Positions 1 to 64,000 of a DNA stretch of 64,000 bases are shown here, piece by piece. Origin of the DNA: an uncultured Gammaproteobacteria bacterium (GTDB lineage Bacteria > Patescibacteriota > Patescibacteriia > Magasanikbacterales > GWA2-37-8). Both the position numbers and the translations under genes were made by a program. The stretch is from the NCBI GenBank assembly GCA_964540825.1, contig CAZINT010000002.1, forward strand, positions 477 to 64,476. The letters run 5' to 3'. The stretch's first letter is position 1; each line of letters starts with the position of its first letter. The notes beneath the pieces were generated by a model. It saw only the letters and a list, made by a program, of their open reading frames with translations, did not search any database and had not been told where the DNA came from.

Positions 1-24
1 CAAGGTAGCTGGGCTCAATTAGAA

Positions 25-558
25 ATGGCGTTGACACTTGTTTTTCATAAAATTCTCAGCGAGGAATTTTTGGTGGTGCGTGCCAGTCAGTTTGATGACT
101 ACATGAATGGAGTCGATTATTTAATTATTGATCGTAAAACAGGCAATGTTGCTTGTTCGTTCGATGGTTTTAATAGTAAAGCTGGCGACCTGAAATACGC
201 TGAAAAGATGTACAAAACTATTGATAAAGCCAAAAAAGGTGGTGCAAAAGTAAAGTATGGTGTTTCTTTTGAGCAAAATCAGGGCGAACGAGAAATCGTG
301 CGTAAGCCCGTGGAGCATGTTGTTCCGTTTAACGTATCACTCAGCGATGATGAACTTCAAGAATTACTGACAGGCATGGAAACGAATATTAACGGTGCAG
401 TCACACCTGTTGAAAAAAGAGTCTTTGAAACTGTTATGAAGAGTTTGGAAGAGCAGCAAAAAATGTTGGCTAAAGAAGACTTGCCAGAAGATATGAGGAC
501 TGAACTTGACGCTTTCAAAATTTCATTTGAACGAATGCAGCGGCTTGGAAAAAAATAA
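25..558 (+). CDS. hypothetical protein (177 aa), first gene of a tightly coupled pair
   Basis: Complete ORF. A 4-nt gap separates it from the next ORF. No recognisable family. Confidence 0.5.
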   Translation: MALTLVFHKILSEEFLVVRASQFDDYMNGVDYLIIDRKTGNVACSFDGFNSKAGDLKYAEKMYKTIDKAKKGGAKVKYGVSFEQNQGEREIVRKPVEHVVPFNVSLSDDELQELLTGMETNINGAVTPVEKRVFETVMKSLEEQQKMLAKEDLPEDMRTELDAFKISFERMQRLGKK

Positions 559-561
559 TGT

Positions 562-1086
562 ATGCCTAAAAAGAAAATCACTGGTACCGATCGGTTTCAA
601 GGTACATATACTTATGAACTGGTTGAACCGGTCGGAAAACACTTTGATCCTGAATTTAAGCCGGAATTAACGCCGGCCGAAATGTTAAAATTAGGCGTTT
701 TTGGCGGCGCATATTTTATCGGCGTGGATGGACTTGTTCCTGACGATCTGCCGGCAAGTTGGTTCAAAGGCGTAAAACTCTCTAAGGATGGTAAAAAACA
801 CGCCAACCTTAATTTTTTTAATGTATCCGCCAGCCAGCCCCTCAGTGTCTGGCAGGCTAAGGGCTGGATCGCGCTCTGTGACCCGCACGGCTGGTTTCAG
901 TGGTATTGTCGGTATTATCTCGGCAGACGTATTCCGGGCGAAGATAGGCGGCAAATTGGACGTTGGAAAGCCATTACCCGACATATCGGGCAGATTAAGA
1001 AATATTGCAAAAAAGGTGATTTGTCGTGCCGTCCACGGCAACGCCAAGCGCTTCTGCACTGGGCATATGATAGCCGGAAAATGTAG
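562..1086 (+). CDS. hypothetical protein (174 aa) with a Trp/Tyr/Arg-rich C-terminal motif (GWFQWYCRYYLGRR...RQIGRWK)
   Basis: ORF directly follows 25..558. Ends at a bidirectional terminator hairpin. Family not recognised. Confidence 0.55.
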   Translation: MPKKKITGTDRFQGTYTYELVEPVGKHFDPEFKPELTPAEMLKLGVFGGAYFIGVDGLVPDDLPASWFKGVKLSKDGKKHANLNFFNVSASQPLSVWQAKGWIALCDPHGWFQWYCRYYLGRRIPGEDRRQIGRWKAITRHIGQIKKYCKKGDLSCRPRQRQALLHWAYDSRKM

Positions 1087-1092
1087 CAAAAA

Positions 1093-1125
1093 ATAATCCC
1101 GACCACGCGTCGGGATTATTTTAAG
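1093..1125. terminator. bidirectional rho-independent terminator (aatcccgac-gcgtg-gtcgggatt flanked by A/T runs)
   Basis: Perfect 9-bp inverted repeat with an A-run upstream and a T-run downstream. It lies between convergent ORFs. Confidence 0.6.
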
Positions 1126-1195
1126 GCACCCGAGTTCTGCCAGGCACGAGTGCTGTGCTGACGAACTCGGGGAAGTCATCGGGTGAAAGGAGGTC

Positions 1196-1768
1196 TTATG
1201 CGGCCAAGTGCTTTACAGCCTCAGCTGATGTTAGGGTGCTTTCAGCCTTCGTGAGCGCCGGATAGCGGTAGGTGTGTATAGCCACGGGGAGCACCGAGGA
1301 GCGCCTTGGTACCTGCTTGGCGTTGACTACGCGCAGGCCGAGCCCCTGCTTACGGACCCTGACACGCATCCAGCTTTTCGCGCTGATGCTGTAGAGGTAG
1401 CATTTCCACGATTTTCGGAGATGTCTCAGGCCGATCTCGTAGACGTAGCCGTCGAGAACGAGTCGTGGTTTTATTTGGGTATTCACAGCGACCTCCACGG
1501 TGATTTGAAAAAAATCTGGACGTGGTTCCTCGATGCTTACGAAAGCGCAAGGATCAGACATGTGGCGAAGAAGCCATTTTTTAAGCTCAGCGAGCTGGAG
1601 CACAGAGTGGGCATAATGCGCTGGCTGCCTTCCACGCTGAACAAGCAGCAAAGCCCTTCGACGAATTTTTTCTTTTTTGTCTACAGCCTCCGACCAGATA
1701 AGGTGGAGTATGCTCAGGTACAGGCTCAAGAAGAGCCCGACTTCGACAGACAAATGCCGTCGCGGCAT
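1196..1768 (-). CDS. hypothetical protein (190 aa) on a GC-rich (~57%) foreign cassette
   Basis: SD AGGAGG sits 6 nt before the ATG at 1768. A TTGACA..TATACA-like promoter lies upstream on the minus strand. The terminator at 1093-1125 follows. GC is well above flanking DNA. Confidence 0.55.
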   Translation of the reverse strand: MPRRHLSVEVGLFLSLYLSILHLIWSEAVDKKEKIRRRALLLVQRGRQPAHYAHSVLQLAELKKWLLRHMSDPCAFVSIEEPRPDFFQITVEVAVNTQIKPRLVLDGYVYEIGLRHLRKSWKCYLYSISAKSWMRVRVRKQGLGLRVVNAKQVPRRSSVLPVAIHTYRYPALTKAESTLTSAEAVKHLAA

Positions 1769-1840
1769 GGGGTCCTCCTCTAGGTAAAAAAGTCCTGTAA
1801 GTGGTGTATAACGAACCAGCTCTTCTGTCAATGTAGTTTA

Positions 1841-3073
1841 TTAATTAGCGGCATTTTCTCCTGCCGCGCGTCCGGTTGCCCAAGCAGCTTGCAAATTAAA
1901 TCCACCGGTAAATCCGTCAATGTTTAAAATTTCACCGGCAAAAAAGAGGTCGGGACAAAGTTTTGATTCCATTGTTTTGGGATTCACTTCGCCGAGGTCA
2001 ACTCCTCCTGCAGTGACAAATTCGTCACCGGCTCCGCGTACAATAGCATTGAGAACTGACTTTTTAAGCGCCAGGGCAGTTTTTTCCAATTCCAGTTTAC
2101 TAATTTCACCATTTGTTTTTTCACCAGGCAGTTTGTGTTCGTTACTAATAATTTCGGCCACCGATGCTGGCACGAAAAAATGCAGACTATTTTTAAAAAG
2201 TTTTTTTGGATGTTCGAGCGCTTTATTTTTGAGGAGTTCGCCAACTTCTTCGATGGAATGATCGGGAACAAAATCTATGGTAAGAGGCAGGGGATTGGTG
2301 GGTCCGAAATTTTCAAAGGCAGTGAGTGACGACAGTGCAAAAACAGCTGGGCCGGTAATGCCGCTATGGGTAAATAAAAAAGGTCCGGCAGCAGTTTCCG
2401 TTTTAGTGCGGCCGGCCGAAAGATGGGCGTATTTAATCGAAACGCCGGCTACTGTCTTTGGCCATTTTTCTTTGGTGATAAATGAATGCAAGCTGGGGCC
2501 GAGTGTCGTGATGGTGTGACTCAGGGATTCGGCGAGTGTATAGCCGTCGCCGGTTGAACCGGTATGGCGATAGGCTTGTCCGCCAAGTGATAAAATAACT
2601 TTTTGCACCTGGAGTGGTGGATTATTTTTACTCTGAATTATAAAACCTTTGGGGATTCTTTCAATTTTGGTTACTGCTTGATTAAGCAATACTTTGGTGT
2701 GGTGCTTGGTAAAAAGTGCTTCAAAAGCTTTTACGATGTCGGTACCGCGATTAGAAATCGGGAAGACGCGGTTATCAGCTTCGCATTTGAGGGGGACGCC
2801 ATGTGCTTCGAACCAGGCAATCACGGCTTCGGGCGGGAAATTGTTAAAAGCAGAAATAAGGAATTTATTACCGCGGGGGTATTTGGTGAGAATTTCTTTA
2901 AGGTCGGTAAGGCCGGTTGTCACGTTGCAGCGTCCGCCACCTGAGATAACGACTTTTTTACCGAGTGCGTCATTTTTTTCAAATACAAAAACCTCAGCTT
3001 TGGGGTTAGTTTCGTTGATTGTGGCTGCGGCCATAAGGCCGGCGGCGCCTCCACCGATAACGGCGATTTTCAT
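1841..3073 (-). CDS. NAD(P)/FAD-dependent oxidoreductase, HI0933/BaiN (aminoacetone oxidase-like) family
   Basis: N-terminal GGGAAG dinucleotide-binding motif. Full-length similarity pattern to the HI0933 flavoprotein family (…GGGRCN…). Confidence 0.85.
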   Translation of the reverse strand: MKIAVIGGGAAGLMAAATINETNPKAEVFVFEKNDALGKKVVISGGGRCNVTTGLTDLKEILTKYPRGNKFLISAFNNFPPEAVIAWFEAHGVPLKCEADNRVFPISNRGTDIVKAFEALFTKHHTKVLLNQAVTKIERIPKGFIIQSKNNPPLQVQKVILSLGGQAYRHTGSTGDGYTLAESLSHTITTLGPSLHSFITKEKWPKTVAGVSIKYAHLSAGRTKTETAAGPFLFTHSGITGPAVFALSSLTAFENFGPTNPLPLTIDFVPDHSIEEVGELLKNKALEHPKKLFKNSLHFFVPASVAEIISNEHKLPGEKTNGEISKLELEKTALALKKSVLNAIVRGAGDEFVTAGGVDLGEVNPKTMESKLCPDLFFAGEILNIDGFTGGFNLQAAWATGRAAGENAAN

Positions 3074-3204
3074 ACGTTTTTGTTTATTGGCTTAGTCTAC
3101 CTGAAAGGATGTGATTTGCCTAGCGGGCCACGAAGGAAGGATGGGCAAAAAATAAAAACACCCCCGGCTGGTGAAAAGCTGGAGGTGCTGATTCTGGGCT
3201 GTAT

Positions 3205-3645
3205 TTAGAGCATCATTCCGCGGTTCATCATGCGACGACCTTTGGCTCCTTTTTGAGCGGCCATGTTTTGAATAGACGTTAAGCGCTTATCAGCTTGGGC
3301 CTGCGTAATAATTCCTTGACTGACCAAACCTTGGAGCATAGTTTTTGTTTTGGCAAGTTGAGCTTCTTTTATACGTTGCTGTAACTGATCTTGCGTTATG
3401 CCTTTTTCTTGAGCCAGTTCTTGAAGTGATTTTCCATCAGCCCAAGCATTTTTAACTTCGTCTATGGTAATACCGAGTAAGTTGGCTTGTTCCTGAAATA
3501 GGTTTTGCTGCTGGGTAGCGATTTGTTCGGTTGTTAAATTGCTCATCGGTCCAAACATGCCATGTGCAGAGGCAGCAGTAGCGCCAAGGAGACCCAAGCC
3601 TAAAACTGCAGGAAGAAAAGCATAAGCGGCTAGTTTGTATTTCAT
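3205..3645 (-). CDS. secreted hypothetical protein (signal peptide MKYKLAAYAFLPAVLGLGLLGATAASA)
   Basis: Signal peptide followed by a Gln-rich low-complexity helix. The start was chosen at the Met preceding the signal peptide. Confidence 0.55.
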   Translation of the reverse strand: MKYKLAAYAFLPAVLGLGLLGATAASAHGMFGPMSNLTTEQIATQQQNLFQEQANLLGITIDEVKNAWADGKSLQELAQEKGITQDQLQQRIKEAQLAKTKTMLQGLVSQGIITQAQADKRLTSIQNMAAQKGAKGRRMMNRGMML

Positions 3646-3784
3646 AAGAAAAGATTTAAGAACAAAAAAATCAGGCAGTACAATACGCCGTTCCCACAAC
3701 TGTCTCGCGAGAGTTGAAGACTCTTCAATTGAAGGTAGGAGCGTATCTCTACTAAAGTATTACTCTAGTGCCTGATATTTTATT

Positions 3785-4486
3785 TCATTCTTCAACTTCC
3801 CGGATTCCGTATGCTTCGATAGTGTCAGCTGAGCGATTGCCAAACACGACTACGCTGTCTCCGAGATCAAAATCTGCTCCGTAGGGAAGCCGGGTGCGCG
3901 GAGTTATGAGCACCTTTATGACTTTGCTTCGGCGTGCTTGCATCTGAAATCCGTCTGGAAATATGCGAATAATTTGACCGTGATGAATGTCTTCGTAAGG
4001 CGATTCGCCAAAACGCTGATAGAGAATGTTTCCCATGGGCAATTTTCCGGCATCGGCATAGTCAGCTAGGTCGCGGTGAAGCGGTGTAGCCGCAACGATG
4101 TAGCCACCGCCGATAACCAGGACAATGATTCCGAATGTGGAGTAGAGAACGGGTCTGCGGTAGGCAAACGCTGTTCGCCGCACTAAAAATTCCAAGAGAA
4201 CAATAAAAATGCCGGCAAGCGCTGCAAGTATCCAAGGGAATGAAATAAGAAAAGCGTACCAGCCGCGCGCCCCGAAGTTCGGAACTGAAGAAATACCCGT
4301 TCGATCAAGCATGAAAATAATAAAGCTGGCGAGATAAAACAGTGTTAACAAAAGAACTGTTCCGCCAACTGAGAGGCAAACTGTTTGGAGTACAAAATGC
4401 CAGCGCGGTGTCATTTTGATATGGCCTTCTTTGATTGGGCCAAGAACCCGGTCTTGAAGTGATGGCTGTTGTGTATCAAGCGGCAT
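3785..4486 (-). CDS. membrane protein, putative anti-sigma factor or sigma-associated membrane protein
   Basis: Four to five TM helices. Overlaps by 11 nt the upstream ECF sigma factor gene, which indicates translational coupling. Confidence 0.55.
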   Translation of the reverse strand: MPLDTQQPSLQDRVLGPIKEGHIKMTPRWHFVLQTVCLSVGGTVLLLTLFYLASFIIFMLDRTGISSVPNFGARGWYAFLISFPWILAALAGIFIVLLEFLVRRTAFAYRRPVLYSTFGIIVLVIGGGYIVAATPLHRDLADYADAGKLPMGNILYQRFGESPYEDIHHGQIIRIFPDGFQMQARRSKVIKVLITPRTRLPYGADFDLGDSVVVFGNRSADTIEAYGIREVEE

Positions 4487-5051
4487 ACAGCGTGTCTGAT
4501 TGTTGAACCAATTTTTTTAAAGCGGCTTTAGCGCGTCCGAGGCGTACCCCTACCGTCGACGTCGGGAGGTGTAATATTTCACCAATTTCTTTATAATCAA
4601 GTTCTTCGAGATAGTATAGAATTAATGGTTCGCGATATTTAGGCGATAATTCGTTAAGATGCTTTTCAATTAAACTTTTGTCTTCACCGCGAATAAATTC
4701 ATCCTGGGTGCTCGGAAGCGGTTTGGTGGGCAGTTGTACTAAAATATCAAAATCAAAAAAGGACAACGGTTCCCTTCCCTTTTTCTTAATAACGTTAATA
4801 AAGGTATTGTGGGCAACGCGATACAGCCAGGTAGAAAATTTTCTTGATACCGTAAAGCTCTGAATATTTTTGTATGCTTTGATAAAGACCTCCTGTACGG
4901 CGTCTTCAAGGTCCTCGTAGCTATATAAAAATCGTTGTCCGTACCGAAGAATTTTTCTCTCATACCTTCCAAAAAGAATGGTAAAAGCATCGCGGTCGCC
5001 AGCTTGCAGCTTGGCGGCCAATTCCTCGTCGCTCAGGGCTACTGTATCCAT
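4476..5051 (-). CDS. RNA polymerase sigma-70 factor, ECF subfamily
   Basis: Conserved region 2 (AFTILFGRYERKILRYGQRFL…) and region 4 (YKEIGEILHLPTSTVGVRLGRAKAALKK) are present. Confidence 0.85.
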   Translation of the reverse strand: MDTVALSDEELAAKLQAGDRDAFTILFGRYERKILRYGQRFLYSYEDLEDAVQEVFIKAYKNIQSFTVSRKFSTWLYRVAHNTFINVIKKKGREPLSFFDFDILVQLPTKPLPSTQDEFIRGEDKSLIEKHLNELSPKYREPLILYYLEELDYKEIGEILHLPTSTVGVRLGRAKAALKKLVQQSDTLYAA

Positions 5052-5116
5052 AAAAACAGGGGATTGAACCTCTCCTTATATCTCTACTACACCCATAGGC
5101 CTTTTTTATTTCACCC

Positions 5117-5356
5117 TTACTTTTTTTCTACGATAATAGTGCATTTGGTAACGAGGGCGGCAACTGCACCAATAGCTGCGAGGGCAGGAGCAAGCAGCGC
5201 GCCGACAGCCCCAAGGGTGAGCGGTACTTCAAGGAGGGTCACACCAGTTTCATTTTTAATAATGATCCGGCGAGCGTTGCCTTCTTTAATCAGTTCTTTT
5301 ACTTTGGTAATTATTTCTTCACCGTTTAGTTTAAATTCTTCTTGATTATTTTCCAT
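5117..5356 (-). CDS. DUF4342 family small protein
   Basis: 79 aa with a charged N-terminus and a Gly/Ala-rich hydrophobic C-terminus typical of DUF4342. Confidence 0.55.
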   Translation of the reverse strand: MENNQEEFKLNGEEIITKVKELIKEGNARRIIIKNETGVTLLEVPLTLGAVGALLAPALAAIGAVAALVTKCTIIVEKK

Positions 5357-5367
5357 ACAGTGAATTA

Positions 5368-5859
5368 TTAAAAGGTTACGGGTAAGCGATATTCACCGTC
5401 GTTTTCAGGTAAACCGGAAGGATTATCTTTCTTAAAAATAATATAACCTTTTTTTACTTCAGGTCGGGCAGTAAAAGTCAGGCTAGCCTTAAAAGGTACC
5501 GTGTTGGTGGTCATCCAGTTTCCAATTGCTTCCGCGTGTGATTCGGCTACGAGATGTCCGTCTCGGTCCACAAGCGTGATTGGAAAACTGCCTTCAAAAA
5601 ACCACGTGCCTGGTGCGTCACCTTCAATAGTTAGCGGGCTGGTGATGACTGCGCTTTCCTCGGGTGTCGTAATGTGAATTTGATTTTGTTGAGTCTGAGG
5701 AGTGCTGGCAGGGGTAGAGGGTGGTGCCGTCATGTTTTGTTGCGGCATCGGGGTAGTTTTATTAAAACCGGCATAGACAAGAACGCTGTACGTAATTAGG
5801 GCACCCAAAGCAAAACTGAGTAGGGCTATAGAAATATTTTTGTGATTTTGAGTGTTCAT
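5368..5859 (-). CDS. Gmad2 immunoglobulin-like domain protein (secreted or membrane-anchored)
   Basis: N-terminal TM/signal segment, a Pro/Thr/Gln linker, then a C-terminal Gmad2-like Ig domain (TIEGDAPGTWFFEGSFPITLVDRDGHLVA). Confidence 0.6.
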   Translation of the reverse strand: MNTQNHKNISIALLSFALGALITYSVLVYAGFNKTTPMPQQNMTAPPSTPASTPQTQQNQIHITTPEESAVITSPLTIEGDAPGTWFFEGSFPITLVDRDGHLVAESHAEAIGNWMTTNTVPFKASLTFTARPEVKKGYIIFKKDNPSGLPENDGEYRLPVTF

Positions 5860-5868
5860 AGAAAATAA

Positions 5869-6405
5869 TTAACCCTGAATAGAAACTTTGGCAGCCCCGC
5901 CGCCGTCGCAGGTAATAAAGTAGTCGCCGGCAGTTTTTACATTTACAAGTGCAAAATCATACGCTTTAAGTTCGTAAGTATTTTTACCAATACCAAAAAT
6001 GTGGGTTTTGTTGTCGCGGTTATCGAGCATGAAATTAGTCCCTTTTTTGATGCTAAGAACACCCGGGTTGCCGGCGCAGGCGACAAACTGAAAACGTTTA
6101 CCAGCGTTATCATTAAGCGCGGCGGTGTAGCTTTGTGTGGGTACCGCAGTATTTTTTGGCTTCATAGTACCTGCCGGGGGAGTGAGCTCAACAATACCGG
6201 GGATAACAATTGCCGAAATAGCGAGTTCATCAGTGCCGGTATAGGTTGTGGTTACAATATCGTAGTCCTGAATGGTCGTGGTTGGAGTTGCTGGGTTAGC
6301 GTCCTTAGGAATTATATTCTGATTTGGCGTAGTACCTGTACTGCAGCCAGAGAGAAGCAATAGTGAAAGTGCTCCGAGCGCTGCAAATGAAGAAATTTTT
6401 TTCAT
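5869..6405 (-). CDS. lipoprotein, hypothetical
   Basis: Signal peptide with an LSGC lipobox. Confidence 0.6.
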   Translation of the reverse strand: MKKISSFAALGALSLLLLSGCSTGTTPNQNIIPKDANPATPTTTIQDYDIVTTTYTGTDELAISAIVIPGIVELTPPAGTMKPKNTAVPTQSYTAALNDNAGKRFQFVACAGNPGVLSIKKGTNFMLDNRDNKTHIFGIGKNTYELKAYDFALVNVKTAGDYFITCDGGGAAKVSIQG

Positions 6406-6471
6406 AGTTTTTTAGAAAAATAAAGAGTGGTTTCAAAATGCTGTTGCTTATAAAGCAAAAAGACCTGTTAT

Positions 6472-7728
6472 TTATTCGTACCGCAATGCTTCGATCGGGT
6501 CAAGCTTGGCCGCGCTGCGGGCGGGGAGCACGCCAAAACCAATACCGATAGCGGCTGAGACGCCAAAGCCAATGCCAATAGCATAGGGGGGCACTACAAA
6601 CGTCCAGGCGAGTCCGCCGGCAGAAGCAGCGAGTGAAACAACCCACCCGAGGAGTGCGCCTAAAGCAATGCCAAAAACTCCGCCTAAAATAGTAACGAGC
6701 ACTGATTCAATGAGAAATTCACTCAAAATGTTGTTGTACGTTGCGCCTAAAGCTTTTTTGAGGCCAATTTCGCTCGTGCGTTCGGTAACGACCACATACA
6801 TAATGTTCATGATGCCAACGCCCCCAACCACCAGCGATATTGCCGCAATTGCAATAAGGAGCAGAGTAATACCGTTAAAAATAGTATTAAAACTTTCGAG
6901 TGATTGAGCCTGGGTCTGCACCAAAAAATCTTCTTTAGTTACGTCGGTGATGTTGTGGCTCCGGCGCAATGTAGTGCGAATTTGGGCGACTGTGGCGTCC
7001 CCTTGAGAAATGTCTTTAACCTGAATAACACCAATGGTGATGTGGTCAACGCCTAACATTTTTTTCTGGGCAGTAATTAAGGGAACGTACAAACTATCAT
7101 CAGCTTGCCCGCCAAAACTTCCTTGGGAATTATAGACGCCAATGACTTGAAAATTAAGATTGCCCACCCGAATAAGTTTGCCGATCGGTTCGTCTTGGTT
7201 AAATAAATTATCAGCGAGTGAACTGCCGAGGATGACAACTTGTGCTCCGCCGCTATCTTCAGCCGGGGTGTAGAAGCGACCAGAACGAAGCGTGTGCTGG
7301 TCAATGCTAAAACGTTCGGCCGACGAACCGTAGTAAATAACATTTTTTTGTGTATCCCGGTAACTTACAACCGCCTGACCGGTAATCATGCCGTAACTGT
7401 TCACGACATTTGGGAGTTTGTTAATTTCATCAAGATCGCGCTGTTTTAGGGTGGTAATAACTATACCATTAAAACTTCCGGTGCCGTCGTCTGAGCCGGC
7501 GGAAGCAGCTGCTCGTGTTTTGGTAGTGGGCGGGACACGTGTTTGGACAAAGAGTGTATTGGTGCCGAGCGCGCCAACTTGCGCGTCAATTAAGCTTCTA
7601 AATCCGGCACCGGCCGAAAGCACCATAATCACCGTGGCAATACCAATAATAATGCCCAGCGTCGTTAGCATTGTTCGGCCTTTGTTTGCCAAAAGCGCAC
7701 GCAAAGATTGTTTAAAAGCTGCAAACAT
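6472..7728 (-). CDS. ABC transporter permease, MacB/FtsX-like (permease 2 of a tandem pair)
   Basis: N-terminal TM segment, a large periplasmic domain, and a C-terminal FtsX-type 3-TM bundle ending …LDPIEALRYE. Confidence 0.85.
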   Translation of the reverse strand: MFAAFKQSLRALLANKGRTMLTTLGIIIGIATVIMVLSAGAGFRSLIDAQVGALGTNTLFVQTRVPPTTKTRAAASAGSDDGTGSFNGIVITTLKQRDLDEINKLPNVVNSYGMITGQAVVSYRDTQKNVIYYGSSAERFSIDQHTLRSGRFYTPAEDSGGAQVVILGSSLADNLFNQDEPIGKLIRVGNLNFQVIGVYNSQGSFGGQADDSLYVPLITAQKKMLGVDHITIGVIQVKDISQGDATVAQIRTTLRRSHNITDVTKEDFLVQTQAQSLESFNTIFNGITLLLIAIAAISLVVGGVGIMNIMYVVVTERTSEIGLKKALGATYNNILSEFLIESVLVTILGGVFGIALGALLGWVVSLAASAGGLAWTFVVPPYAIGIGFGVSAAIGIGFGVLPARSAAKLDPIEALRYE

Positions 7729-7731
7729 ATT

Positions 7732-9033
7732 TTATTCGTAACGCAAGGCGTCAATTGGGTTCAGTTTTGAGGCCTTAAACGCTGGATAGAGTCCAAATAC
7801 AACCCCGGTAATAACCGAAACGCCTACAGCGAGTACGACCGAGGTAATTGAAATAACAAAATCCCATTCATAGCCCAGCTTGTGCATGAGGAGGGAAGCC
7901 AGATACGAAATAACCGATCCGAAAATGATACCAATAATACCGCCAAGTGACGTAAGCGTGCCTGCTTCGAGTAAAAATTGGTTGCGAACAGCGGCCGGAG
8001 TCGCCCCAATGGCTTTACGTAGTCCGATTTCACGCGTGCGTTCGGCGACGGTAGCAAGCATGATATTAAGGATGCCAATACCGCCTACAACCAGTGCAAT
8101 GCCAGCCATGGCAACAAGAAAGATACGGAGCGCGTTAGTGATCTGAGTGAGTGCTCCGACCGCGTCAGCAATATTTCGTACCGTAAAATCAACGTCAGCA
8201 TCGTTTTTAATGCGATGACGAGTGCGCAGTGTCGTGTCTACATCGCGAATAGTTTGGTCGACATTTTGGTCACTATCAACTTTAATGTTGATCGTTTGCA
8301 AATAATGAATACCTAAAATTTGCTGCTGCCCAAGCGCGAGCGGAATAAAAATCTGATCATCCTGGTCTTGAAAAAAAGAACTTCCTCGTGGGCTAATAAC
8401 TCCAACAACTCGCAGTGGAACACCGCCGCTCGTGGGTGAAGTTGACCGTTTAACTTTGATTATCTGTCCGATGGGATCAACACCGTTAGCAGTAAAGAGT
8501 TCGTCGGCCACAGTTGAGCCAAGGACGACGACATTGGCGCCGCCCGATTCTTCTTGTTCGCTAAAAAACTGACCTTTCTGCATGTTAAAGCTGACAACAT
8601 TCGCGTATTCATGATCGGTTCCGATGAAATTAGTGTCAATTGTTTTATTTTCCCACGTTACCGTAGCACTTCCGCGGACGACTGCGTTAACGGCGCTGGC
8701 GTGCGGGACTGCGCCAGGGTCGCGCAGGGCAGCGACGTCCTCGTTAACAAGGGTGGTTATGACGATACCAAATACCTGGGCAGGCGGGCCTTTTTCGTTG
8801 CTTTTTCCTGGTTGAACGCTGAGCAGATTTGAACCGAGTTTGGTGACCTGGCCAAGCACCAAACTTTGCGCTCCGGCACCAAGTGAAATAATGATAATAA
8901 CCCCAGCAACCCCAATAACAATCCCGAGGATTGTCAGTACAGATCGGCCTTTACGTGCCCTAAGGCCGCGAAAAACCATTTTAATGGTTGAGAAGAAATT
9001 CATGTGAGTTGTAAGTACTGCCAACCCTGTCAA
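7732..9033 (-). CDS. ABC transporter permease, MacB/FtsX-like (permease 1)
   Basis: Same architecture and the same C-terminal LNPIDALRYE motif as 6472..7728, so the two are paralogous. Confidence 0.85.
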   Translation of the reverse strand: MTGLAVLTTHMNFFSTIKMVFRGLRARKGRSVLTILGIVIGVAGVIIIISLGAGAQSLVLGQVTKLGSNLLSVQPGKSNEKGPPAQVFGIVITTLVNEDVAALRDPGAVPHASAVNAVVRGSATVTWENKTIDTNFIGTDHEYANVVSFNMQKGQFFSEQEESGGANVVVLGSTVADELFTANGVDPIGQIIKVKRSTSPTSGGVPLRVVGVISPRGSSFFQDQDDQIFIPLALGQQQILGIHYLQTINIKVDSDQNVDQTIRDVDTTLRTRHRIKNDADVDFTVRNIADAVGALTQITNALRIFLVAMAGIALVVGGIGILNIMLATVAERTREIGLRKAIGATPAAVRNQFLLEAGTLTSLGGIIGIIFGSVISYLASLLMHKLGYEWDFVISITSVVLAVGVSVITGVVFGLYPAFKASKLNPIDALRYE

Positions 9034-9047
9034 AGATTGGCAAAGCG

Positions 9048-9764
9048 TTATTTGACTAACTCCTTTTCAGCGCTGGCAAAGACGCGATCAGCTACTTTTT
9101 CGTCAGACAAAATTAAACCGTCTTTAACGCGAATAATGCGACTGGCATGACGAGCAGTCTCTTGTTCATGTGTAACCAGAATAATTGTGCGGCCTTCGTC
9201 ATTGAGCTTTTGGAGGATGCTCATGACAATGTTACCTGATTTTGAATCAAGGTTTCCGGTTGGTTCGTCGGCAAAAATAACTGCCGGATTGCAGACTAAT
9301 GCGCGAGCAATAGCAACGCGTTGTTTTTCACCGCCGGAAATTTGGTTGGTAAAATAATTAAGGCGATGTCCAAGACCAACCGACTCAAGCGCGGCTTTCG
9401 CGAGCGAGTCTTGGTTTTTTTTCTTGCTATAGATGAGCGGAAGTTTTACGTTATCGAGTACGCTGGTGCGAGCAAGTAAGTTAAACGATTGGAATACAAA
9501 GCCGATGCGTTCATTGCGGAGTCCGGCTAAGTAGTTGTCGTCAAATCCTTCGGTGTTTTTACCTTCGAATTCGTAGACGCCGCCGGTCGGTCGATCAAGA
9601 AAGCTCAAAATATGCATGAGGGTTGATTTACCGCTGCCGCTTGGCCCCATGATGGCTACGAATTCACCTTGTTCAATTTTAAAGCTGACACCCTTAAGTA
9701 CCGATGTCGAGACTCCATCATTTTCGTAGTCTTTTGTAATATTTTGAACATCGATAAGACTCAT
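9048..9764 (-). CDS. ABC transporter ATP-binding protein (MacB/LolD-type ATPase)
   Basis: Walker [13 protein letters not shown] signature LSGGEKQR, Walker B ILVTHE. Confidence 0.9.
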
Positions 9765-9766
9765 AC

Positions 9767-11338
9767 CTACGGTTTAATATAGGTAACCACTTCTTGACCT
9801 TCGGTAACACCGGAGAGAACTTCTACCAAACCGCCGTCAGCTTCGAGTCCGGTCGTAACGTCTACAGAATGGTATGTTTTTTTGACGCTGTCATCAATAA
9901 CGCGAACGGAATGTTTGCCGTTTTCACTAATTATAGCGCTATTAGGCACAGTAAGTACTTGTTTTTTCTCAGCTACCAAAATAGTCATGTTGGCAGTCAT
10001 GCCGGGTTTGATTTCGTCAATTTTAGGAATGCTGGCTGTGACTTTATAGTTAACGACACCCGATACGACAGTAGAAGCAGGATTAATTGTTTGAATGGTG
10101 CCGGTAGAATGGCGATCAGGACCCAGAGCGTCAAAGGTGAAGTCAACGGTCTGACCGATTTTAAGCGAGGCAACATTGGCTTCGCTTACGTTTGCTTCGG
10201 CATGCAAGTCGCCAATATTTTGAAGGGTCATAACGGCCTGTAGCGCGCTGGCCTGTTCGCCAACTTTGGCGTTGATTTGGGTAATAGTTCCGTTAGCGGG
10301 GGCGCGAAGCGTTAAGTTGCCAAGGACGGCACGGGCAGAAGCAACTTGGCCCTGGGCTGAAAGAATCTGGGCGCGAGCAACAGCAAGGTCGGCCGGGCGC
10401 GCGGCAGAGCGCTGTACATCAAGGCTAGCTTTGGCTTGTTCGAGTGCCACAGTCGCACTGTTTACCTGTGCTTGTGCGGCGCTGATGGCGCTTTGCTGTG
10501 ATTCTACTGTGCTTTGGTAGGCATTATTGTTGGTTAAATAGGTGGCAGCTTTGGTGTTTGGAATATCCACTGTCCAATAGTCATCAGGATAGTAGGTTCC
10601 ATTAGGAAATTGTAAAAAAAGACCGTTGCCCATGGAAACAGGAATGGCTGCATTGAGTGGAATGGCGCCGGTTCCACTACCAAGACCACTAACGGTGTAC
10701 TGCATATTACCGGCCATGTACAAACTTATTTTATACTGGCCTTGCTCACTGCCGCCGTAGGTACCACTAATTGTCGGGGTGACAGTTGATCTGTTGGTAG
10801 GACCCGCTACTACGGCAGGAGTCGAGTTAAGGAGCGCATTGTAGGCATTTTTAACGAGAACTGCCTGTTGCTGCTTGGTGGTAGCTAAGTTTTGATTGGC
10901 GTTATCAAGTGCTGTTTGGGCAGCATCAACTGCGCGCTGCGCCACAGTGATTTGCTCATTGCTGGCGCCTGCTAGTACTTTGTCGTAATTAGCCTGGGCC
11001 TGGGCAAGGCTGCCAAGGGCGCTCGTGAGACTGGCTCCGGCACTGGCTTGGTCAAGTGTTGCCAAAATTTGGCCGCTTTTTACCGCATCACCTTCGTTCA
11101 CACGAATCTGACGGATCACACCGCTACCCTGAAAACTAAGGCTAAGATCAGTTTTGCTGACTACTTGGCCAGTGGTTAAAACTGTTTGTTCAATATCTTG
11201 TTTCTTAACTATATCAGTTTGAATGGTGGTGTTAGGAGCATTTTTTTTACGGACATAGCCAAAAACTACCAGCCCGGCGATACCGATAATTATGATACCC
11301 CAGATAACGCGCTTTTTGGTCAGAAACTTTTGGTTCAT
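9767..11338 (-). CDS. efflux periplasmic adaptor subunit (HlyD/MacA family) with a long coiled-coil insert
   Basis: N-terminal TM anchor, biotin-lipoyl-like halves, a long Ala/Gln-rich coiled coil and a C-terminal beta-barrel segment. A 3-nt gap separates it from the ATPase gene. Confidence 0.8.
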   Translation of the reverse strand: MNQKFLTKKRVIWGIIIIGIAGLVVFGYVRKKNAPNTTIQTDIVKKQDIEQTVLTTGQVVSKTDLSLSFQGSGVIRQIRVNEGDAVKSGQILATLDQASAGASLTSALGSLAQAQANYDKVLAGASNEQITVAQRAVDAAQTALDNANQNLATTKQQQAVLVKNAYNALLNSTPAVVAGPTNRSTVTPTISGTYGGSEQGQYKISLYMAGNMQYTVSGLGSGTGAIPLNAAIPVSMGNGLFLQFPNGTYYPDDYWTVDIPNTKAATYLTNNNAYQSTVESQQSAISAAQAQVNSATVALEQAKASLDVQRSAARPADLAVARAQILSAQGQVASARAVLGNLTLRAPANGTITQINAKVGEQASALQAVMTLQNIGDLHAEANVSEANVASLKIGQTVDFTFDALGPDRHSTGTIQTINPASTVVSGVVNYKVTASIPKIDEIKPGMTANMTILVAEKKQVLTVPNSAIISENGKHSVRVIDDSVKKTYHSVDVTTGLEADGGLVEVLSGVTEGQEVVTYIKP

Positions 11339-11351
11339 ACAGAAGATTATA

Positions 11352-11696
11352 TTATTTAGCTAATTTATTTTTAGATTTGCTGCTTTTTAATATTTTTTGA
11401 AAATAGGTTTTAAAATTTTCTTCCTGACCGCTTCCCGAAAGGTGATCCATAACCATGTTAAAAAAATCTCCTACGTTATCTGCTTTAACAAAGGTCAGTA
11501 CCTTGCCCACCTTGTTGCCCATAGCAATTACTTGGTCGCCGGGCTTAAGGCCAAAGTCTTTGCGTGCGTCTGCCGGTATAACGATTTGCCCGCGCTCACC
11601 AACCGTTGTTGTGCCGTAGAGCCGGTCACCTTTATGAATGCGGTTATGAGCGGTCGAGGATTTTGAGGTGTTTATAGGCTTTTTTGTTGTAGCCAT
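11352..11696 (-). CDS. AbrB/MazE/SpoVT-family DNA-binding protein (putative regulator of the efflux operon)
   Basis: SpoVT-AbrB looped-hinge-helix motif GQIVIPADARKDFGLKPGDQV. Sits first in the efflux operon. Confidence 0.7.
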   Translation of the reverse strand: MATTKKPINTSKSSTAHNRIHKGDRLYGTTTVGERGQIVIPADARKDFGLKPGDQVIAMGNKVGKVLTFVKADNVGDFFNMVMDHLSGSGQEENFKTYFQKILKSSKSKNKLAK

Positions 11697-11714
11697 AAAG
11701 ATTTAAAGGGATAT

Positions 11715-11730
11715 ATGATATATCATATTT
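11715..11730. promoter_or_regulatory. perfect 16-bp palindrome ATATGATATATCATAT, 19 bp upstream of the AbrB-like gene start
   Basis: Exact inverted repeat in the divergent intergenic region. A candidate operator. Confidence 0.3.
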
Positions 11731-11874
11731 ATCATATTTTGCTGAGTAAGTCAAATAAAAGAGCCTTCTTGAAAAAGCTTGGATTGCTGCATAAAAACAT
11801 CATAACCCTTGTAACTTTTATTAAAATATGGTGTATGTATACATACGAGAAAATGGGCGGGAAGGAGGAAAACG

Positions 11875-12255
11875 ATGGAAAGAATCGCCGTGGTGAGCGT
11901 CAGTCGGGCAGTGCGCCTCAGAGCCTACAGGCTTCATCATTATGATCAATCAGTCCGCGAATACGCCTGTTTGCTGGAATTGCAGATTGGCGATCGGGAA
12001 CTTGCTGGCTGCGACTTCGTGAATCGAGCGCTCGAGCTGCTGGCACAGATGATGCGTCTGCAGCGAGAGAAACCGCAAAACGCGCTCCGGTCACTCTACA
12101 TTGTGAATAAGCATTTCACTTCGATTTTGCGGATCTGCGTTGAATCGTGGGAGTATGAGGAGGCCGTAGCCTGCTATGAAGCGCGGCTTCACTGCACCAT
12201 GGCCCTCCTGGCTGAGCGGGGTCTCAGCCTCGAGCATTTGTCGCAATTCGCTTGA
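11875..12255 (+). CDS. hypothetical protein (126 aa), GC-rich (~57%) foreign cassette
   Basis: SD AGGAGG sits 6 nt before the ATG. GC is far above flanking DNA. The gene is followed by GGCGCCGC-containing repeats. No family recognised. Confidence 0.5.
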   Translation: MERIAVVSVSRAVRLRAYRLHHYDQSVREYACLLELQIGDRELAGCDFVNRALELLAQMMRLQREKPQNALRSLYIVNKHFTSILRICVESWEYEEAVACYEARLHCTMALLAERGLSLEHLSQFA

Positions 12256-12331
12256 CGCACGTACGTTCTGTTTTTTCGTTTTGGCGCCGCATGTTTTTTC
12301 GTGTCGGCGCCGCTTTGTTTATTTTGGAAAT

Positions 12332-13978
12332 TTATTTAATACGGATAGCAACCGGGCGGTCATTGTTAGAGATGAGCCCGCCCCAGTAGGGGAGAATCGT
12401 GTAATAGTAGGTATGCGAGCGAGTCACGCGTCGATCCGTAAACGTAAACGTATTTTTAGAAACACGCCCGATTTCGCTGCCGCGTTCGCGGCTTGAGTCA
12501 GAGCGGTATATGATATAGCCATCGTAATCAAATACTTCTTGATTTAAATCCCAGGTAAGAATGCTGGTCACCCCTGATTGGCGCACGCTTGATCCGGGAA
12601 TGCTGGGAAATGTGTTTAAGGAAGTTGCTGCGCCAACTGAAACCGAAATTTTTCCGCAAACGGTTGTAGTGCTTTGGCAGACAACAATATCACTCGAACC
12701 GTTAGCCAATCCGTTTACCCGTAAGGCGCTTCCGTTCAAACTTGCTGAAACAATGCCGGAGTTACTGTTGGAAGAAATATAGTAGCCGGCAGCTAAAGGG
12801 TTAGTAATTGCGATTTGCATACTCTGACCGCGGAAAAGTGGAATGGTAAAACTAAGACCGCCAAGTGTAATCGGAGTGGTAGTAAGTAATGTGATTGTAA
12901 TTGTAGTGCAGCTCGACGTGTTTTGCGTATCGCACACAACGACCGTGCTTGATCCGTAATCGGCAGTGCTCGTAAGCGTAAGGACGCTGCCGCTGAGCGA
13001 CGCGTTCACTCCGGAAGTGTATGTTGAAGCTCCGGAAATAAAATAATTTCCGGACCCTCCGTAGATAGTGACGGTTCTGTTTTGGTAGCGAGTAAGGTCG
13101 AGCGTATTCTGGCTGGCGCTGAGCGTGCTATAGGTGGGATTAGTGGTGATTAAGAGTGTGCCGCAGCTGTTCGGAAAACCAACTGCGCAAATAGTTAGGG
13201 TCGAAGAACCGTTGTAGCTCTTACCGTAGAGCGAAAGCGTGCTACCGCTGATTGAAGGGCTCACGACATTTGGATTGGAATTCGAGGTAACGTAGTAATT
13301 GCCCGCGGAGCTGCCGTACAGCGTAACAGAAGTCGTTTGACCGTTTTGCAGTGTTACTGTGTTTTGACTAAAAGTAACTTGATTTTGATTGCCGCTACCG
13401 GAGCCAACATTTACCCAAACTGTGCTGCACCCTGCATTCGCACCGCACAAAGTAAGCTGTGACGAACCCGTTGTATTTCCGGTTACATTTACTTGGGAGT
13501 TATTGGCAGCTGCTCCGAGTACGGAACTGTTGCTATTATACGCAATATATACCTGTGTTGAAGCAGTAATGGTAAAACTTTGACCGATTGCCAACTGGAG
13601 GTTGCTTTGGCTGAGCGTCAGATTATTCGTATATGAAGGCCACGAAATGGTGGGGGAAGAAATGCCGTTAATAATCGCATATGTTTGAGCGCCGCTTGAA
13701 ATACCGTAGGTGCCGCTACTGATAGTCATGTTTAGATTTCCATTCGAGTCAGTATACCCGAAATTACTTACCGTGGTTGGCGTAGCAGCACCGGGGCGGT
13801 AAAAGACTAATTGTGCAGTACTATTTGCATCTCCACTAATGCGCACGTGCACCTGGTCGCCGCTGCTGACGCTTGAGGTAATATACGGTTGGATGGCAGC
13901 ATGACTTGGTCGGAATGAGCAAGCGAGTCCGGCCACTGCTAACAATGTAAAAAGTGACCATTTTTGAAAATTCCGCAT
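12332..13978 (-). CDS. large secreted cell-surface protein with tandem Cys-pair Ig-like repeats and a C-terminal Fn3-like domain
   Basis: Signal peptide. Ser/Thr/Asn/Gly-rich composition. At least three ~65-aa repeats with the pattern …GS.L.L.G…SST..VC…C.T. C-terminal Fn3-like segment (YIIYRSDSS…YYYTI). Confidence 0.7.
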   Translation of the reverse strand: MRNFQKWSLFTLLAVAGLACSFRPSHAAIQPYITSSVSSGDQVHVRISGDANSTAQLVFYRPGAATPTTVSNFGYTDSNGNLNMTISSGTYGISSGAQTYAIINGISSPTISWPSYTNNLTLSQSNLQLAIGQSFTITASTQVYIAYNSNSSVLGAAANNSQVNVTGNTTGSSQLTLCGANAGCSTVWVNVGSGSGNQNQVTFSQNTVTLQNGQTTSVTLYGSSAGNYYVTSNSNPNVVSPSISGSTLSLYGKSYNGSSTLTICAVGFPNSCGTLLITTNPTYSTLSASQNTLDLTRYQNRTVTIYGGSGNYFISGASTYTSGVNASLSGSVLTLTSTADYGSSTVVVCDTQNTSSCTTITITLLTTTPITLGGLSFTIPLFRGQSMQIAITNPLAAGYYISSNSNSGIVSASLNGSALRVNGLANGSSDIVVCQSTTTVCGKISVSVGAATSLNTFPSIPGSSVRQSGVTSILTWDLNQEVFDYDGYIIYRSDSSRERGSEIGRVSKNTFTFTDRRVTRSHTYYYTILPYWGGLISNNDRPVAIRIK

Positions 13979-14104
13979 ACTAAAATAATTAAAAATGATA
14001 TACCTGTAGTCTACCAGGAAAAACTTGTTTTGTAGTCTTCTGTCAAGTGTTGTCTTAATTAAAAAACCAAGGTTTTTAACCCTGGTTTTTAAAAACTTGC
14101 TCGA

Positions 14105-15055
14105 TTATTTTTTGGTTATGCCGCCGGGCATGAGAACAATCGTGCCGCTCAGCATCCCGACCTTACCGTCCAGCATCGCAGTTACTGTGTAGGAATCACC
14201 GGTGCTGGTATAGGTGTAGGCTTTACCGCCCGGGTCAGGGGGGATAGAGCCAAAATAAGGGTATGGGCAATCATTGCTTGATCCCCAGCCATCGGTATTC
14301 AGGCACGAAGTTTCGTTCATGCCCAGTACTACTTGCGTTCCCTCAGGGTACATGCCCGCTGCAGTAAAATAGGCAGCAAGCGCAATTTGAAGTTGTTTGA
14401 GCGTCGTGACACGTTCTAAATCAGTTGCACTCGCCGAGCTATCAGTAATTGGCGCGACCACAGGGTTTTCGCCGGAAAAAATATCTGGTTGTCTAATGTC
14501 AGTCGGTGCAACCGGTTGGCTGAGCGTGGTGAGTGCTGCGGTAGTGGTGGCAATTGATTCGATGGCGCTGAGTGGAATTTTTGAAGGAGTAACTTTAATT
14601 TTGAGTTGGCGGCCATTCGGAGCGATGGTATTTTTTCCGGTGTACTTGATTGAGTAATAATACGTCTTGCCCGCCAGAGCTTTTTTGTCGGTAAATGTGA
14701 GCTGTGTCTTTGTAGGGTGTCCGATATCTGCGCCTAGTTTTCCGGATTGCTCCGAGCGATACACTATGTAATTGGCGAAACTAACTCCTTTTGCTGGCTT
14801 GCCCCATTTCAAAATCACAGCTGGTCCCAGCTGTTGCACGGTAAGCCCGGGAACGATAGGTAGTTTTATAGTTTTTACAACTGCTGGCTTAGTAATTTTG
14901 GCAATTGTCCCGGTGGACGCAGCAATGGTTAAGCCGCTAAAGGTAAGACAGACAACGGCGACGAAGCTGTAGAACAGAAAGTTTCTGGCCTGCTTCGCGG
15001 TAGTATTTTTCATAGATACAATTAAGAATATAGCTGTAGTATAGCACTTTTTCAT
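14105..15055 (-). CDS. secreted protein with an N-terminal Fn3-like domain and a C-terminal type II secretion/type IV pilin-like globular domain
   Basis: Signal/TM segment. Fn3-like region (YIVYRSEQSG…YYYSIKY). C-terminus LKQLQIALAAYFTAAGMYPE…IPPDPGGKAYTYTSTGDSYTVTAMLDG matches the GspG/pseudopilin globular domain pattern. Confidence 0.6.
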   Translation of the reverse strand: MKKCYTTAIFLIVSMKNTTAKQARNFLFYSFVAVVCLTFSGLTIAASTGTIAKITKPAVVKTIKLPIVPGLTVQQLGPAVILKWGKPAKGVSFANYIVYRSEQSGKLGADIGHPTKTQLTFTDKKALAGKTYYYSIKYTGKNTIAPNGRQLKIKVTPSKIPLSAIESIATTTAALTTLSQPVAPTDIRQPDIFSGENPVVAPITDSSASATDLERVTTLKQLQIALAAYFTAAGMYPEGTQVVLGMNETSCLNTDGWGSSNDCPYPYFGSIPPDPGGKAYTYTSTGDSYTVTAMLDGKVGMLSGTIVLMPGGITKK

Positions 15056-15096
15056 CTTCGTGGGCAGTGATATTTTTTGTTTGTAAAGAGTGTGGT

Positions 15097-15606
15097 AGTA
15101 TGGAGTCTATGCAAATACCTTATAGACGCCCTGGTAAATTCAGCCAAATGAAAGGAGATCCGCTCATTACGCGTGAGAAATTTTTAGAATTAGAGCGTAA
15201 GCTGGATCGACTTAAAAATATCAGCCGCCCTGAAGCCGCGAGCGAAGTAAAACGTCTTGCGGAATTAGGTGATTTTTCGGAAAACGCTGAGTATCAACTC
15301 GCCAAAGGCAGGCTCCGAGGGATCAATAGCCGAATACTCTCAATTGAAATTCAGCTGAAGCAAGCGATCGTTATTAATCATGAGGATACGGGACAAGTGC
15401 AGGTAGGAAGTACGGTTACTATTTCAGACGGTGCGAGCGAAAAGACCTACCAGATTTTGGGGTCAACCGAAACGAGGCCCCAGCAAGGAATTATTTCACA
15501 TAATTCGCCCGTCGGAAAAGCGCTGCTCGGGCACGAAGTGGGGGACAGGGTGCGCGTTGAATTAGCGACGCGGGAAGTTGAATATACCATACTAAAAATT
15601 AGGTAA
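15097..15606 (+). CDS. greA: transcription elongation factor GreA
   Basis: N-terminal coiled coil (LITREKFLELERKLDRLKN…GDFSENAEYQLAKGR) and a C-terminal FKBP-like domain. The start is ambiguous: 15067 (alternative codon), 15097 or 15148. Confidence 0.8.
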   Translation, partial: SMESMQIPYRRPGKFSQMKGDPLITREKFLELERKLDRLKNISRPEAASEVKRLAELGDFSENAEYQLAKGRLRGINSRILSIEIQLKQAIVINHEDTGQVQVGSTVTISDGASEKTYQILGSTETRPQQGIISHNSPVGKALLGHEVGDRVRVELATREVEYTILKIR

Positions 15607-15651
15607 CCGGCATCAAAAAACAGGCTCGAAAGCCTGTTTTTTTAGTATGTT

Positions 15652-16287
15652 TTATTTTTTCTTTTTTGCCGCCGCTTTTTTGGCAGCAGGCTTGGCTGGT
15701 TCTTCAGCCTTCTCTTCTTTTTTAACTTTTTTCTTACCGATCGCTTCAGCCTTCTCAAGGGTGATTGGCTCAAGTTTTGATTGATTAGGGTTAAGGGCGT
15801 TTAAGATTCTATCAAGTTTGTCGTTGAGCTGTTCGAGCTGCTCTTTGAGGCTATCAATATTTTTGTTAGTATTGACGCCGCCTTTGTCAAAACAGTTGTT
15901 GCAAAAGACCGGTTTACCAGCAAGAGGTTTGAACGGTACTTCGCAATCGTTACCGCATTTACCACAGGTAGCGTGAAACATTTTTTTGTCTTCAAAACTT
16001 GGGCGCTGGAAGCTGTTGCCACCAAAGCGGGGGGCACCGGCTCCGGCATTTCCTTCGCGTTCAAAACAGTTGCTGCAAAATACAGGGCGTCCGCCGGATG
16101 GGCGAAACGGGATTTTACAATCCCTGCCGCAGGTGCTGCAGGTTGCATCGTAGAGCTCGCGTTTTTCGCCGCCAAAACCACCGCGGTTGCCTCCACCAAA
16201 TGAAGGGCGTCCGCCAAAATCTCGTTTGCCAAAAGGCTTGCCTCCTCGGTCGCCACCAGGTCCTCGATTGTCTCTAAAATTCTTCAT
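15652..16287 (-). CDS. CxxC-x17-CxxC domain protein with an RGG/Gly-rich N-terminus and a Lys-rich C-terminal tail
   Basis: Two copies of C-x2-C-x3-C-x-PF-P-x5-PV-x-C-x2-CF. An N-terminal GGxRGG repeat region. A C-terminal KKAAAKKKK tail. Confidence 0.7.
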   Translation of the reverse strand: MKNFRDNRGPGGDRGGKPFGKRDFGGRPSFGGGNRGGFGGEKRELYDATCSTCGRDCKIPFRPSGGRPVFCSNCFEREGNAGAGAPRFGGNSFQRPSFEDKKMFHATCGKCGNDCEVPFKPLAGKPVFCNNCFDKGGVNTNKNIDSLKEQLEQLNDKLDRILNALNPNQSKLEPITLEKAEAIGKKKVKKEEKAEEPAKPAAKKAAAKKKK

Positions 16288-16383
16288 AGGGTAGAGCTTG
16301 ATTAAGCTGTATTAATAAGGGTAACTAGTGAAGACTACACTATTTTGCGATAAATAGCAAGGGGCAGACCTTCGGAAAGGCTT

Positions 16384-17118
16384 TTAGGAGGCCAAATAAT
16401 GACGCAGGGTGAAGACGAGTTCCGGGTTTTGATCGATCTCATTTTTTTGAGTTTCACTGCCGTAGAGCCACTCGAGATACGCTTTATCGCTTTTGGCTAC
16501 CTCAGCATAGGTCTTCCCTTTGTATTTTCCAAAACGAATTGTGTTCAAGAGTGTTGGTTGCTGATTAAGCTCCAAAATTTTTTCATAGACCTGAGCTTCA
16601 TCTGTAAGGTTGTATTTTTCGGCAACTTTTTTCTGTAAATATTCAAAAAGCGCTTCTAAAACTAGAATATCACCCAGTGCGTCATGAGCGGTTCCGGCAA
16701 CATTGAGTCCGAGGAAATAACGCAGGTACTGCAAAGCATGCTGCTCGGCGCCCTCAACTACATGGCGGGAGAGTCGGACAGTATCAATATGATTGTTGAT
16801 GATAACTCCTTCGTTTTTGAGAATGCCGATATCAAAAGCAGCATTGTGAGCGACAACGATTACATGCTCAAGTTCATTCACCAAAGTTTTGCGGCATTCA
16901 CTTCCGGCAAAGGCGGGTTTATCTTCAACCATTTCATGTGTGATGTGGTGTACAGCCATGGCGCCATAAGAAATTTTTACGGGTGGCTTAAAGTATTCGT
17001 TTACAATCGTACCAGTTGCACTGTTTTTGTAAGCGAGTTGCACCAAGCGTGCGCCCGGATCAGTCCCGGTAGTTTCGGTATCAAGATATAAAAAATGCAT
17101 ATAAGTATTTACTTCCAT
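16384..17118 (-). CDS. DEDDh 3'-5' exonuclease (DnaQ-like) fused to an exodeoxyribonuclease X-type C-terminal domain
   Basis: Exo I motif FLYLDTETTG, Exo II HNAAFD, Exo III H-x4-D (HDALGD). C-terminal FGKYKGKTYAEV…YLEWL domain. Confidence 0.75.
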   Translation of the reverse strand: MEVNTYMHFLYLDTETTGTDPGARLVQLAYKNSATGTIVNEYFKPPVKISYGAMAVHHITHEMVEDKPAFAGSECRKTLVNELEHVIVVAHNAAFDIGILKNEGVIINNHIDTVRLSRHVVEGAEQHALQYLRYFLGLNVAGTAHDALGDILVLEALFEYLQKKVAEKYNLTDEAQVYEKILELNQQPTLLNTIRFGKYKGKTYAEVAKSDKAYLEWLYGSETQKNEIDQNPELVFTLRHYLAS

Positions 17119-17205
17119 GACGCTGCAAGCTTATCTTGCGGAGCGCGCTGTGCAGTTAAAACAAGGTTCATATTCTTGATAAACAAAAAATTTTAAAAAC
17201 AGTAA

Positions 17206-18258
17206 TTACCCTTTATATTCGTTTAAAAAAACAAGCGTTGCGCGTTCGGCTATTTTGAGACGTGCATTGGTAAACTTTTTCATTTTTGATCTTTTGGCAC
17301 AATCAGGTAAACGGTGTTTGAGATAGACTGCCAGTACTCCGGGATGGATATAGGATTTTCTACAAATTGCAGGTGTGTTACCGAGCTCCTCGGCAACCTG
17401 TTGAATGGTGGTGGTGATATTTTTTTTAAGCTCGGTTTTGGTTGTGGCAGCAGATTGGATTAAAAGCTGCTTGAGTGCTGAGACGGTAGCGTGCCAGGTC
17501 CTGAAATCTTTGGCGGTAAAATCATTCTGGGAGATTTCTTTCAAATACGCATTTACATCGTTTGATTCAACACGATGGATTGACCCGTCGCTGTCGCGAT
17601 ATTCAAATAGTTCGTACCCGGGCAATTCTTGGCTGGTATGAATAATTTTAGCCAGTTCTTTGTTGTGGAATTCAACGGTATGCTGAATGCCTCGTTTACC
17701 GCGAAACGAAAATTGGATTGTATCGCCGTGTATTCGGGCATGACGATTGCGAAGGGTGGTTAAGCCATAGGATTTATTTTCTTTGGCATATTCTTCGTTG
17801 CCAATACGAATATGGGTTTTGTCGAGCACGGCTACGATCGCCGCTAGTATTTTTTGACGTGGATTTCCTTTTTCGTGAAGTTGTTTATGCACCGTTTCTC
17901 TAATTGCGGGCAGTGCTTGGCCGAACGCAAGCATGTGCTCAAATTTATTAGCATCTCTCACGGCTCGCCAATTAGGATGATAGAGATACTGCGTGCGCCC
18001 TCGTTGGTCCTTGCCGGTGGCCTGCAGGTGACCATTAGCAAATGGAGAAATGTGTACATCACGGTAGGCGGGCGGAATTTTAATTTGCCTGATCCGTTTT
18101 AAAATAGTTTTATCGGTAATTGTTGTGTTTGCAGTATCGCGATACCTAAAACCTCGCCCTAAACGAACGCGAGTGATGGTCAGTTTTTCTGGGTACATGT
18201 AGTGTAGTCCATTTTCTTCTGCAATACTTTTGCTGTCGAGTTCCGGTGTTTGGTGCAT
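17206..18258 (-). CDS. DNA topoisomerase IB (poxvirus/bacterial TopIB type)
   Basis: Conserved TopIB catalytic region: SFRGKRGIQHTVEF…DFTAKDFRTWHATV…CRKSYIHPGV (active-site Tyr context). Confidence 0.8.
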   Translation of the reverse strand: MHQTPELDSKSIAEENGLHYMYPEKLTITRVRLGRGFRYRDTANTTITDKTILKRIRQIKIPPAYRDVHISPFANGHLQATGKDQRGRTQYLYHPNWRAVRDANKFEHMLAFGQALPAIRETVHKQLHEKGNPRQKILAAIVAVLDKTHIRIGNEEYAKENKSYGLTTLRNRHARIHGDTIQFSFRGKRGIQHTVEFHNKELAKIIHTSQELPGYELFEYRDSDGSIHRVESNDVNAYLKEISQNDFTAKDFRTWHATVSALKQLLIQSAATTKTELKKNITTTIQQVAEELGNTPAICRKSYIHPGVLAVYLKHRLPDCAKRSKMKKFTNARLKIAERATLVFLNEYKG

Positions 18259-18335
18259 ACAAGAAGTTGCTGATTGGTAGATTTGTAATTAGTTTAGCAT
18301 GCTGCGTCCTGCCTGGCTAGCAGATTCTAATAATA

Positions 18336-18372
18336 AAACAAGCTTCCGTCAGGAAGCTTGTTTTGGTTTTTT
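18336..18372. terminator. rho-independent terminator hairpin (aacaagcttcc-gtca-ggaagcttgtt + T-run)
   Basis: 11-bp perfect stem followed by TTTTGGTTTTTT. Confidence 0.5.
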
Positions 18373-18888
18373 GTTAAGCGTTGTCCGGTGTACTTGGTAC
18401 GCCGTCGCCATCGTGATCGTGGCCGTCGCCTTTAGTATGGCCTGGAGGAAGTGGTGTGCCGTCTTTAGTCATTGTGTCGTCTTGGTCTTCGTCAGTAGTG
18501 TAGAACATAGTCATGCTGTTAATGAATAATTTCTGAGATATGGTAGCGCACGCTCGACTGCGTACCCATAGCTCATAGGTACCGTACGTTGCTCTCGTTT
18601 ATTCGTCAAGTGGGTTGTGCAATATCGCACTATAGCGTAGAATAGTTTTTTACTTAATCAAAACATATGCTTGATTTTATCAAATCATATTTTATTGCCT
18701 GGATCCTCGGCGGTGGATTCTTTTTGGCACTCGTCATCTATCTTATTTTTTTCCGCTAATGTATACATACATTTGACAGATTACTGTGTAGTCGGGTTTT
18801 TTCCCGGCTACTTTTTATAAAAAGAGTTATTTAAGCATTGACAAAAAAGTCAAAATAGTGTCAAGTAATCCTCAGGGAGGACTATATA

Positions 18889-19371
18889 ATGTGGCAAACA
18901 GTCATTTTCTTGGCTCTTGTCACGAGTCTGGTTGTGAGCTGCACCGCACTCGCCGAAAACAACCCGCCCCGCCAGGTGACAACTAGGTGGTATCCGTATC
19001 GCTACCAAGCCGATCGTAGGGATCCGGATTCCTGCATTGATAGCCCGAAGGTTGTCAAAGAGTTCAAGAAAGGGAATGTCCAGATTCTCTTCGTCGAGGA
19101 CCTGAATATTGCAATTGGGGAAGTCCATGGGTTGCATGATTATGTCCTCAAGTTACCGCTCGGAAAACTTTTAGAAGACGGGTCGGTTTATTATAAAGGG
19201 GAGATACGAGTCATGCTCGGAAGGCTGGTGTTGTACACCCGCCAAGCAAAACTAAGCGGGAGATTGTTCCAAAATGGTTTCGACTTCCGCGTAAAGTACT
19301 ACGATGAAGAGCTTGGGTGCTGGAAGGAGCGCTATCTGCGCAGCCCGGCAGTTCCGCCCACCAGCTCCTAG
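18889..19371 (+). CDS. secreted hypothetical protein (160 aa), GC-elevated (~52%) cassette
   Basis: TTGACA-containing promoter region. SD GGGAGG 9 nt before the ATG. Signal peptide. A terminator follows at 19489-19525. Confidence 0.55.
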   Translation: MWQTVIFLALVTSLVVSCTALAENNPPRQVTTRWYPYRYQADRRDPDSCIDSPKVVKEFKKGNVQILFVEDLNIAIGEVHGLHDYVLKLPLGKLLEDGSVYYKGEIRVMLGRLVLYTRQAKLSGRLFQNGFDFRVKYYDEELGCWKERYLRSPAVPPTSS

Positions 19372-19488
19372 GAAAGACATACCTAACCGCTTCTACCTGA
19401 AGCGTGCCCTCTTGGTCTCATCTGGGAAAAAGAGGATACTTCAGGTGGGAGCAGTCGCAGGAATGTTAGTTTGCGGCTCTAAAAAAAT

Positions 19489-19525
19489 AAAAACACGATT
19501 GCTTAAAATCGTGTTTTTTATTTTA
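19489..19525 (+). terminator. rho-independent terminator (acacgatt-gctt-aaaatcgtgt + TTTTTTATTTT)
   Basis: Perfect stem plus T-run. Confidence 0.6.
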
Positions 19526-19621
19526 AAGACACGACTATTTTCATTGACATAAAATCAGTTTATTGCTACTCTTTATGGCAGAAAATGAGATACCCCGAAA
19601 AGGGTATTTTTTATATAGTAT

Positions 19622-20233
19622 ATGAACAAAAAACAACGCGTAGTTATAACCAAAGTATCAGCTTTACTGCTAGCAGGACTGGGAGTTTTGTTTTTGCCTT
19701 TGCGTGCTCATGCGGTTGTTACGGGTTACTCGGGTTCTACTTGCCCCACAACTACTATCTTAAATCAACTTTCGTTTCCGGGAGATCAGGGTATTTTTTT
19801 GACTTCGTTTAGTACCACCAGCTATTTAGGAGAGAATACCCCAGATTTGCTGGTGGTAGACAATCGCGCCGCCAGCATTGATGATTATTTTGCCGATCAC
19901 CAGATGCCGCTCGCCGGGTATGGGAAAACGTTTGTCGAAGTTGCTGATAGTTGCGGTATGGATTGGCGCTTGTTGCCGGCCATTGCCATTCAAGAATCGA
20001 CAGGCGGAAAGCGTATGGTTCGCAACAATCCGTTCGGCTGGGGGTCGGCTAAGATTGGTTTTGATTCGCTAGAAGCGGCTATTATCGTAGTCGGAAATAA
20101 TCTCTGTGGCAATGCGCCCGCCACTAAAAATTACTATAAAAATAAAACCACGGCCCAAAAATTATGGAGCTATAATGGCAGCGTATCGCCTTCGTATATT
20201 GGCCAAGTAATGCAGCTGATGAAACGATTTTAG
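19622..20233 (+). CDS. secreted peptidoglycan hydrolase with a glucosaminidase (FlgJ/Acm-like) domain
   Basis: Signal peptide. Motif LLPAIAIQESTGGK…NNPFGWGS typical of mannosyl-glycoprotein endo-beta-N-acetylglucosaminidase domains. Confidence 0.6.
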   Translation: MNKKQRVVITKVSALLLAGLGVLFLPLRAHAVVTGYSGSTCPTTTILNQLSFPGDQGIFLTSFSTTSYLGENTPDLLVVDNRAASIDDYFADHQMPLAGYGKTFVEVADSCGMDWRLLPAIAIQESTGGKRMVRNNPFGWGSAKIGFDSLEAAIIVVGNNLCGNAPATKNYYKNKTTAQKLWSYNGSVSPSYIGQVMQLMKRF

Positions 20234-20282
20234 CGTAAAGCCTTAGCAGCTAGATTGGTTCAGCTCTTTTGACCAACATTTA

Positions 20283-20786
20283 TTACTCTAAAAAAGAATA
20301 TTTTTTTACCCAAGAAATTTTTTTCCACCATTTTCCAAATCCGTAATAATCTTCGGAACGGATAGTTGATTTGGCTATGCCAAGGAACATGATGGCGTAA
20401 ACAACATGTTCGTCAATAATCGGGTTATTTTCAGAGGGTAGTTTGGCAAGCCAAAGTATGAACATAAGGAGTGCGCCTAACTTGGCTGAAATTTTAATTG
20501 TAATGCCGAGAATAAGCGTACAGCTAATTCCTAGTAATCCCAGCATAAACAGCCAGTCTACGACCGTGCTTCCAGCAAGGGCATGAAAAAATGGCGCAAA
20601 TATCCCGTCTACTCCATAGGTCAAAAATCCTTTAGTCGGCGAAACGCCATTGATCCACGCCTTCCCAGGCACGGTAGCGAAACTAAGTCCGAAGGCTTTA
20701 TCTAAAAATGCCCATAAAAAAATTATTCCAAGCGAAAATCGGGCAGCTGTCCAAAGATATACATCGGCAATATAGGTCATATACAT
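20283..20786 (-). CDS. DoxX family membrane protein
   Basis: Four TM helices with the DoxX-like pattern (FLDKAFG…). Confidence 0.7.
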   Translation of the reverse strand: MYMTYIADVYLWTAARFSLGIIFLWAFLDKAFGLSFATVPGKAWINGVSPTKGFLTYGVDGIFAPFFHALAGSTVVDWLFMLGLLGISCTLILGITIKISAKLGALLMFILWLAKLPSENNPIIDEHVVYAIMFLGIAKSTIRSEDYYGFGKWWKKISWVKKYSFLE

Positions 20787-20798
20787 TGTAGGTTATGT

Positions 20799-21506
20799 TT
20801 AGGCTAGACGCAGGCTTACTTTTTGAGCGTATTGCAAAAAAGTATGCGCAAGTACTTTCATTTCTTGTTCAGAAAAGGCATGAAAGCTTTTAAAAGAAGG
20901 CTTAAGCGTGATAGTGCTTCGAAATGATTGCAAAAATACCTGCTTGGCGCGATCCATCAGGCGAGCCATGTCTTCAAGTATGTGGTCGGGATGAATCTCT
21001 TTAATAAGGGTGCAGCGGAATTCATAGTCAAGGTTTCCGGCCTTAAGGAATTCAATGCTCTTTTGGATTGCTTCGGGATTCACTGCCGGACCTACTAATG
21101 AGGGGTATTCGGCCAGACTTGTTTTAATATCCATGGCAACATAATCGACAACACCTGAAGTGACTGCCTGCCGAAGTACGTCAGGACGATTGCCGTTAGT
21201 ATCCAACTTTACTAGGTAACCAAGCGATTTTATGGTATCCATAAATGGAATAAGATCCGGCATAATAGTGGGTTCGCCGCCGCTAATCACTACACCATCC
21301 AAGAAACCGCGCCGTTCATTTAAAAAATTAAATACAGCGGTTTCCGGAATAAAACTGTTTTTGAGTTGTATAATTTTTTCCGGCAAAACAAACTCGGGGT
21401 TATGACAGTAGCCGCATCGAAAATTACAGCCGGGGGTAAAAATAATGCAGGCTGTTTTTTCAGGATAATCAACGAGCGTGAACTGCTCGATTCCGGAGAT
21501 AAGCAT
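20799..21506 (-). CDS. nrdG: anaerobic ribonucleoside-triphosphate reductase activating protein (radical SAM)
   Basis: CNFRCGYCHNPE radical-SAM cluster motif. Located in the operon with nrdD. Confidence 0.85.
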   Translation of the reverse strand: MLISGIEQFTLVDYPEKTACIIFTPGCNFRCGYCHNPEFVLPEKIIQLKNSFIPETAVFNFLNERRGFLDGVVISGGEPTIMPDLIPFMDTIKSLGYLVKLDTNGNRPDVLRQAVTSGVVDYVAMDIKTSLAEYPSLVGPAVNPEAIQKSIEFLKAGNLDYEFRCTLIKEIHPDHILEDMARLMDRAKQVFLQSFRSTITLKPSFKSFHAFSEQEMKVLAHTFLQYAQKVSLRLA

Positions 21507-21518
21507 ATACCCAGTTTG

Positions 21519-21701
21519 TTAAACATTGGTGGTGTAGCGTGCGGTAAACTCGGAGTTAGCCGCTACACATTCTTCAAAATGTTTGCGTGAATAATGTTCC
21601 GACTTTTTGCCGATGTTGAAATGCGATACCGGGCGGTGGTAGCCCATCACCCGTGTCCATACTTCACACCGTGTTCGTTCAGCTAGTTGTTCTTTTTCCA
21701 T
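21519..21701 (-). CDS. free-standing ORF carrying the class III RNR C-terminal glycyl-radical motif (TRVMGYHRPV…NIGKKSEHYSRKHF), out of frame with nrdD
   Basis: Aligns to the E. coli NrdD C-terminus TRRVCGYLG…NAGKQEEVKRRVKH. ATG at 21701. Lies 21 nt after the nrdD stop and 12 nt before nrdG. Reading frame differs from nrdD. No SD. Confidence 0.55.
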   Translation of the reverse strand: MEKEQLAERTRCEVWTRVMGYHRPVSHFNIGKKSEHYSRKHFEECVAANSEFTARYTTNV

Positions 21702-21721
21702 AGTTTTTTATTTAATAATAA

Positions 21722-23839
21722 TTATTGAGCAGGTTGAGCGCTGGCATATTTTTCCAGCAGAACAGTGTCGTGCCGAGTGGCTTCTCGAATACCGAGCTTG
21801 GCATCACACGTTGGGCACCAGTCCCATTCACCGGCCAGATAGCCGTGTTTTGGGCAAATAGAAAATGTCGGTGTTATGGTGATGTAGGGAAGTTTAAAAT
21901 TCGTTAGCACTTTGCGTACCAGATTTCTGCAGGCCGAACCGCTCGAAATTCGTTCGCTCATATAACAATGCAAAACTGTTCCGCCAGTATATTTGGTTTG
22001 AAGCTTGTCCTGAAGCGTCAGTGCTTCAAAGACATCGTCGGTATAGCCCACCGGAAGCTGTGACGAGTTGGTGTAGTAGGGGGCATCCTTTGTGCCCGCT
22101 TGAAGAATATCTGAAAAACGTTTTTGATCTTCTTTGGCAAAGCGATAGGTTGTGCCTTCGGCCGGGGTAGCTTCTAGGTTGTAGAGGTTTTTAGTTTCTG
22201 TTTGGAAATCCTGCAGTTTAGCGCGCATAACATCAAGGGCACGAGCGGCAAATTCCTGACCCCATGGGGTGGCAATATTTTCTTTACCGTCAGTAAAATT
22301 GCGAATTGCTTCATTAAGACCATTAATACCAATGGTTGAGAAATGATTTTTCAAATAACCCAGGTAACGCTTGGTGTAGGGGAAGAGACCGGCGGCGATC
22401 CACTTTTGAATTTCTTTGCGTTTTATTTCCAGCGAAGTTTTGGCCAGTTCCATGAGGTGTAAGAGACGGGAAAAAAATTGTTCTTCATTGCCCCGCGCCA
22501 CATACCCAATGCGCGCGCTATTTATAGTCACGACACCAATGGACCCGGTCATTTCGGCTGATCCAAATAACCCCCCGCCGCGTTTGCGCAATTCTTTCAT
22601 ATCGAGCTGCAATCGACAGCACATGGAGCGAACATCGCCGGGATTTAAACTGGAGTTAATAAAATTTTGAAAGTAGGGCGTGCCGTATTTGGCAGTCATT
22701 TCAAACAGCGGTAGATTTTTGGGATCTTCCCAATCAAAATCTTTAGTAATATTGTACGTTGGGATGGGGAAAGTGAAGGTGCGGCCTTTGCTGTCACCCT
22801 CGGTCATTACTTCAATAAATGCCCGGTTAATAATATTCATTTCTTTTTCCAGCTCACCAAAAGTATAGGCAAACGGTTTGCCGCCAAGGATAAGCTGCTT
22901 AGGCTTTAAATCTTCCGGACAATTCCAATCAAGCGTGATATTAGTAAACGGTGTCTGCGTGCCCCACCGCGAGGGAATGTTAAGGTTGAAGACAAATGAC
23001 TGCATGTTTTGATAGACGTATTCATATACTTTGCGATCAATATATTTTTCTTGTGCTTCGGGAGAAGGGAAGGTAACGCACTCATTACGCAGATCGTTTT
23101 CAAGCTCTAGAGCGTATTTTTTTACAAACGGTGCCAAATAGGTATCAAAGCTTGAAAATGCCTGTGCTCCGGCCCATTCGTTTTGGAGTGTCCCCAAAAA
23201 ATTAACCATTTGAGCTACTGCTGACGATAAGTGTTTGGGTGGACCTGATTCAATCTTATCAGGGACGCCGTTAAAACCTTCTTCAAGAAGTACGCGCAAA
23301 CTCCATCCGGCGCAGTAGCCCGAGAACATATCTAAATCATGAATGTGCAGATCGGCATTCCGATGGGCGTCGCCAATTTCGGCCGGATAGATGTGCGAAA
23401 GCCAGTAGTTTGCCGTCACCTTGCCGGCGGTATTTAAAATCATCCCGCCCAGCGAGTAGCCCTGGTTTGAGTTGGCGTTAACGCGCCAATCTAACCGGTT
23501 GAGATATTCGCCGATGGTTTTTTCTACTTCCACGACTACATTTTTTTCGCTGCGTACCTCGCCGCGTTTTGCTCGGTAGAGGATATAGGCCTTAGCCGCT
23601 GCCGCCAGATTCGCTTCGATCAATGTTTGTTCTACAATATCCTGCACGTCTTCTACTGAAGGTATGGTGCATACAAATCGTTCCTCTAAGGCTGCCTGAG
23701 CCTTTACAGCTAAAGTTAGCGTCGGAATGTCTGATGCCTGCTCGGCAGCAAGCATTGCCTTTTGGATGGCGATCACAATCTTAGAAAGATTGAAATCAAC
23801 AATCGCCCCATTTCTTTTTTGAATTTTATACACGGGCAT
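21722..23839 (-). CDS. nrdD: anaerobic ribonucleoside-triphosphate reductase (class III) that lacks the glycyl-radical motif in its own frame
   Basis: N-terminal ATP-cone. Class III RNR core. C-terminal Zn-ribbon remnant (CPKHG…CPTC), then a 27-aa non-conserved tail and a stop. The ATG start at 23839 is preferred over the TTG at 23845. Confidence 0.85.
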   Translation of the reverse strand: MPVYKIQKRNGAIVDFNLSKIVIAIQKAMLAAEQASDIPTLTLAVKAQAALEERFVCTIPSVEDVQDIVEQTLIEANLAAAAKAYILYRAKRGEVRSEKNVVVEVEKTIGEYLNRLDWRVNANSNQGYSLGGMILNTAGKVTANYWLSHIYPAEIGDAHRNADLHIHDLDMFSGYCAGWSLRVLLEEGFNGVPDKIESGPPKHLSSAVAQMVNFLGTLQNEWAGAQAFSSFDTYLAPFVKKYALELENDLRNECVTFPSPEAQEKYIDRKVYEYVYQNMQSFVFNLNIPSRWGTQTPFTNITLDWNCPEDLKPKQLILGGKPFAYTFGELEKEMNIINRAFIEVMTEGDSKGRTFTFPIPTYNITKDFDWEDPKNLPLFEMTAKYGTPYFQNFINSSLNPGDVRSMCCRLQLDMKELRKRGGGLFGSAEMTGSIGVVTINSARIGYVARGNEEQFFSRLLHLMELAKTSLEIKRKEIQKWIAAGLFPYTKRYLGYLKNHFSTIGINGLNEAIRNFTDGKENIATPWGQEFAARALDVMRAKLQDFQTETKNLYNLEATPAEGTTYRFAKEDQKRFSDILQAGTKDAPYYTNSSQLPVGYTDDVFEALTLQDKLQTKYTGGTVLHCYMSERISSGSACRNLVRKVLTNFKLPYITITPTFSICPKHGYLAGEWDWCPTCDAKLGIREATRHDTVLLEKYASAQPAQ

Positions 23840-23863
23840 ATACAAATAAATAAAAAGAGTAAT

Positions 23864-24955
23864 TTATGCTTCTACACCAACTGCTTCTGAAATATTTTTA
23901 AAACCGTCCTTTGTCATTAGTTTAATAAGTTCTTTATTAATTTTGCTTATTGCCAACGGTCCGCCGTAAATAAAACCGGTTACAAGTTGTACTGCACTAG
24001 CACCCGCTTTAATTTTATGGTAGGCATCTTTTGCGGTGAAAATGCCGCCAACGCCAATTATTTTGAGTTTGCCCTTGCTGAGGCGATACAATGTACGAAT
24101 GGTCTGCGTACTCATCGTTTGCAAATGTTTTCCGGAAATTCCTCCGGGGTGATGGAGTTCATCAGGTGTACTTTTAAACGCTATATCTGAGCGATCCTTG
24201 ATGAGATTGGTGGCGATAATTCCAGTTATTTTTGCTTCAAGCGCGCACGTAACAATTTTAGAAAGGTCGCTATCACTAAGGCGGGGTCCTATTTTTATAA
24301 AGACATCTTTCCGGCTGCCCGTTTTGTTTCGGTGTTCTGAAAGCATGGTAAGTAATAGTTTTATGAACGAAATTTGAGAAAAAATGCTCTCACCAGCCAC
24401 ATTCGGACAGCTTACATTAAGCGTGATGTAGTCGGCGCTGCCCTCAACTGCCGAAAACGTCTTAAGATAATCCTCAGCCATTGCCGGGCCACTCAGTCCA
24501 TTGCTTGGGGCAATACTGATTCCATAGGGGATGCGGTGTGGCTGTATTTCTTTGTAGCGATCTAACGTTTTTTGTGCGCCATCGTTGGCTAAGCCGTAGT
24601 GAACGATGAGCCCTTTATCGTTCGGCAACCTCCAGAGCCGCGGTTTGGGATTGCCCTCCTGGCGAGTAAAGGTTATCGATCCCAGTTCGGCCCACCCAAA
24701 TCCCAGCATGGGGTAGGCGAGCGGCGCATCAATATATTTATCAAATCCCGCTGCGAGTCCGACGGGATTGGGGAGACGAAGATGTCCTAGTGAAATACGC
24801 AGTCGGTTGTCGTGTACTTGTAAAAACTGCGCACCTATTTTGCTGAGCAGCGGACGTTTGCTTGCTGCGCCAAGGAGGCGCAATGCTGTTTCGTGAATGC
24901 TTTCAGGATCAGTGTAGGTAAAAAGAAGTGGGCGAATACAGTGTGTATAAAACAT
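23864..24955 (-). CDS. pyrD: dihydroorotate dehydrogenase (quinone), class 2
   Basis: LPNPVGLAAGFDK motif plus the FMN-binding and C-terminal GGI…GASAVQLVTG motifs of class 2 DHODH. Confidence 0.85.
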   Translation of the reverse strand: MFYTHCIRPLLFTYTDPESIHETALRLLGAASKRPLLSKIGAQFLQVHDNRLRISLGHLRLPNPVGLAAGFDKYIDAPLAYPMLGFGWAELGSITFTRQEGNPKPRLWRLPNDKGLIVHYGLANDGAQKTLDRYKEIQPHRIPYGISIAPSNGLSGPAMAEDYLKTFSAVEGSADYITLNVSCPNVAGESIFSQISFIKLLLTMLSEHRNKTGSRKDVFIKIGPRLSDSDLSKIVTCALEAKITGIIATNLIKDRSDIAFKSTPDELHHPGGISGKHLQTMSTQTIRTLYRLSKGKLKIIGVGGIFTAKDAYHKIKAGASAVQLVTGFIYGGPLAISKINKELIKLMTKDGFKNISEAVGVEA

Positions 24956-24961
24956 AGAAAA

Positions 24962-24995
24962 AAATAAAAACTCCCTTTGGGGGAGCTTCAGGAGC
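24962..24995 (-). terminator. rho-independent terminator (ctccc-tttg-ggggag with a T-run on the minus strand) downstream of the Com-like gene
   Basis: Hairpin preceded on the plus strand by AAAAAAATAAAAA, which is a T-run on the minus strand. Confidence 0.5.
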
Positions 24996-25022
24996 TTCGG
25001 AGACTAAACGTTTAAAGTGTGC

Positions 25023-25241
25023 CTATGAGGCATGCTTAGTATCAGCTGCGGCGGCAACCGTTATGCGATGGGGACAGGGAAATACGGCGCACAGAAGTTC
25101 GTTAAACGCGCTGCTCTTAACCGTAGTCATTGCGTGGCAATGTTTGCAGCGAACCTCTACTACGCTTTCGACCAGCGCTCCTTTAAATAATAATTTTTTA
25201 CACTGCTCGCAGCGGTATTCTTTGAGACAAACAGTTGTCAT
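25023..25241 (-). CDS. Com-family (phage Mu Com-like) zinc-finger protein
   Basis: C-x2-C-KKLLFKG-x12-C-x2-C pattern characteristic of Mu Com translational regulators. Confidence 0.5.
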   Translation of the reverse strand: MTTVCLKEYRCEQCKKLLFKGALVESVVEVRCKHCHAMTTVKSSAFNELLCAVFPCPHRITVAAAADTKHAS

Positions 25242-25359
25242 AGGCTTACAAAACTTATAATCCTATATGTAGTGGATAAGGCAGGTATACAGCACTACGT
25301 ATTGTGTTTACTAGTATAGCAGATCTCAGCCGAGGCGACAATCATACAGTGGATAATTT

Positions 25360-25824
25360 TTATTTTAAAACATACAGCACCAATAAAAAAAGTCCGCCCC
25401 ACCACCCAAGATCTGAAATAATAAGGCTGACAGCAATTTTTCTCTGCCAGCTTGAAGGCAGCAATTCACTGGCATTACCAGCTTTTTCGCGGGCAAGTAA
25501 AAAAGGACTGACGCTCAATGAAAGAAAACAGCCGTTAAGAATAAGTATGACTGCTAAAAGGGCGTGAATCCCCGGGATACCGTACAAACCCTCGTGGCGG
25601 TACAAAATACTGCCTCCGAGAATCGCCAAAAATATGCCTGCCCAAATCATCGGCTTGGTGACTTTGTGGGTGCGCGTGGTAGCTTCAGTCCAGTAGCGTG
25701 ATTTTCTTCCCAAAAAGCCATGAATATCAATAACTGTAACCGCCCCGAGTCCGATAACAAAACCAGCTAGGAAAAGAAACAATCCTAGAGTGTCCAAAAT
25801 ATTAATTGAGTCTATAAATTGCAT
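25360..25824 (-). CDS. hypothetical membrane protein (4 TM)
   Basis: Hydrophobic helices. Overlaps the tspO end. The start is uncertain (25842 or 25824). Confidence 0.45.
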   Translation of the reverse strand: MQFIDSINILDTLGLFLFLAGFVIGLGAVTVIDIHGFLGRKSRYWTEATTRTHKVTKPMIWAGIFLAILGGSILYRHEGLYGIPGIHALLAVILILNGCFLSLSVSPFLLAREKAGNASELLPSSWQRKIAVSLIISDLGWWGGLFLLVLYVLK

Positions 25825-26302
25825 AATTAAGATATGAGGCAAAACTTACCCATAGTATATAAGGAATAAGAAGGGCAGCGGCGGGCTTGGAAATTTTGGC
25901 AAAAGTAACGATGCAGGCGGCAATACTTATCCATAAAAGGGCAATTTCGGCTAAGGCCAAACCGAGTGTGTGAGCATTAAAAAACAAAAATGACCAGATA
26001 AAGTTTAAAGCAAGCTGTACTCCAAAAAGCACCAAAGAAATTTTTGCTTGTCGATGAGTGTGTCGTCGTTCCCAAATAAGAAAAGCGGCTACTCCCATCA
26101 AAAAATAGAGCGCTGTCCATACCGGTCCAAAGATCCAGGAAGGAGGCTGCAAAGCGGGTTTCACAAGCGTGGCGTACCAGGTTGGTATCGCGGGAGTTGT
26201 AAAAACAGCGCCAATAATTCCCACTAATTCACATACACCGATAAAAACGCAAAGCGCTATACTTTTTTTAAGTTTGTCGTTTTTAAAAAATGACATATCC
26301 AT
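25802..26302 (-). CDS. tspO: TspO/MBR family tryptophan-rich sensory protein
   Basis: Five TM helices with the conserved PPSWIFGPVWTALYFLMG motif. Confidence 0.8.
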   Translation of the reverse strand: MDMSFFKNDKLKKSIALCVFIGVCELVGIIGAVFTTPAIPTWYATLVKPALQPPSWIFGPVWTALYFLMGVAAFLIWERRHTHRQAKISLVLFGVQLALNFIWSFLFFNAHTLGLALAEIALLWISIAACIVTFAKISKPAAALLIPYILWVSFASYLNYAIYRLN

Positions 26303-26305
26303 TGG

Positions 26306-27313
26306 TTATAGAGAAACAACATTTTGCGCCTTGCCCTCTCTGAAGGAAATAATATTTTCTACAGTCACGTCAATAATTCTTTGCAGGGCTTCGGTGCTAT
26401 TAAAGGCATTGTGCGGTGTTACAATAGTATTTGGATGGTCAATGATAAGATTGTTGATAAGTGAGGTTTTAAATTTAGTTGCCGGGTCTGTGCTCGCCAT
26501 AATTTTTTCAATGTGTTGCAATAAATTTTCATCTTCCAGAACATCAAGTCCGGCGCCGGCAAGCGTGCCGTTATTAAGGGCTTCAAGCAGAGCTTCTGGG
26601 TCAACCAGACCACCTCGAGCGGTGTTAACAAGCATGCTACCCTGCTTCATGAGTTTAAGTGTGTCTTTATTGATGAGATGTTCTGTGGCCGGAAATAAAG
26701 GGATGTGAAGGGTCAGAATGTCGGCCTGGCTGAGCACGTCCTCGAGCGAAGCGTATGTATAACCAAGCTCTTTTGCAAAGGTGCCGTTAGGCTTGGTGTC
26801 ATAGGCTACGACGTTCATTTCAAAGCCTTTGGCAATACGAATAACGTGATAACCGATTTTTCCAGTACCAATAACCCCGAGCGTCTTATCTTTAAGATCA
26901 ATTCCGCGAAGCCCTTCAAAGTCAAAAGCACCTTCTTTTACCCGTTTGACGGATTGAAATAATTTTCGGGTGAGTCCGAGTATGAGTGCAAAGGTATGTT
27001 CAGCAACGGTATTTTCTCCATACGTTGGGACGTTTGAAACCACTACGCCTTTTTTCCGCGCTGTTTCAAGATCAATGTGATCGAATCCTGTGCTCATGGT
27101 GACGATGTACTTGAGGCGGGGAAGGGCGGCGATAATTGTTTCGGTGACCGTGGAATTAATAAAAACAACAAGAATTTCTGTTTCAGGATTAAGATTATCA
27201 AGCGAAATCATTCCTTCGTGCACATCGATATGGTACGAAGTCAATTTATTTTTAGCATAATCGTTCAGCTCTCTCCAAAGTCCGTAAAAAGCAATTGTTT
27301 GAACAGCAGACAT
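26306..27313 (-). CDS. D-isomer specific 2-hydroxyacid dehydrogenase (NAD-binding)
   Basis: GVIGTGKIGYHVIRIAKGFEMNVVAYD Rossmann motif. The catalytic R/E/H are in the expected order. Confidence 0.85.
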   Translation of the reverse strand: MSAVQTIAFYGLWRELNDYAKNKLTSYHIDVHEGMISLDNLNPETEILVVFINSTVTETIIAALPRLKYIVTMSTGFDHIDLETARKKGVVVSNVPTYGENTVAEHTFALILGLTRKLFQSVKRVKEGAFDFEGLRGIDLKDKTLGVIGTGKIGYHVIRIAKGFEMNVVAYDTKPNGTFAKELGYTYASLEDVLSQADILTLHIPLFPATEHLINKDTLKLMKQGSMLVNTARGGLVDPEALLEALNNGTLAGAGLDVLEDENLLQHIEKIMASTDPATKFKTSLINNLIIDHPNTIVTPHNAFNSTEALQRIIDVTVENIISFREGKAQNVVSL

Positions 27314-27475
27314 AGCTTAAAAATAAAAAATAATTCTTCGTCTTTACAATATCACTTTCTGATGATTTAGTCACCAACCGAAAAAGTCGTCAACTATCGC
27401 GTTCAGAAATACGCCTATTTTAGACCTAATGTGTAACAAGCGGTAGTAGTGTGAGTAGTTGTATTTAATGTGGTA

Positions 27476-27491
27476 AAGCAGTATACTGCTT
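27476..27491. promoter_or_regulatory. perfect 16-bp palindrome AAGCAGTATACTGCTT in the divergent crt promoter region
   Basis: Exact inverted repeat. A related half-site GCAGTTTCTGAA lies 40 bp downstream. Confidence 0.3.
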
Positions 27492-27598
27492 CTGAAATCG
27501 TTGCTAGTTTTTAACCAGCAAGTTGGTTAAGCAGTTTCTGAATTTATCAGTGTTAGGGGGTAATTTGTTCGCAGCATTGTTTTAAAAGCTTTGTGTAT

Positions 27599-29071
27599 AT
27601 GCGTCGTAAAAAAGTTATCATCATCGGGGCCGGTTTTGGAGGCCTGTCTGCTGCAGCTCTCTTGGCGTACAAAGGTTTCGATGTTACAGTTTTTGAAAAA
27701 AACGATCAATCGGGCGGTCGGGCCAGTGTGTACCGTGAAAAAGGCTTTACGTTTGACATGGGGCCGTCATGGTACCTCATGCCGGATGTTTTTGAAAAAT
27801 TTTTTGCCGAGTTTGGCAAAAAACCAACTGATTTTTTTGAGTTGAAAAGGCTTGATCCGGCATATCGCATTTATCATGGTAAAAACGAGTATGTAGATGT
27901 GTCGGCTGATCTTGAGAAAAACATGGCGCTTTTTGAGGCTATGGAGCCGGGAAGCGCAAAGCAGCTGACGCGGTACCTGGCGCAGTCAAAGTATCAGTAT
28001 GACGTATCGATGAGTGATTTTTTGTATAAGGATTACACGTCGCTCATGGATTTTTTTAATCGCCGTATGCTTGTGGAAGGCCGGAAACTGCATGTATTTG
28101 AATCGCTTGATACCTATACGCGGCGTTATTTTAAAAGCGATAAACTTCGTAAGATTTTGGAGTATAGTATGGTATTCCTCGGGGGAGCGCCCAAAAACAC
28201 ACCGGCCATTTACTCACTCATGTCGCACATAGACTTTAATCTGGGAGTATGGTATCCAACCGGCGGCATCGGTGCTGTTGTGCAGGCTATAGAAAAAGTA
28301 GCCCGCTCGTATGGTGCGCATTTTGCGTTTAATACCCCCGTAGAAAGAATAATTGTTGAAGACAAGCAAGCTCGCGCAGTGGTCGTCAACGGCCAAACGA
28401 TTGAAGCCGATATTATTATTTCCGGAGCCGATTACAAACATACCGAAAGTACGCTTTTGACTAAAGAAAATCAGACGTATTCAAAAAAATATTGGGATAA
28501 GCGAACGCTCGCGCCGTCAGCATTCATGCTGTATCTCGGCTATGACCGAAAAATCGCCGGGCTCGAACACCATACGTTATTTTTTGACAATGACTGGGTG
28601 CGTCATTTTGATGCTATTTTTGAGCATCCGGAGTGGCCGGAACATCCGTCGTATTACGTTTCGTGTGCATCTAAAACTGATCCCACGATTGTCCCTCCTG
28701 GTGGGGAGGCGCTCGTAATCTTGGTTCCCATTGCTGCGGGGCTTGAAGATACCGATGAAATCCGGGAAAAATATACTGAAAAAGTATTAGTTCATTTGGA
28801 ATCGCTTTTGGGGCAAAATCTGCACGATACTGTTGTTAAAAAAGTTTTTAGCCAGCGCGATTTTGCCAGCATGTTTAATGCGTATAAGGGTACGGCGCTC
28901 GGCCTCAGTCATACGCTTATGCAGACAGCGGTTTTTCGCCCGCGCCACCAGAGTAAAAAAGTTTCGAACCTCTATTATACAGGGCAGTACACTCACCCGG
29001 GGATCGGCATGCCAATGTGTTTGATCTCTTCCGAGCTTGTCGCGGGAGCTATTGAAAAAAAATATGGTTGA
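27599..29071 (+). CDS. crtI: phytoene desaturase (CrtI family FAD-dependent desaturase)
   Basis: N-terminal GAGFGGL FAD motif and the …GPSWYLMPDVFEKFF… CrtI signature. 492 aa. Confidence 0.8.
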   Translation: MRRKKVIIIGAGFGGLSAAALLAYKGFDVTVFEKNDQSGGRASVYREKGFTFDMGPSWYLMPDVFEKFFAEFGKKPTDFFELKRLDPAYRIYHGKNEYVDVSADLEKNMALFEAMEPGSAKQLTRYLAQSKYQYDVSMSDFLYKDYTSLMDFFNRRMLVEGRKLHVFESLDTYTRRYFKSDKLRKILEYSMVFLGGAPKNTPAIYSLMSHIDFNLGVWYPTGGIGAVVQAIEKVARSYGAHFAFNTPVERIIVEDKQARAVVVNGQTIEADIIISGADYKHTESTLLTKENQTYSKKYWDKRTLAPSAFMLYLGYDRKIAGLEHHTLFFDNDWVRHFDAIFEHPEWPEHPSYYVSCASKTDPTIVPPGGEALVILVPIAAGLEDTDEIREKYTEKVLVHLESLLGQNLHDTVVKKVFSQRDFASMFNAYKGTALGLSHTLMQTAVFRPRHQSKKVSNLYYTGQYTHPGIGMPMCLISSELVAGAIEKKYG

Positions 29072-29882
29072 CCAGACAATTTATCAAACCTTTAAAAAGG
29101 GGAGTAAAACATTTTTTACCAGTAGTTTGTTTTTTCCTCGCGCTGTTCGCGAAGATGTTTTTATTTTCTATGCCTTTGCCCGGGTGGCAGATGATTTGGT
29201 TGATAGCGTACCGGCCAAGTTAAGCGATTTTGCCTTGTTTAAAAAACAATATACCGCTGCCCTAGCAGGAACTATGTCTGGTAACACAATTATCGATTCT
29301 TTTGTTGACCTCATGAGTCGCCGGTCGATTCCCCGAGAATGGATAGATTCATTTTTGCGGGCAATGACGAGCGACACGGAAAAGAAAACGTACGTGACAT
29401 TGGCTGAGCTTGAAGCGTATATTTACGGCTCAGCCGAAGTTATTGGTTTGGTTATGGCCCGACTTATGAACTTGCCGCCCGAGTCGCATACTACTGCCCA
29501 GCTTCTTGGCAAAGGCTTCCAGTATATTAATTTTATTCGCGATATTGCCGAAGATATTCAGCTCGGCCGCCAGTATTTGCCGCTCGAAGTGCTTCGTCCG
29601 TTTGGTTTTGAGTTGTTGACTGAACAGACGGCTCACTGCCGAGCACCTGACTTTATAGCCTTAATTAAGCATGAATTGGCACGCTACCGCGCCTGGCAAT
29701 CAGCTGGTGAAGCGGGCTTTTCCTTTATACCGAAGCGTTCACTTTTACCTATCAAAACCGCTGCTGATATGTACCGCTTTACTGCCAACGTAATTGAAAG
29801 CGATCCGTTCGTTATTTTCAGAAAAAAAGTAAAGCCAACCAAGTCAAAAATTATCTGGCAGTTATTCCTTAATCTCTTATGA
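29064..29882 (+). CDS. crtB: phytoene synthase (squalene/phytoene synthase family)
   Basis: The ATG overlaps the crtI stop (ATGGTTGA). YAFARVADDLVD and second Asp-rich motifs. Confidence 0.8.
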   Translation: MVDQTIYQTFKKGSKTFFTSSLFFPRAVREDVFIFYAFARVADDLVDSVPAKLSDFALFKKQYTAALAGTMSGNTIIDSFVDLMSRRSIPREWIDSFLRAMTSDTEKKTYVTLAELEAYIYGSAEVIGLVMARLMNLPPESHTTAQLLGKGFQYINFIRDIAEDIQLGRQYLPLEVLRPFGFELLTEQTAHCRAPDFIALIKHELARYRAWQSAGEAGFSFIPKRSLLPIKTAADMYRFTANVIESDPFVIFRKKVKPTKSKIIWQLFLNLL

Positions 29883-30940
29883 ATTCCTTGTATACCGAAG
29901 CCTCCAATCAGCTCCGCCCGTTTTTAAAAGATTTTTTTGCAGAGCAAATAAAAACATATCGTCCGGTAAACACCTGGTCTAAAGATGCATTGAAACGACT
30001 TTATGCCTCGGTTATAAAAGGTAAAATGGTGCGCGGCGGTATGGTATTTCTCGCGTATGCTCTGGCTCAAAAAAAGTCGGACGAAACCTGTCTGCGTCTG
30101 GCAGCGGCGATTGAAATTGTCCATACAGCGCTTATCGTTCACGACGATATTATGGATCTTGACGGGCTCCGGCGCGGAGATGTTACCCTATATAAACAGT
30201 ATGAAGCGCTCGTAAGAAAACAAGACGGCCACAATCCAGAGCATGTTGGAGAGTCGCTAGGTATTTGCGCTGGTGACATAGCTATTTTTTTGAGTTTTTA
30301 TTTATTGTCTTCTTTGCCGCAAACTGCAAATGGCACGCTCAGGCAGCTTATCAGTATTTTTGCGCAGGAGATCACCCGGGTTGGTTTCGCTCAAATGCAG
30401 GATGTCTATTCCGGCGCGCTTACTGCACTGCTTTCGGCTAAGGATATTTTGCGCCTGTATTGTTATAAAACGGCGCGGTACACGTTTTCATTGCCGCTCA
30501 TGCTAGGGAGCTTGGCGGCCGGCCAAACGGCGGCAAATGTACCATTGCTTGAAAAGTTTGGAGAACATTTGGGAATTATTTTTCAAATCAAAGATGATGA
30601 GCTCGGCATGTTTGGCGATGAGCAAAGGATTGGTAAGCCGGTCGGTTCGGATATCCGGGAAGGCAAAAAGACTTTATATTATTATTTTCTGTTTGCCCGG
30701 GCGACGAATACGGAGCGTGCTCGGCTCAAGCGTATTTTTGGCAATAGTTCGGTTGGTGAAAGAGAAATAGCCGTTGTCCGCACCATGATTGAACGCTACG
30801 AAATTGAAAAAAAGATACACACCATCTTATCTCGTGAAATCCGGGCGGTGCGAAAAATAGTGGACGCCTACCGCGGACCTAAGGCCGAGAAACAAATGCT
30901 TAACGAACTTTTGGAGTATAATCTTAACCGATCGAAATGA
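29879..30940 (+). CDS. polyprenyl (geranylgeranyl) diphosphate synthase
   Basis: FARM motif IVHDDIMD and SARM motif FQIKDDELG. 4-nt overlaps with both neighbours. Confidence 0.8.
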   Translation: MNSLYTEASNQLRPFLKDFFAEQIKTYRPVNTWSKDALKRLYASVIKGKMVRGGMVFLAYALAQKKSDETCLRLAAAIEIVHTALIVHDDIMDLDGLRRGDVTLYKQYEALVRKQDGHNPEHVGESLGICAGDIAIFLSFYLLSSLPQTANGTLRQLISIFAQEITRVGFAQMQDVYSGALTALLSAKDILRLYCYKTARYTFSLPLMLGSLAAGQTAANVPLLEKFGEHLGIIFQIKDDELGMFGDEQRIGKPVGSDIREGKKTLYYYFLFARATNTERARLKRIFGNSSVGEREIAVVRTMIERYEIEKKIHTILSREIRAVRKIVDAYRGPKAEKQMLNELLEYNLNRSK

Positions 30941-31764
30941 AAGAGCTTTTAGTTGTACTGTACCACACCTCACGGCCGCGTTTCTGGCTGTACCTGGCGG
31001 GCACCTATGTCGTTGGCTACGCTGCCGGGGGAGTAGGACTGCATATTTTTGCGGAAGGGCGTTTTTGGTTTTTTTTGTGTTTTTTTGCTCTACCGGCCAA
31101 TATTTTTTTGTACGGTATTAATGATTACGCTGATGCTGATACCGATCAGTTTAACAGTAAAAAAGGGAGTGAGGAGCGTTTGCTTAAAACAGCGGAACGA
31201 AAAAAACTGCGGGCCGTTTTATGGGGTATTGCCCTCGTAACTTTAGCGATCGCCATGGTGAGTCGGTCGGGTATGCTGGTTGTTTTTTTGCTGCTAGCTT
31301 TTTTTTACAGTGCGCCACCGCTTCGCTTCAAAGCGCATCCGTTCATTGATTTTGCATCCAACATCTTATACGGACTGCCTGGGTTTATCGGTTATTTTCA
31401 AGCCAGCGGGCACTTTCCGGCCTGGCCGATCGCCGTAGCGGTATTTTTTTGGACGAGTGCGATGCATCTTTTTTCGGCTATTCCGGATATTGAGAGTGAC
31501 GCGAAAGCCGGGCTTACGACCAGTGCTATTTTTTTCGGTCAAAAAAAGTCGCTCTTTATATGTTCTGCTTTTTGGGCGCTGAGCAGTATGATTGCGGCAG
31601 TTACACTGCCTGCCTATTGGGTGGCGGTACTAGGTCTCTTGTATCCGCTCGTACCGCTTTTTTTGGTCAGTCGCCCGATGTTAATCAAGCGTGTGTATTG
31701 GTATTTTCCTTTGTATAATGCAATTGTTGGTTTTGGATTGTTTCTCGCGGCAATTTGGCGTTAA
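30937..31764 (+). CDS. UbiA-family prenyltransferase (lycopene elongase-like, 8 TM)
   Basis: NDYADADTD Asp-rich motif. Multiple TM helices. Last gene of the crt-type operon. Confidence 0.7.
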   Translation: MKELLVVLYHTSRPRFWLYLAGTYVVGYAAGGVGLHIFAEGRFWFFLCFFALPANIFLYGINDYADADTDQFNSKKGSEERLLKTAERKKLRAVLWGIALVTLAIAMVSRSGMLVVFLLLAFFYSAPPLRFKAHPFIDFASNILYGLPGFIGYFQASGHFPAWPIAVAVFFWTSAMHLFSAIPDIESDAKAGLTTSAIFFGQKKSLFICSAFWALSSMIAAVTLPAYWVAVLGLLYPLVPLFLVSRPMLIKRVYWYFPLYNAIVGFGLFLAAIWR

Positions 31765-31771
31765 ATTCTTT

Positions 31772-32209
31772 TTACGCAATGTGCTTGGGTTCAAAGCTCA
31801 CCATCCACTCAATTCCATACTTGTCTCTAAAAGAGCCAAAGTATGAACCCATAAGTGGATTTTCATCCATAGGAAATTCTACCTCTCCTCCTACAGAAAG
31901 TCCGTTGAATAATTTGTCTGCCTCTTCTTTGCTTTCTGCGTTTATTGTAATTTTACTTCTGTTTTCGCGCTCGTTTGTTTTTCCCATAAATTTTGGAACA
32001 TCATTAGCCGTCAGCACCGTATGCTTTCCAATAGGCAAAGCAATATTCATTATTTTATTTTCTTCATCCTCCGGTATGGGGAACCCAGGGTTTTTAAGGT
32101 CTTTAAAGCGAACAATTTTTGTCAGCTCTCCGCCAAAAACTGATTTGTAAAAAGTGAATGCTTCTTCGGCATTTCCGTTGAAGTTAATGTGGGGGTTGAT
32201 GGACGCCAT
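31772..32209 (-). CDS. VOC/glyoxalase-family protein (PhnB-like)
   Basis: PhnB-like pattern (FNGNAEEAFTFYKSVFGGE…). Confidence 0.65.
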   Translation of the reverse strand: MASINPHINFNGNAEEAFTFYKSVFGGELTKIVRFKDLKNPGFPIPEDEENKIMNIALPIGKHTVLTANDVPKFMGKTNERENRSKITINAESKEEADKLFNGLSVGGEVEFPMDENPLMGSYFGSFRDKYGIEWMVSFEPKHIA

Positions 32210-32433
32210 ATTTTAAAGAGTAATTTAAATATGCGAAACTATAGCATGTAGACAGCTCTCTTGCCTAGAGCACCTAAACTACTGCTTAGGCAAGCCGTAT
32301 TTTTTTACGCTCCAGTTCTTAAATGATGTTAAAACTTATTTTGCCCCAAAATATTGATGCTGCATTGACGATAATCAAAATATTAAGTATAATTGCTGCT
32401 GCTTTGTCATTGTTTTTATTGTGTATCAAATAT

Positions 32434-34195
32434 GCGACAAATAAGTATGCGACTAGCTGGAGTTATTGGGGCACTTGCGGTAACTGCCGGTTTGAGTCGT
32501 TTTGCACCCCAAGCCTTCACTTTTTTTGAACATAATAAAGAACACGAACTGTTGTTTATTTTTTTTCAAGTAGCGGTTTTGTTCGTTTTAAGCTTTGTAG
32601 TTTTCTACATCTCGAACGTTACCAAGCTCCCATCATTTGTGGTGGCTATTTTTTTTGGTATTGCCGGACATGGAATTTTGAAGCCGGTTATTGAAGACGA
32701 AGCAATTTTAAATTCCCTCGTCGGTTTTGGAGCGACACTTATCTTATTTGGCGGCGGACTCGAAACGCCTTTTACGAATTTTAAAAAATTAATCGGTAAA
32801 ATTTTAGCTTTATCGTTTGTTGGCCTGCTTTTTACGGCTATAACTTTTTCCGGAACTGTTGTAGCACTGAGCAACCTCTTCGGTGCATCGGTTTCAATTA
32901 TGGTTGCGGTGCTTTTAGGAGCCGTGCTTGCGTCTACGGACCCGGCTGCCATCATTCCGATTTTAAAGCGCCTTCGCTTCTATAATCGTTCTACCAAAGA
33001 TATTGTTGTATCTGAAAGTGCGGTTACTGATGTTACCGGCACGCTGCTTACGGTTGCGTTTCTTGGGGTTATTATTGCCGGAAAGAATTTTGATTCCTTG
33101 AACGGGTGGTATGCAAGCATCCTTACTCCGGAAAGCGGGCTTATTTTGCTGAAGCAGGTTGTTTTCGGAATTATTTTCGGAGGGATCGGCTATGTATTTT
33201 TGGAAATATTGCAACGTTTCAAAAAAACTCACACCAGAGAATTTGAAGCTGATTCGGCTTTTTTCCTTTTTATTCCCGTCGTCATTTTTACTATCGCCCT
33301 GGCCTTTGGCGGTAGCGGTTATTTAGCGGCGTTTATTGCCGGTCTCTTGTTTAATTTGACTGAGCATTTGCATGAGACTGAGCGGTTTTTCAACCATATT
33401 ATTGACGGCTTCTTTAAACCGACCATCTTTATATTGCTCGGCGCCCTGGTTGACCCTGCACAACTTATTGAATTTGCAGGTATCGGCATACTGGCGGCCA
33501 TAGTCTTTATGGTAGTCATTCGTCCGGCCGGAGTATTTCTATCGCTGTTCCCTTCGCTTATATTTGGTAAAGAAAAGTTAACTGTACGCGACATGCTGTT
33601 TATTTCCTGCGTACGTGAAACCGGAGCAATTCCGGCGGTGCTTATGATTACGATCGCAAGTGCCGGTATTGGCGATATCCGCGGTCTTGCTCCAATTGGT
33701 ATGTGGGTTATTCTTCTGACACTTATTATCGAGCCGATTTTGACGCCGCTTATTGCTAAAAAATTGAAAGTCGCCGAAGAAATAGAAGATACCGTGAAAA
33801 CAGACATTGGACCAAGCCCCATCGTCGTCCTTGGAACACGCGGCCGATCGTTCGTCAGTCGACTTCCCATGGTGACCGAATGGTCAAAGCGCCACGGCAT
33901 TGAACGGCTGATGGTAATGCTTTGCCTCGAAGACAACTACAGCGCTGAACTTGCTGAAACAATTAATCAAGAAGCCCAAATAGAATTCGCTAAAATTAAT
34001 CGTGACCTGAAAGACAGGGGAGAGGGCGAAATAGATTTTGTGTTTACAGCTCGAACTGGTTTTTTGCAGCAAAATATTAATGAATTAGCGCTCAGCGATA
34101 CTAACATTACGGCAATTTTTGTCGGACGCAAAATGCTTGATTTCCGCTTGAACGAAATTAAGCAGCTGCATGTGCCGCTCTATTTTATGGAATAG
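32434..34195 (+). CDS. monovalent cation:proton antiporter (CPA family Na+/H+ exchanger) with a C-terminal cytoplasmic domain
   Basis: About 11 TM helices of Na_H_Exchanger type followed by a ~180-aa soluble C-terminal domain. The terminator at 34213-34250 follows. Confidence 0.7.
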
Positions 34196-34212
34196 AAAGA
34201 TTTTAAACAAAT

Positions 34213-34250
34213 TAAAAGCCCTCTACACAGCATGCAGAGGGCTTTTAATT
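34213..34250 (+). terminator. rho-independent terminator (aaagccctct-…-agagggcttt)
   Basis: 10-bp inverted repeat followed by a T-rich tract. Confidence 0.5.
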
Positions 34251-34363
34251 TGTTTTGCCCCAAGGTCTGCCGCTGTGTCGAAGTAGTTCGAGACAAGGGC
34301 AGGTGACCTTGGGGAGTGAATATGAGAAGGCCAGCCTGAATTTTTGTTGGTAGAAATCCTGTT

Positions 34364-35815
34364 CTATTTTGCGCTACTGCTGGAGAGGCCGTAGTGCTTC
34401 TCGAGCCTCGGTGCAACGATTCGCAGCATGATGTAGCGAATCACGAGTATGGCCAGGATAGCACTCCACCATTTCCAGTAGTACAGAAGGACCACAGGGT
34501 ATCCGATAACCAGAGATAGACTCACATGCCAACCTTCCTTCAGCCAACGAGCCATGTTCCCTGCCTGAGGAAAGTAGTCTTCATTCGTCAAGGCAACACC
34601 GGCCGAAGTGCCGATGGGGGTCAGCGATCCGCCAACATTCACCGGGAAGAAGAAACGACCCCAGACGTACTGTGCCCCAGCCTTTGCCTGGATAATGGCT
34701 ACGGCTGTTAGGGGAATATTGTCGAACACTGCCGAAATCAATCCGGCGATGAAGTCGCTGTACCAGGTTGGTTCCGGTAGCCCGGTGAGGGGAACCATGT
34801 TGGCAGACGCGATGAGGCCGATAAGAAAGAGGGCTCCCTTCCCGGCATCAAGAAAGCCTGATTTCCAGTGGGTCTTGCGGAAGAATGAGCCGAAGATCAG
34901 GCCGATCATCACCATCCCGCCCATCCAGGGGTAACTCTCAGCGAGTTCCCGATGCCTGAACATAATATAGAAGTTGAGGGCGACGGCGCTCCCGAGCACA
35001 ACACCGAAGATGATGAGGTGGCCCCCGTTGATTCCTACTTTGAGAGTGGAATCTTTCTGGATGGGGTGGTGTGCTTGCTGCTGGATCGATGAGATCACCC
35101 CTGAGATGTAGATTACTGCACAGCCACCGAAGTAGGCCGGCAGGAATTTGTACCAAGCCATACCAGCAAGGTACGCCATTAAGTCCGGGGTGTCGCCGAT
35201 AAAACTGCCAGCCCCTCCTGCGTTCGACATGACCACGACGCTTGTGATGAAGCTTATGCTTACACGACCGGCGTAGACGCCTTTGGCCGTCTTGCCCATC
35301 ACAATAGCGGTAATTATGTTGTCGAGGATTCCTGACAGCGCAAAGCCGTACTTCTGCAGTTGGAATCCTCCTCGCCAGTCATCCTTAAGATAGCGGGGCA
35401 CGATCCGAGGAAGGTGGCTATCACTGAAATGACCACCCAGGATGTCGAAGCCGATCAGGAGGAGTCCCAGGTTTACCAATTCGGGGCCTTTGTGCCCCAA
35501 AAAGTGGTAGACACCCTCCTTTCCGCTATGGACAATCGCACCATGTCCTACTGCAGGGAAAAAAGTTACACAGATCATCGCCGCCAAGCCGCCCATCGAC
35601 CACCAGAACTTCTCATGATGGTGAAGTGCGACTCCTGTTAGTGTCGCGACAAAAACCAGGTACTGAGCCGGCAGTCGGAGTGTGAGGATTACTCCTATCT
35701 CAATTAGGAAGAGTAGGCCGATATTTCTTTTTGCCCAGCGCAACAAAGAAATACCGCACCGGCACAGTAGGCGTAGAACACTTTTATAGTTGCTTCTTTT
35801 CAACTTTTCCTCCAT
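34364..35815 (-). CDS. ArsB/NhaD-family permease (putative Na+/H+ antiporter NhaD or anion permease), GC-rich (~55%)
   Basis: About 12 TM helices. Conserved GD(T)P-containing segment. GC is clearly above the flanks. Confidence 0.6.
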   Translation of the reverse strand: MEEKLKRSNYKSVLRLLCRCGISLLRWAKRNIGLLFLIEIGVILTLRLPAQYLVFVATLTGVALHHHEKFWWSMGGLAAMICVTFFPAVGHGAIVHSGKEGVYHFLGHKGPELVNLGLLLIGFDILGGHFSDSHLPRIVPRYLKDDWRGGFQLQKYGFALSGILDNIITAIVMGKTAKGVYAGRVSISFITSVVVMSNAGGAGSFIGDTPDLMAYLAGMAWYKFLPAYFGGCAVIYISGVISSIQQQAHHPIQKDSTLKVGINGGHLIIFGVVLGSAVALNFYIMFRHRELAESYPWMGGMVMIGLIFGSFFRKTHWKSGFLDAGKGALFLIGLIASANMVPLTGLPEPTWYSDFIAGLISAVFDNIPLTAVAIIQAKAGAQYVWGRFFFPVNVGGSLTPIGTSAGVALTNEDYFPQAGNMARWLKEGWHVSLSLVIGYPVVLLYYWKWWSAILAILVIRYIMLRIVAPRLEKHYGLSSSSAK

Positions 35816-36072
35816 TACTTTTTTGAATCCAGGCCGAAATAAATACTAACAAAATACTTATCTCGACCTGTATTTACACCTTCTCAAATTATCAAAGAAC
35901 GTTGATCCTATTTTCTGTATCGTGCATATAAAATAAGCTTAAAATAACATATTTTAATAAAAAGTCAAGCATATTTGCTGGTGTGCGTAAAAAAAGAAAG
36001 GGTTATCAGCCCGCCCCCTTCTTGCATGAGATTCCCAAACATTTTAATTCTGCATCATAATCGGGTAAAACT

Positions 36073-36273
36073 TTATGCCGCTTCAAATCGTGCCTTGTTA
36101 TCTTCCATCCATTTTTGCATTCCGGCCATTTTTTCTTGGTCTGAAGCGTTTGATGCCTGTTTCATAAAGTCTTGGTGGGCTTCAGCATAGTGAGATTTCA
36201 TAGCATTCATCCATTCTCCAAAAGTTTCACCTTGTGCTGTTACTTCGCACAAATCACAGCTAACTGTTTTCAT
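36073..36273 (-). CDS. DUF1059-like small protein
   Basis: MKTVSCDLCEVTAQGETFGEW… matches the DUF1059 pattern. Confidence 0.45.
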   Translation of the reverse strand: MKTVSCDLCEVTAQGETFGEWMNAMKSHYAEAHQDFMKQASNASDQEKMAGMQKWMEDNKARFEAA

Positions 36274-36341
36274 ACATTTTTATTAATTTAATACTATTTG
36301 AAATATAGCATACAAGAATAATTATGCCTATCTATAGCGTA

Positions 36342-36409
36342 TCGGTTCGAAGTCTCGTGGCCGGTAAAAATATAAATGGCTTAGAAAAGCCGTTTTTATG
36401 CTGGCTCCG
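36342..36409. repeat. ~68-bp intergenic element (copy 1) containing a terminator-like palindrome aatggctt…aagccgttttt
   Basis: About 80% identical to 38112-38179. Begins with cggttcgaag. Confidence 0.55.
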
Positions 36410-36491
36410 GGGAAGATACTCTAACTCGCAATAAATTTGGCTAAGATTGTCGAAAATAATTTTTGATCTTCGGCAGCGATGTGGCTGGAAT

Positions 36492-37091
36492 TTAAAATTC
36501 AATCCGGCTGCTTCTGTTAAGCATGTCCTCTTTAATTCGATCTAGCTCTCCATAGACAGGGGTGTCCGTCAAGTCAGTTCTTATTAGGGTTTTCTTATTT
36601 AATTCTCCATTAGTATTTAGGCGTTCGGTTCCACGTTCCACGCAAATATTTAACATTTCTCCGTAGGCCTCGGTAAATACATCCTTATCAAAATAAAAGC
36701 CTCTTGCCTCAGCTATCTCTTTGGCTGTATTAAAAACGTTATCATCAAATACCACATCATGATTTCCGCTCAGAACGACAAGGCGGCGACCTAATATGTT
36801 TTTTAATTCCCTTAATACTGAAATATACCTTTTTCCTTCTTTAGCGTCCTCAATCAATTGCGGTTGTTCGGTGTGAGCAAAAGCAAACATCAATTCATTG
36901 GGGTTTAATTTTTTAGCTTTTTCTAAATACTTGTCTAACAATGTTTCGTATTCCGCCATGCGTGCTTTATACGGGTTTCGAGTCGGGTCGTTTTCTGGCA
37001 TCAGTGGAACCTCCCGACTTAAAAATCCAGGGTGTATTAGAAAATGTATCTTTTGAATATTTGGCTTACTTTGTAAATTAATATTGCTCAT
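36492..37091 (-). CDS. hypothetical protein (199 aa) with a GNHD metallophosphoesterase-like motif
   Basis: Low-GC island gene. LVVLSGNHDVVFDD motif. Otherwise unrecognised. Confidence 0.45.
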   Translation of the reverse strand: MSNINLQSKPNIQKIHFLIHPGFLSREVPLMPENDPTRNPYKARMAEYETLLDKYLEKAKKLNPNELMFAFAHTEQPQLIEDAKEGKRYISVLRELKNILGRRLVVLSGNHDVVFDDNVFNTAKEIAEARGFYFDKDVFTEAYGEMLNICVERGTERLNTNGELNKKTLIRTDLTDTPVYGELDRIKEDMLNRSSRIEF

Positions 37092-37340
37092 ATTGAAATT
37101 TTCAAATGTTTTTACTAGGAATGGGATTCGAACCGGAAGATTTGCCTAGTTTATCAAGTTTTTTAGTCCTTGTCATTTTTGGATGGGGATGGCAATAGAA
37201 AAGTCGCTTTTTACCATCCCCGTCGCTCTTGGCTAAGTTAAAACAAAAATCCGACCTGACGGGGGTCGGTCGGATTCACAAGATAAAATGGCTCTGGTTG
37301 GTAGATGAAGTTAGAACTTGTTTATAAAAGAGTGCAATGA

Positions 37341-38072
37341 TTAGATGGTTTCATTTCGATTAATAATATATGTTTTACGTTCACAGCTAAGCTGGTTAGT
37401 CGAAATCACTATTACACTTACTCTGACATCTTCTTCGTCGTTTTTAGGTTCAAAGGCCGCGTATATGTAAGTTGCTATTTTTTTGCAATCGCCTGAAGGC
37501 AATTTTAGCGGAATAGGCTTTCCAACAAAAGAAGGTGTAGGGCGAACATTGGGGCCATCATAGGTAGAAATGAATAGTGCATTTTCTTGGACTGTATCTA
37601 AAGCATAGCAATCTCTAACCGGTTCCTGGTAATCATTGCTGCGAATAATGTGTAAAGCACAGGTCCAATTTCCATTCTTTTCCAAAATGCAGCCCGTTAT
37701 GCGCGGAGTATTATATTTATCAATTTCGAATGTTTCATCTTTTAAATCTTCATTAAGTTGTTCCTCGGCATTATTTTTAGTCAATGAATGTACTCTATCG
37801 GTTTGTCTTCCATTGCCGATAATCAATCCAGTTTCGAAAAAATGAACAGCACTATAATCGAGTAAACTTAGATCACCTTGAGCCATTATTTCCGCGTCTG
37901 TAGCTTCAACAATAATAGATTTTTTATCTTCACTAAAAACATACCGCTTAGCTCGACTAGAAATATTTCTAGCGGTAACACCATACACGGCAATAATTTC
38001 TTCGTTTCTTTTTCCCAGAATAAGAAAACGACCGGGATAGGGCTTGTTTTTTGCTATTTCTTTAATTTCCAT
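37341..38072 (-). CDS. IMP cyclohydrolase PurO-like (archaeal-type, NTN-hydrolase fold) protein, tentative
   Basis: YPGRFLILGK…VYGVTARNISSRAKR…DKYNTPRI…LFISTY blocks resemble PurO (YLGRI…NTPRI…ISTY). This is based on remembered family features only. Confidence 0.4.
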   Translation of the reverse strand: MEIKEIAKNKPYPGRFLILGKRNEEIIAVYGVTARNISSRAKRYVFSEDKKSIIVEATDAEIMAQGDLSLLDYSAVHFFETGLIIGNGRQTDRVHSLTKNNAEEQLNEDLKDETFEIDKYNTPRITGCILEKNGNWTCALHIIRSNDYQEPVRDCYALDTVQENALFISTYDGPNVRPTPSFVGKPIPLKLPSGDCKKIATYIYAAFEPKNDEEDVRVSVIVISTNQLSCERKTYIINRNETI

Positions 38073-38111
38073 ATCTGTTTACTTAGTGATAATTTTTTAG
38101 ATAGTAGCATG

Positions 38112-38179
38112 CGGTTCGAAGGTATGCTAGAGGGTAAAAATAAAAATGGCTTATTAAAGCCATTTTTATGCTTGCTCCC
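38112..38179. repeat. ~68-bp intergenic element (copy 2) with the perfect palindrome AAAAATGGCTT-atta-AAGCCATTTTT
   Basis: Aligned by eye to 36342-36409. The start gcggttcgaagg and the terminator-like hairpin are shared. Confidence 0.55.
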
Positions 38180-38276
38180 TTCGTTGGACGAGTTCAGAAC
38201 TATTGATTGGAAACAGTTGATGAAAGAAATAAGTTTTATTCCAAACTTTGCTACGGCTTAAGAAGAGGAACATTAT

Positions 38277-39221
38277 TTATTCAACTTTAGTTATTTCTTT
38301 TACAGGATACCCAAACCCTGCCCCGTCATTTCTAGCGGAATAAAGGCCCTCGTTTATGAACGTTAATTTTCCGGATTTATTAGTAACAAATTCAAAATCC
38401 ATTTCGCTCGTTATTTGTGATCCTAAAGCCTGCTGATTTGCTACCCAGACACTTTTGTTGCCATTTGGTGATTCCACCAATTTAACAAACCTTCTGTCCA
38501 AAGTTTTAACAGGAAGCTGCTGTATAACATTGGCTGCAAAATAAGCTCCGACTGAGTATTCGGCGAAAGGGTCGCCCGTGAAGGATCGTGGATTAGTCGA
38601 GTCGTATGGAACCATATGCTGAAAATAGGGATCGTAGAGCACAACTGTGTTTCCTTCGGCAGCCCGTAGCCAAACATGTCCAATGTCGTGTGGTCTCCGG
38701 TCTTTAAATAATGAAGAGGCTCCATATATCATCTGAGTGTTTATTTCCGGTCTAACGGCTTTTAGTAATCCGGCTGCTACCAAAACTTTGCCAGCGCAGG
38801 CGCTGTGCCCTTTTTCCACTATTTCTGAAACTCTGGTAATTCTCTCATCACGAGCATCAGAACGTATGGTTTTTTGAACAATTTCATCCAAATTACCCAT
38901 GGTTTCTTCTAAGTTTTGACCTTTTTTCAAGGAACTTTTTAACCTAGCTATCAACGGTTGTACTGTGACGGAGTCAAAATCTAATTTTAATGGTTGATGC
39001 TGTGTTTCTATACTATTATTTCCATAGAAAAAATTTTTATCATTCACGTCAAATTCAGGAAAACCGGCAACAATATGATGTCTGCCTTCCGGCACTTCTA
39101 TTGTTGTTTTTCTTATTCCCGCTTCGTTTATATCTCCAATTATTTTGAAATTTTTCCGCTCTAAAGTTTGAAGGAAAGAGCGTTTTGATTCTGGTTTGTG
39201 ACCTAGCTCAGGGTGTTTCAT
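38277..39221 (-). CDS. transglutaminase-like superfamily protein (putative Cys-His-Asp papain-fold enzyme)
   Basis: GHSACAGKVLVAAGLL (Cys) … HVWLRAAEGNTVVLYDPYF (His, Asp), in the spacing typical of transglutaminase-like cysteine proteases. Confidence 0.5.
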   Translation of the reverse strand: MKHPELGHKPESKRSFLQTLERKNFKIIGDINEAGIRKTTIEVPEGRHHIVAGFPEFDVNDKNFFYGNNSIETQHQPLKLDFDSVTVQPLIARLKSSLKKGQNLEETMGNLDEIVQKTIRSDARDERITRVSEIVEKGHSACAGKVLVAAGLLKAVRPEINTQMIYGASSLFKDRRPHDIGHVWLRAAEGNTVVLYDPYFQHMVPYDSTNPRSFTGDPFAEYSVGAYFAANVIQQLPVKTLDRRFVKLVESPNGNKSVWVANQQALGSQITSEMDFEFVTNKSGKLTFINEGLYSARNDGAGFGYPVKEITKVE

Positions 39222-39355
39222 AAATTGTTTTGATCGGGTAGAGCTGAAGGTTTAGTATAAAAAGTAATATTATTGTACTCTACGAAATAAAAATTATCTA
39301 GATGTACATATTTAAAATAAAAATATTGGCTAATTTTAGCCAATATTTTTGAACG

Positions 39356-39427
39356 CTCCCGGGGTCGGATTCGAACCGACGACCAATTGGTTAACAGCCA
39401 ACTGCGCTACCGCTGCGCTACCCGGGA
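39356..39427 (-). tRNA. tRNA-Asn (anticodon GUU)
   Basis: Manual fold: 7-bp acceptor stem TCCCGGG/CCCGGGA, D arm GCGC…GCGC, anticodon loop CTGTTAA, T arm GTCGG-TTCGAAT-CCGAC, discriminator G. CCA is not encoded. Confidence 0.85.
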
Positions 39428-39433
39428 ATATAT

Positions 39434-39670
39434 TTATTTTCGTGATCCGTACGCTTCAGGGTTTAAAATATCTCTATCGTCTGGACCGTATTTTACACGT
39501 TTCGGTGTAACTGCCCCTGCCGATGGAGAAGGAACAAAACGATCTCCCACGATTTCTCCTTTTTTTGGTTCCGTAATAACATTATCGAGCATGCCTCCGT
39601 ACGGAAGTTCTGACAAAGATTGACGCGCCACCAAAAGAGGGGTTGATGGCGGTGAAAAGCGTCTTTTGCT
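39434..39670 (-). CDS. small hypothetical protein
   Basis: ORF immediately upstream of tRNA-Asn on the same strand. No family recognised. Start uncertain. Confidence 0.3.
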   Translation of the reverse strand, partial: SKRRFSPPSTPLLVARQSLSELPYGGMLDNVITEPKKGEIVGDRFVPSPSAGAVTPKRVKYGPDDRDILNPEAYGSRK

Positions 39671-39724
39671 CATATATTCTAAGAACGGTACTAGTATAGC
39701 GAAGCATTTTTGACCTGTCAACCA

Positions 39725-41092
39725 TTATAACAGTTGATAATTCTTAGCCGGCTCTTTCACGCGATTAAACACCACATCCATTATATTCTTTACCCCAAAT
39801 TGGCGTCCATCCAGGTATCCTGACATAGCCGCTTCCGCCAGCCATCCCGAGTTGACCCAGTCAAAAAGCCATTCGTGAGTATATCGCGGGTCGTTTTGGC
39901 TGATACCGCCATCAATAGTTTTGAGCCAAATGCGATTAAACTTTTCTTGGCTGCCAAGAGATGGTGCCATGATGATCGGGAGACCTAGCCCCGAGTAAAA
40001 AACGAGTTCACTGGGTTTAGTCCAAAGAATGTCTGTGGTGCGCAGTGCCTCATTAAAGATTTTAAAATATTCTTCTTTATCTGCAGCAAAAATGATCTTA
40101 AGATTTTTGTTAAGGCGTTTATCAAGGCCGAGTTCGAAAATACGTTGTTTGAAGTACAGGTAAACGTCGTTGCGGCTGCCTGCAACGAGATTAAGGTTAA
40201 TTTTTTTCTTAAGAAGTGTATCTTTAAGACTATACAAAATAGCCTCGGCAATTTTGCGCTGCGCACCAGCTCCGCCTACGGCGAAGGTGAGTGTAAGCGG
40301 GTGGTGGTGGCGGACACCGAGTTTTGTTTTTGAAATAAACTGTTTAATAGTGGAAGCATATTTTTGGCGATAGCGCTGTTCGGGGTCAAGGTTAATAATG
40401 CGCTCCGCCAAATCGTGCTGTAGTGTTTTTAAATGTGTGGAACCAATATTTTCCTCAGGGAGCGGGAAGCCGGTCAAGAAAATATTTTCGTTTTTAATGC
40501 CATAGAGCTTAAGACGACTAACTACCTGACGACACGGTGCGAAGTATTTAATACGGCTTTTAGTGGGGTGGAGCGGTGCCCAGGCGCGGCTGATGTCTGA
40601 ATCGCAAATAACCACGTAGATATCGTTTTTGAAACCGTGTTCTTCGGCCATAAACGCTACGGTAAAAAACGTGGTAATAAGGGGAATGTTTTTTTGATTA
40701 AGGTAATTGACAAGGTCTTTGCCCCAACCTTTATGTATTAAATAATAATTTTGACGTACCTGGAGGTTTGGTGCTGATAAGTCTCGGCGCGGATAAAATG
40801 GCGGAACTTCTTGAAATTTATCGAGTAAACCAAAAATGATACCGCCAATAAGTGGAAGGTTACTCAGGCGCGAAACAGATTCATACAATTTTTGACCGCC
40901 ATGCCACAGTTGGTAATCACTTGCCGGTATACCATTGTATTTGTTGGCAATAATAACTTTCCCGGTAGGGGAGAGGTGGCGCAGGGGATACGCCGCACGC
41001 TGGTGCCCATATCCCATATCAACAGCCACTACCCAAGCCTCCTTTTTCATAATAAACGAGAGAGAGCTTTTGAACGTACTCGAAAATTTCAA
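39725..41092 (-). CDS. glycosyltransferase, MGDG-synthase/UgtP-like (GT28-type) family
   Basis: N-terminal VVAVDMGYGHQRAAY motif typical of the MGDG synthase N-domain. About 450 aa with two Rossmann halves. Confidence 0.55.
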   Translation of the reverse strand: MKFSSTFKSSLSFIMKKEAWVVAVDMGYGHQRAAYPLRHLSPTGKVIIANKYNGIPASDYQLWHGGQKLYESVSRLSNLPLIGGIIFGLLDKFQEVPPFYPRRDLSAPNLQVRQNYYLIHKGWGKDLVNYLNQKNIPLITTFFTVAFMAEEHGFKNDIYVVICDSDISRAWAPLHPTKSRIKYFAPCRQVVSRLKLYGIKNENIFLTGFPLPEENIGSTHLKTLQHDLAERIINLDPEQRYRQKYASTIKQFISKTKLGVRHHHPLTLTFAVGGAGAQRKIAEAILYSLKDTLLKKKINLNLVAGSRNDVYLYFKQRIFELGLDKRLNKNLKIIFAADKEEYFKIFNEALRTTDILWTKPSELVFYSGLGLPIIMAPSLGSQEKFNRIWLKTIDGGISQNDPRYTHEWLFDWVNSGWLAEAAMSGYLDGRQFGVKNIMDVVFNRVKEPAKNYQLL

Positions 41093-41183
41093 GTGAGATT
41101 CAAAAATGTAACAAGCAAAGTAAGTATACTACAGAAATAAAAAAAATTCTACGAACTGTAGAATTTTTGGAGCAACTATTTTT

Positions 41184-41879
41184 TTAAGACTTTCGTTTGT
41201 TTTGCGCAAAGAGAAAGCCCATGGTCTTTTCAAATTTGGAAGGAAATATTTCCACGCTAAACCCGTGTTCACGCAGGCACGTTTCGATTAACTTGTAGGT
41301 TTTTGATTTAGTATTGTGATATTCAAGAATGATTGTTTCAATCATGCCGAAATCTTTATCGTCCCAACTGTCAAAAATTACATACTCGCCACCCTCAATA
41401 TCCATTTTAACGAGTGAAATTTTAGTAAGAGCGTACAGCGAGCATACTTCACTCAAAGAAATTGTTGCCACGCGAATTTTTTTGCCATCGCCTTTAAATG
41501 GTCGTTCAATGTAATGATTGTGGTTATCGCCAGCAATCATCAGATTTGCTCTACCGGTTTGATCGTGAAGCGCTTTTGGAATAATGGCTACATTGATAAG
41601 TTTATTTTGTTCGACAGTTGTTTGGAGTGCTTCCAGATTGTTTGGTTCAGGTTCAAGTGCAAAAATAGGTACGTTCGGGTTAAGGGCGTGTGCGTAGAGA
41701 CTAAAAAAACCGGCGTGCGCCCCGACATCTATAATAGGGTATGTTGCAGCTCGTATTTTTTCATCAGCCCGGCGATATTCATGTAATTTAAAAATTTCAG
41801 CAAAAACACTCCTATCCGCCTCATCACGGAGGGAAACCGTAAATATTTTATCATTGAACGTAAAAGTTCTTTTTTCCAT
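41184..41879 (-). CDS. FkbM family methyltransferase
   Basis: IIDVGAHAGFFS SAM-binding motif and the FkbM-like C-terminus. Confidence 0.75.
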   Translation of the reverse strand: MEKRTFTFNDKIFTVSLRDEADRSVFAEIFKLHEYRRADEKIRAATYPIIDVGAHAGFFSLYAHALNPNVPIFALEPEPNNLEALQTTVEQNKLINVAIIPKALHDQTGRANLMIAGDNHNHYIERPFKGDGKKIRVATISLSEVCSLYALTKISLVKMDIEGGEYVIFDSWDDKDFGMIETIILEYHNTKSKTYKLIETCLREHGFSVEIFPSKFEKTMGFLFAQNKRKS

Positions 41880-42009
41880 AGTTTGCCTAGTATAACAGTT
41901 TTTGAATCTATTTCAATAAAAAACCGGATCCAGCCTCAAAGTTCTATGATTAGAGCAGTAAGACGGGATCCGGTTGGATTCACTGCTGGGCTTGCGCCGG
42001 GCCATGAAT

Positions 42010-42321
42010 TTACTCGGATGGAAAGAGCGATTGTTCAAGCGCAAAGGGCGGTTGAATGCCTAGGTTCGATTGCGTGATCGTGTGGTCGGCAACCGTTTTT
42101 GCGTGCGTGATTGTTTCGACTGTAGAGAGGCAGTCGACGTTTTCCATGTAAAGTCTCGGATGCCGAAGATCTTTTTCTGCTTCAGTCAGCTCCAGGTATG
42201 GTTTACTATTGAAATCTGCCTGTGCAGTTGAAATTGTCGACGTGACCAAGATCATGTCTTCGCTGCTCGGAGAAGCTTCTCCGAGAACGGTAATGGCATA
42301 TGCCAGGTTTTTTTCACCCAT
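42010..42321 (-). CDS. hypothetical protein (103 aa), divergent partner of the high-GC gene
   Basis: SD GAGGA before the ATG. TTGACA-like promoter. A long-loop terminator follows at 41905-41965. Confidence 0.45.
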   Translation of the reverse strand: MGEKNLAYAITVLGEASPSSEDMILVTSTISTAQADFNSKPYLELTEAEKDLRHPRLYMENVDCLSTVETITHAKTVADHTITQSNLGIQPPFALEQSLFPSE

Positions 42322-42604
42322 GAATTCCTCACTTTAAGCTGTTTAACGTCATACATCTTTTTTAAGCAGTTGTCAAGATAGTTTCCCAAAAAAACCTTAT
42401 ACATTAGCCAAAAATAAACTTTTAAATTTTTTATGTACTTAGTAATTTTTTAGGATTGACAAAACACCTTTTTTATGCTAGGATTGAACGTTTTGAAAAG
42501 TAACCCGACGATTAATTTCGGCTCGTTGGGCTGCAGGTTCTCGAGTGGAGCTATTTGCAAGCTCCATTTGGAGAGGACCTGTTTTTCGATCAAGGAGTCA
42601 TCAC

Positions 42605-43813
42605 ATGCCGATCCAGTCTGTCGTCACCCCGATCACCTCCAACCTCAGCGATGGCGTCCCCGAGCTGCTTGGGGATGACAAGGACACCGACCGCATGGTC
42701 GTTCCGCCCTTTGTCCAGCCCCCCATGATTGGCCTTGCGCCCCCCGAGCGCGCGGTCCTGGAGGCGTACGCGCGGTTCTACGCCATGCTCAACCCCCAGC
42801 TCGAATTTCCGCAGCCAAGGATCATTGATGGCCAGTACTACTGCGGCATGCCCGCTGGCCTCCCGTGCTGCGACCGATCCTTCACGGTCGACAGGTGGAG
42901 CATCCGTAGCGGTATCGTGATCGGGATTTGCCAGCAGGCGAGTGTTGTTTTCGTGAAGGTGAACAATCACGAGTACCCCGCGGCCAAGCACCTCCTCTGG
43001 ACCGGCTCCCTGACCCGGGCCAGGGAGATCGCCGCCAACCAGGCAGAGAAGATCCAGCGCCCGCCCGCCCAGGCCCGCCCCGTGCGTCGTCGCCCCGAGG
43101 ATCTCGTGGTCAAGCCGACGTCCGGTACGATCTTCCGTCCCATCCCTCCGAAGAAGGTGTTCGTCCCGGCCGCGGTCACCCCCGCGCCTGCGATCACTAT
43201 CACCGTGGCCACCCCGGCCGCTGTCATCAAGGAGGACAAGAACAAGGGTGCCGAGAAGCGCGTCGCCCGCAAGACCAAGGTCCACGAGCTCACCTCGCGC
43301 CTCCGCCTCGTCGGCATGGAGGAGAACGAGGCCTCCAGCGCCGCCGAACGAGTGGCGTACAAGTTCGAGAAGAAGACCGGTAGCGAATTGACCCCAGAGG
43401 ATAGTGCGTCGAACATCTTCGGCAGCGCCATCGACGGGCTTCTCGAGGCCGCCGCGACCTTCGGGGAAGATAACGCCGAGTATCAGGTCAAGATCAGGCT
43501 GTGCCGCTACTACCTGGCGGCCTCCACTATCCTCGAGTCGATCCTGACCGGAGAGACCGACGTGGAGCAGATCAAGCGCCACGACCACCCCGAGATCATG
43601 GACAAGATCGTGAGCATGCTCGCGGCTGTCAAGCATGAGCTCGCGGATCGTGCGGCCATCGCTCGCGCCCACGCCGTGCCCAGCGAGAAGCCCTTCGCTG
43701 TCGTCGAGGGCCACCGCCGACGCCCGACCCCGGTCGCGCCCACCAAGAAGCTCGGGGGTGGTCAGAACGCCAACAAGAACAACAACCAGGCCCGCGGCAA
43801 GCGCGGGCAGTAG
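42605..43813 (+). CDS. hypothetical protein (402 aa), very high GC (~65%) foreign gene, Ala/Pro-rich
   Basis: TTGACA-N17-TAGGAT promoter at 42457-42487. SD AAGGAG 7 nt before the ATG. Strong third-position GC bias. The terminator at 43856-43895 follows. No family recognised. Confidence 0.6.
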   Translation: MPIQSVVTPITSNLSDGVPELLGDDKDTDRMVVPPFVQPPMIGLAPPERAVLEAYARFYAMLNPQLEFPQPRIIDGQYYCGMPAGLPCCDRSFTVDRWSIRSGIVIGICQQASVVFVKVNNHEYPAAKHLLWTGSLTRAREIAANQAEKIQRPPAQARPVRRRPEDLVVKPTSGTIFRPIPPKKVFVPAAVTPAPAITITVATPAAVIKEDKNKGAEKRVARKTKVHELTSRLRLVGMEENEASSAAERVAYKFEKKTGSELTPEDSASNIFGSAIDGLLEAAATFGEDNAEYQVKIRLCRYYLAASTILESILTGETDVEQIKRHDHPEIMDKIVSMLAAVKHELADRAAIARAHAVPSEKPFAVVEGHRRRPTPVAPTKKLGGGQNANKNNNQARGKRGQ

Positions 43814-43855
43814 GAGTAACCGAGGTCTTCGTGCCTCGGCAGCGCCTCGAATTTT

Positions 43856-43895
43856 CGAGCGCGGCCCCGTCTTCGGGACCGCGCTCTTTCTTTTT
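43856..43895 (+). terminator. rho-independent terminator (gagcgcggccc-cgtcttcg-ggaccgcgctc + TTTCTTTTTT)
   Basis: GC-rich hairpin plus T-run. Confidence 0.6.
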
Positions 43896-43990
43896 TAAGG
43901 AAAAATATTTTATTCAAATAAAGATAATCAGGTTAAGGTTGCCTTTTTACAGCTTTCGAGTATACTGAAGACATAGTTACTTATCTAATC

Positions 43991-44602
43991 ATGTGTATGA
44001 TTAAAATTTACGGTTCAGCTCAGAGCAGCGCAGCGCGTTCTATTTGGATGCTGGAAGAACTTGAAGTACCTTATGAACAGCAGTCGCTTAATTTTAAGGA
44101 AAAAGAGCACAAATCCGAATGGTATCTTAAATTAAATCCTAACGGTAAAGTACCAACTTTAACGGATGGTGAATTTGTACTGTGGGAGTCCTGCGCGATC
44201 AATGATTATTTAGCCGAAAAATATCGCCCTGAAATGCTTGGTACGACGCCCGAAGAACGCGCTCTTGTTGCTCAGTGGACCTATTGGAGTTTACTCCATC
44301 TTCAACGCAACATTGATCCAATTTTGTATTTTATGATGTTTAAAATGGGAACAGAGGAGGCTGCCAATCAAGGGCGTATTGATGTTGTGCGCTATCTTGA
44401 GGTGCTTAATCTTTCACTTGCCAGTAAAGAGCATATTGTTGGTAGCACATTTACAGTTGCAGACTTAAATCTGGCTTCAATTATCCATATGGCAACGCAG
44501 GTACAGGTAGATCTATCAACTTACGGCAATATTATTGCCTGGTTTGAAAAAATTAAAGCTCGACCATCGTATGCCAAGTTGATGCAAAAAATGCAGGGTT
44601 AG
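43991..44602 (+). CDS. glutathione S-transferase
   Basis: N-terminal thioredoxin-like GST domain (KIYGSAQSSAARSIWMLEEL…GKVPTL) and a C-terminal helical domain. Confidence 0.8.
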   Translation: MCMIKIYGSAQSSAARSIWMLEELEVPYEQQSLNFKEKEHKSEWYLKLNPNGKVPTLTDGEFVLWESCAINDYLAEKYRPEMLGTTPEERALVAQWTYWSLLHLQRNIDPILYFMMFKMGTEEAANQGRIDVVRYLEVLNLSLASKEHIVGSTFTVADLNLASIIHMATQVQVDLSTYGNIIAWFEKIKARPSYAKLMQKMQG

Positions 44603-44623
44603 AAAATTATTAAAATAGTCCGG

Positions 44624-44655
44624 AACTTGCCGGACTATTTTTTATTGTGTAATTG
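44624..44655 (+). terminator. rho-independent terminator (tagtccgg-aactt-gccggacta + TTTTTTATT)
   Basis: Hairpin plus T-run. Confidence 0.6.
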
Positions 44656-44701
44656 CTGTTTTAGTGTAAATGAGGTATACTTTTTATAAAAATATCAATG
44701 T

Positions 44702-45370
44702 ATGTGTTTTTCTCCAACCGCTAGTTTTGCTGCTGGTGTTGCCATTGGCACTGTAGGCATAGCAACACTTAAAAATGTAAAAGATCGCCGCGAAATACCT
44801 TTTGCGCTTGTTCCGCTTATTTTTGGTATTCAACAAATTATAGAAGGGTTTGTGTGGTTGTCGTTTGGGTGGGAACCGGGCTTACATCAAACCTTTGCAG
44901 TTATATATTCTATTTTTGCGCTGTCAGTCTGGCCCATGTGTTTGCCGGTGGCCATTCTTCTTTTAGAAAATCATGAATTTAGACAAAAAATTCTCATGGT
45001 AATTAGTTTAGCTGGCATTGCGGTTGGCGGGTTCTTGCTGTATCGGGTTTTTGCCCATCCACCCACGGCCTATGTACTTAATAGCTGCATTCATTACGAT
45101 GTAGTAACTCCGTATAGTAATTTGCTGTGGGCCGCGTATGTGCTTGTGGTTGTGGGGGCAGGAGTGGTTTCAAGCAAAAAAACAGTGCAAGTATTTGGCG
45201 CCGTACTTTTAGGTTCGTTGTTATTTGCCGTTCATCAGTATAAAGAAAACGCCATTTCGGTGTGGTGCTTTTTTTCCGCACTCCTTAGTGCTGTGGTGTA
45301 TTGGCATTTTAATCGATTGCCTACTAAAAAAAATAATAAAAGGTCTTTAAAACACGAAGCCGGCAGATGA
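44702..45370 (+). CDS. hypothetical membrane protein (6 TM)
   Basis: Hydrophobicity pattern. A bidirectional hairpin follows at 45357-45390. Confidence 0.5.
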   Translation: MCFSPTASFAAGVAIGTVGIATLKNVKDRREIPFALVPLIFGIQQIIEGFVWLSFGWEPGLHQTFAVIYSIFALSVWPMCLPVAILLLENHEFRQKILMVISLAGIAVGGFLLYRVFAHPPTAYVLNSCIHYDVVTPYSNLLWAAYVLVVVGAGVVSSKKTVQVFGAVLLGSLLFAVHQYKENAISVWCFFSALLSAVVYWHFNRLPTKKNNKRSLKHEAGR

Positions 45371-45405
45371 CCAATCTGTCGGCTTTTTTGAAAATGAGCG
45401 GGTGG

Positions 45406-46053
45406 TTATGTGCACTGCTCGAGCGCTGATTTCGCGAGCTGGTAGGCATAGGCGTTGTCGATCAGCCGCTCAAGAGCCGGGCAGCCTCGGAACATCACGG
45501 ACGCTCTTCTGCCCAGCTTCACCGTAAGGCTTTTCCTCAAATTCGGGCCCGGGATGCGGGTCGCTTCGAAAACCTCCGTGATGCTGAGTGATTGCTCAAT
45601 GCGCCGTGCAACATCCTGGTGTATGAGCGCAACAGCGCTCAGCGCTTGGGGAATGGTTGCCCGAAAATCCACTTCGCAGAGCTTCGCAATACTCTGCATC
45701 GCTGCTTCAAAACCACCGCTTTGCCCGGGGGTTTTATTGCCCTGGATCAAAAGCTTCGTCTTGAGGGTCACACCGGCACCAATGAGAACCGCCTTGAGGG
45801 GGTCGGTCGAAGTGGTGTCGGCGGATTTGACGGCCATTAATCCATCAACGATATCGTAGACATTCGCCCGCGCGAGCAGAGGGTGGTCGGCCCTCAAGCT
45901 TGGTGCGCCAAGGAGCACGCCGACGTGCCTAAAGAAACGAAACGAGGCGTGCCCGCTGCTGACGCTATCAGCCAACCACTGGAAGAGACTTTGGCTGCGC
46001 AGTTCGGCCGGCAGAATCTCCTTCCCGGTCAGGTTAGAGACAGTTGCGTTCAT
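45406..46053 (-). CDS. hypothetical protein (216 aa), GC-rich (~57%) foreign gene
   Basis: SD GGAGG 5 nt before the ATG at 46053. GC is above the flanks. No family recognised. Confidence 0.5.
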   Translation of the reverse strand: MNATVSNLTGKEILPAELRSQSLFQWLADSVSSGHASFRFFRHVGVLLGAPSLRADHPLLARANVYDIVDGLMAVKSADTTSTDPLKAVLIGAGVTLKTKLLIQGNKTPGQSGGFEAAMQSIAKLCEVDFRATIPQALSAVALIHQDVARRIEQSLSITEVFEATRIPGPNLRKSLTVKLGRRASVMFRGCPALERLIDNAYAYQLAKSALEQCT

Positions 46054-46221
46054 TGGGTTCCTCCGCAAGATAGTAAGGAAGCGTTGTTGTTTTTCGTTTG
46101 TTTTTTTAAAACGAATAGCCAGTGTTGTAAAACTTTCTCGGGTGCTTGTCAATACTTTTTGGCAATAGCCTGTGTATATGATATAGTGATTGCGACTTAC
46201 TTATTAAATTTAAGATTTTGT

Positions 46222-46911
46222 ATGCGTCAACCAATTGGATTACTCACAATTTTTGCAGCCAGTATAGTGCTTATATGCACTGGTTGCGGCGCAAGCACAA
46301 AGGAGCAAACAACCGCGACAGTACCTGTACCACAATCACAGCCGACAGATGCAATGACAAATCCTTCAGACACCACTAAGACACTTGAAGAAAATACTGC
46401 CATGGCAGCAAAAGTTGATAGCGCTTCTTCAGAAGGCGCTGCCACCAATCTTGCTATCGGGGTTACTGCTAATACTAACGTAAACACAGCACTAAAAACC
46501 CAGCTTGAAGCTTCGTATAATAACCTCGTTCAGGTAATTGCTTCGGGAGACAAAGATGGTTTCGTAATGATTATGGATCCAGAGAAAAAAAGCCCGTCCC
46601 CGACAGATGATCAGTGGAAACAAGCCTTACCGGTAATTAGTAAGACATTCCCTGCGCTCAGTACGACTCAATTCTTAAAAATTGACCAAAAAAACGAAAC
46701 GCGCGCATATTATTATTACCTTACGAATCTACAAGACAAAAGTTACACTTCGGTAAATGTTGCCATTTTCAACAAAATTAATGGTGAGTGGAAAATCTCT
46801 GGAAATATTTTTAGCTCCAATTTTCCAAAATCCAGCGATGAGGCTAAAGAAAAAGAGGCTATTGTCAAGGCAACGGCGAGTTTGAGTGCAAAGGCCGATA
46901 ATGCCGAATAA
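46222..46911 (+). CDS. lipoprotein, hypothetical
   Basis: Signal peptide ending in LICTGC. The long ORF was truncated to the ATG at 46222 to avoid overlap with the opposite-strand gene. Confidence 0.55.
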   Translation: MRQPIGLLTIFAASIVLICTGCGASTKEQTTATVPVPQSQPTDAMTNPSDTTKTLEENTAMAAKVDSASSEGAATNLAIGVTANTNVNTALKTQLEASYNNLVQVIASGDKDGFVMIMDPEKKSPSPTDDQWKQALPVISKTFPALSTTQFLKIDQKNETRAYYYYLTNLQDKSYTSVNVAIFNKINGEWKISGNIFSSNFPKSSDEAKEKEAIVKATASLSAKADNAE

Positions 46912-47235
46912 TTGAATAACGTAGGCTAAAATCAGCTCAACAAAGAGCTGATTTTGATTTAAGAAGAGTTATCCACTTGTACTTTTATTTGAGGGGTGTA
47001 CGGTAGATATATACAGAGGGAAAGAACATCACTATCTAAAACAGTGTGTAACCAAGGAAAAAACTTTCGTTATGTAAAGCCCTGCCGCGTGCTAGGACTG
47101 GTCAGCGGATGAGCTTTCGTAATCGGAACAAGTATCCTTGTTATGCATTTTTTAAGGTAGTGATCCTGTCCCTCCGCTATAAAGCCAGGCAACGCGAAAC
47201 CCACGTTGCCTATTTTTAAGTAGTAGTATAGTCCT

Positions 47236-47865
47236 ATGCCCGCAGTTCAAAATCAATTCAAAAAGTCACTCCGTGCCTTGTGCCTCGTGGCAAGTGTCTT
47301 TACGCTCGTTTTTTTTGTACTTCAACAACCTTCGTTAGCAGCGGCCCAGGGAACAGACATTGTTCCACCAATTACCGAACAGCCTGATTTGCCGCCTCCG
47401 ACACCCCAGCCCGACGTACCGCCGCCAACAGCACAACCGGATGTAACTTTGCCTCAACCTGAGCCTCAACTTGTGCCGCCAATTACTCCGCAGCCTGATC
47501 TTCCGGTGCCAACCTACACCAATGCTCCCGTTGTCTCGGTTGCTTCCTGGGGTGATTTTATAGGGCTCGGCTCCACCGACCCGCGGCTTATCATTGCCCA
47601 ACTGATCCGTGTCGCTCTCAGTTTTTTAGGTATTGTGTTTTTAGTTATGATATTGCTTGCCGGTTTTACCTATTTAACTGCCGGTGGCAATGATGAGCGT
47701 GCTGCATCGGCCAAACACACCCTTTTCAATGCTATTATTGGTATCATCATTATCTTAAGCGCCAACAGTATCGTTATGTATGTAGTAAAAGCCTTCAATG
47801 GAACTACAGACGCGGCAGCCGTAACTTCGCCCGCCACGCCCACGGTAAATAATGTTGGGCTCTAA
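47236..47865 (+). CDS. secreted Pro-rich repeat protein with a C-terminal two-TM hairpin (VirB2/TrbC pilin-like)
   Basis: Signal peptide. PxPD[LV]PPP(T)xQPD repeats. The C-terminal ~100 aa has two hydrophobic helices with a Gly-rich turn. Confidence 0.5.
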   Translation: MPAVQNQFKKSLRALCLVASVFTLVFFVLQQPSLAAAQGTDIVPPITEQPDLPPPTPQPDVPPPTAQPDVTLPQPEPQLVPPITPQPDLPVPTYTNAPVVSVASWGDFIGLGSTDPRLIIAQLIRVALSFLGIVFLVMILLAGFTYLTAGGNDERAASAKHTLFNAIIGIIIILSANSIVMYVVKAFNGTTDAAAVTSPATPTVNNVGL

Positions 47866-47915
47866 AGAAAACTAAAAAACAAGCACTTTTTAAGTGCTTG
47901 TTTTTTAGATGCTAA

Positions 47916-48302
47916 TTAATTTCCAAGCATTTTTGACGCTTCCTCCATTGCTTCCGCGTAAGCTTTTTCAGCGGCCGCAAGCGCAGTTTTTGAATGATTT
48001 GCCTTTGCTTGAGCGCTCGCTTTTACGTAAGCTGTGTGCGCCGTGCTAATAAGTTCGAGATAGCCGGGTGGGGGAGCTAACTGTCCTTTAGCTACAGCGA
48101 CATTCGTCACAACCGCGGCAGCTGTCGGTGTCGTTTTTTTAACTGCAGTCTTTTTAACCGTTTGCTTGGTGGCGGTAACTTTTTTAGCTGCAGGAACTGA
48201 TTTTTTCGTGGCGGCGAAAGCGGGAGTGCCAAACGTTACTCCGACGAGCAGCAGGACTAAAAGAATTTTTTTCATAAACAGGCAGGTTAAAAGCTTAGAC
48301 AT
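47916..48302 (-). CDS. small secreted Ala/Lys-rich protein
   Basis: Signal peptide (MKKILLVLLLVGVTFGTPAFA). The start may be 48275. Confidence 0.5.
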   Translation of the reverse strand: MSKLLTCLFMKKILLVLLLVGVTFGTPAFAATKKSVPAAKKVTATKQTVKKTAVKKTTPTAAAVVTNVAVAKGQLAPPPGYLELISTAHTAYVKASAQAKANHSKTALAAAEKAYAEAMEEASKMLGN

Positions 48303-48392
48303 CCTAACACGGCCTCATTAAAATGAGCAAGACGCCATATTGTGATTTTGTTTAAAAATAGCTATACTAAGAGTAATTTACGTTTATCATTC

Positions 48393-49670
48393 ACTATGAA
48401 GCTGCTCAAATCAATCAAACGTTTCCTCAAAGGATGTGGCCCGGGTTTTATTACCGGCGCGTCAGACGATGATCCGTCCGGGATAGCCACATACTCTCAG
48501 ACCGGCGCACAATTTGGTTTTAGCCAGCTCTGGTTAACGATTTTAACTTTGCCGTTCATGATTGCGATTCAAGAAATGTGCGGGCGTATCGGACTTGTGA
48601 CCGGGCAAGGCCTCTCAGGAGTTATTAAAAAAAATTATGGCCGACCGCTTCTGTATGGCGCGGTAGCGATTCTTCTTGTTGCTAACACGATCAATATTGG
48701 CGCCGACCTTGGAGCCATGGCTTCCGCGCTCGGACTCGTTATCCCGCTTCCTTTTATTGTTTTACTTATTTTGATTACAGTCCTCACGCTTGTCCTCGAA
48801 ATTTTTGTTTCTTACCACGTGTATGTTAAGTATTTAAAGTACTTAGCATTATCGCTGTGTGCTTATATTGTAACCGTGTTTGTTATCAAACTTGATTGGC
48901 GTGTAGTGGCTGTTTCAACATTAGTGCCCCATGTTACGTGGAGTAAAGAATATTTATTTAATATCGTTGCGCTGCTTGGTACAACGATTTCCCCATATTT
49001 ATTTTTTTGGCAAGCAGATGAAGAGGTGGAAGAAGAAATTGATCATAAAAAAATTCAAGCATTTGGCGAGGGAAAGCCTCGCGTTACTAAGCGTGACATT
49101 GCCAGCATGAAAAGTGATACCGTTATTGGTATGTTATTTTCCAATATCATCACTTTTTTTATTATTGTAACAGCTGCCGGAACACTCGGCGCCAACGGCG
49201 TCACGTCTATCACTACCGCCACTGAAGCTGCCGAAGCCCTGCGTCCGCTTGCCGGAAATTTTGCCTTTATTCTGTTTACTATTGGGATTATCGGAACCGG
49301 TCTCCTGACGGTGCCGGTACTTTCCGGTTCTGCTTCGTATGCTATAGCAGAGGCAGTCGGTTGGAAATCAGGTTTATACCGAAAATTATCCGAGGCTCAT
49401 GGTTTTTATGGAGTTATCACACTCGCCACGCTGGTTGGCTTGCTCGTCAATTTTGTCGGTATCCCGCCGTTTAAAATGCTCTATTACACCGCCGTGCTTA
49501 ATGGTGTTGTGGCGCCACCCCTCATGATTTTAATTTTATGTCTGGCCAATAATAAAAAGGTGATGGGGCATCGTACTAACTCCACGCTTTCCAATATTTT
49601 CGGAATCATCATTACACTTATTATGTCATTGGCTGGTCTTACACTTATTGGTTCATATTTTATACACTAG
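48393..49670 (+). CDS. mntH: NRAMP-family divalent metal (Mn2+/Fe2+) transporter
   Basis: GPGFITGASDDDPSG N-terminal signature. 11 TM helices. Confidence 0.85.
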   Translation, partial: TMKLLKSIKRFLKGCGPGFITGASDDDPSGIATYSQTGAQFGFSQLWLTILTLPFMIAIQEMCGRIGLVTGQGLSGVIKKNYGRPLLYGAVAILLVANTINIGADLGAMASALGLVIPLPFIVLLILITVLTLVLEIFVSYHVYVKYLKYLALSLCAYIVTVFVIKLDWRVVAVSTLVPHVTWSKEYLFNIVALLGTTISPYLFFWQADEEVEEEIDHKKIQAFGEGKPRVTKRDIASMKSDTVIGMLFSNIITFFIIVTAAGTLGANGVTSITTATEAAEALRPLAGNFAFILFTIGIIGTGLLTVPVLSGSASYAIAEAVGWKSGLYRKLSEAHGFYGVITLATLVGLLVNFVGIPPFKMLYYTAVLNGVVAPPLMILILCLANNKKVMGHRTNSTLSNIFGIIITLIMSLAGLTLIGSYFIH

Positions 49671-50565
49671 GACTCGGGTTGTGCGCTTCGCAAAGTATCT
49701 TCAAAAACTCATTACGCTTTTATTGTTTATTGTCCTCGCGGTGCTGCTGGGGACAATTGGGTATAAAGTATCAGCGCTTCGTGCGAAAAAAACACCTGTC
49801 ACAGAGCATGGACCCCGAACGCTCCCGATAGTTTTTTTGCTGCCCCACCAAGATGATGAAATGTTTATGGCTGGTGCTATGCAGCAGGCGCTGGCGAGCG
49901 GCAGGGAAGTGTACGTGGTTATGGTAACTGACGGATCGAATTCACGGGCGCGCCACATTATTAATGGGCAGGATGCCGGCGAGCATCCCGTTATGGATAC
50001 CGTCTATCATTATATCCACCGGCCGCTGCGTGAAGGGTATGCGCCGCTCGATAGACGCATGTTTGCCGAAGCGCGTAACAAAGAATACGCGGCTTCCGTT
50101 GCGGCGCTGGGTGTTTCGCCGGGGCATATTTGGTTTGCTAACCCTGGAAAAATTGCCGGATCTGATTCACCGCGTTTTGTTAATGATCAGCTAACAACTG
50201 CAAGCGCAACCGATGCCATCAATCAAGTATTCAAAATCGTGGGGGACGGCACCTACGCTACAGTCGCCGCCAATTTGGGTATGATTAACGCTCAACACGG
50301 CGATCATTATGCGCTTCGTGAAGCGCTTCGTACTTATACGGGTATTCGTGAAAAGCAATTCTTTTCCGAAAAGACAAATACCGGAAATGCGGTGCCATTG
50401 ACCCCTGCCGAGATAGCTCGTAAGCGTAAGGCCTTGGCTAACTATTTTGTATGGAATCCAAAAAAAGGACGTTTTGCCGTTGGAGAGCATTCGGTGCTCA
50501 TGCTTTTGGAGCGCTGGTCCAAAAATCCTTTTGAGTATGTTATTGATAGCACTGATCTTAAGTAA
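49648..50565 (+). CDS. PIG-L/LmbE family N-acetylglucosaminyl deacetylase
   Basis: LLPHQDDEMF (PHxDDE zinc-binding motif) after an N-terminal TM anchor. Confidence 0.7.
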   Translation: MVHILYTRTRVVRFAKYLQKLITLLLFIVLAVLLGTIGYKVSALRAKKTPVTEHGPRTLPIVFLLPHQDDEMFMAGAMQQALASGREVYVVMVTDGSNSRARHIINGQDAGEHPVMDTVYHYIHRPLREGYAPLDRRMFAEARNKEYAASVAALGVSPGHIWFANPGKIAGSDSPRFVNDQLTTASATDAINQVFKIVGDGTYATVAANLGMINAQHGDHYALREALRTYTGIREKQFFSEKTNTGNAVPLTPAEIARKRKALANYFVWNPKKGRFAVGEHSVLMLLERWSKNPFEYVIDSTDLK

Positions 50566-50631
50566 TCAGTAAAAAGCACATTTTAGTTACGGCTTTACGT
50601 TTTGAGCTTGTTTTGCTAGAATAAGCCCATT

Positions 50632-51306
50632 ATGGACTCTGGAATTCTCTATATTGTAGCTACACCAATCGGTAACCTCAGCGATTTTACCGAACGCGGG
50701 ATATCGACGCTGCGCGATGTCGATCTTATTTTATGCGAAGATACGCGCGTTACTAAAAATTTGCTAACTCATTTTGGCATTACTGCTCAGACAATGAGTT
50801 ATCATCAGCACAGTGATGTTAAAAAAATAAAAGAAATTGTTGCATTGCTTGAGGAGGGTAAAGATATTGCTCTGGTCACCGATGCCGGTACCCCGGGAAT
50901 CAGTGATCCGGGAAATGTCTTGGTAGAGGCAGTGCTCAAATTTAATCCCTCTACCCAAGTTATTCCTATTCCCGGCGTTGCGGCGGTGACTGCCGCCCTA
51001 TCTATTTCCGGCTTTCAAACTGACAAATTTTTATTCTTGGGTTTTCCGCCGCACAAAACAAAACGCCAGAAATTTTTTAAAGAGGCTGCCGAAAGTCCGT
51101 ATACAATAGCGTTTTACGAATCGGGGCATCGCATTAAAAAATGTCTTGATGAACTGCCTCATTTTTTTGAGCCAAGTCAAAGAATTATGGTTTGCCGTGA
51201 ACTTACTAAAAAATTTGAAACCACCTACCGCGCAACCATTGCTACTATTGGGGAACAGATGAAAGATGATAGAGGGGAATTTGTGATCGTAATTTCTAAA
51301 ATATGA
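50632..51306 (+). CDS. rsmI: 16S rRNA (cytidine1402-2'-O)-methyltransferase
   Basis: ILYIVATPIGNLSD…LCEDTR tetrapyrrole-methylase-like RsmI motifs. Confidence 0.85.
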   Translation: MDSGILYIVATPIGNLSDFTERGISTLRDVDLILCEDTRVTKNLLTHFGITAQTMSYHQHSDVKKIKEIVALLEEGKDIALVTDAGTPGISDPGNVLVEAVLKFNPSTQVIPIPGVAAVTAALSISGFQTDKFLFLGFPPHKTKRQKFFKEAAESPYTIAFYESGHRIKKCLDELPHFFEPSQRIMVCRELTKKFETTYRATIATIGEQMKDDRGEFVIVISKI

Positions 51307-51650
51307 AACCTCGTTCACTCGAAGAGCTCGATGCGCTTCGCGCTGATATAAAAATGGCTGCTCGCCAAGAAGCACTTAAACGACCGCTGCCCGATAAATT
51401 CTTCAATGGACTTTTTAGAGAATTCTTCAGTAAGAATAATCTGCATGTTCGATGGATCTGTAAAGATACCGATGACACCGATAATCCGGGGTATACTATT
51501 GATTTTTGCAGCGCAAGCGGAAACGTACTTAAAAAAGTGGAATTTAAACACGGAGAAGAAAGCAAGGCGGCAGAAGCGTATGAACATATGATTAAAGAAG
51601 CGGAAAAGTATGATACGCTGACACCGCCATCTAGAAAGCCTAAAAAATAA
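51303..51650 (+). CDS. hypothetical protein (115 aa)
   Basis: 4-nt overlap with rsmI and a 3-nt gap to metG. No family recognised. Confidence 0.45.
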   Translation: MKPRSLEELDALRADIKMAARQEALKRPLPDKFFNGLFREFFSKNNLHVRWICKDTDDTDNPGYTIDFCSASGNVLKKVEFKHGEESKAAEAYEHMIKEAEKYDTLTPPSRKPKK

Positions 51651-51652
51651 TT

Positions 51653-53200
51653 ATGAAAAAACCTTATTTTCTTTCAACTGCTATTCCGTACGCGAGCGCC
51701 GCGCCGCATATCGGCCATGCGATTGAATTTTTATACGCAGATGTCATGGCTCGGTATCAGCGCCTCCTTGGTAACGAAGTCTTTTTTTTAACTGGTACCG
51801 ATGAACATGGGCTTAAAGTCGTGAAAACTGCGGCTGATTTTGGCTTGTCTCCTGACAATTATGCGGCCAAGATGTCAGCTCTCTATCAAAACCTCGCGGA
51901 TACGTGGAATATTTCGAACTCGGATTTTATTCGCACAACCGAAGAGCGCCATAAATTAGGAGCCCAGAAATTTTGGAGTGCGGTGGCATCAAACGGGGAT
52001 ATTTATAAAAAAGCATACACAGGACTCTATTGCATTGGTTGTGAAAGTTTCAAAACGGAAAAAGATTTAGTTGACGGCAAATGCCCGGATCACCACACAG
52101 TTCCCGAATTGCTGACAGAAGAAAATTATTTTTTCCGTTTATCGCGCTACCAAGAACCGCTCGAATTTTTGTTCAAAAATAATCCCGCCTTTGTTACCCC
52201 GGAAAGTAAATACAAAGAAGTCTACAACATGCTTAAAAGTGGTCTTGAGGACGTGAGTATTTCACGTGTTAAAGAAAAGCTCGCCTGGGGTGTACCGGTT
52301 CCAGGCGATGATACTCAGGTGATGTATGTTTGGTTTGATGCGCTCACTAATTATATTACTGCGCTTGGGTATGGGAGTGCTGACGAAAGTTTGTTCAAAC
52401 ACTATTGGCCCGGGACGCATTTGGTAGGTAAAGAAATCAATCGTTTTCATTCACTTCTGTGGCCGGCCATGCTGATGGCTGCCGGGCTTGAGCCGCCGAA
52501 GCAAATTGCCGTACACGGCTGGATTACGGTCGAAGGTCAAAAGATGAGCAAGACTATTGGTAATGTTATTAATCCCCTTGAATTAACCGAACAGCTTCCG
52601 CTTGAAGCGGTCCGTTATTTCCTTATGCGCGAAATTCCGTTTGATAATGATGGTGATTTTTCGCGTGCTAAATTTTTGGAACGCTACCAGGGAGACCTGG
52701 CTAATGGCGTCGGAAATTTAACTAACCGTATTTTAACGATGGTTGAAAAATATTGCGAAAGCGTCGTTCCGCAAGTTTCCACGGTAAATACCGAGTTGAT
52801 CAATTTTTTAAGTGCCAAAATTTGGCCAGCCTACACCGAAGCTATGAACCGCTGGCGCTTTGATCATGCGCTTGAAGAAGTGATGCGTTTTGTGACGCAT
52901 TGTGATCAGCTTATTTCCGACAAACAACCGTGGGCACTGGCAAAGCAAGGCGAAACTATTTTGGTGAATGACCTCCTTCATCATTTGGTGGAAAGCTTGC
53001 GTCATATTGCGCTTATGCTATGGCCGATAATTCCTGAGACTGCGGAAAGCATTTTGCGCCAACTTGGCCTCGAAGTCGAAAAAGAATTTGCGAAACCGCT
53101 TAGCGAATTACATCAGTGGGTGGAACTCGTAGTCGGTAATAAAATTACTAAGACTGCAATGCTCTTCCCGCGTCTTGAAGAAGCTGCTCCAAAAAAATAA
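51653..53200 (+). CDS. metG: methionine--tRNA ligase
   Basis: HIGH motif (PHIGHA), KMSKT motif and a Zn knuckle (CIGCESF…CPDH). Confidence 0.9.
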   Translation: MKKPYFLSTAIPYASAAPHIGHAIEFLYADVMARYQRLLGNEVFFLTGTDEHGLKVVKTAADFGLSPDNYAAKMSALYQNLADTWNISNSDFIRTTEERHKLGAQKFWSAVASNGDIYKKAYTGLYCIGCESFKTEKDLVDGKCPDHHTVPELLTEENYFFRLSRYQEPLEFLFKNNPAFVTPESKYKEVYNMLKSGLEDVSISRVKEKLAWGVPVPGDDTQVMYVWFDALTNYITALGYGSADESLFKHYWPGTHLVGKEINRFHSLLWPAMLMAAGLEPPKQIAVHGWITVEGQKMSKTIGNVINPLELTEQLPLEAVRYFLMREIPFDNDGDFSRAKFLERYQGDLANGVGNLTNRILTMVEKYCESVVPQVSTVNTELINFLSAKIWPAYTEAMNRWRFDHALEEVMRFVTHCDQLISDKQPWALAKQGETILVNDLLHHLVESLRHIALMLWPIIPETAESILRQLGLEVEKEFAKPLSELHQWVELVVGNKITKTAMLFPRLEEAAPKK

Positions 53201-53221
53201 TTTTAATTTTAATATAACAAT

Positions 53222-53812
53222 ATGCCAGTGGGGGACATAGTGATTATCGTGGTAGTCGCACTTTTTGCGCTATCAGGGCTTCGTTCGGGATTTATCAAAA
53301 CCTTGGGGTCGCTCCTTGGTACAATTCTCGGGGTGTATATTGCCGGTCATTACTATGCGCCGCTGACTGACCTGCTTGTCAAATTCACCGGTTGGGCACC
53401 GAATTTTATTCGCATTGTTGTCTTCTTGCTCTTGTTCATTATCAGCAATCGTCTTATAGGGCTCTTGTTCTGGTTTATCAATAAAGCAATAGGCATAATT
53501 ACTCGGCTCCCATTTCTGAGTACTATTGATCATGTTCTCGGAGCGGTTGTCGGTTTTGTGGAGGGTGTCTTAGTAGTTGGAATTGCTATTTTCTTTATTA
53601 CGCGGTATCCTCCGAGCCAAGGCTTTATGACTAAGCTTGGCGAGTCAAAAATGGCGCCGAAGGCTGTGCAGGCAGCGTCGTTTCTGTGGCCGCTCTTGCC
53701 GAAAGAATTGGTCGATCTCGTCGGAGATGTGGCAGGAATAAAACTGCCGAACGGTTTATCGCTGCCCAAGGATTTTGACTGGAAAAACATGGTCAGTACT
53801 ACCAAAAAATAA
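53222..53812 (+). CDS. CvpA family membrane protein
   Basis: Four TM helices with the CvpA-like N-terminus (DIVIIVVVALFALSGLRSGFIK). Confidence 0.65.
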   Translation: MPVGDIVIIVVVALFALSGLRSGFIKTLGSLLGTILGVYIAGHYYAPLTDLLVKFTGWAPNFIRIVVFLLLFIISNRLIGLLFWFINKAIGIITRLPFLSTIDHVLGAVVGFVEGVLVVGIAIFFITRYPPSQGFMTKLGESKMAPKAVQAASFLWPLLPKELVDLVGDVAGIKLPNGLSLPKDFDWKNMVSTTKK

Positions 53813-53837
53813 TCTATTATTTATCTGATGTAATTTT

Positions 53838-54578
53838 ATGGAAACGATTACGAACAAAGGTTTATCACGTTTTGGCATGATTTTAGCGCTTGGCCTTATC
53901 ATCGTTGCAATCATTGCCGCAGCCACGTTTTATCGCTCTAAAAGTCTTGGTGATACGGTAAGTGTTACCGGATCATCGCAAACTAAAATTCACTCTGACA
54001 TGGTAAAATGGCGCAGTACGTTCTCACACAATGTTGATGTTAAAGATTTGCAAGACGGATATGCACGCATGAAATGGGAGGCGGGCACAATTACAACATA
54101 CCTCAAACAAAACAAAATTACCGACGATCAGATTACGATTAACCCGGTCAGTATTTATCCGCAATACGAACAAACCAACTTTGGCAGTACCGGAAAAATT
54201 ATCGGCTATACATTATCCCAGCAAGTAATTGTTGACTCAAGTGATGTTGACGGTATTACCAAACTTGCCAAAGACTCCGGAACGCTTATTAATCAGGGAA
54301 TTTTCTTTACCAGCGACCCGTTAGAATACTATTTCTCGAAACTTAATGATCTAAAACTCGACATGCTTGCCGAAGCAACCAAAAACGCCAAAGATCGTGC
54401 TCAAAAAATTGCGGAAAGTAGCGGCGCTAAGGTAGGGAGCATGCGTTCAGCTGACATGGGTGTCTTTCAGGTGATGGCGCTCAACTCGGCTGATGTTTCT
54501 GATTATGGCACCTTTGATACATCCTCAATTGATAAAAATGTGATGGCCGTTGTTCGCGCCTCATTCTCTTTGCGCTAG
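53838..54578 (+). CDS. SIMPL (DUF541) domain protein, membrane-anchored
   Basis: N-terminal TM anchor followed by a SIMPL-like pattern (TVSVTGSSQTKI…). Confidence 0.5.
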   Translation: METITNKGLSRFGMILALGLIIVAIIAAATFYRSKSLGDTVSVTGSSQTKIHSDMVKWRSTFSHNVDVKDLQDGYARMKWEAGTITTYLKQNKITDDQITINPVSIYPQYEQTNFGSTGKIIGYTLSQQVIVDSSDVDGITKLAKDSGTLINQGIFFTSDPLEYYFSKLNDLKLDMLAEATKNAKDRAQKIAESSGAKVGSMRSADMGVFQVMALNSADVSDYGTFDTSSIDKNVMAVVRASFSLR

Positions 54579-54581
54579 GCT

Positions 54582-55232
54582 ATGACTCTCGCCAAAAAGA
54601 AAGGGGTCATTCTTCTTATCGCCCCAATTACAGTGCTAATTGTAGTCTTAGTCTCCTATGGGGTGGCAAATTATTTTTTGTCTCGAAGTATTGCGCTTCC
54701 GCCTGAAGGAACAATTGGATTAGCGCAGGCTTCACTGAACACAGCTGTTTTTCAGATGACAAAAGTTACTCTTGGTCTTTTAGGGACCGCGGCAGTTGCA
54801 AGTATGTTTATCTGCTGGCCGCTTGGAATTTATTTTTTGGCTAAAAAAGAACATGGTGATCAAGAAGTTATTAAGCTTCAAACACAAGACCAGTATCAAA
54901 ACTTAACCACTGAACAAATAGCTTTTATCCAAAAGTGGTCCTGGGGCGCTTTCTTCTCACCGTTTGTGTGGACACTGGGTAACAAGCTGTATCTGTGGGC
55001 TGTCGGAACACTCGTGCCGCTTTTTGGAATATATGCTTGGATAAAACTTGCAAGCAGCGGCCGGGAAATGGCGTGGGTACAAAAAGGATGGACCGGTTTT
55101 GAGCAGTTTAAAAAACGTCAAAAGATAATGATGCTTATTATTATAGTAGTAACCATCTTAGCCATAGGTGGAAAAATAATCGGTTTTTCTTTTTCTACAA
55201 AAAATCAACCGGGACTGACAATTTCCAATTAA
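54582..55232 (+). CDS. hypothetical membrane protein (5 TM)
   Basis: Hydrophobicity only. Confidence 0.45.
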   Translation: MTLAKKKGVILLIAPITVLIVVLVSYGVANYFLSRSIALPPEGTIGLAQASLNTAVFQMTKVTLGLLGTAAVASMFICWPLGIYFLAKKEHGDQEVIKLQTQDQYQNLTTEQIAFIQKWSWGAFFSPFVWTLGNKLYLWAVGTLVPLFGIYAWIKLASSGREMAWVQKGWTGFEQFKKRQKIMMLIIIVVTILAIGGKIIGFSFSTKNQPGLTISN

Positions 55233-55242
55233 TATCAAGGTT

Positions 55243-56121
55243 ATGTCTCACCCTGCCAAGCTTATTGATACGCACTGTCATGTTCACTTTAATGCCTTTA
55301 AGCTTGATAGCGATGAGGTTGTCAGACGTGCTCTGGAAAAAGGAGTGATCATGAATTTAGTTGGTACTCAGCGAGATACCAGTAAAAACGGTGTGGTGAT
55401 GGCAGAAAAATATGATGGAGTATATGCGAGTGTAGGATTGCACCCGGTCCATTTGCATTCGCAGCACTTAGATGAAGAAGAATCTTCTTTTAATACTCGT
55501 GAAGAAGATTTTGATTATGAGTATTATAAAGAATTAACCAAGAGTCCCAAAACAATCGCGATCGGGGAGTGTGGGCTTGACCTGTATCGTATCCCTGAAG
55601 GAATTTCTAAGGAAGCAGTACTTGTCAAGCAGCAAGCCGTTTTTCGCGAACATGTTCGCCTGGCGTTTGAAACCGGACTACCGCTCGCCATTCACGTGCG
55701 TGACGCTTATCAGGAAATGATCGATCTTTTAAAAGAAGAGCTGGCTCAGCGCGGACAAACGCAAGTACGGGGAGTGATTCATTGCTATATCGGTAATTGG
55801 CATTTTGCCGAGCAACTTTTGGCGCTCGGACTGTATCTTGGTTTTACTGGCATTATTACCTTTCCGCCCAAAAAGAGCGACCCGACTGCCCAAGTAGCAC
55901 TTCTCGAGGTTGTTAAAAATTGCCCGCTTGACCGGATGGTGCTTGAAACGGATTCGCCGTACTTGGCTCCGATTCCATATCGTGGTAAGCGGGCGGAACC
56001 TTGGATGGTAGAAGAGGTCGCAAAAAAAATTGCTGCTGTAAAAATGTGCGATGCAGAACTGGTGCGCAAAACGACCACGCGAAACGCTAGCGCACTCTTT
56101 AATCTTTCAGTATCAAGCTGA
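55243..56121 (+). CDS. tatD: TatD family metal-dependent hydrolase (DNase)
   Basis: IDTHCHVHF start motif. Conserved His and Asp (GECGLD…HCY…ETDSPYL). Confidence 0.8.
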   Translation: MSHPAKLIDTHCHVHFNAFKLDSDEVVRRALEKGVIMNLVGTQRDTSKNGVVMAEKYDGVYASVGLHPVHLHSQHLDEEESSFNTREEDFDYEYYKELTKSPKTIAIGECGLDLYRIPEGISKEAVLVKQQAVFREHVRLAFETGLPLAIHVRDAYQEMIDLLKEELAQRGQTQVRGVIHCYIGNWHFAEQLLALGLYLGFTGIITFPPKKSDPTAQVALLEVVKNCPLDRMVLETDSPYLAPIPYRGKRAEPWMVEEVAKKIAAVKMCDAELVRKTTTRNASALFNLSVSS

Positions 56122-56179
56122 TTTATTCACAGTAAAAAGTACTTGACTTTATCGTTAAAAACCACTAATATAGTGGCCT

Positions 56180-56449
56180 ATGGACCAGAAACCTACACCA
56201 GTCTTTGACCCATCTGACCGTAAATACTATCTTTTTGCACTTAAGGTTGTAGGTGATTTTGGTGCAAATATTGCTGTTCCCGTAGTTATTTTCGTTCTTC
56301 TTGGTCAATTCTTAGAAAAAAGATACGGTTTTGCCCCGTATGGAACAGTTGCCGGTTTTGTTATAGCGGCTATTATTTCCGGGGTAATCATCTTCCGTAA
56401 GGCCAAAGAGTACGGTACTCAGTATCAAGAGCTGATTAAGAAAAAGTAA
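56180..56449 (+). CDS. atpZ: AtpZ/AtpI-like small membrane protein preceding the F-ATPase operon
   Basis: Two TM helices. Sits immediately upstream of atpB. Confidence 0.5.
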   Translation: MDQKPTPVFDPSDRKYYLFALKVVGDFGANIAVPVVIFVLLGQFLEKRYGFAPYGTVAGFVIAAIISGVIIFRKAKEYGTQYQELIKKK

Positions 56450-56459
56450 TACTGCACGT

Positions 56460-57245
56460 ATGAGTCAAGTACATATTCCCACCTTAGCGCCTGAAACCCT
56501 TTTTCACATTGGGCCCCTTCCGGTTACCAATACCATTATAAACGCGTGGATCGCGCTTTTTATTTTTTTAATCGTTGGTTTGGTTTTGCGTAAACGCCTG
56601 GCGCTGCGCCCGGGCAAAATGCAGAACTCGATGGAATACTTTTTGGAAATTTTGCTCGGCTATTTTGATCAGGTAACGGGGTCGCGCGCCAAGACGATGC
56701 GTTTTTTGCCGATTGCGGGTTCAGTTTTCTTTTTTATTCTCCTTTCAAATTGGTTAGGTTTATTACCGGGCACTGGCAGTATTACGCTGGGTCATGACTT
56801 TTTGCTTCGTCCGGCTAACACGGATTTAAACCTTACCCTCGCCATGGCACTGGTCACCGTTGTGTCGTCACATATTTACGGTTTGTTTGCGGTCGGGTTC
56901 TTTACCCATATCAATAAATTCATTCAGATCGGTTCTATTTTCAAAAGTTTGCGTAAAGGTCCGATCGCTATTTTTACCGCGCTCGTCGAATTTGCTGTCG
57001 GTCTTATTGAAATTGTGAGTGAAATGTCCAAAGTATTGTCGCTCTCGCTTCGTCTGTTCGGTAATATTTTTGCCGGGGAAGTACTCATTACGGTTATTAC
57101 CAGTATTGTCGCCGTAGTTGTTCCAACACCGTTCATGCTGTTGGAATTGCTCGTAGGCATTATCCAAGCATCTGTTTTTGCTATTCTGACCATTGTGTAC
57201 ATGACCGTAGCGTCGAGCGAACCGCACGGAGCAGAAGAACATTAA
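56460..57245 (+). CDS. atpB: F0F1 ATP synthase subunit a
   Basis: Conserved Arg-containing helix (LSLRLFGNIFAGE). Confidence 0.85.
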   Translation: MSQVHIPTLAPETLFHIGPLPVTNTIINAWIALFIFLIVGLVLRKRLALRPGKMQNSMEYFLEILLGYFDQVTGSRAKTMRFLPIAGSVFFFILLSNWLGLLPGTGSITLGHDFLLRPANTDLNLTLAMALVTVVSSHIYGLFAVGFFTHINKFIQIGSIFKSLRKGPIAIFTALVEFAVGLIEIVSEMSKVLSLSLRLFGNIFAGEVLITVITSIVAVVVPTPFMLLELLVGIIQASVFAILTIVYMTVASSEPHGAEEH

Positions 57246-57376
57246 TTAGTATCAGCAGCGCAGTACCTGTGGAAGTACCGCTCTGCTCTATTAATTAATT
57301 GGTAAGAGGTGAATCGGGAGTGCACGTAACGCCGTGCTACGCTGTACCTTCACTTCAAACGCGTTATTACCAGTAA

Positions 57377-57619
<243 letters not shown>

Positions 57620-57642
57620 AAGTATTTCGATCGATCGGGTTT

Positions 57643-58290
57643 ATGCCTCAGGGTATAAGCCCGATCAAATTGGATTATTTAGAACTAAACATTATGAGAT
57701 TTACTAGTATTGATACGGTACACGCTGCAACTGCGCACGAAGCGGAAGCACCTACCGAAGCGCATGAAACTGCCGCCGATGGAGGTGTGCTCGGATCGCT
57801 CGGTATCAGCCCAACCTTGTTTGGATTTCAACTGATTAACTTTGCAATTGTTGCTGCTATTGTTTGGTTTATCATTTTAAAACCGCTCACCTCGAAAATG
57901 GCGGAGCGCCAGAAGATGATCGACGAAAGCCTGTCTAATGTTGATAAAATTCAAGAGAAGCTTGCCAAGGGTGAACGTGACTACCAGGAACGCATTGATG
58001 TTGCCAAAGTAGAAGCAAATAAAATTATTGAAAAAGCCGGAGTTCAGGCAGGGGAGTTATCTGAATCAATGAAAGTAAAAGCACGTGAAGATATTGAACA
58101 GTTGGTTGATCAGGCTAAGCGCAATATTGAAGTTGAGCGCGATCAAGCAGTGACCCAAATTAAAAAGAATGCTGCCGCCCTGGTCACGTCAGCGGTTGAA
58201 AAAATATTACATGAAAAGTTAGATGGCGCTAAAGATCAAAAATTAGTTGAGGAAATGGTTTCTAAAATTGCTTATGAAGAAGAAAAATAG
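57643..58290 (+). CDS. atpF: F0F1 ATP synthase subunit b
   Basis: Single N-terminal TM followed by a long charged coiled coil. The start could be 57694. Confidence 0.75.
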   Translation: MPQGISPIKLDYLELNIMRFTSIDTVHAATAHEAEAPTEAHETAADGGVLGSLGISPTLFGFQLINFAIVAAIVWFIILKPLTSKMAERQKMIDESLSNVDKIQEKLAKGERDYQERIDVAKVEANKIIEKAGVQAGELSESMKVKAREDIEQLVDQAKRNIEVERDQAVTQIKKNAAALVTSAVEKILHEKLDGAKDQKLVEEMVSKIAYEEEK

Positions 58291-58666
58291 TTATAAAGAG
58301 TACGCCGCCGCCTTGTACGAGGTTACCAAAAACCTCGAAGGCAAAGCTCTGAGTCAAGCTCTTGCCGAGTTTGTAAAGCTTTTGGCGCGCGCAAACAAAC
58401 TTAAGAAAGCGCCGCTCATCATGGACTGTTTTGAAAAGATCTACCGCAAAAAAAATGGTATTGTGCCCTTGGAAGTAATCACTGCCAAACCACTGGCTGA
58501 AAAAAGCAGGGAAAAAATCATTACAGTATTTGGGGCTAAAGCAGAACTGAACGAAACGACGGACCCAAACATTATCGGCGGGATCATTATCAAGACTGAA
58601 GATATCGTGCTCGACGGAAGCCTCAAAAAACAATTACAACTTTTAAAGACTCAATTAACTGCATAA
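58274..58666 (+). CDS. atpH: F0F1 ATP synthase subunit delta (short form)
   Basis: OSCP/delta-like C-terminus ([22 protein letters not shown]). Overlaps atpF by 17 nt. Confidence 0.6.
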
Positions 58667-58668
58667 GT

Positions 58669-60156
58669 ATGTCCATGAATTCCATTATTGAAGAACTCAA
58701 AAAAAATATCAGCAGCTTCGAAAAGCAGGTTGAAGTCGAGGAAGTTGGTAAAGTGCTTGAGGTGGGGGATGGTATCGCCCGCCTGAGCGGTCTTACTAAA
58801 TGTCAGGCCAGTGAAATGCTTGAATTTCCCGGCGGAACGTTTGGCGTAGCCCTTAACCTGGAAGAAGAAACGGTTGGTGCGGTTATTTTAGGTGACTATA
58901 CTCATATTAAAGAAGGGGATACCGTTAAACGTACCGGTCGTATTTTGTCCGTTCCGGTTGGCGAGGAACTTATTGGCCGCGTGGTTAATCCGCTTGGTGT
59001 TGCCAAAGATGGCGGAGCACCAATTGCTTCCAAGAAATTTTATCCGATTGAAAAAATTGCTCCGGGCGTTATGACTCGTGAGCCGGTTACCCAGCCGGTG
59101 CAAACGGGTATTAAGGCGATTGACGCGATGATCCCGGTAGGGCGCGGTCAACGCGAACTTATTATCGGCGACCGCCAAACTGGTAAGACTGCTGTCGCGA
59201 TTGATACGATTATCAACCAAAAAGGACAAGACATGATTTGTGTCTATGTTGCGGTTGGACAAAAAGAATCAAAAATCGCTCGTATCGTTGCCAAGCTTAA
59301 AGAAACAGGTGCAATGGATTACACAATTGTAGTCGCAGCTGGTTCTTCTGACCCTGCATCCCTTTTATACATCGCGCCCTACGCCGGTGTTGCTATGGCT
59401 GAATACTTCATGGACAAAGGCAAAGATGTTTTGGTTATCTACGATGATCTTTCCAAGCAAGCTTGGGCCTACCGTGAAATTTCACTTCTCTTGCGCCGTC
59501 CACCGGGCCGTGAAGCTTTCCCTGGTGATGTTTTCTACCTCCACTCTCGCTTACTTGAACGCGCTTGCCGCCGCAACAAAGAATCCGGCGGTGGTTCGAT
59601 CACAGCCTTACCGATTATCGAAACACAGGCTGGAGACATCTCTGCGTATATTCCAACTAATGTAATTTCAATTACGGACGGTCAGATCTTCCTTGAAAGT
59701 GATTTGTTCTTCCGCGGTATCCGCCCGGCGCTTAACGTTGGTATTTCCGTATCGCGCGTTGGCTCGGCTGCCCAGATCAAACCCATGAAAAAAGTGGCCG
59801 GTAAGATGAAGCTGAACATGGCCCAGTTCCGTGAAATGGAAGCCTTTGCTCAGTTTGCGAGCGATCTCGATGCTGAAACAAAAAAACAGATTGACCTTGG
59901 TCAGCGCTTAGTAGAAATCTTGAAACAGCCACAGTACCAACCCGTACCGGTTGCTAACCAAGTAGCGGTTATTTATGCGCTTAACAATGGCTATGCCAGC
60001 GATGTTGCGGTAAAAGATATTCGTGACTGGGAGGCTAAATTGCATGAATACATGAATAAAACGAAACCAGGGCTGTTAGAAAAGATCAGTAAAGGTGGTT
60101 GGGATGAAGAGATTGAGAAAGAATTAAAAGAAGCGATTCAAGAATTCAAGAAATAA
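58669..60156 (+). CDS. atpA: F0F1 ATP synthase subunit alpha
   Basis: Walker A GDRQTGKT and the full alpha-subunit similarity pattern. Confidence 0.95.
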
Positions 60157-60179
60157 AAAGATCTTTTAAAAAAGTACCC

Positions 60180-60215
60180 GGCGAACCTTTGTAGGCTCAG
60201 CCGGGCAATAAACCC
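60180..60215 (-). terminator. rho-independent terminator for the antisense cassette gene (cccggc-…-gccggg with a T-run on the minus strand)
   Basis: The hairpin is followed on the minus strand by TTTTTTAAAAGATCTTTTT. No T-run on the plus strand. Confidence 0.55.
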
Positions 60216-60232
60216 CGAAGTTGCTAGTCGAG

Positions 60233-60646
60233 TCAGCGCTTCGGGTCGTTACGGATGTAGTTCTGCTCGGTCAGGTACTCGAGGTCAGACCGGCGAACCA
60301 GACGACGCTTGGTTCCTCCCTGGAGGTCCTCCACGACGATCTCCTCGCCGACGTCCATGAGGAAGACCAGGTAGCGCGTGACCTCTTCGGCACTGCTCTG
60401 CCCGAAGCAGCCCAGGTGGTAAACGCTCCCGCTGATGTTCCAGCTGGCAAGCGCACCTTGGGACACCTCCCAGCAAACGAGCTCCTGCTCCGGACTCTTC
60501 GAGATGACGGAGCGGACGAGGGCGTTGTTGATCTCCGGTCCCTGCTCCTCGAGCAGCGCGACACCGCCACAAGGACTGAGCAGGCTGCGAGGAATTGTAT
60601 TTGCAATACCTTTGCGACCAATGAACGTGCAGCGAAAGATCGGCAT
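60233..60646 (-). CDS. hypothetical protein (137 aa), high-GC (~60%) cassette inserted antisense between atpA and atpG
   Basis: SD AAGGAG 6 nt before the ATG at 60646. Own promoter and terminator. Strong GC3 bias. No family recognised. Confidence 0.55.
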   Translation of the reverse strand: MPIFRCTFIGRKGIANTIPRSLLSPCGGVALLEEQGPEINNALVRSVISKSPEQELVCWEVSQGALASWNISGSVYHLGCFGQSSAEEVTRYLVFLMDVGEEIVVEDLQGGTKRRLVRRSDLEYLTEQNYIRNDPKR

Positions 60647-60734
60647 GCTGAACTCCTTATTGAGTGGCCAGAAAAGCAGGTAAGCGAGCCTTCTATTCTG
60701 GATACTCAATAAAAATAACAAACAAGTATAGCAC

Positions 60735-60765
60735 TAAAACTCTTATTTGTCAAGATTTACCCTAA
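60735..60765 (-). promoter_or_regulatory. near-consensus sigma70 promoter TTGACA-N17-TATACT driving the antisense cassette gene
   Basis: Read on the minus strand: cTTGACAaataagagttttagtgcTATACTtg. Confidence 0.45.
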
Positions 60766-60771
60766 GCTTGT

Positions 60772-61665
60772 ATGGCTCTCAGTACTAAGACAATTAAACG
60801 ACGCATCAAATCTATTGCCAACACTAAAAAAATAACCAAGGCAATGGAGATGATTAGTGCTGTAAAAATGCGCCGAGCCGTTGCTAACGCCTCGGCAACA
60901 CGCGCTTATGCTGACCTGGCTTGGAAAATGCTCCAGGATGTGACGCGCAAAGCTGGTCCCAAGCACCACCCGCTACTGGCAGAACGTCCGATTAAAAAGA
61001 TGGGGCTGATTTTAATCACCAGCAACCGCGGACTTGCCGGCGGGTTTAGTTCCAAACTCCTTCAGGAAGTCGACGCTTTTATTACCAAAATCAAAAAGGA
61101 AAAAAATGTCGATGTTGAAGTCTTGGTAATGGGTAAAAAAGGCCGAAAAATTTACCAGAATTTTGGTCACGCCATTGCTGCTGAATTTGATAAGGTTGAT
61201 GTTACAAAAGCGATTTCAGATATTCTTCCGATGTCACAGCTTGCCGCAACAGATTTTATTAATAGCACGTACGATCAAATTGGCGTAGCGTACATGCAAT
61301 ATATTTCAGCTATTAAACAGGTGCCGATCATTAAGCCGATTTTTCCAATTAAACAAAAAAATCACATTACGGTTATTGAAAAAAATCCTCAACCTACAGA
61401 GCAGCCTACCGATTTTATTTTTGAACCGAATCCGCTGGAAGTACTTAAAATGCTTCTGCCCCGCCTCATTGAAATGCAGCTCTACCAGGCAGTGCTTGAA
61501 TCTGACGCATCGGAACATAGTGCCCGCATGATGGCCATGCAAGCAGCCTCAGACGCCGCAAGCGATATGATCAAAGAATTAAATACCACCTTTAATAACG
61601 CTCGCCAAGCGGCGATTACCAAAGAAATTGCCGAGGTGATTGGTGGGGCAGCGGCTTTGGAATAA
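60772..61665 (+). CDS. atpG: F0F1 ATP synthase subunit gamma
   Basis: Gamma-subunit N-terminal (IKRRIKSIANTKKITKAMEMISAVKMRRA) and C-terminal (ITKEIAEVIGGAAAL) helices. Confidence 0.9.
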   Translation: MALSTKTIKRRIKSIANTKKITKAMEMISAVKMRRAVANASATRAYADLAWKMLQDVTRKAGPKHHPLLAERPIKKMGLILITSNRGLAGGFSSKLLQEVDAFITKIKKEKNVDVEVLVMGKKGRKIYQNFGHAIAAEFDKVDVTKAISDILPMSQLAATDFINSTYDQIGVAYMQYISAIKQVPIIKPIFPIKQKNHITVIEKNPQPTEQPTDFIFEPNPLEVLKMLLPRLIEMQLYQAVLESDASEHSARMMAMQAASDAASDMIKELNTTFNNARQAAITKEIAEVIGGAAALE

Positions 61666-61674
61666 TTATTTTTT

Positions 61675-61983
61675 ATGAGCAATGAAGCCCGTCAAATGAT
61701 ACGAAATTTTGATCGTCCACCAAGCGCTTCGCAAGAACGGCGTGAAAAAAACGGGTACTTTGAAGTAGCAGAATTACTCGCAACACATTTTGATGATAGT
61801 GTTTTTACTTTATCGGATATTCGTGAGGCGGGAATAACAAAAGAACTTACCAGATCAACTATTTCGGCTATGATAAAAGAAGGTTTTTTGGTACCAGATG
61901 GTGCTGGCTTTGCTGTTTCAGGTCCAACATATGAGCGTATTACTAAGCGTGATAGTGCCGGAAATGACGGAGAAGACACTTAA
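61675..61983 (+). CDS. hypothetical protein (102 aa) inserted between atpG and atpD
   Basis: ORF with an ATG 9 nt after the atpG stop. Not an ATP synthase subunit. No family recognised. Confidence 0.4.
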   Translation: MSNEARQMIRNFDRPPSASQERREKNGYFEVAELLATHFDDSVFTLSDIREAGITKELTRSTISAMIKEGFLVPDGAGFAVSGPTYERITKRDSAGNDGEDT

Positions 61984-61997
61984 TAAAAAGACTGTAA

Positions 61998-63398
<1,401 letters not shown>

Positions 63399-63493
63399 TA
63401 TTAGTACTAAGCAGAGTAGGCAGAATAAGCGAGTTAAGCGCATCTTATTACTTACCCTGCCTACAACTTACTCTGCTTAATCTGCTCGTCTAT

Positions 63494-63907
63494 ATGAAAT
63501 TTCAAATAATCACACCCGAACGCGTTGTTTTCACTGATGAGGTTGATCAGGTCAGTTTAATGACGTCTACCGGTGAGATTACAGTTATGGCCCATCACAT
63601 TCCGCTCGTGACCACTATCCAGCCTGGGGAATTGCGCTTTAAAAAAGATGGCAAAGAGAGCGTAATTGCTGTTTCCGGCGGTTTTGCTGAAGTAAAAAAA
63701 GATAATTCTCTTGTTATTCTTGCTGACACCGCTGAACATGCTACCGAAATTGACTTAACTCGTGCCGAAGCTGCCAGAGATCGAGCACTTAAAACCATGC
63801 AAGAGCCGGTTCGACGGGATCAAGAAGAATTTGCTGCGCTTCAGGCTAATCTTGAGCGCGCTCTTAATCGCGTTAAAATAGGTAACAAATATCGTCGTTT
63901 ACCGTAA
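63494..63907 (+). CDS. atpC: F0F1 ATP synthase subunit epsilon
   Basis: Epsilon N-terminal beta-sandwich (IITPERVVF…) plus a C-terminal helical hairpin. Confidence 0.85.
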   Translation: MKFQIITPERVVFTDEVDQVSLMTSTGEITVMAHHIPLVTTIQPGELRFKKDGKESVIAVSGGFAEVKKDNSLVILADTAEHATEIDLTRAEAARDRALKTMQEPVRRDQEEFAALQANLERALNRVKIGNKYRRLP

Positions 63908-63927
63908 AAATTAGAGTATCTTTAAAA

Positions 63928-63968
63928 AATTTGGTATAGTGTACAGCTATACCAAATTTTATTTTTAG
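63928..63968 (+). terminator. rho-independent terminator after atpC (tttggtatag-…-ctataccaaa + TTTTATTTTT)
   Basis: 10-bp inverted repeat plus T-run. Confidence 0.55.
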
Positions 63969-64000
63969 CGATTGTCTCATGCGCGCCGCTAACCTTTCCC

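Follow-up and report, generated by a model that had tools for sequence, protein, structure and literature searches.

The closest described counterpart of the locus presented here is the carotenoid cluster of Haloarcula japonica, in which crtD (crtI/D, c0507), lyeJ (c0506) and cruF (c0505) lie side by side (Yang et al. 2015, as relayed by PMC9258230 and PMC9410494; PMC11946383). The family of bifunctional CrtID desaturases likewise rests on this organism, in which C0507 and D1086 each have, on genetic evidence, both CrtI and CrtD activity (PMC11946383). The bacterioruberin genes lyeJ, crtD and cruF were also reported in Patescibacteria in 2023 (PMC9948471). Here, we describe a four-gene crt operon within a 64,000-nucleotide stretch of contig CAZINT010000002.1 (the window), which probably encodes a self-contained enzyme set by which a Patescibacteria (CPR) bacterium would make an acyclic carotenoid of the C50 bacterioruberin series, with bisanhydrobacterioruberin as the predicted end product. 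An earlier note on this DNA had called a pigment pathway unusual if the host is a biosynthetically minimal symbiont; the operon and its CPR-like setting are both there, but the 2023 report tempers the word "unusual", and the locus is a clear example of a gene set already reported in Patescibacteria, not a new kind of system.

The bacterial, CPR-like nature of the host is seen in the sigma-70 factor, the F-type ATPase and the T4SS pilin typical of CPR (PF18895) that the window encodes. The window also codes for a hypothetical membrane protein for which every named homologue is from a Patescibacteria MAG, and the crt genes have their closest relatives in Magasanikbacteria/Patescibacteria MAGs.

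The operon spans positions 27599-31764 on the forward strand and consists of crtI, a CrtID-type phytoene desaturase/carotenoid 3,4-desaturase gene (27599-29071; 490 aa from its ATG); crtB, encoding a phytoene synthase-like head-to-head prenyl synthase (29064-29882; 272 aa; PF00494, 180 bits); a crtE-like gene for a short-chain isoprenyl-diphosphate synthase (IDS), presumed to be a GGPP synthase (29879-30940; 353 aa; PF00348, 169 bits); and a lyeJ-like gene for a UbiA-family prenyltransferase, predicted to be a lycopene elongase/1,2-hydratase (30937-31764; 275 aa; PF01040), which closes the operon and is followed by a convergent gene. The crtI reading frame (27593-29071, forward strand) is open from a GTG at 27593, with the ATG at 27599 as the likely start, and a 490-aa crtI was called independently on an identical contig (L088). 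Together with the divergent genes for TspO and a 2-hydroxyacid dehydrogenase, this makes six genes, all located at the coordinates given here and all with strong family matches. The four crt genes overlap as previously described, but not by 4 nt at every junction: crtI and crtB share 8 nt (ATGGTTGA), and the 4-nt ATGA overlaps are those between crtB and the IDS gene and between the IDS and UbiA genes.

Upstream of crtI lies a putative sigma-70-type promoter (27459-27487, forward strand), with a -35 element TTGTAT at 27459-27464, a 17-nt spacer and a -10 element TATACT at 27482-27487, which may drive the operon. The TTGnnT-17 nt-TATACT block is kept 5' of crtI in the window, in its nearest relative (L001) and in a sister locus (L084), and a 16-bp palindrome, AAGCAGTATACTGCTT, overlaps the -10 element; a repeated motif, TGGTWAAGCAGT..TTCTGAA, was found as well. 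A generic promoter scan did not flag this site, and the sites it did find were no more numerous than expected by chance. Comparison of the operon genes with L084 gave dN/dS values of 0.09-0.19, indicating that the crt genes are under purifying selection; their GC content (0.42-0.46) is the same as in the remainder of the window, and an identical 13.7-kb copy of the locus comes from an independent sequencing run.

CrtI scores 716.7 bits against the NCBIfam CrtID equivalog NF058655, above the cutoff of 640 (a haloarchaeal CrtI orthologue scores 754 bits), and 490 bits against crtI_fam, and it is 48% identical to haloarchaeal crtI products encoded beside lyeJ/cruF. By this family cutoff, the window carries a predicted bifunctional desaturase of a bacterioruberin-type pathway, so that a single desaturase gene would suffice in the operon. 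CrtI-type desaturases require O2 or a quinone as electron acceptor. It therefore counts against the proposed pathway that the ribonucleotide reductase encoded in the window is an anaerobic one and that genes for quinone synthesis or respiration are not seen in its 64 kb. A quinone-type dihydroorotate dehydrogenase (DHODH) gene repeatedly adjoins crtI.

At 281 bits, the UbiA protein lies above the curated cutoff (205) of the NCBIfam family PRK12875. The same family is the best match (397-426 bits) of the haloarchaeal prenyltransferases encoded between crtI/D and cruF, that is, in the LyeJ position, in Halarchaeum (L081) and Halocatena (L082); these comparison enzymes were identified as orthologues from their synteny and are distinct from the characterised proteins. 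Both the NDxxDxxxD and the DxxxD motif are invariant in the alignment, and the window protein groups with the haloarchaeal enzymes in a neighbour-joining tree drawn without support values and rooted on an actinobacterial CrtEb-type enzyme. A LyeJ-family prenyltransferase, as found in bacterioruberin-type pathways, is thus present, and the earlier suggestion that UbiA acts as a lycopene elongase/hydratase in a C50 pathway of this type gains support. The actinobacterial CrtEb-type family PRK13105 was rejected (95 bits against a cutoff of 217).

One alternative is that the UbiA gene has no connection with the pigment genes and simply lies downstream of them, its product being, for example, a prenyltransferase for quinones, heme O, chlorophyll or ether lipids. 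This would accord with the generic label 4-hydroxybenzoate polyprenyltransferase that JGI gives to many homologues; other JGI homologues, however, are labelled lycopene elongase/hydratase, and this reading is effectively refuted by scores of at most 43 bits against the corresponding models (UbiA, MenA, MqnP, ChlG/BchG, homogentisate and GGGP; cutoffs about 180-490), by the 4-nt overlap with the IDS gene and by an adjacency kept in about 75 of 80 loci from several phyla and both domains. A second possibility is that the operon ends at C40, with lycopene itself or with a derivative that is hydrated or prenylated in some other way, UbiA using another acceptor or having just one of the two LyeJ activities. 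The full-length identity of 38-39% between UbiA and the haloarchaeal LyeJ-position enzymes leaves room for this, as identity of 38% does not guarantee the same acceptor or bifunctionality; the CPR/methanogen/Asgard UbiA clade is known from sequence alone, and reviews list methanogen carotenoids as unstudied (PMC9410494). We nonetheless think a C40 end point improbable: UbiA exceeds the curated cutoff of an equivalog model shared with LyeJ orthologues, its gene always accompanies that of a CrtID-type desaturase, an enzyme whose 3,4-desaturation makes sense only after elongation and hydration, and many loci also pair it with CruF, for which the added C5 units are the sole site of action.

The two middle genes are less sharply classified. 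CrtB falls far below every NCBIfam equivalog cutoff (HpnD, 121 bits against 279; HpnC, 105 against 250; CrtB, 105 bits), is 32% identical to Halocatena CrtB, and is encoded in conserved synteny with the CrtID gene among cassette loci. At the position equivalent to Phe26 of S. aureus CrtM, where the bulky Phe limits the substrate to FPP, the window protein has Ser. Among 76 aligned CrtBs from cassette, haloarchaeal and Arthrobacter loci, this position holds Ser in 46, Thr in 23 and Ala in three (all 72 with a residue there) and a gap in four, whereas three CrtM-type structures (5iys, 8is6 and 2zco) have Phe. A small residue here would make CrtB resemble C40 synthases.

As for the IDS, the enzyme assignments of the earlier note agreed with our family matches throughout, with one qualification: the IDS family stands, but the specificity implied by "GGPP synthase" is read from context, as the protein reaches no curated equivalog cutoff (best 126-149 bits against 450-600). 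Its best match among solved structures is the Corynebacterium glutamicum GGPP synthase 3lk5, and its DDIMD and DDELG motifs are common to other cassette IDS genes, while the IDS of the Arthrobacter crt cluster is variant in both (DDVID, DDFLS). It carries Ala at -5 before the first Asp-rich motif, a residue also found there in longer-chain synthases and thus a point against the proposed pathway. An in-cassette IDS occurs mostly in CPR loci, in addition to two Woesearchaeota/DPANN ones (L015, L059), and is absent from the other archaeal loci, as would be expected if it supplies GGPP, which archaea already make for their lipids.

These results also bear on whether an FPP synthase feeds a C30 (4,4'-diapocarotenoid, CrtM/CrtN-type) or squalene (HpnCDE-type) pathway instead. 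Among the best matches of CrtB in NCBIfam and the PDB are HpnD, HpnC and CrtM-type enzymes, CrtB is short (272 aa), like CrtM, and the product length of the IDS is a prediction. Such a pathway is nevertheless very unlikely, given the scores and the Ser described above, and an additional IDS in the operon would be superfluous for FPP. For squalene in particular, there is a single SQS_PSY gene where the Hpn route needs both HpnC and HpnD, and CrtI reaches only 58 bits on HpnE (cutoff 283). We therefore rejected both the HpnCDE and the CrtM/CrtN assignments. The findings that the earlier note had named as fatal to its reading, namely Hpn-type CrtI or CrtB or a UbiA grouping with quinone or heme enzymes, are not what the scores indicate, all lying far below cutoffs.

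In the proposed C50 pathway, the IDS would make GGPP, CrtB would join two GGPP into phytoene, and the single CrtID-type flavoenzyme would convert phytoene to lycopene; the LyeJ-like UbiA would then prenylate C-2 with a DMAPP-derived C5 unit and hydrate C-1 at both lycopene ends, after which the CrtID enzyme would act again to introduce the 3,4 and 3',4' double bonds. The expected result of this gene set is bisanhydrobacterioruberin (C50H72O2), a membrane-spanning diol, and CruF would be needed for full bacterioruberin. What the sequences establish is the identity of the genes, their families and their conserved synteny; the chemistry, chain length, product and physiological role are predictions. 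By analogy, a likely role of the product is membrane stiffening or fluidity control together with antioxidant protection.

When about 55 window ORFs with a length of 120 aa or more were scanned against Pfam, no rhodopsin, Blh/Brp, lycopene cyclase or CruF (PF04240) came to light, in line with the previous remark that rhodopsin, blh and cyclase genes are missing from the window. A profile of 36 CruF homologues likewise found no CruF in the 64-kb window at E<=10, and none was found in L001 (16.8 kb) or L084; the CruF step of a bacterioruberin-type pathway is therefore not encoded within the window, and the predicted product is bisanhydrobacterioruberin unless cruF lies elsewhere in the genome. 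In that event, the same pathway would be complete, with CruF hydrating both C5 side chains to give bacterioruberin itself, an outcome that we consider possible though not favoured. It is encouraged by close CPR relatives (L003-L006) with the gene order cruF-crtI-crtB-IDS-UbiA, by the 34 of 80 related loci in which cruF adjoins the cassette, and by Lake Baikal Patescibacteria in which cruF lay far from lyeJ/crtD (PMC9948471). Against it stand the negative searches above and the many cassette loci, such as all those of Methanomassiliicoccales, that also have no adjacent cruF. We thus retain the cruF-less operon as predicting bisanhydrobacterioruberin as a natural end product.

Directly upstream on the opposite strand, as the earlier note had placed them, are the genes for TspO (25802-26302, reverse strand; PF03073, 179 bits) and the 2-hydroxyacid dehydrogenase (26306-27313, reverse strand), with orf154, a CPR-wide membrane protein (25360-25824), following TspO with a 23-nt overlap. 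The dehydrogenase-TspO pair also lies upstream of the operon in L084 and L085, where a Sua5 gene and a gene for a 1349-aa surface protein intervene. Across 80 related genome loci, however, TspO was found within 8 kb on either side of the cassette in none, nor was the dehydrogenase-TspO pair near the cassette, and no crt genes were found near TspO in three other CPR loci (L090-L092). TspO is common in CPR, usually with no crt genes nearby, and the TspO-orf154 pair is kept in L089 and L092 without crt genes (the L089 contig ends just upstream of the dehydrogenase gene). The functional tie between TspO and the crt genes raised earlier hence finds no support: the adjacency is local synteny only, and the dehydrogenase and TspO are divergent neighbours of the operon, outside the pathway.

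Of 80 related loci, which belong to Patescibacteria, methanogens, Asgard archaea and other lineages, about 75 share the crtI-crtB-(IDS)-UbiA core. More tentatively, and with more doubt than conviction, we suggest that the combination crtID-crtB-lyeJ, whether or not cruF accompanies it, may be widely distributed as a module among mostly or strictly anaerobic non-phototrophs beyond haloarchaea and actinobacteria, and that in CPR its product may be the sole self-made membrane lipid; the lineages concerned are CPR, DPANN, Methanomicrobiales, Methanomassiliicoccales, Asgard, Hadarchaeota, Armatimonadota and Anaerolineae. If so, a bilayer-spanning C50 diol "rivet" would be the one lipid that lipid-scavenging CPR cells make themselves, and neither O2 nor a self-made quinone would take up the desaturase electrons; the acceptor used instead might be shared with the quinone-type DHODH adjoining crtI. 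CPR bacteria are regarded as almost minimal symbionts living on scavenged lipids and cofactors; a predicted C50 carotenoid operon, under selection and self-supplied, would mean that at least one specialised isoprenoid of the membrane is worth its cost to them. The same cassette also has a broad distribution among anaerobic archaea with hitherto unstudied carotenoids. Haloarchaeal genes failed in E. coli (PMC11946383), and the window operon may be a better candidate for heterologous reconstitution because its enzymes are non-halophilic.

Set against known systems, the locus resembles the haloarchaeal cluster and its Halarchaeum and Halocatena orthologues in desaturase family, prenyltransferase family and Asp-rich motifs, at the identities given above, and in having both genes co-linear in one operon with one bifunctional desaturase sufficing. 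It differs in lacking cruF, in placing crtB and a dedicated IDS between desaturase and prenyltransferase, in the absence of a bop/brp/blh regulatory context, and in its non-halophilic proteins and host, which is probably an anaerobic CPR bacterium rather than an aerobic archaeon. The actinobacterial C50 clusters (Corynebacterium glutamicum crtE-crtB-crtI-crtYeYf-crtEb; Arthrobacter, L083) similarly group crtE, crtB, crtI and a UbiA-family elongase gene, and the window IDS resembles their CrtE/GGPPS in its best PDB match and in related Asp-rich motifs; their elongase, however, belongs to PRK13105 (469 bits for L083), and they have C50 cyclase genes and cyclic C50 products. Rhodobacter-type clusters share with the window a TspO/MBR protein (tspO, crtK) encoded beside crt genes, but the window TspO scores below the alphaproteobacterial equivalog cutoff (118 against 180 bits), its adjacency to crt is not kept beyond the window's immediate relatives, and CPR TspO is paired with orf154, often near DHODH, with no tetrapyrrole or photosynthesis context. 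In the deep Lake Baikal Candidatus Patescibacteria bins, the genes are scattered over different reads or cruF is far off (PMC9948471), whereas here crtI, crtB, IDS and lyeJ, with cruF missing from the 64 kb, make up a single operon of closely overlapping genes that provides for its own precursor; the two nonetheless have in common their host group, their predicted pathway and the proposed role in membrane adaptation.

Mapping of open reading frames, together with Pfam and NCBIfam scans, reproduced the gene set that an earlier note had read from the sequence alone. On the forward strand lie crtI (open from 27593, with a likely ATG at 27599, ending at 29071; 490 aa), crtB (29064-29882; 272 aa), a polyprenyl synthase gene (IDS; 29879-30940; 353 aa) and a UbiA-family prenyltransferase gene (30937-31764; 275 aa). 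Upstream on the reverse strand are tspO (25802-26302; PF03073, 179 bits) and a D-2-hydroxyacid dehydrogenase gene (HADH; 26306-27313), the latter separated from crtI by a divergent spacer of 279 bp. The 4-nt overlap that had been claimed for every junction holds for crtB/IDS and IDS/UbiA, both reading ATGA, but crtI and crtB overlap by 8 nt (ATGGTTGA). Since a VOC-family gene (VOC/glyoxalase fold, PF06983; 31772-32209, reverse strand) lies directly downstream in convergent orientation, the operon comprises four genes. The same boundaries (490, 272, 353 and 275 aa) were obtained from gene calls on L088, a Logan contig from another data set that is 100% identical to the window and was reached via TspO and its neighbor orf154, an exact-match search with UbiA having returned nothing; a 13.7-kb stretch identical to the window is present in the Logan assembly of SRR11567520. 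GC content is the same in the operon as in the rest of the window, and comparison with the sister locus L084 gives dN/dS values of 0.09-0.19 for crtB, IDS and UbiA, and for crtI a dN of 0.11 with saturated dS; the crt genes are therefore kept under selection. Rfam and tRNA scans of the crt region returned no matches. In L038 (5141-5546 and 457-927), a locus otherwise distant from the window, we additionally observed a 65%-identical VOC homolog directly upstream of crtI.

The earlier note had proposed that the UbiA-family protein is a lycopene elongase or hydratase of the C50, bacterioruberin type, and profile scores support this: the protein reaches 281 bits against PRK12875 (cutoff 205), 121 against PRK13595 and 95 against PRK13105, while quinone, heme, chlorophyll, tocopherol and ether-lipid prenyltransferase models all give 43 bits or less, which speaks against the competing quinone or heme assignment. 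To tie PRK12875 to function, we used haloarchaeal replicons on which the genes stand in canonical order (Halarchaeum, crtB-crtI-prenyltransferase-cruF; Halocatena, crtI-prenyltransferase-cruF) and where the prenyltransferase in the LyeJ (lycopene elongase/1,2-hydratase) position has PRK12875 as its top match (397 and 426 bits); the top match of the elongase in an Arthrobacter crt cluster is PRK13105 (469 bits). Identity to the haloarchaeal genes is 38-39% over the full length for UbiA and 48% for CrtI. Two Asp-rich motifs of UbiA, N62-D63-x2-D66-x3-D70 and D184-x3-D188, do not vary among the sequences from CPR, methanogens, Asgard archaea, haloarchaea and Arthrobacter, and a neighbor-joining tree rooted on Arthrobacter—indicative only, as it carries no support values—places the haloarchaeal proteins inside the clade holding the window protein. 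CrtI, for its part, scores 716.7 bits (cutoff 640) against NF058655, "CrtID, bifunctional phytoene desaturase/3,4-desaturase", and 58 bits (cutoff 283) against the HpnE model, contrary to a squalene-type reading. The CrtID concept goes back to two Haloarcula japonica enzymes, C0507 and D1086, for each of which knockout and complementation demonstrated both activities, and the same authors argue that bacterioruberin producers with a single CrtI must have a bifunctional enzyme (PMC11946383).

CrtB and IDS can be assigned with less certainty. CrtB clearly belongs to SQS_PSY; it falls far under the cutoffs of the HpnD, HpnC and CrtB equivalogs (121, 105 and 105 bits), and its best solved homologs are CrtM-type enzymes and HpnC. 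Three facts favor a C40 phytoene synthase: in cassette loci the gene is coupled to a CrtID-type desaturase; there is a single SQS_PSY gene, versus the two needed by the Hpn route; and the residue aligned with Phe26 of S. aureus CrtM, a position which we take from the CrtM engineering literature to gate C30 versus C40, is Ser. At this position, 76 aligned cassette, haloarchaeal and Arthrobacter CrtB sequences have Ser (46), Thr (23), Ala (3) or a gap (4), and three CrtM-type structures have Phe. IDS lies under every equivalog cutoff, with the C. glutamicum GGPP synthase 3lk5 as its best solved homolog. Its motifs DDIMD and DDELG are common to other cassette IDS genes and differ from the DDVID and DDFLS variants of the Arthrobacter crt-cluster CrtE; at -5 before the first Asp-rich motif it has Ala, a residue also found in longer-chain synthases. 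The strongest argument is comparative: in-cassette IDS genes occur mostly in CPR loci plus two from Woesearchaeota and are absent from the remaining archaeal loci, found in hosts that produce GGPP anyway for their own lipids, so that IDS would probably serve as the GGPP supply.

Scanning one genome per species, we found 271 UbiA relatives and kept the best 80. Among these best 80 of 271, crtI and/or crtB lies directly upstream of UbiA in about 75, with bacterial loci from Patescibacteria (Magasanik-, Levy-, Davies- and Gracilibacteria), Armatimonadota and Anaerolineae, and archaeal loci from Woesearchaeota, Methanomassiliicoccales, Thor-/Hermod-/Promethearchaeota, Hadarchaeota, Bathyarchaeota and Methanomicrobiales (Methanoculleus, Methanocalculus, Methanofollis and Methanoregula). 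By a CruF-homolog profile, cruF (bisanhydrobacterioruberin hydratase) adjoins the cassette in 34 of the same best 80, and close CPR relatives of the window (L003-L006) have the order cruF-crtI-crtB-IDS-UbiA; one CPR CruF has the CruF models as its top match, yet below their cutoffs. Since CruF acts only on C5 units added by LyeJ, this linkage provides strong indirect support for the predicted C50 assignment. The profile search detected no cruF in the window, in its nearest relative L001 or in the sister locus L084, and the 279-bp spacer upstream of crtI contains no ORF of at least 40 aa matching the profile as a remnant. With the genes in hand, the predicted pathway would end at bisanhydrobacterioruberin. 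Alternatively, cruF may lie far away elsewhere in the genome, as in Lake Baikal Patescibacteria, where it is distant from lyeJ and crtD (PMC9948471).

Our survey also revealed a wide distribution of crtID-crtB-lyeJ(-cruF) among strict anaerobes, with cultured methanogens and Asgard archaea among the carriers (L008-L080); examples are Methanoculleus (L047), Methanocalculus (L060 and L068), Thorarchaeota (L017) and Hadarchaeota (L034); our literature search found no paper on pigments of these cassette-bearing methanogens or Asgard organisms, and methanogen carotenoids have been described as unstudied (PMC9410494). Asgard loci carry an additional divergent crtI-like/crtB-like pair upstream. Among CPR variants, one locus has crtB-IDS-UbiA with no crtI match upstream (L012 6129-8849), and two have two crtI-like genes each (L058 3138-6141 and L061 1369-6040).

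Upstream of crtI, a TTGnnT-17 nt-TATACT block is conserved between the window, L001 and L084, and on the basis of this three-way conservation we take it as the putative crtI promoter (-35 at 27459-27464, -10 at 27482-27487); a generic promoter/terminator scan found sites no more numerous than in shuffles. The same divergent spacer holds two copies of a TGGTWAAGCAGT...TTCTGAA motif (27471-27542), reading TGGT(A/T)AAGCAGT then TTCTGAA, 53 nt apart, the first of which forms a perfect 16-bp palindrome, AAGCAGTATACTGCTT, overlapping the putative -10. This repeat may be an operator; we did not find it in L001 or L084.

Pfam scans of the window returned sigma-70, F-type ATPase, MetRS, NrdD/NrdG, topoisomerase IB and a CPR-type T4SS pilin, alongside many proteins with no Pfam match. 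This CPR-type gene content, the homologs of orf154 and the Magasanikbacteria/Patescibacteria MAGs in which the crt genes have their nearest relatives point to a Patescibacteria (CPR) host, the taxon being taken from the labels of neighbors. Cassette content and clustering with Patescibacteria-labeled loci suggest that the "uncultured Gammaproteobacteria" titles on many top-matching MAGs are placeholder labels. The anaerobic ribonucleotide reductase NrdD with its radical-SAM activase (20799-23845, reverse strand) and a bacterial type IB topoisomerase (17206-18258, reverse strand) fit an oxygen-poor lifestyle, and the host looks anaerobic or micro-oxic. Elsewhere in the window, of about 45% GC, a 56% GC island (42545-43813, forward strand) codes for a protein of 422 aa that is rich in Pro, Ala and Arg and matches no Pfam family; the island has no tandem repeats or Rfam match and may have been horizontally acquired, and a long antisense ORF overlapping it (42590-43714, reverse strand) is probably a GC artifact.

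CrtI-type enzymes require O2 or quinone as electron acceptor, and no quinone genes were found in the 64-kb window. Directly upstream of nrdD lies pyrD, encoding a quinone-type (class 2) dihydroorotate dehydrogenase (23864-24955, reverse strand; NF003652, 329 bits, cutoff 267), about 2.6 kb upstream of crtI, past orf154-TspO-HADH. In three lineages pyrD directly adjoins crtI, namely L001 from the window's clade (3018-4154), L007 (4549-5697; same strand, 8-nt overlap) and L065 from Woesearchaeota (4868-5773), and it also adjoins TspO in the CPR loci L089 and L090 (L090 1771-3372). A quinone-type pyrD is odd in organisms not known to make quinones, and this enzyme, like CrtI, depends on an electron acceptor in the membrane.

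Overlapping the end of tspO is orf154 (25360-25824, reverse strand), which encodes a small membrane protein with four TM segments that matches neither Pfam nor NCBIfam families. It consistently follows TspO, in the window, L089 (1557-2021) and L092 (6464-6922), and the pair is kept even in distant CPR (62% and 70% identity). Its 2700 homologs, at roughly 70-80% identity, span many CPR classes among the named ones (Uhr-, Campbell-, Komeili-, Sung- and Kaiserbacteria, Paceibacterota). In L004 (8792-9301) it instead follows the lyeJ-like gene. We considered orf154 as a CruF substitute and ruled this out, as it is CPR-wide, co-occurs with CruF in L004 and pairs with TspO where there is no crt.

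Our results thus support the earlier note's observation, with one small correction, and its interpretation except for the proposed link to TspO. In Rhodobacter, TspO does lie within the crt cluster, but such a link is not supported here: none of the best 80 of 271 has TspO within 8 kb on either side of the cassette, and an upstream HADH-TspO pair is confined to the clade of the window, with Sua5 and a 1349-aa surface protein between it and crtI in L084 and L085. TspO is common across CPR, and around TspO in three further CPR loci we found no crt genes, so that a role as crt regulator is also unsupported. For haloarchaea, the bacterioruberin pathway of LyeJ, CrtD and CruF is established (PMC9258230 and PMC9410494 give summaries). 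Predictions of bacterioruberin genes exist for Thermoprofundales (PMC9585477) and Patescibacteria (PMC9948471), and a gain of lyeJ, crtD and cruF has been inferred for Hikarchaeia (PMC7599335). Given these predictions, the locus is not a first of its type; bacterioruberin genes had already been predicted in Patescibacteria, and what sets this locus apart is its compact, self-supplied and cruF-less operon.

Follow-up and report, generated by a model that had tools for sequence, protein, structure and literature searches.

The archaeal IMP cyclohydrolase PurO (PF07826, TIGR01922) is represented by MTH1020 of Methanothermobacter (PDB 1KUU, 2NTK-2NTM). Fourteen residues of the Methanothermobacter enzyme contact the substrate or take part in catalysis, with Arg, Glu and Tyr as catalytic residues (PMC6486802, PMC6797443). 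PurO homologs have been reported in 22 of 1,266 bacterial genomes, 15 of the 22 in a pur context (PMC6486802). Nucleotide biosynthesis is missing in most CPR bacteria (PMC5113843). The transglutaminase-like cysteine protease superfamily (PF01841 clan) comprises TGases, LapG, TglA, PNGase, vasohibins and NATs, and has a CPR member, the CPR-C4 protease (PDB 7PJO; PMC9108980). The PF00857 enzymes include nicotinamidase PncA, RutB, N-carbamoylsarcosine amidase and YcaC.

We analysed a 64-kb stretch of DNA (the window), in which the segment 36290-39430 carries three genes, A, B and C, beside a tRNA gene. The three are new members of known superfamilies: A is placed with the transglutaminase-like enzymes, B with PurO and C, by its fold, with the PF00857 enzymes.

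Layout and composition of the segment

The features of the segment and its boundaries are as follows.

36073..36273, minus strand: 66-aa Cys/His-containing ORF, lower boundary of the segment
36363..36408, minus strand: copy 2 of a 46-nt repeat, a weaker hairpin with a T-run, downstream of gene C (fold -12.3 kcal/mol, z -1.7)
36492..37091, minus strand: gene C, 199 aa, isochorismatase/nicotinamidase-type cysteine-hydrolase fold
37251..37269, minus strand: intrinsic terminator of gene B, GC-rich hairpin and U-run (RNA fold -18.0 kcal/mol, z -4.3)
37341..38072, minus strand: gene B, 243 aa, PF07826, PurO-like, NTN fold
38133..38178, minus strand: intrinsic terminator of gene A, hairpin and U-run, copy 1 of the 46-nt direct repeat (fold -19.7 kcal/mol, z -4.8)
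38277..39221, minus strand: gene A, 314 aa, transglutaminase-like (papain-like) core
39319..39350, minus strand: terminator-like perfect 15-bp hairpin followed by a T-run, directly after tRNA-Asn
39355..39427, minus strand: tRNA-Asn, anticodon GTT (ARAGORN; Rfam tRNA 71.5 bits, E 8.8e-15), upstream boundary of the segment

The GC content of the segment is 37.9%, compared with 44.9% for the whole window. Stretches of 3141 nt that are as GC-poor make up 0.7% of the total, with the lowest of all (37.2%) beginning at 36201. Among the 68 genes of the window, B and C have the two lowest GC contents and A the sixth lowest. All three lie on the minus strand downstream of tRNA-Asn(GTT), the single tRNA of the window, and the Rfam scan gave nothing beyond this tRNA (an isrQ match with E 0.56 is noise). 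A previous sequence-only reading had pointed out both the low GC of the segment and the three same-strand genes beside tRNA-Asn. Both observations were confirmed, the segment lying at the window's lowest 3.1-kb stretch and the genes being three minus-strand ORFs next to the tRNA called by ARAGORN. Its assignment of the flanking gene to DUF1059 was not: the 66-aa ORF at the lower boundary did not match DUF1059 at E <= 1 and matched no Pfam family at E <= 0.01. A 53%-identical ORF (L039:951-1151, BLASTP E 2e-26) lies directly upstream of the B homolog in the closest relative.

The three genes had also been said to lack a counterpart in the conserved backbone. This is partly true: B has 76 homologs across Patescibacteria, and A, B or C is present by itself in relatives, within the same loosely conserved part of the chromosome. 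The segment is compositionally deviant and composed of patchily distributed genes.

Gene B and the PurO family

Gene B scored 96.1 bits with Pfam IMP_cyclohyd (PF07826; cutoff 28.1, E 2.6e-27), residues 12-223 being aligned to positions 1-188 of the 192-position model, and PF07826 was found in every one of its 76 homologs. With the NCBIfam PurO equivalogs NF003167 and TIGR01922, B scored 61.1 and 48.4 bits, and the cutoffs are 150 and 158.35, respectively. The proposed PurO-like nature of B is thus upheld by Pfam, at a level that does not reach the PurO equivalog cutoffs. A profile of the B family matched Methanothermobacter PurO (2ntk) with an E of 1.6e-12 over the N-terminal half. The C-terminal half of B, with the family-specific block ISTYxGPNVRPTPSF, was unaligned to archaeal PurO in this profile search.

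Residues Y2, G4, R5, Y20, R25, Y59, N73, G74, E104, D106 and T110-I113 of Methanothermobacter PurO are identical in B, where they correspond to Y12, G14, R15, Y30, R35, Y73, N87, G88, E116, D118 and T122-I125. All of these are invariant in the B family except P123, which is near-invariant; they include every strongly conserved Arg, Glu and Tyr candidate within Methanothermobacter residues 1-120 (R5, R25, Y20, Y59 and E104) and the NG and TPRI blocks. Four named variable sites of PurO differ in B, S24 being replaced by A, S26 by N, N54 by Q and Y56 by L. At the position matching Ser26, most B-family members have Ser, like bacterial PurOs. B is about 30% identical to Clostridia PurO. B represents the Patescibacteria branch of the PurO-like family and has its N-terminal blocks in common with archaeal PurO. 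Its likeliest ligand is a purine or imidazole ribonucleotide, and its likeliest reaction the closure of FAICAR to IMP, the reversal of this reaction or a close relative of it.

Genomic context of gene B

In Monoglobus (Clostridia), the B homolog sits within a purE-purM-purN-purO-AICAR formyltransferase cluster. Purine-biosynthesis neighbours were found at none of about 17 distinct CPR loci with PurO-like genes, and purE, purM, purN, purL and AICAR formyltransferase were undetected in the 512 kb formed by the window and the CPR loci. In this phmmer search with Monoglobus purE, purM, purN, purV and purL queries, matches were limited to a Clostridia contaminant contig (L043). The remark that an archaeal-type purine enzyme is present without a visible purine pathway was therefore a fair one over these 512 kb.

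At two independent loci, the B homolog and a NUDIX gene share 4 to 8 nt. Elsewhere the overlapping partner is pyrH (UMP kinase) or an AAA_18 kinase-like gene, and further homologs have LOG-family and APH-kinase genes as neighbours. At locus L014, a purine nucleoside phosphorylase gene lies about 7 kb and a UPRTase gene about 5 kb from the B homolog. Because homologs of B, and of C as described below, often abut NUDIX, nucleotide-kinase or deaminase genes, these contexts point to nucleotide salvage. We infer from them that B, apparently a self-contained step of salvage or interconversion, would not be the final reaction of de novo synthesis.

The phage-labelled matches of B were limited to nine 'Bacteriophage sp.' gut contigs at about 30% identity. 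Carriage of B by phages was considered and rejected: the longest of these contigs (an UNVERIFIED record) is bacterial DNA carrying a Clostridia pur operon, because it encodes purE, purM, purN, purO, purV and purL.

Gene C and the isochorismatase fold

Gene C belongs to an orphan family. Its structure was predicted with confidence as a three-layer, Rossmann-like alpha/beta/alpha sandwich that matches the isochorismatase/nicotinamidase cysteine-hydrolase fold. At the level of sequence, PF00857 was matched by none of the 18 C-family members, a search of PDB with the family profile returned no isochorismatase at E <= 10, and hhalign gave a probability of 0.09% with PncA. The family has an HFLxHPG motif and an EAYGE-x4-CV motif, the latter with an invariant Cys150 at the position expected for the isochorismatase-like Cys. 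Other invariant residues are E66, R103, R130, E141 and E145. The position of the catalytic Asp of isochorismatases, at the end of strand 1, appears to be taken in the C family by an invariant His20 within HFLxHPG, as assigned by reading the family alignment against the secondary structure of the model. An invariant Lys at the usual isochorismatase site is absent from the family. Because His20 appears to stand in for Asp, the invariant Lys is missing and the other invariant residues differ, the catalytic apparatus of C is probably altered. C is probably a cysteine hydrolase that has diverged within the isochorismatase/nicotinamidase scaffold, with Cys150 as its probable nucleophile. Its most likely reaction is the hydrolysis of an amide in a small molecule resembling a nucleobase or cofactor.

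Gene C had been described as a phosphoesterase on account of a GNHD motif. The string is real (residues 109-112, in SGNHDV) in this single sequence; relatives have GNFD, GNND, ADYD, GDND, EDFD and others at the same place. Metallophos (PF00149) was matched by none of the 18 members, and matches of C to SbcD, DS9 phosphoesterase and phrog_221 were weak and non-significant (E 0.03-0.13). Metallophosphoesterases have a beta-sandwich fold. The variable GNHD, the lack of profile matches and the alpha/beta/alpha fold together rule out a metallophosphoesterase.

Homologs of C overlap a NUDIX gene, lie between genes for dCMP deaminase and dCTP deaminase/thymidylate kinase, or lie beside HD-domain genes. 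Neighbourhoods of C homologs also include tRNA, aminoacyl-tRNA-synthetase, GatB and NUDIX genes.

Gene A and the transglutaminase-like fold

Cys142, His182 and Asp197 are invariant in all 34 members of the A family, at identities down to 23%. The family is rare and comes from Patescibacteria. The predicted structure of A has a transglutaminase-like (papain-like) core fold at low overall confidence (pLDDT 57), with Cys142 at the N-terminus of helix 142-156, the His on strand 181-189 and the Asp on strand 192-197. A matched no Pfam family, Transglut_core (PF01841) included, at E <= 1. PF01841 is the sole recurring family, matched below threshold by 3 of the 34 members (best E 0.012), and comparison of A with solved structures by profile searches and hhalign gave nothing significant at the sequence level. 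The transglutaminase-like Cys-His-Asp signature read earlier in A therefore stands as a fold and an invariant triad, but not as a Pfam match above threshold. A signal peptide was not apparent. In the closest relatives (65% and 53% identical), its neighbours are MNT/HepT and Fic, or a DEDDh exonuclease gene on one side and an ORF6N gene on the other. A is probably a cytoplasmic thiol enzyme of the transglutaminase-like superfamily that uses a Cys142-His182-Asp197 triad, its most likely reaction being the cleavage or transfer of an amide or peptide bond.

Separation of the three genes

Family HMMs were run over 41 loci, covering about 6-8 kb on each side of every homolog, with several contigs ending near the gene (L012, L039). 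More than one of the three families was found only in the window and at L041, a duplicate assembly of the same genome from a second sample. Among 17 B loci and 11 C loci, none beyond this genome has both B and C. Neither A nor C lies beside the B homolog of the closest relative (75% identical).

Intergenic gaps of 204 nt and 249 nt separate A from B and B from C, respectively. Since strong terminators follow A and B, the three genes are separate transcription units. The two copies of the 46-nt repeat (38133-38178 and 36363-36408) are 89% identical, and the whole window contains two copies. A 12-nt T-loop-like string, cggttcgaatcc, occurs between B and C at about 37130 and does not extend to a longer match.

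None of the three proteins matched PADLOC-DB v2 at E <= 0.1 or gave a significant match to PHROG, and no genuine phage or plasmid relatives of the genes were found. A conserved three-gene operon or defence system was rejected on the basis of the co-occurrence scans, PADLOC, PHROGs and the terminators. Anbu-type operons combine a transglutaminase with an NTN-fold protein. An Anbu-type proteasome-like operon was also rejected here: A and B are never linked at the other loci, and the ATP-grasp and alpha-E partner genes were not seen.

We conclude that A, B and C are probably three independently transcribed and functionally separate accessory enzyme genes, and not an operon or a system. The stretch downstream of tRNA-Asn in this Patescibacteria (Magasanikbacteria-like) genome would be prone to rearrangement. 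Of the sequence-only reading, the PurO-like and transglutaminase-like assignments stand, whereas the module falls. The trio is unique to this genome among the 41 loci, its genes are parted by terminators and match neither PADLOC nor PHROG, which argues against a defence or nucleotide-depleting module.

Alternative explanations

B and C might form a loose nucleotide salvage or housecleaning pair at this locus, with A as an unrelated bystander; for example, C could act on a base or nucleotide derivative by deamidation or hydrolysis and so supply B with its substrate. The two genes are adjacent on one strand and are the two lowest in GC, and each family is separately coupled translationally to NUDIX genes and found near nucleotide kinases or deaminases. 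However, a strong terminator and the 249-nt gap lie between them, the 17 B loci and 11 C loci provide no second locus with both, and NUDIX genes are common in these genomes, where common neighbours may be coincidence. We consider such a pair quite unlikely.

The segment could instead be a horizontally acquired islet on the 3' side of tRNA-Asn with three unrelated cargo genes. This would suit the lowest-GC stretch of the window lying immediately 3' of the tRNA and the 46-nt repeat following two of the three genes. A tRNA-Asn(GTT) also lies upstream of the closest A homolog and directly adjoins the closest C homolog, and tRNA-Gln, His, Ser and Lys are found directly next to B and C homologs. Of 32 loci, 6 have a tRNA within 250 nt, where about 5% would be expected (P about 0.006, a rough estimate). 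On the other hand, there is no integrase or transposase among the annotated flanking genes, which encode DUF6938, an FkbM methyltransferase and a Na+/H+ exchanger; a 483-aa membrane protein (34364-35815) matches no Pfam family. A search of the window for an att-type second copy of the tRNA's last 23 nt, allowing up to 3 mismatches, found none, and integration at tRNA-Asn was rejected. Phage or plasmid relatives are likewise absent from the matches. In relatives, A, B or C still shares the same broad neighbourhood with glyoxalase, TspO and the ORFs of 66 and 160 aa, a pattern better matched by long residence with shuffling than by recent acquisition. We regard an islet as distinctly improbable.

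A three-gene anti-phage or toxic nucleotide-depleting or -modifying module, which would account for the co-location beside a tRNA in a low-GC stretch, the patchy distribution, and the MNT/HepT toxin-antitoxin pair and Fic next to one A homolog and Cas12a-Cas4-Cas1 next to one B homolog, is very hard to sustain and is largely refuted by the gene-context data, since the trio does not recur in 41 loci, PADLOC and PHROG matches are absent, each gene has its own transcription unit, C is no phosphoesterase and the conserved contexts of B are housekeeping nucleotide genes.

Discussion

With three separate accessory genes as the preferred reading, the trio is of no import as a module, since the juxtaposition is specific to one genome. 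The individual families are what the segment contributes. A fold-level annotation is given to two families that Pfam does not cover, one of transglutaminase-like thiol enzymes and one of divergent isochorismatase-like hydrolases, and the mistaken annotation of C as a phosphoesterase, to which its GNHD motif tempts, is corrected. A well-populated Patescibacteria clade is added to the PurO-like family, seen without purine-pathway neighbours. This CPR clade raises a question on nucleotide salvage in host-dependent bacteria that are mostly unable to make nucleotides (PMC5113843).

A further reading, which we regard as rather unlikely, is that the PurO-like clade has been detached from de novo purine synthesis for use in salvage and, separately, that C is an undescribed catalytic variant of the isochorismatase fold, with Cys150 kept, the triad Asp replaced by His and the Lys gone. 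If so, the neighbourhoods of C would be explained by a new activity, the hydrolysis of an amide on a substrate linked to a nucleotide or to tRNA. B would turn scavenged AICAR- or FAICAR-type ribotides into IMP, or open IMP, in host-dependent cells, and may act together with NUDIX hydrolases and nucleotide kinases.

Gene order and base composition

Three minus-strand genes, here called A, B and C, lie between a 66-aa ORF and tRNA-Asn(GTT) in segment 36290-39430:

39355-39427, tRNA-Asn(GTT), one boundary of the segment
39221-38277, minus strand, gene A, transglutaminase-like protein of 314 aa
38072-37341, minus strand, gene B, PurO-like protein of 243 aa
37091-36492, minus strand, gene C, protein of 199 aa with a predicted isochorismatase/nicotinamidase-type fold
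36073-36273, minus strand, 66-aa ORF, the other boundary

The window DNA is of Patescibacteria type, and among the named relatives of B the best come from Candidatus Magasanikbacteria MAGs. NrdD, PyrD, topoisomerase IB, a MacB-type ABC exporter, MetRS, TatD and an F-type ATP synthase are also encoded in the window. The A-B-C order was found again on an independent assembly of the same genome from another sample (L041), which excludes misassembly.

The sequence-only reading had set this segment apart as poor in GC. Its GC content is indeed 37.9%, compared to 44.9% for the window; 0.7% of equal-sized stretches are as low, and the minimum of the window (37.2%) begins at 36201. B (36.5%) and C (37.8%) have the lowest GC of all 68 genes that encode at least 100 aa, and A (39.8%) ranks sixth from the bottom. 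These ranks show that the deviation is real though modest: the three genes fall about 1.2 to 1.9 standard deviations under the gene mean, and single genes at 41184-41879 and 25-558 are comparably low. The observation behind the earlier reading largely stood. Its calls for proteins A and B were right and its call for C was wrong, and its idea of a defence-type module was not supported.

Directly adjoining the low-GC segment, 34364-35815 (minus strand) encodes a 483-aa polytopic membrane protein with 53% GC, GC3 of 64% and no Pfam match. A 422-aa ORF at 42545-43813 (plus strand) has 64% GC and 84% GC3 in a genome of 45% GC, and its Ala/Pro-rich product has no Pfam match. High-GC DNA typically shows long ORFs on both strands. 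The ORF looks foreign, or like one for a low-complexity protein. A four-gene isoprenoid cluster at 27593-31764 (plus strand) encodes a phytoene-desaturase-like amine oxidase, a squalene/phytoene synthase, a polyprenyl synthetase and a UbiA prenyltransferase. One would not expect a reduced Patescibacteria genome to have a pathway of the carotenoid or squalene type.

A, B and C are not a unit

We scanned six-frame ORFs of every fetched locus (6 for A, 22 for B and 11 for C, from metagenomes and named genomes) with HMMs of the three families. More than one family was present solely in the window and its duplicate L041. The closest relatives have other neighbours. One closest A homolog (L001) is preceded by tRNA-Asn and an MNT/HepT pair and followed by Fic, and another (L004) has a DEDDh exonuclease on one side and ORF6N/recA on the other. 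The closest B homolog (75% identical) is flanked by a 66-aa ORF and a RibD_C gene, and around the closest C homologs the genes are unrelated. Strong terminators, each a hairpin with a U-run, follow A (-19.7 kcal/mol, z -4.8) and B (-18.0 kcal/mol, z -4.3), and the one after C is weaker. A gap of 204 nt separates A from B, and one of 249 nt separates B from C. The three genes are therefore not a unit, and the absence of the trio from the other loci scanned and the terminators speak against the proposed module. PADLOC and PHROG searches gave no match for any of the three proteins. No relative turned up in IMG/VR, and INPHARED had no match for A or C. B had nine matches named 'Bacteriophage sp.', about 30% identical, the longest being an UNVERIFIED record with a Clostridia pur operon. 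We rejected this 15-kb record (L043, GenBank MT836023.1) as phage: it encodes purE, purM, purN, purO, AICAR formyltransferase and purL, all highly Monoglobus-like, and is bacterial chromosomal DNA.

The only recurrent neighbours are B and the 66-aa gene, because an ORF 53% identical to the latter lies directly upstream of B in its closest relative (L039 951-1151). Both small proteins have conserved Cys6, Cys9, His28 and His33. The earlier reading called this a DUF1059 gene, but Pfam gave no match for its product.

A direct repeat of 46 nt, with copies 89% identical and a near-palindromic hairpin, occurs downstream of C (36363-36408) and of A (38133-38178). About 10 nt past each copy the minus strand carries the same decamer, CTTCGAACCG. 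The rest of the window and 40 other loci contain no further copy, and the repeat looks like a duplicated terminator cassette.

Proximity to tRNA genes

No integrase was found among the annotated genes flanking the segment, and no duplicate of the tRNA-Asn 3' end was detected. The tRNA proximity itself recurs. The closest A homolog (65% identical) lies downstream of tRNA-Asn(GTT) in L001 (7251-8954), and the closest C homolog (59% identical) adjoins tRNA-Asn(GTT). B homologs follow tRNA-Gln and tRNA-His, and other C homologs follow tRNA-Ser and tRNA-Lys. A homolog of A, B or C was within 250 nt of a tRNA in 6 of 32 loci (L001; L012, 5768-6594; L013; L022; L030; L035) versus about 5% expected (rough P about 0.006). 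Scattered genes are also common to the window and the relatives: C has a glyoxalase nearby, A has TspO, and B has the 66-aa and a 160-aa ORF. The neighbourhood is best read as long-standing, rearrangement-prone and tRNA-proximal, with patchily distributed genes, and not as a recently integrated element.

Gene A probably belongs to the transglutaminase/papain-like superfamily

Pfam and PDB sequence searches with A gave no match. Its family is rare, with four close homologs and 43 representative clusters in 1.84 billion proteins. An alignment of 34 members, down to 23% identity, has nine invariant columns only, which include C142, H182 and D197. Overall confidence in the AF2 model is low (pLDDT 57), though better in the core. 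Cys142 lies at the N-terminus of a helix in this model, and His182 and Asp197 are on the strands that come next. Independently, Foldseek matched A to 3isr and TglA (E about 1e-4). Transglut_core was the sole Pfam family recurring in the A family, below threshold in 3 of 34 members (best E 0.012). The invariant triad, the model, Foldseek and these sub-threshold matches support the transglutaminase/papain-like call for A, at superfamily level only.

Gene C encodes a probable, divergent cysteine hydrolase

C had been noted for a phosphoesterase-like GNHD motif. This string is unique to the C protein of the window; its relatives have GNFD, GNND, ADYD, GDND, EDFD, NDHD and others, and neither Metallophos nor any other Pfam family matched the C family members reproducibly. 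A phosphoesterase call cannot be maintained. The family invariants are K14, F17, L18, H20, P21, E66, L100, G101, R103, R130, G131, E141-E145, C150, V151 and T168. Cys150 lies at a helix start five residues after a conserved Gly, a geometry that matches the nucleophile motif of nicotinamidases. With hhalign, C150 fell opposite Cys138 of an M. tuberculosis PncA sequence, in an alignment that is not statistically significant. Unlike the isochorismatase/nicotinamidase type, C apparently has His20 in place of the usual triad Asp, and its family has no invariant Lys at the usual Lys site. C is best described as an orphan, catalytically divergent cysteine hydrolase.

Gene B and a possible role in nucleotide salvage

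The PurO-like call for B was confirmed by Pfam IMP_cyclohyd (PF07826), which scored 96.1 bits (cutoff 28.1) along nearly the entire model. The NCBIfam PurO equivalogs gave only 61 and 48 bits versus cutoffs of 150 and 158. PF07826 was present in all 76 database relatives of B, and those named are Patescibacteria. The match of the B family profile to Methanothermobacter PurO (2NTK, 1KUU; E 1.6e-12) is confined to the N-terminal 120 residues or so. Within this part B retains all strongly conserved archaeal PurO residues (Y2, G4, R5, Y20, R25, Y59, N73, G74, E104, D106 and T110-I113 in Methanothermobacter numbering), which are invariant through the B family, save the near-invariant P123 (B numbering). 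Four active-site positions have been named at which archaeal PurOs vary from bacterial ones (PMC6486802); B has Ala for S24, Asn for S26, Gln for N54 and Leu for Y56. At the S26 position most B-family members have Ser like the bacterial PurOs, in contrast to the Asn of the window protein. B may plausibly be catalytically competent.

Coupling of B homologs to genes that handle nucleotides was seen repeatedly: they are overlapped by NUDIX genes in two unrelated loci (4 and 8 nt), by pyrH (8 nt) and by an AAA_18 kinase-like gene (4 nt), and others adjoin a LOG-family gene or one for an APH-type kinase. In L014, a purine nucleoside phosphorylase and a UPRTase are within 7 kb of B. C homologs share an 8-nt overlap with a NUDIX gene, are flanked by genes for dCMP deaminase and for dCTP deaminase/thymidylate kinase, or adjoin HD-domain genes. 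Unlike the CPR homologs of B, the Clostridia homolog (Monoglobus, 30% identical) is inside a purE-purM-purN-purO-AICAR formyltransferase cluster, in agreement with the published picture of bacterial purO (PMC6486802). With the Monoglobus proteins as probes, purE, purM, purN, purL and AICAR formyltransferase were not detected in 512 kb of window and CPR loci. Nucleotide biosynthesis is absent from most CPR (PMC5113843), with exceptions such as Peribacteria (PMC4736985). From gene context we therefore infer that B salvages or interconverts ribonucleotides as a stand-alone enzyme, and that C acts as an amidohydrolase with a nucleobase- or cofactor-like substrate.

Some homolog loci had further features. 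A B-NUDIX pair is immediately upstream of a Cas12a-Cas4-Cas1 locus (L008/L014, 7473-12741) on CAZQUL010000001.1 (1.34 Mb). This and several other TPA MAGs with Patescibacteria-type B are titled 'uncultured Gammaproteobacteria bacterium', a title that looks generic or wrong. One B subclade (L019, L021, L023, L024, L025; 37-42% identical to B of the window) always has upstream, on the same strand and after a gap of 28-41 nt, a gene for a right-handed beta-helix protein of 536-578 aa. In L019, L023 and L025 a D-Ala-D-Ala-ligase-like ATP-grasp gene, or a size-matched ORF, is convergent downstream of B; Pfam confirmed the ATP-grasp identity in L019 and L023. Either synteny at the level of the clade or a real link may lie behind this arrangement. 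For C, an 839-aa fusion of a class IIb aminoacyl-tRNA synthetase (Asp/Lys/Asn type), DUF2000 and an HD domain (L032 3416-5935, plus strand) is encoded 26 nt upstream of one homolog, and a GatB gene is 1.7 kb from another (L011). These neighbours may point to a role of the C family linked to tRNAs or amides.

Novelty is limited, as all three proteins are new members of known superfamilies, C being a divergent one. The sole point likely to interest specialists is the orphaned PurO-like clade of Patescibacteria.

Follow-up and report, generated by a model that had tools for sequence, protein, structure and literature searches.

In Streptococcus, integrative elements give rise to tandem accretion and to cis-mobilisable elements (CIMEs). 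CIMEs are att-flanked segments without recombination genes of their own, which form when site-specific integration next to a resident element is followed by decay, and they may be open to mobilisation in trans. They are several kb in length, are bounded by plain att repeats of a tyrosine integrase and occupy the 3′ end of fda, a protein-coding gene. The integron recombinase, IntI, is also a tyrosine recombinase, and in large serine recombinase systems (phiC31, Bxb1 and ccr-type) the recombinase gene lies beside its own attachment site. The tycheposon islands of Prochlorococcus start at a tRNA gene, and successive integrations at this same site push older material distally, leaving units that are separated by partial tRNA copies and an accumulation of degenerate elements and flanking DNA from other hosts. 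Their recombinases are mostly tyrosine recombinases, with a minority of large serine recombinases, and the hosts have streamlined genomes (bioRxiv 10.1101/2020.12.28.424599).

The window described here is a 64-kb stretch of DNA from the Candidatus Magasanikbacteria lineage. The region 3′ of its tRNA-Asn gene is rather likely to be an accretion array in which cassettes, each of one or two genes, alternate with short repeats, designated R units. The R units would be att-derived junction modules produced by serial site-specific insertion.

Genes of the island

The tRNA-Asn (GTT) gene at 39355–39427 on the minus strand (ARAGORN; Rfam tRNA, 71.5 bits) is the only tRNA gene in the window. Directly 3′ of it is the native terminator hairpin, T0 (39319–39350, minus strand), a 15-nt perfect inverted repeat in which the terminator scan finds 14 pairs. 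Every island gene is on the minus strand, the same strand as tRNA-Asn. The GC content of the island is 0.35–0.39 compared with ∼0.45 in the flanks, and the neighbours of the array are tRNA-Asn and genes for a DUF6938 protein and an FkbM methyltransferase.

Cassette gene 1 (38277–39221) predicts a 314 aa protein that has no match in Pfam, NCBIfam or PADLOC and only three homologues among 5.8 billion proteins; a Cys…His…Asp pattern recognised by eye gives it the look of a transglutaminase or protease. Cassette gene 2 (37341–38072) encodes a 243 aa IMP-cyclohydrolase-like (PurO-like) protein (PF07826, E 2.6e-27), the homologues of which are named from Magasanikbacteria or Patescibacteria. The 199 aa product of cassette gene 3 (36492–37091) has no family match, and the 66 aa product of cassette gene 4 (36073–36273) looks DUF1059-like by eye. 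A 53% homologue of the latter is encoded directly upstream of the closest PurO homologue (75%) in contig L083, around which no R units were found, and a 56% PurO-like homologue in L084 is preceded by an R-like unit. A 483 aa membrane protein with weak similarity to NhaD is encoded at 34364–35815, also on the minus strand, and is probably further island cargo, with a GC content of 0.55 against 0.36–0.45 around it. PADLOC gave no match for five island proteins, and exact protein look-ups of two window proteins were also without a match, probably because start codons had been called differently. At gathering or permissive thresholds, Rfam 15 identified no family other than tRNA. A match of isrQ over 36289–36438 is far below threshold (21 bits, gathering score 50; E 0.72), and the R unit at 38.2 kb, e3, has no match at E values up to 5.

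R units in the window

Two island spacers had been described in the initial annotation as ∼80% identical over 68 bp, and alignment shows that they are a true repeat. The ungapped identity of 36342–36409 and 38112–38179 is 49/68 because the copies are offset by one base, and with one gap it is ∼79% by our own count. The core (36363–36408 and 38133–38178) is 41/46 identical (89%; blastn E 1.4e-9), and CGGTTCGAAG is present in exact form in both copies (36343–36352 and 38112–38121). The next best 68-mer on either strand of the 64-kb window reaches 35/68 when the palindromic self-matches of the element (41/68 and 40/68) are set aside, and no third copy of the 46-nt core was found across the window. 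A perfect palindrome had been assigned to both spacers. This holds for the hairpin at 38142–38167 (AAAAATGGCTT ATTA AAGCCATTTTT) but not for that at 36372–36397, which includes mismatches. As the island genes are all on the minus strand, 38112–38179 is located downstream of the 314 aa protein gene and upstream of the PurO-like gene, and not after the PurO-like gene as first annotated.

Rather than being a stand-alone palindromic recombination site, as originally proposed, the 68-bp element appears to be the shared core, terminator plus flank, of a ∼95-nt junction module that includes a tRNA-like upstream arm. This module, the R unit, probably descends from the 3′ end of tRNA-Asn together with the native DNA downstream, in line with the earlier suggestion of degenerate tRNA 3′-end copies and extending it to the tRNA flank. 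Read on the minus (gene-sense) strand, an R unit consists of an arm, a hairpin with a T-run, and a flank that includes TTCGAAC. The arm, of ∼30 nt, is a diverged copy of the T-arm and the 3′ strand of the acceptor stem of tRNA-Asn and ends in GGAGC. From its sequence, the hairpin with its T-run should terminate transcription of the upstream gene.

The window contains at least four R units or arms, at 38.2, 37.3, 36.4 and 32.3 kb. With models built from other genomes only, the best window matches are those at 38.2, 37.3 and 32.3 kb, and the 36.4-kb copy scores weakly. The three top matches of the arm model of this kind (37322–37291, 32340–32309 and 38203–38174) are all minus-strand matches within intergenic island spacers, and 37322–37291 and 38203–38174 come after gene stops.

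R unit e3 (38101–38204, minus strand) contains 38112–38179. Its arm (38174–38201) ends in GGGAGC and is followed by the hairpin at 38142–38167, a T-run (ATTTTT), CTTCGAACCG at 38112–38121 and a TGCTACTAT box at 38101–38109. An HMM made solely from copies in the relatives L010 and L092 has e3 as its top match in the window (E 1.3e-4, model positions 7–93), with the 32.3-kb unit, R4, next. R unit e1 (36302–36428, minus strand) contains 36342–36409 and has a decayed arm (36404–36427) ending in CGGAGC, the imperfect hairpin at 36372–36397 with its T-run, and CTTCGAACCG at 36343–36352. The score of e1 is E 6e-14 with e1 itself in the model but E 2.4 in the leave-out model (L010 and L092 only), and its membership in the family therefore rests mainly on its likeness to e3. 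Between e1 and e3 the hairpin and flank are far better conserved than the arm.

The distal unit R4 (32281–32340, minus strand) is decayed, with the arm AAGTTTTAACATCATTTAAGAACTGGAGC and a degenerate hairpin ACGGCTTGCCTAAGCAG (E 0.0028 with the arm HMM from other genomes only; E 0.03–0.045 with the R HMM). In the promoter scan, the flanks of e1 and R4 are followed by a TG-extended −10-like box, TGnTAnnnT; the box of e3 was read by eye. The predicted promoter of e1 is TAGGCA-17-TATATT with a TG motif (36330–36302), and that of R4 is TAGGCA-18-TATAGT, after which comes a glyoxalase-like gene (31772–32209).

The middle spacer, between cassette genes 2 and 3, contains an R arm at 37291–37322 (minus strand) that immediately follows the PurO-like stop codon (AAGTTCTAACTTCATCTACCAACCAGAGC) and had been overlooked. 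It is the best window match (E 0.0014) of the arm HMM built without window copies, and is identical at 30/33 positions, by our own count, to the arm of the distal R unit in the relative L086. The features that had been reported for this spacer, a related hairpin and two T-arm-like fragments, are all present. The second fragment lies inside the predicted terminator of the PurO-like gene (37240–37276, minus strand), the stem of which is a remnant of the tRNA-Asn T-arm (GAATCCGACC…) paired with an inverted copy of this remnant. The remainder of the spacer (37118–37221, minus strand) includes the hairpin GGGGATGG…CCATCCCC (37185–37221) and the other fragment, CCGGTTCGAATCCCA (37118–37139), which is in sense orientation and matches the CCCAC allele of tRNA-Asn in relatives, not the allele of the window. 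Within this fragment, GGATTCGAACCG (37124–37135) is a 12-nt exact match to tRNA-Asn, and is the best non-self match of an HMM of true tRNA-Asn 3′ halves (E 0.13). Apart from the tRNA itself, this HMM detects in the window only this match (37135–37122) and weaker ones. The arms of e1 and e3 are not detected by it, and the diverged arms of the window are recognised by the arm model of the R family, not by the model of the tRNA half. GTTCGAAC-like words, which resemble the T-loop, are not enriched in the window (21 found, 25 expected), yet 4 of the 21 fall in the three island spacers.

On the minus strand, the terminator scan identified T0 (39350–39319), the middle spacer hairpin (37269–37251) and e1 (36391–36378). 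A G+C-containing hairpin, a T-run on the transcribed strand and a position after a stop codon are seen in the sequence, and termination is the predicted function.

Related loci and recombinases

Synteny with the closest relative, L086, extends over >10 kb on one side only and ends at tRNA-Asn, and none of the island genes of the window was found 3′ of tRNA-Asn in the relatives compared. The region 3′ of this gene is hypervariable in the Magasanikbacteria lineage, consistent with the insertion site that had been proposed. Arrays in which conserved R units follow tRNA-Asn and the cargo is unrelated occur in at least three other lineages, among related ultra-small (CPR) bacteria. The cassette-like layout noted earlier, in which single genes or gene pairs are each followed by a conserved element, is thus found again in other genomes around other cargo. 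There are three extra copies of the tRNA end and terminator, 1.1–1.4 kb apart, in L010, five R copies after tRNA-Asn in L092/L093, and three in L012. The core DNA of L010 and L012 is 77% identical and no cargo is common to the two, yet their R units are 80–97% identical.

All significant R matches in 1.02 Mb are 3′ of tRNA-Asn, with none on the equally sampled 5′ side; L002, which had been fetched using the hairpin pattern itself, was set aside in these searches. In the DNA sampled, the element is not a generic terminator of the kind that the initial annotation had considered. Beyond the window copies and L002, the best matches of an HMM of e1 and e3 in 0.88 Mb are in L013 (E 0.0027) and, more weakly, L029 (E 1.6) and L010 (E 1.9), and each of these matches is in register with the tRNA, beginning at its terminal GGAGC. 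It is likewise exactly at GGAGC that the native flank and the R unit begin to resemble each other. In L086, a hairpin nearly identical to T0 is found behind an R arm, and 2.6 kb separates the tRNA end from this R unit, the hairpin of which abuts the tRNA in the window. This arrangement may be the footprint of an insertion, and as such would count in favour of site-specific insertion. The gene for the closest homologue of the 314 aa protein (65%) also lies on the 3′ side of a tRNA-Asn, at a distance of ∼0.7 kb, and has a similar arm behind it, though the genes upstream differ in that genome. The two arms are ∼74% identical by our own count (only E 9 with the arm HMM) and the hairpin is different, suggesting that the arm may travel with the cassette.

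RNAalifold gave no consensus structure for ten R units, because the alignment registers differ among units. An extended palindrome, in which the arm pairs with the downstream flank, is strong in the R unit L010_R2 (z −4.1; L092_R2, z −2.1) and in four native flanks (L013, L015, L038 and L043), but is not significant in e1 (z −0.8) or e3 (z −0.3). For this reason, the window copies were no longer considered as attC-like folded sites. No viral contig scanned matched the hairpin pattern or the arm motif.

Neither the island nor the scanned ORFs of the window yielded any recombinase, in agreement with the earlier remark that an integrase is missing from the window. The search for a tyrosine or serine recombinase was nevertheless positive in relatives, where large serine recombinase genes overlap the 3′ half of tRNA-Asn (L041, L044 and L021). 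The predicted proteins abutting tRNA-Asn include Resolvase, Recombinase and Zn-ribbon domains, and the 3′ end of the gene is antisense to the tRNA, where the coding sequence for the protein tail runs through the terminator and the 3′ half of the tRNA. Read antisense, T0 resembles the C-terminal tail of the L041 serine recombinase (tblastn E 0.005, partly through the tRNA itself). An origin of e1 and e3 as antisense remnants of such a tail was considered and rejected, as tblastn supports T0 only and the resemblance of e1 and e3 to the tail is confined to the motifs RFEG and KNGL. Exact partial halves of tRNA-Asn are found in L019, L026, L045, L089 and L096. In two of these, the filamentous-phage-like contig L096 and the MAG L089, a large serine recombinase gene is beside a 39-nt 3′ half of tRNA-Asn, identical in the two, which begins within the anticodon loop. 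A large serine recombinase is the likely class in this lineage. The link between these recombinases and the R cassettes is circumstantial, since the elements carry the exact 39-nt half and the R arms do not.

Origin of the array

If the array arose by accretion, site-specific recombination would insert DNA into an R unit already present or into the tRNA-Asn 3′ end, and the exchange would take place at GGAGC or immediately beyond it. Each arm would consequently remain attached to the cassette 5′ of it, and the hairpin and flank would be either duplicated or supplied by the new DNA. Under this model, 38112–38179 and 36342–36409 would be attL-like and attR-like core copies flanking a 1.77-kb insertion that comprises the PurO-like gene and the 199 aa protein gene. 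The recombinase would act in trans, the best candidates being large serine recombinases of the class that abuts tRNA-Asn in relatives. Circular or excised cassette forms and strain-level presence or absence of single cassettes were not observed, the comparisons (L086 with the window, L010 with L012) being at species level. A stronger and rather doubtful version is that R units are the true recombination sites of a serine-recombinase-driven cassette system of CPR bacteria, in which one- and two-gene cassettes are inserted and excised by a recombinase supplied in trans from phage-like or other tRNA-Asn-targeting elements. Each cassette would then carry its own tRNA-like arm and a terminator/promoter leader, and would enter at the tRNA-Asn 3′ end or at R units. 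Such a system would be a functional analogue of the integron with a tRNA gene as its anchor and a recombinase of another class.

Several features of the units could be accounted for with no dedicated recombinase, if R units were portable terminator-promoter modules and cassettes were swapped by homologous recombination after DNA uptake, using tRNA-Asn and R units of 70–95 nt as homology anchors, with selection for transcriptional insulation keeping the units alike. On the gene strand, a hairpin and T-run are present in every unit, e1 and R4 are followed by promoter-like boxes of the TG-extended −10 type, the greater conservation is in the hairpin and flank and not the arm of e1 and e3, and the scanned ORFs of the window include no recombinase. 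The 80–97% identity of the R units of L010 and L012, in genomes with a 77% identical core, would suffice for short-patch recombination. However, this explanation, which we consider rather unlikely, leaves unexplained why R units are found only 3′ of tRNA-Asn, why the arm resembles the tRNA at its 3′ end and shares its GGAGC terminus, why similarity to the native flank starts exactly there, and why site-specific recombinases are found at this tRNA in relatives. The restriction to one locus per genome in the sampled DNA, with no copies 5′ of the tRNA or elsewhere in the 64-kb window, is also at odds with R units being MITE-like non-autonomous transposon copies that have inserted repeatedly between genes. 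A length of ∼95 nt, the inverted T-loop-like words at both ends of many copies, which would be imperfect T-arm-like terminal inverted repeats (GTTCTAAC … GTTCGAAC), and the long imperfect palindromes of L010_R2 and L092_R2 would suit such elements. Yet no target-site duplications were seen by eye, and one of the ‘copies’ is the native flank of the tRNA, in register with the end of that gene. In e1 and e3 the extended palindrome is not significant, and the cargo between units differs among relatives, unlike the outcome of repeated insertion into a fixed gene order. A transposon origin is accordingly judged improbable.

The initial annotation had also raised an integron-type array, here with attC sites and an IntI tyrosine recombinase encoded outside the window, as the cassettes are mostly unidirectional and the majority of genes or gene pairs are followed by a conserved element that is partly palindromic. 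This is close to refuted. No RYYYAAC…GTTRRRY pair was found on either strand in a regex scan of 31.7–39.5 kb, which covers the island, and no IntI-like protein was found in the window or in ∼100 annotated related loci. The array begins at a tRNA gene and not at an attI site, and the terminator in every unit would prevent cassettes from being read from a common Pc promoter. Chance resemblance among ordinary AT-rich intrinsic terminators has some appeal, in that the sole match in an exact-pattern scan for the 26-nt hairpin (one genome per species, the source genome not among them) is behind tRNA-Ser in an unrelated Christensenellales MAG, so such hairpins can recur independently. The identity of e1 and e3 nonetheless reaches well past the hairpin (CGGTTCGAAG, GGTAAAAAT and TATGCTnGCTCC). 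The 68-mer comparison, in which 49/68 stands against a next best of 35/68, and the leave-out models, with cross-genome recovery of units at E values down to 1e-4, refute chance as the explanation.

Comparison with known systems

CPR/Patescibacteria have tiny genomes, and little is known about their gain of genes; no description of tRNA-linked islands or cassette arrays was found in the literature on these bacteria. A hot spot at tRNA-Asn for small, individually terminated cassettes would give a concrete route of gene flux. Such a route is plausible because the junction element is conserved across genomes, serine recombinases are present at the same tRNA in relatives, and a filamentous-phage-like element has a matching attachment site. 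The R-unit model could serve as a simple marker for such arrays in metagenomes.

Integron arrays are similar in that small, mostly unidirectional cassettes each end in a partly palindromic element of 60–140 nt, which is conserved while the cargo is unrelated between genomes. They differ from the array described here, in which no IntI or attC core sites were found, the anchor is a tRNA, every unit includes a predicted terminator, a promoter-like box follows e1 and R4, and the candidate recombinase is of the serine type. The relatives’ recombinases share the Resolvase, Recombinase and Zn-ribbon domains of the phiC31, Bxb1 and ccr-type systems, and also the location of the gene next to the attachment site, but the 3′ end of their gene overlaps the tRNA in antisense. 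CIMEs also form arrays of att-flanked segments lacking recombination genes, without the conserved terminator/promoter module of the R-unit array.

As in tycheposon islands, the variable block begins right at the 3′ end of the tRNA gene, which is also where synteny with relatives is lost. A recombinase at the tRNA site was not found among the scanned ORFs of the window and is present in L021, L041 and L044, as well as beside a partial tRNA in L089 and L096. In contrast to tycheposons, the array belongs to a CPR bacterium, the window showed no active element, the retained units are of one or two genes from which integrase and replication genes have gone, and the repeat is a conserved ∼95-nt module common to several genomes and not a plain partial tRNA. 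The system is thus best read as a new form of the known tRNA-linked additive island.

Organisation of the island at tRNA-Asn

The only tRNA gene of the region, tRNA-Asn(GTT), lies on the minus strand (39355-39427) and is directly followed by a native hairpin, T0 (39319-39350), of the same kind as the hairpins of the repeats. Genes from 34.3 to 39.2 kb are, without exception, on the minus strand as well. Moving away from the tRNA and T0, the array consists of a gene for a 314-aa product with no family (38277-39221), the repeat unit e3 (38101-38204), a PurO-like gene (37341-38072) predicting a 243-aa IMP-cyclohydrolase-like protein (PF07826), an R-unit arm with its own terminator and further remnants, a gene for a 199-aa product with no family (36492-37091), the unit e1 (36302-36428), genes for a 66-aa (36073-36273) and a 483-aa product (34364-35815; 0.55 GC, weak NhaD similarity), an exchanger gene on the opposite strand, the decayed unit R4 (32281-32340) and a glyoxalase-like gene. 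The GC content of the 35.8-39.3 kb block is 0.35-0.39, compared with ∼0.45 on both sides.

Two further features lie elsewhere in the window. At 42545-43813, the GC content rises over 1.2 kb to 0.62-0.68, compared with ∼0.45 for the genome. This segment carries long ORFs on both strands (422 aa, plus; 374 aa, minus) without an NCBIfam match, and probably represents a gene gained independently by horizontal transfer; the closest relative, L086, has different genes (69, 494 and 76 aa) at the equivalent position. A bacterial type IB topoisomerase (Topoisom_I and Top1B_N_bact; 17206-18258, minus), an enzyme uncommon among bacteria, is not an integrase.

The 68-bp repeats and the tRNA-Asn 3′ flank

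The two 68-bp spacers named in the initial annotation (36342-36409 and 38112-38179) form a real repeat, with a 46-nt core that is 89% identical (blastn E 1.4e-9) and an exact CGGTTCGAAG at the left of both copies. Ungapped identity between these intervals is only 49/68 because the copies are offset by one base, and no other 68-mer of the window exceeds 35/68 when the element's own palindromic self-matches are set aside. The T-arm-like fragments reported in the middle spacer are present, and of the perfect palindrome ascribed to both copies only the 38.1-kb hairpin proved perfect. In the minus-strand reading, both copies begin with GGAGC or GGGAGC, the final bases of tRNA-Asn, and continue with a hairpin and T-run and then CTTCGAACCG.

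An HMM of e1 and e3 was searched against 0.88 Mb of loci and the window. Ranked without the window's own copies and without L002, a Christensenellales locus obtained via the hairpin pattern itself, the best match was in locus L013 (E 0.0027), and those in L029 (E 1.6) and L010 (E 1.9) were weak. All three start in register at the terminal GGAGC of tRNA-Asn, which marks the 68-bp element as a copy of the native tRNA-Asn 3′ flank.

Aligned copies define a unit of ∼95 nt, the R unit. Its 33-nt arm (consensus AAACAAGTTCTAACaTCrTyCCAyAAnnGGAGC) aligns to the T-arm and acceptor 3′ strand of the tRNA, and is followed by a hairpin of variable sequence, a T-run and a flank bearing (G)TTCGAAC. Promoter-like TGnTAnnnT boxes occur downstream of some units, detected by promoter scan for e1 (TGCTATATT) and R4 (TGCTATAGT), and read by eye for e3 (TGCTACTAT) and for L010, L012 and L092 (TTTGATAAGAT).

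Over 1.02 Mb, all significant matches to a seven-copy HMM are 3′ of tRNA-Asn, except in the pattern-selected L002. Models leaving out the window copies were used against circularity. With a model of L010 and L092 only, e3 was the first window match, over almost its full length (E 1.3e-4). The third match, after a palindromic reverse-strand match of e3, was a previously unnoticed copy at 32340-32281 (E 0.045), and e1 was weak (E 2.4). The best three window matches to an arm model from other genomes are 37322-37291 (E 0.0014), directly after the PurO-like stop in the middle spacer, 32340-32309 (E 0.0028) and 38203-38174 (E 0.93), all of which are minus-strand and intergenic within the island. 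With matches at 37.3 and 32.3 kb, the array is longer than initially noted.

Other identities for the repeats were considered. A generic terminator family was rejected within the DNA examined, namely the 64-kb window and the relatives' loci. The integron/attC cassette array offered earlier as a further explanation was not borne out: IntI was not found in the window, attC core sites are missing from the island on both strands, and every unit brings a predicted terminator of its own. No Rfam family covers the repeats, and a described RNA was also rejected. The window copies are not clearly a folded palindromic site, unlike some native flanks in relatives, which are striking palindromes.

In L002, a 174-bp direct repeat (2850-3150) includes the last 20 nt of tRNA-Ser and a hairpin identical to that at 38.1 kb in the window. 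The phylum is unrelated and the duplication att-like; that the hairpin is common to both is probably coincidental.

Arrays in related genomes

Eighty loci encoding relatives of the conserved neighbour DUF6938 (39725-41092) were compared. Judging by the source names of the homologues, the lineage belongs to Candidatus Magasanikbacteria (Patescibacteria), in which an FkbM-methyltransferase gene, DUF6938 and tRNA-Asn form a conserved trio. Synteny with L086 (82% identity) extends >10 kb on the DUF6938 side and ends at the tRNA, and in none of the DUF6938 loci were the window's island proteins or Na/H exchanger found 3′ of tRNA-Asn.

At least three other lineages have similar arrays, with genes separated by repeats, 3′ of tRNA-Asn. 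L010 contains three further copies of the tRNA end and flank at intervals of 1.1-1.4 kb, and one or two ORFs occupy each interval (an APH kinase and a PsbP-like protein; a RhuM/Fic protein; an LCM methyltransferase). L092/L093 (GCA_017991415.1) and L012 have the same arrangement. Core genes of L010 and L012 are 77% identical and their R units 80-97% identical, with no cargo in common. In L084, an R-like unit likewise lies ahead of a 56% PurO homologue, and another such unit is 2.7 kb upstream of the homologue.

Contig L083 (951-1902) carries adjacent, co-oriented 66-aa and PurO-like genes (53% and 75% identity to those of the window), which hints at a functional link or shared donor; between the window counterparts (36073-36273 and 37341-38072) lie two R units and the gene for the 199-aa product. 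Near this closest PurO homologue, in a tightly packed AT-rich gene run, is a GC-rich, structured-looking non-coding segment of 620 nt (2534-3158) with no Rfam match at the gathering threshold.

In L019 (12364-12700), the intact tRNA-Asn is directly followed by a second copy that lacks the 5′-end and is broken by two GC-rich inserts of ∼22 nt (ACCCAARGGGTCCCC..GGGG), and then by a third 3′-end fragment that retains the native terminator flank, an arrangement resembling a small insertion scar or nested mini-element. Independent metagenome assemblies of the strain and its closest relative (L001, L087, L088 and L097) end inside tRNA-Asn, at ∼39391-39394 of the window, which fits either k-mers in common with other tRNA-Asn copies or with att sites of the sample, or variation within the population at the junction.

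Serine recombinases at tRNA-Asn

The island yielded no recombinase, a whole-window tblastn with a serine recombinase was empty, and there is none among the annotated window ORFs. A scan of viral contigs for the tRNA-Asn 3′-end recovered L096, a 9-kb contig encoding Zot, a rolling-circle Rep, a LexA-like repressor and a 551-aa large serine recombinase; the first three make it look like a filamentous phage. The end of its recombinase gene runs across a 39-nt partial tRNA-Asn, which begins within the anticodon loop and matches the window's allele exactly. The MAG L089 has this junction too, along with the 8 nt preceding the partial tRNA, and L026 and L045 have partial tRNA-Asn halves with the same boundary.

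Intact large serine recombinase genes are convergent to, and overlap, the full tRNA-Asn in L041 (11440-13053), L044 (1130-2764) and L021 (3758-5236). Like that of L096 (1-1656), these minus-strand ORFs cross the terminator and the tRNA-Asn 3′ half in antisense. In the C-terminal tails, TTC(G/T)AACC of the flank reads (L/F)-E-P, and the tRNA half reads LPGSDSNRRP. The window's native hairpin resembles the L041 recombinase tail (E 0.005). These overlaps and partial tRNA junctions make it very likely that, in this lineage, tRNA-Asn serves as an attachment site for serine recombinases. The last recombinase residues, LPGSDSNRRP or LRGWDSNPRP, are encoded by the tRNA T-arm, and L037, perhaps also L017, has a recombinase antisense to tRNA-Gln.

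Proposed insertion mechanism

Similarity between native flanks and R units starts at GGAGC. In L086, the tRNA end and the distal R unit are separated by 2.6 kb encoding a glyoxalase, an AI-2E transporter and a response regulator. This R unit has the hairpin that, in the window, directly abuts the tRNA, and its arm is identical to the window's 37.3-kb arm at 30/33 positions by our own count. The L086 arrangement is the expected outcome of DNA being inserted directly after GGAGC, ahead of the old flank.

The arms of e1 and e3 are unrelated, and their hairpin and flank are 89% alike, as would follow if the two 68-mers were a duplicated core flanking a 1.77-kb insertion of the PurO-like and 199-aa genes. 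Among 5.8 billion proteins, only three are homologues of the 314-aa protein. The gene for the closest (65%) is ∼0.7 kb 3′ of a tRNA-Asn with other upstream genes (DnaG, RpoD), and is followed by an arm ∼74% identical to that of e3 by our count (E 9 only with the arm HMM) and then a different hairpin. The arm thus appears to stay with its cassette; each cassette would keep its arm, and hairpin and flank would be exchanged.

Comparison with known tRNA-proximal islands

The closest described model is the tRNA-proximal additive island of Prochlorococcus, in which successive integrations at one tRNA shift older material distally and leave behind degenerate elements, partial copies of the tRNA and flanking DNA of other hosts, and a minority of elements use large serine recombinases (bioRxiv 10.1101/2020.12.28.424599). 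The window array differs in that it resides in a CPR bacterium, keeps only very small units, and has a junction module that is conserved and common to several genomes. This module combines a tRNA-like arm with a predicted terminator, to which e1 and R4 add a scan-detected promoter-like box.
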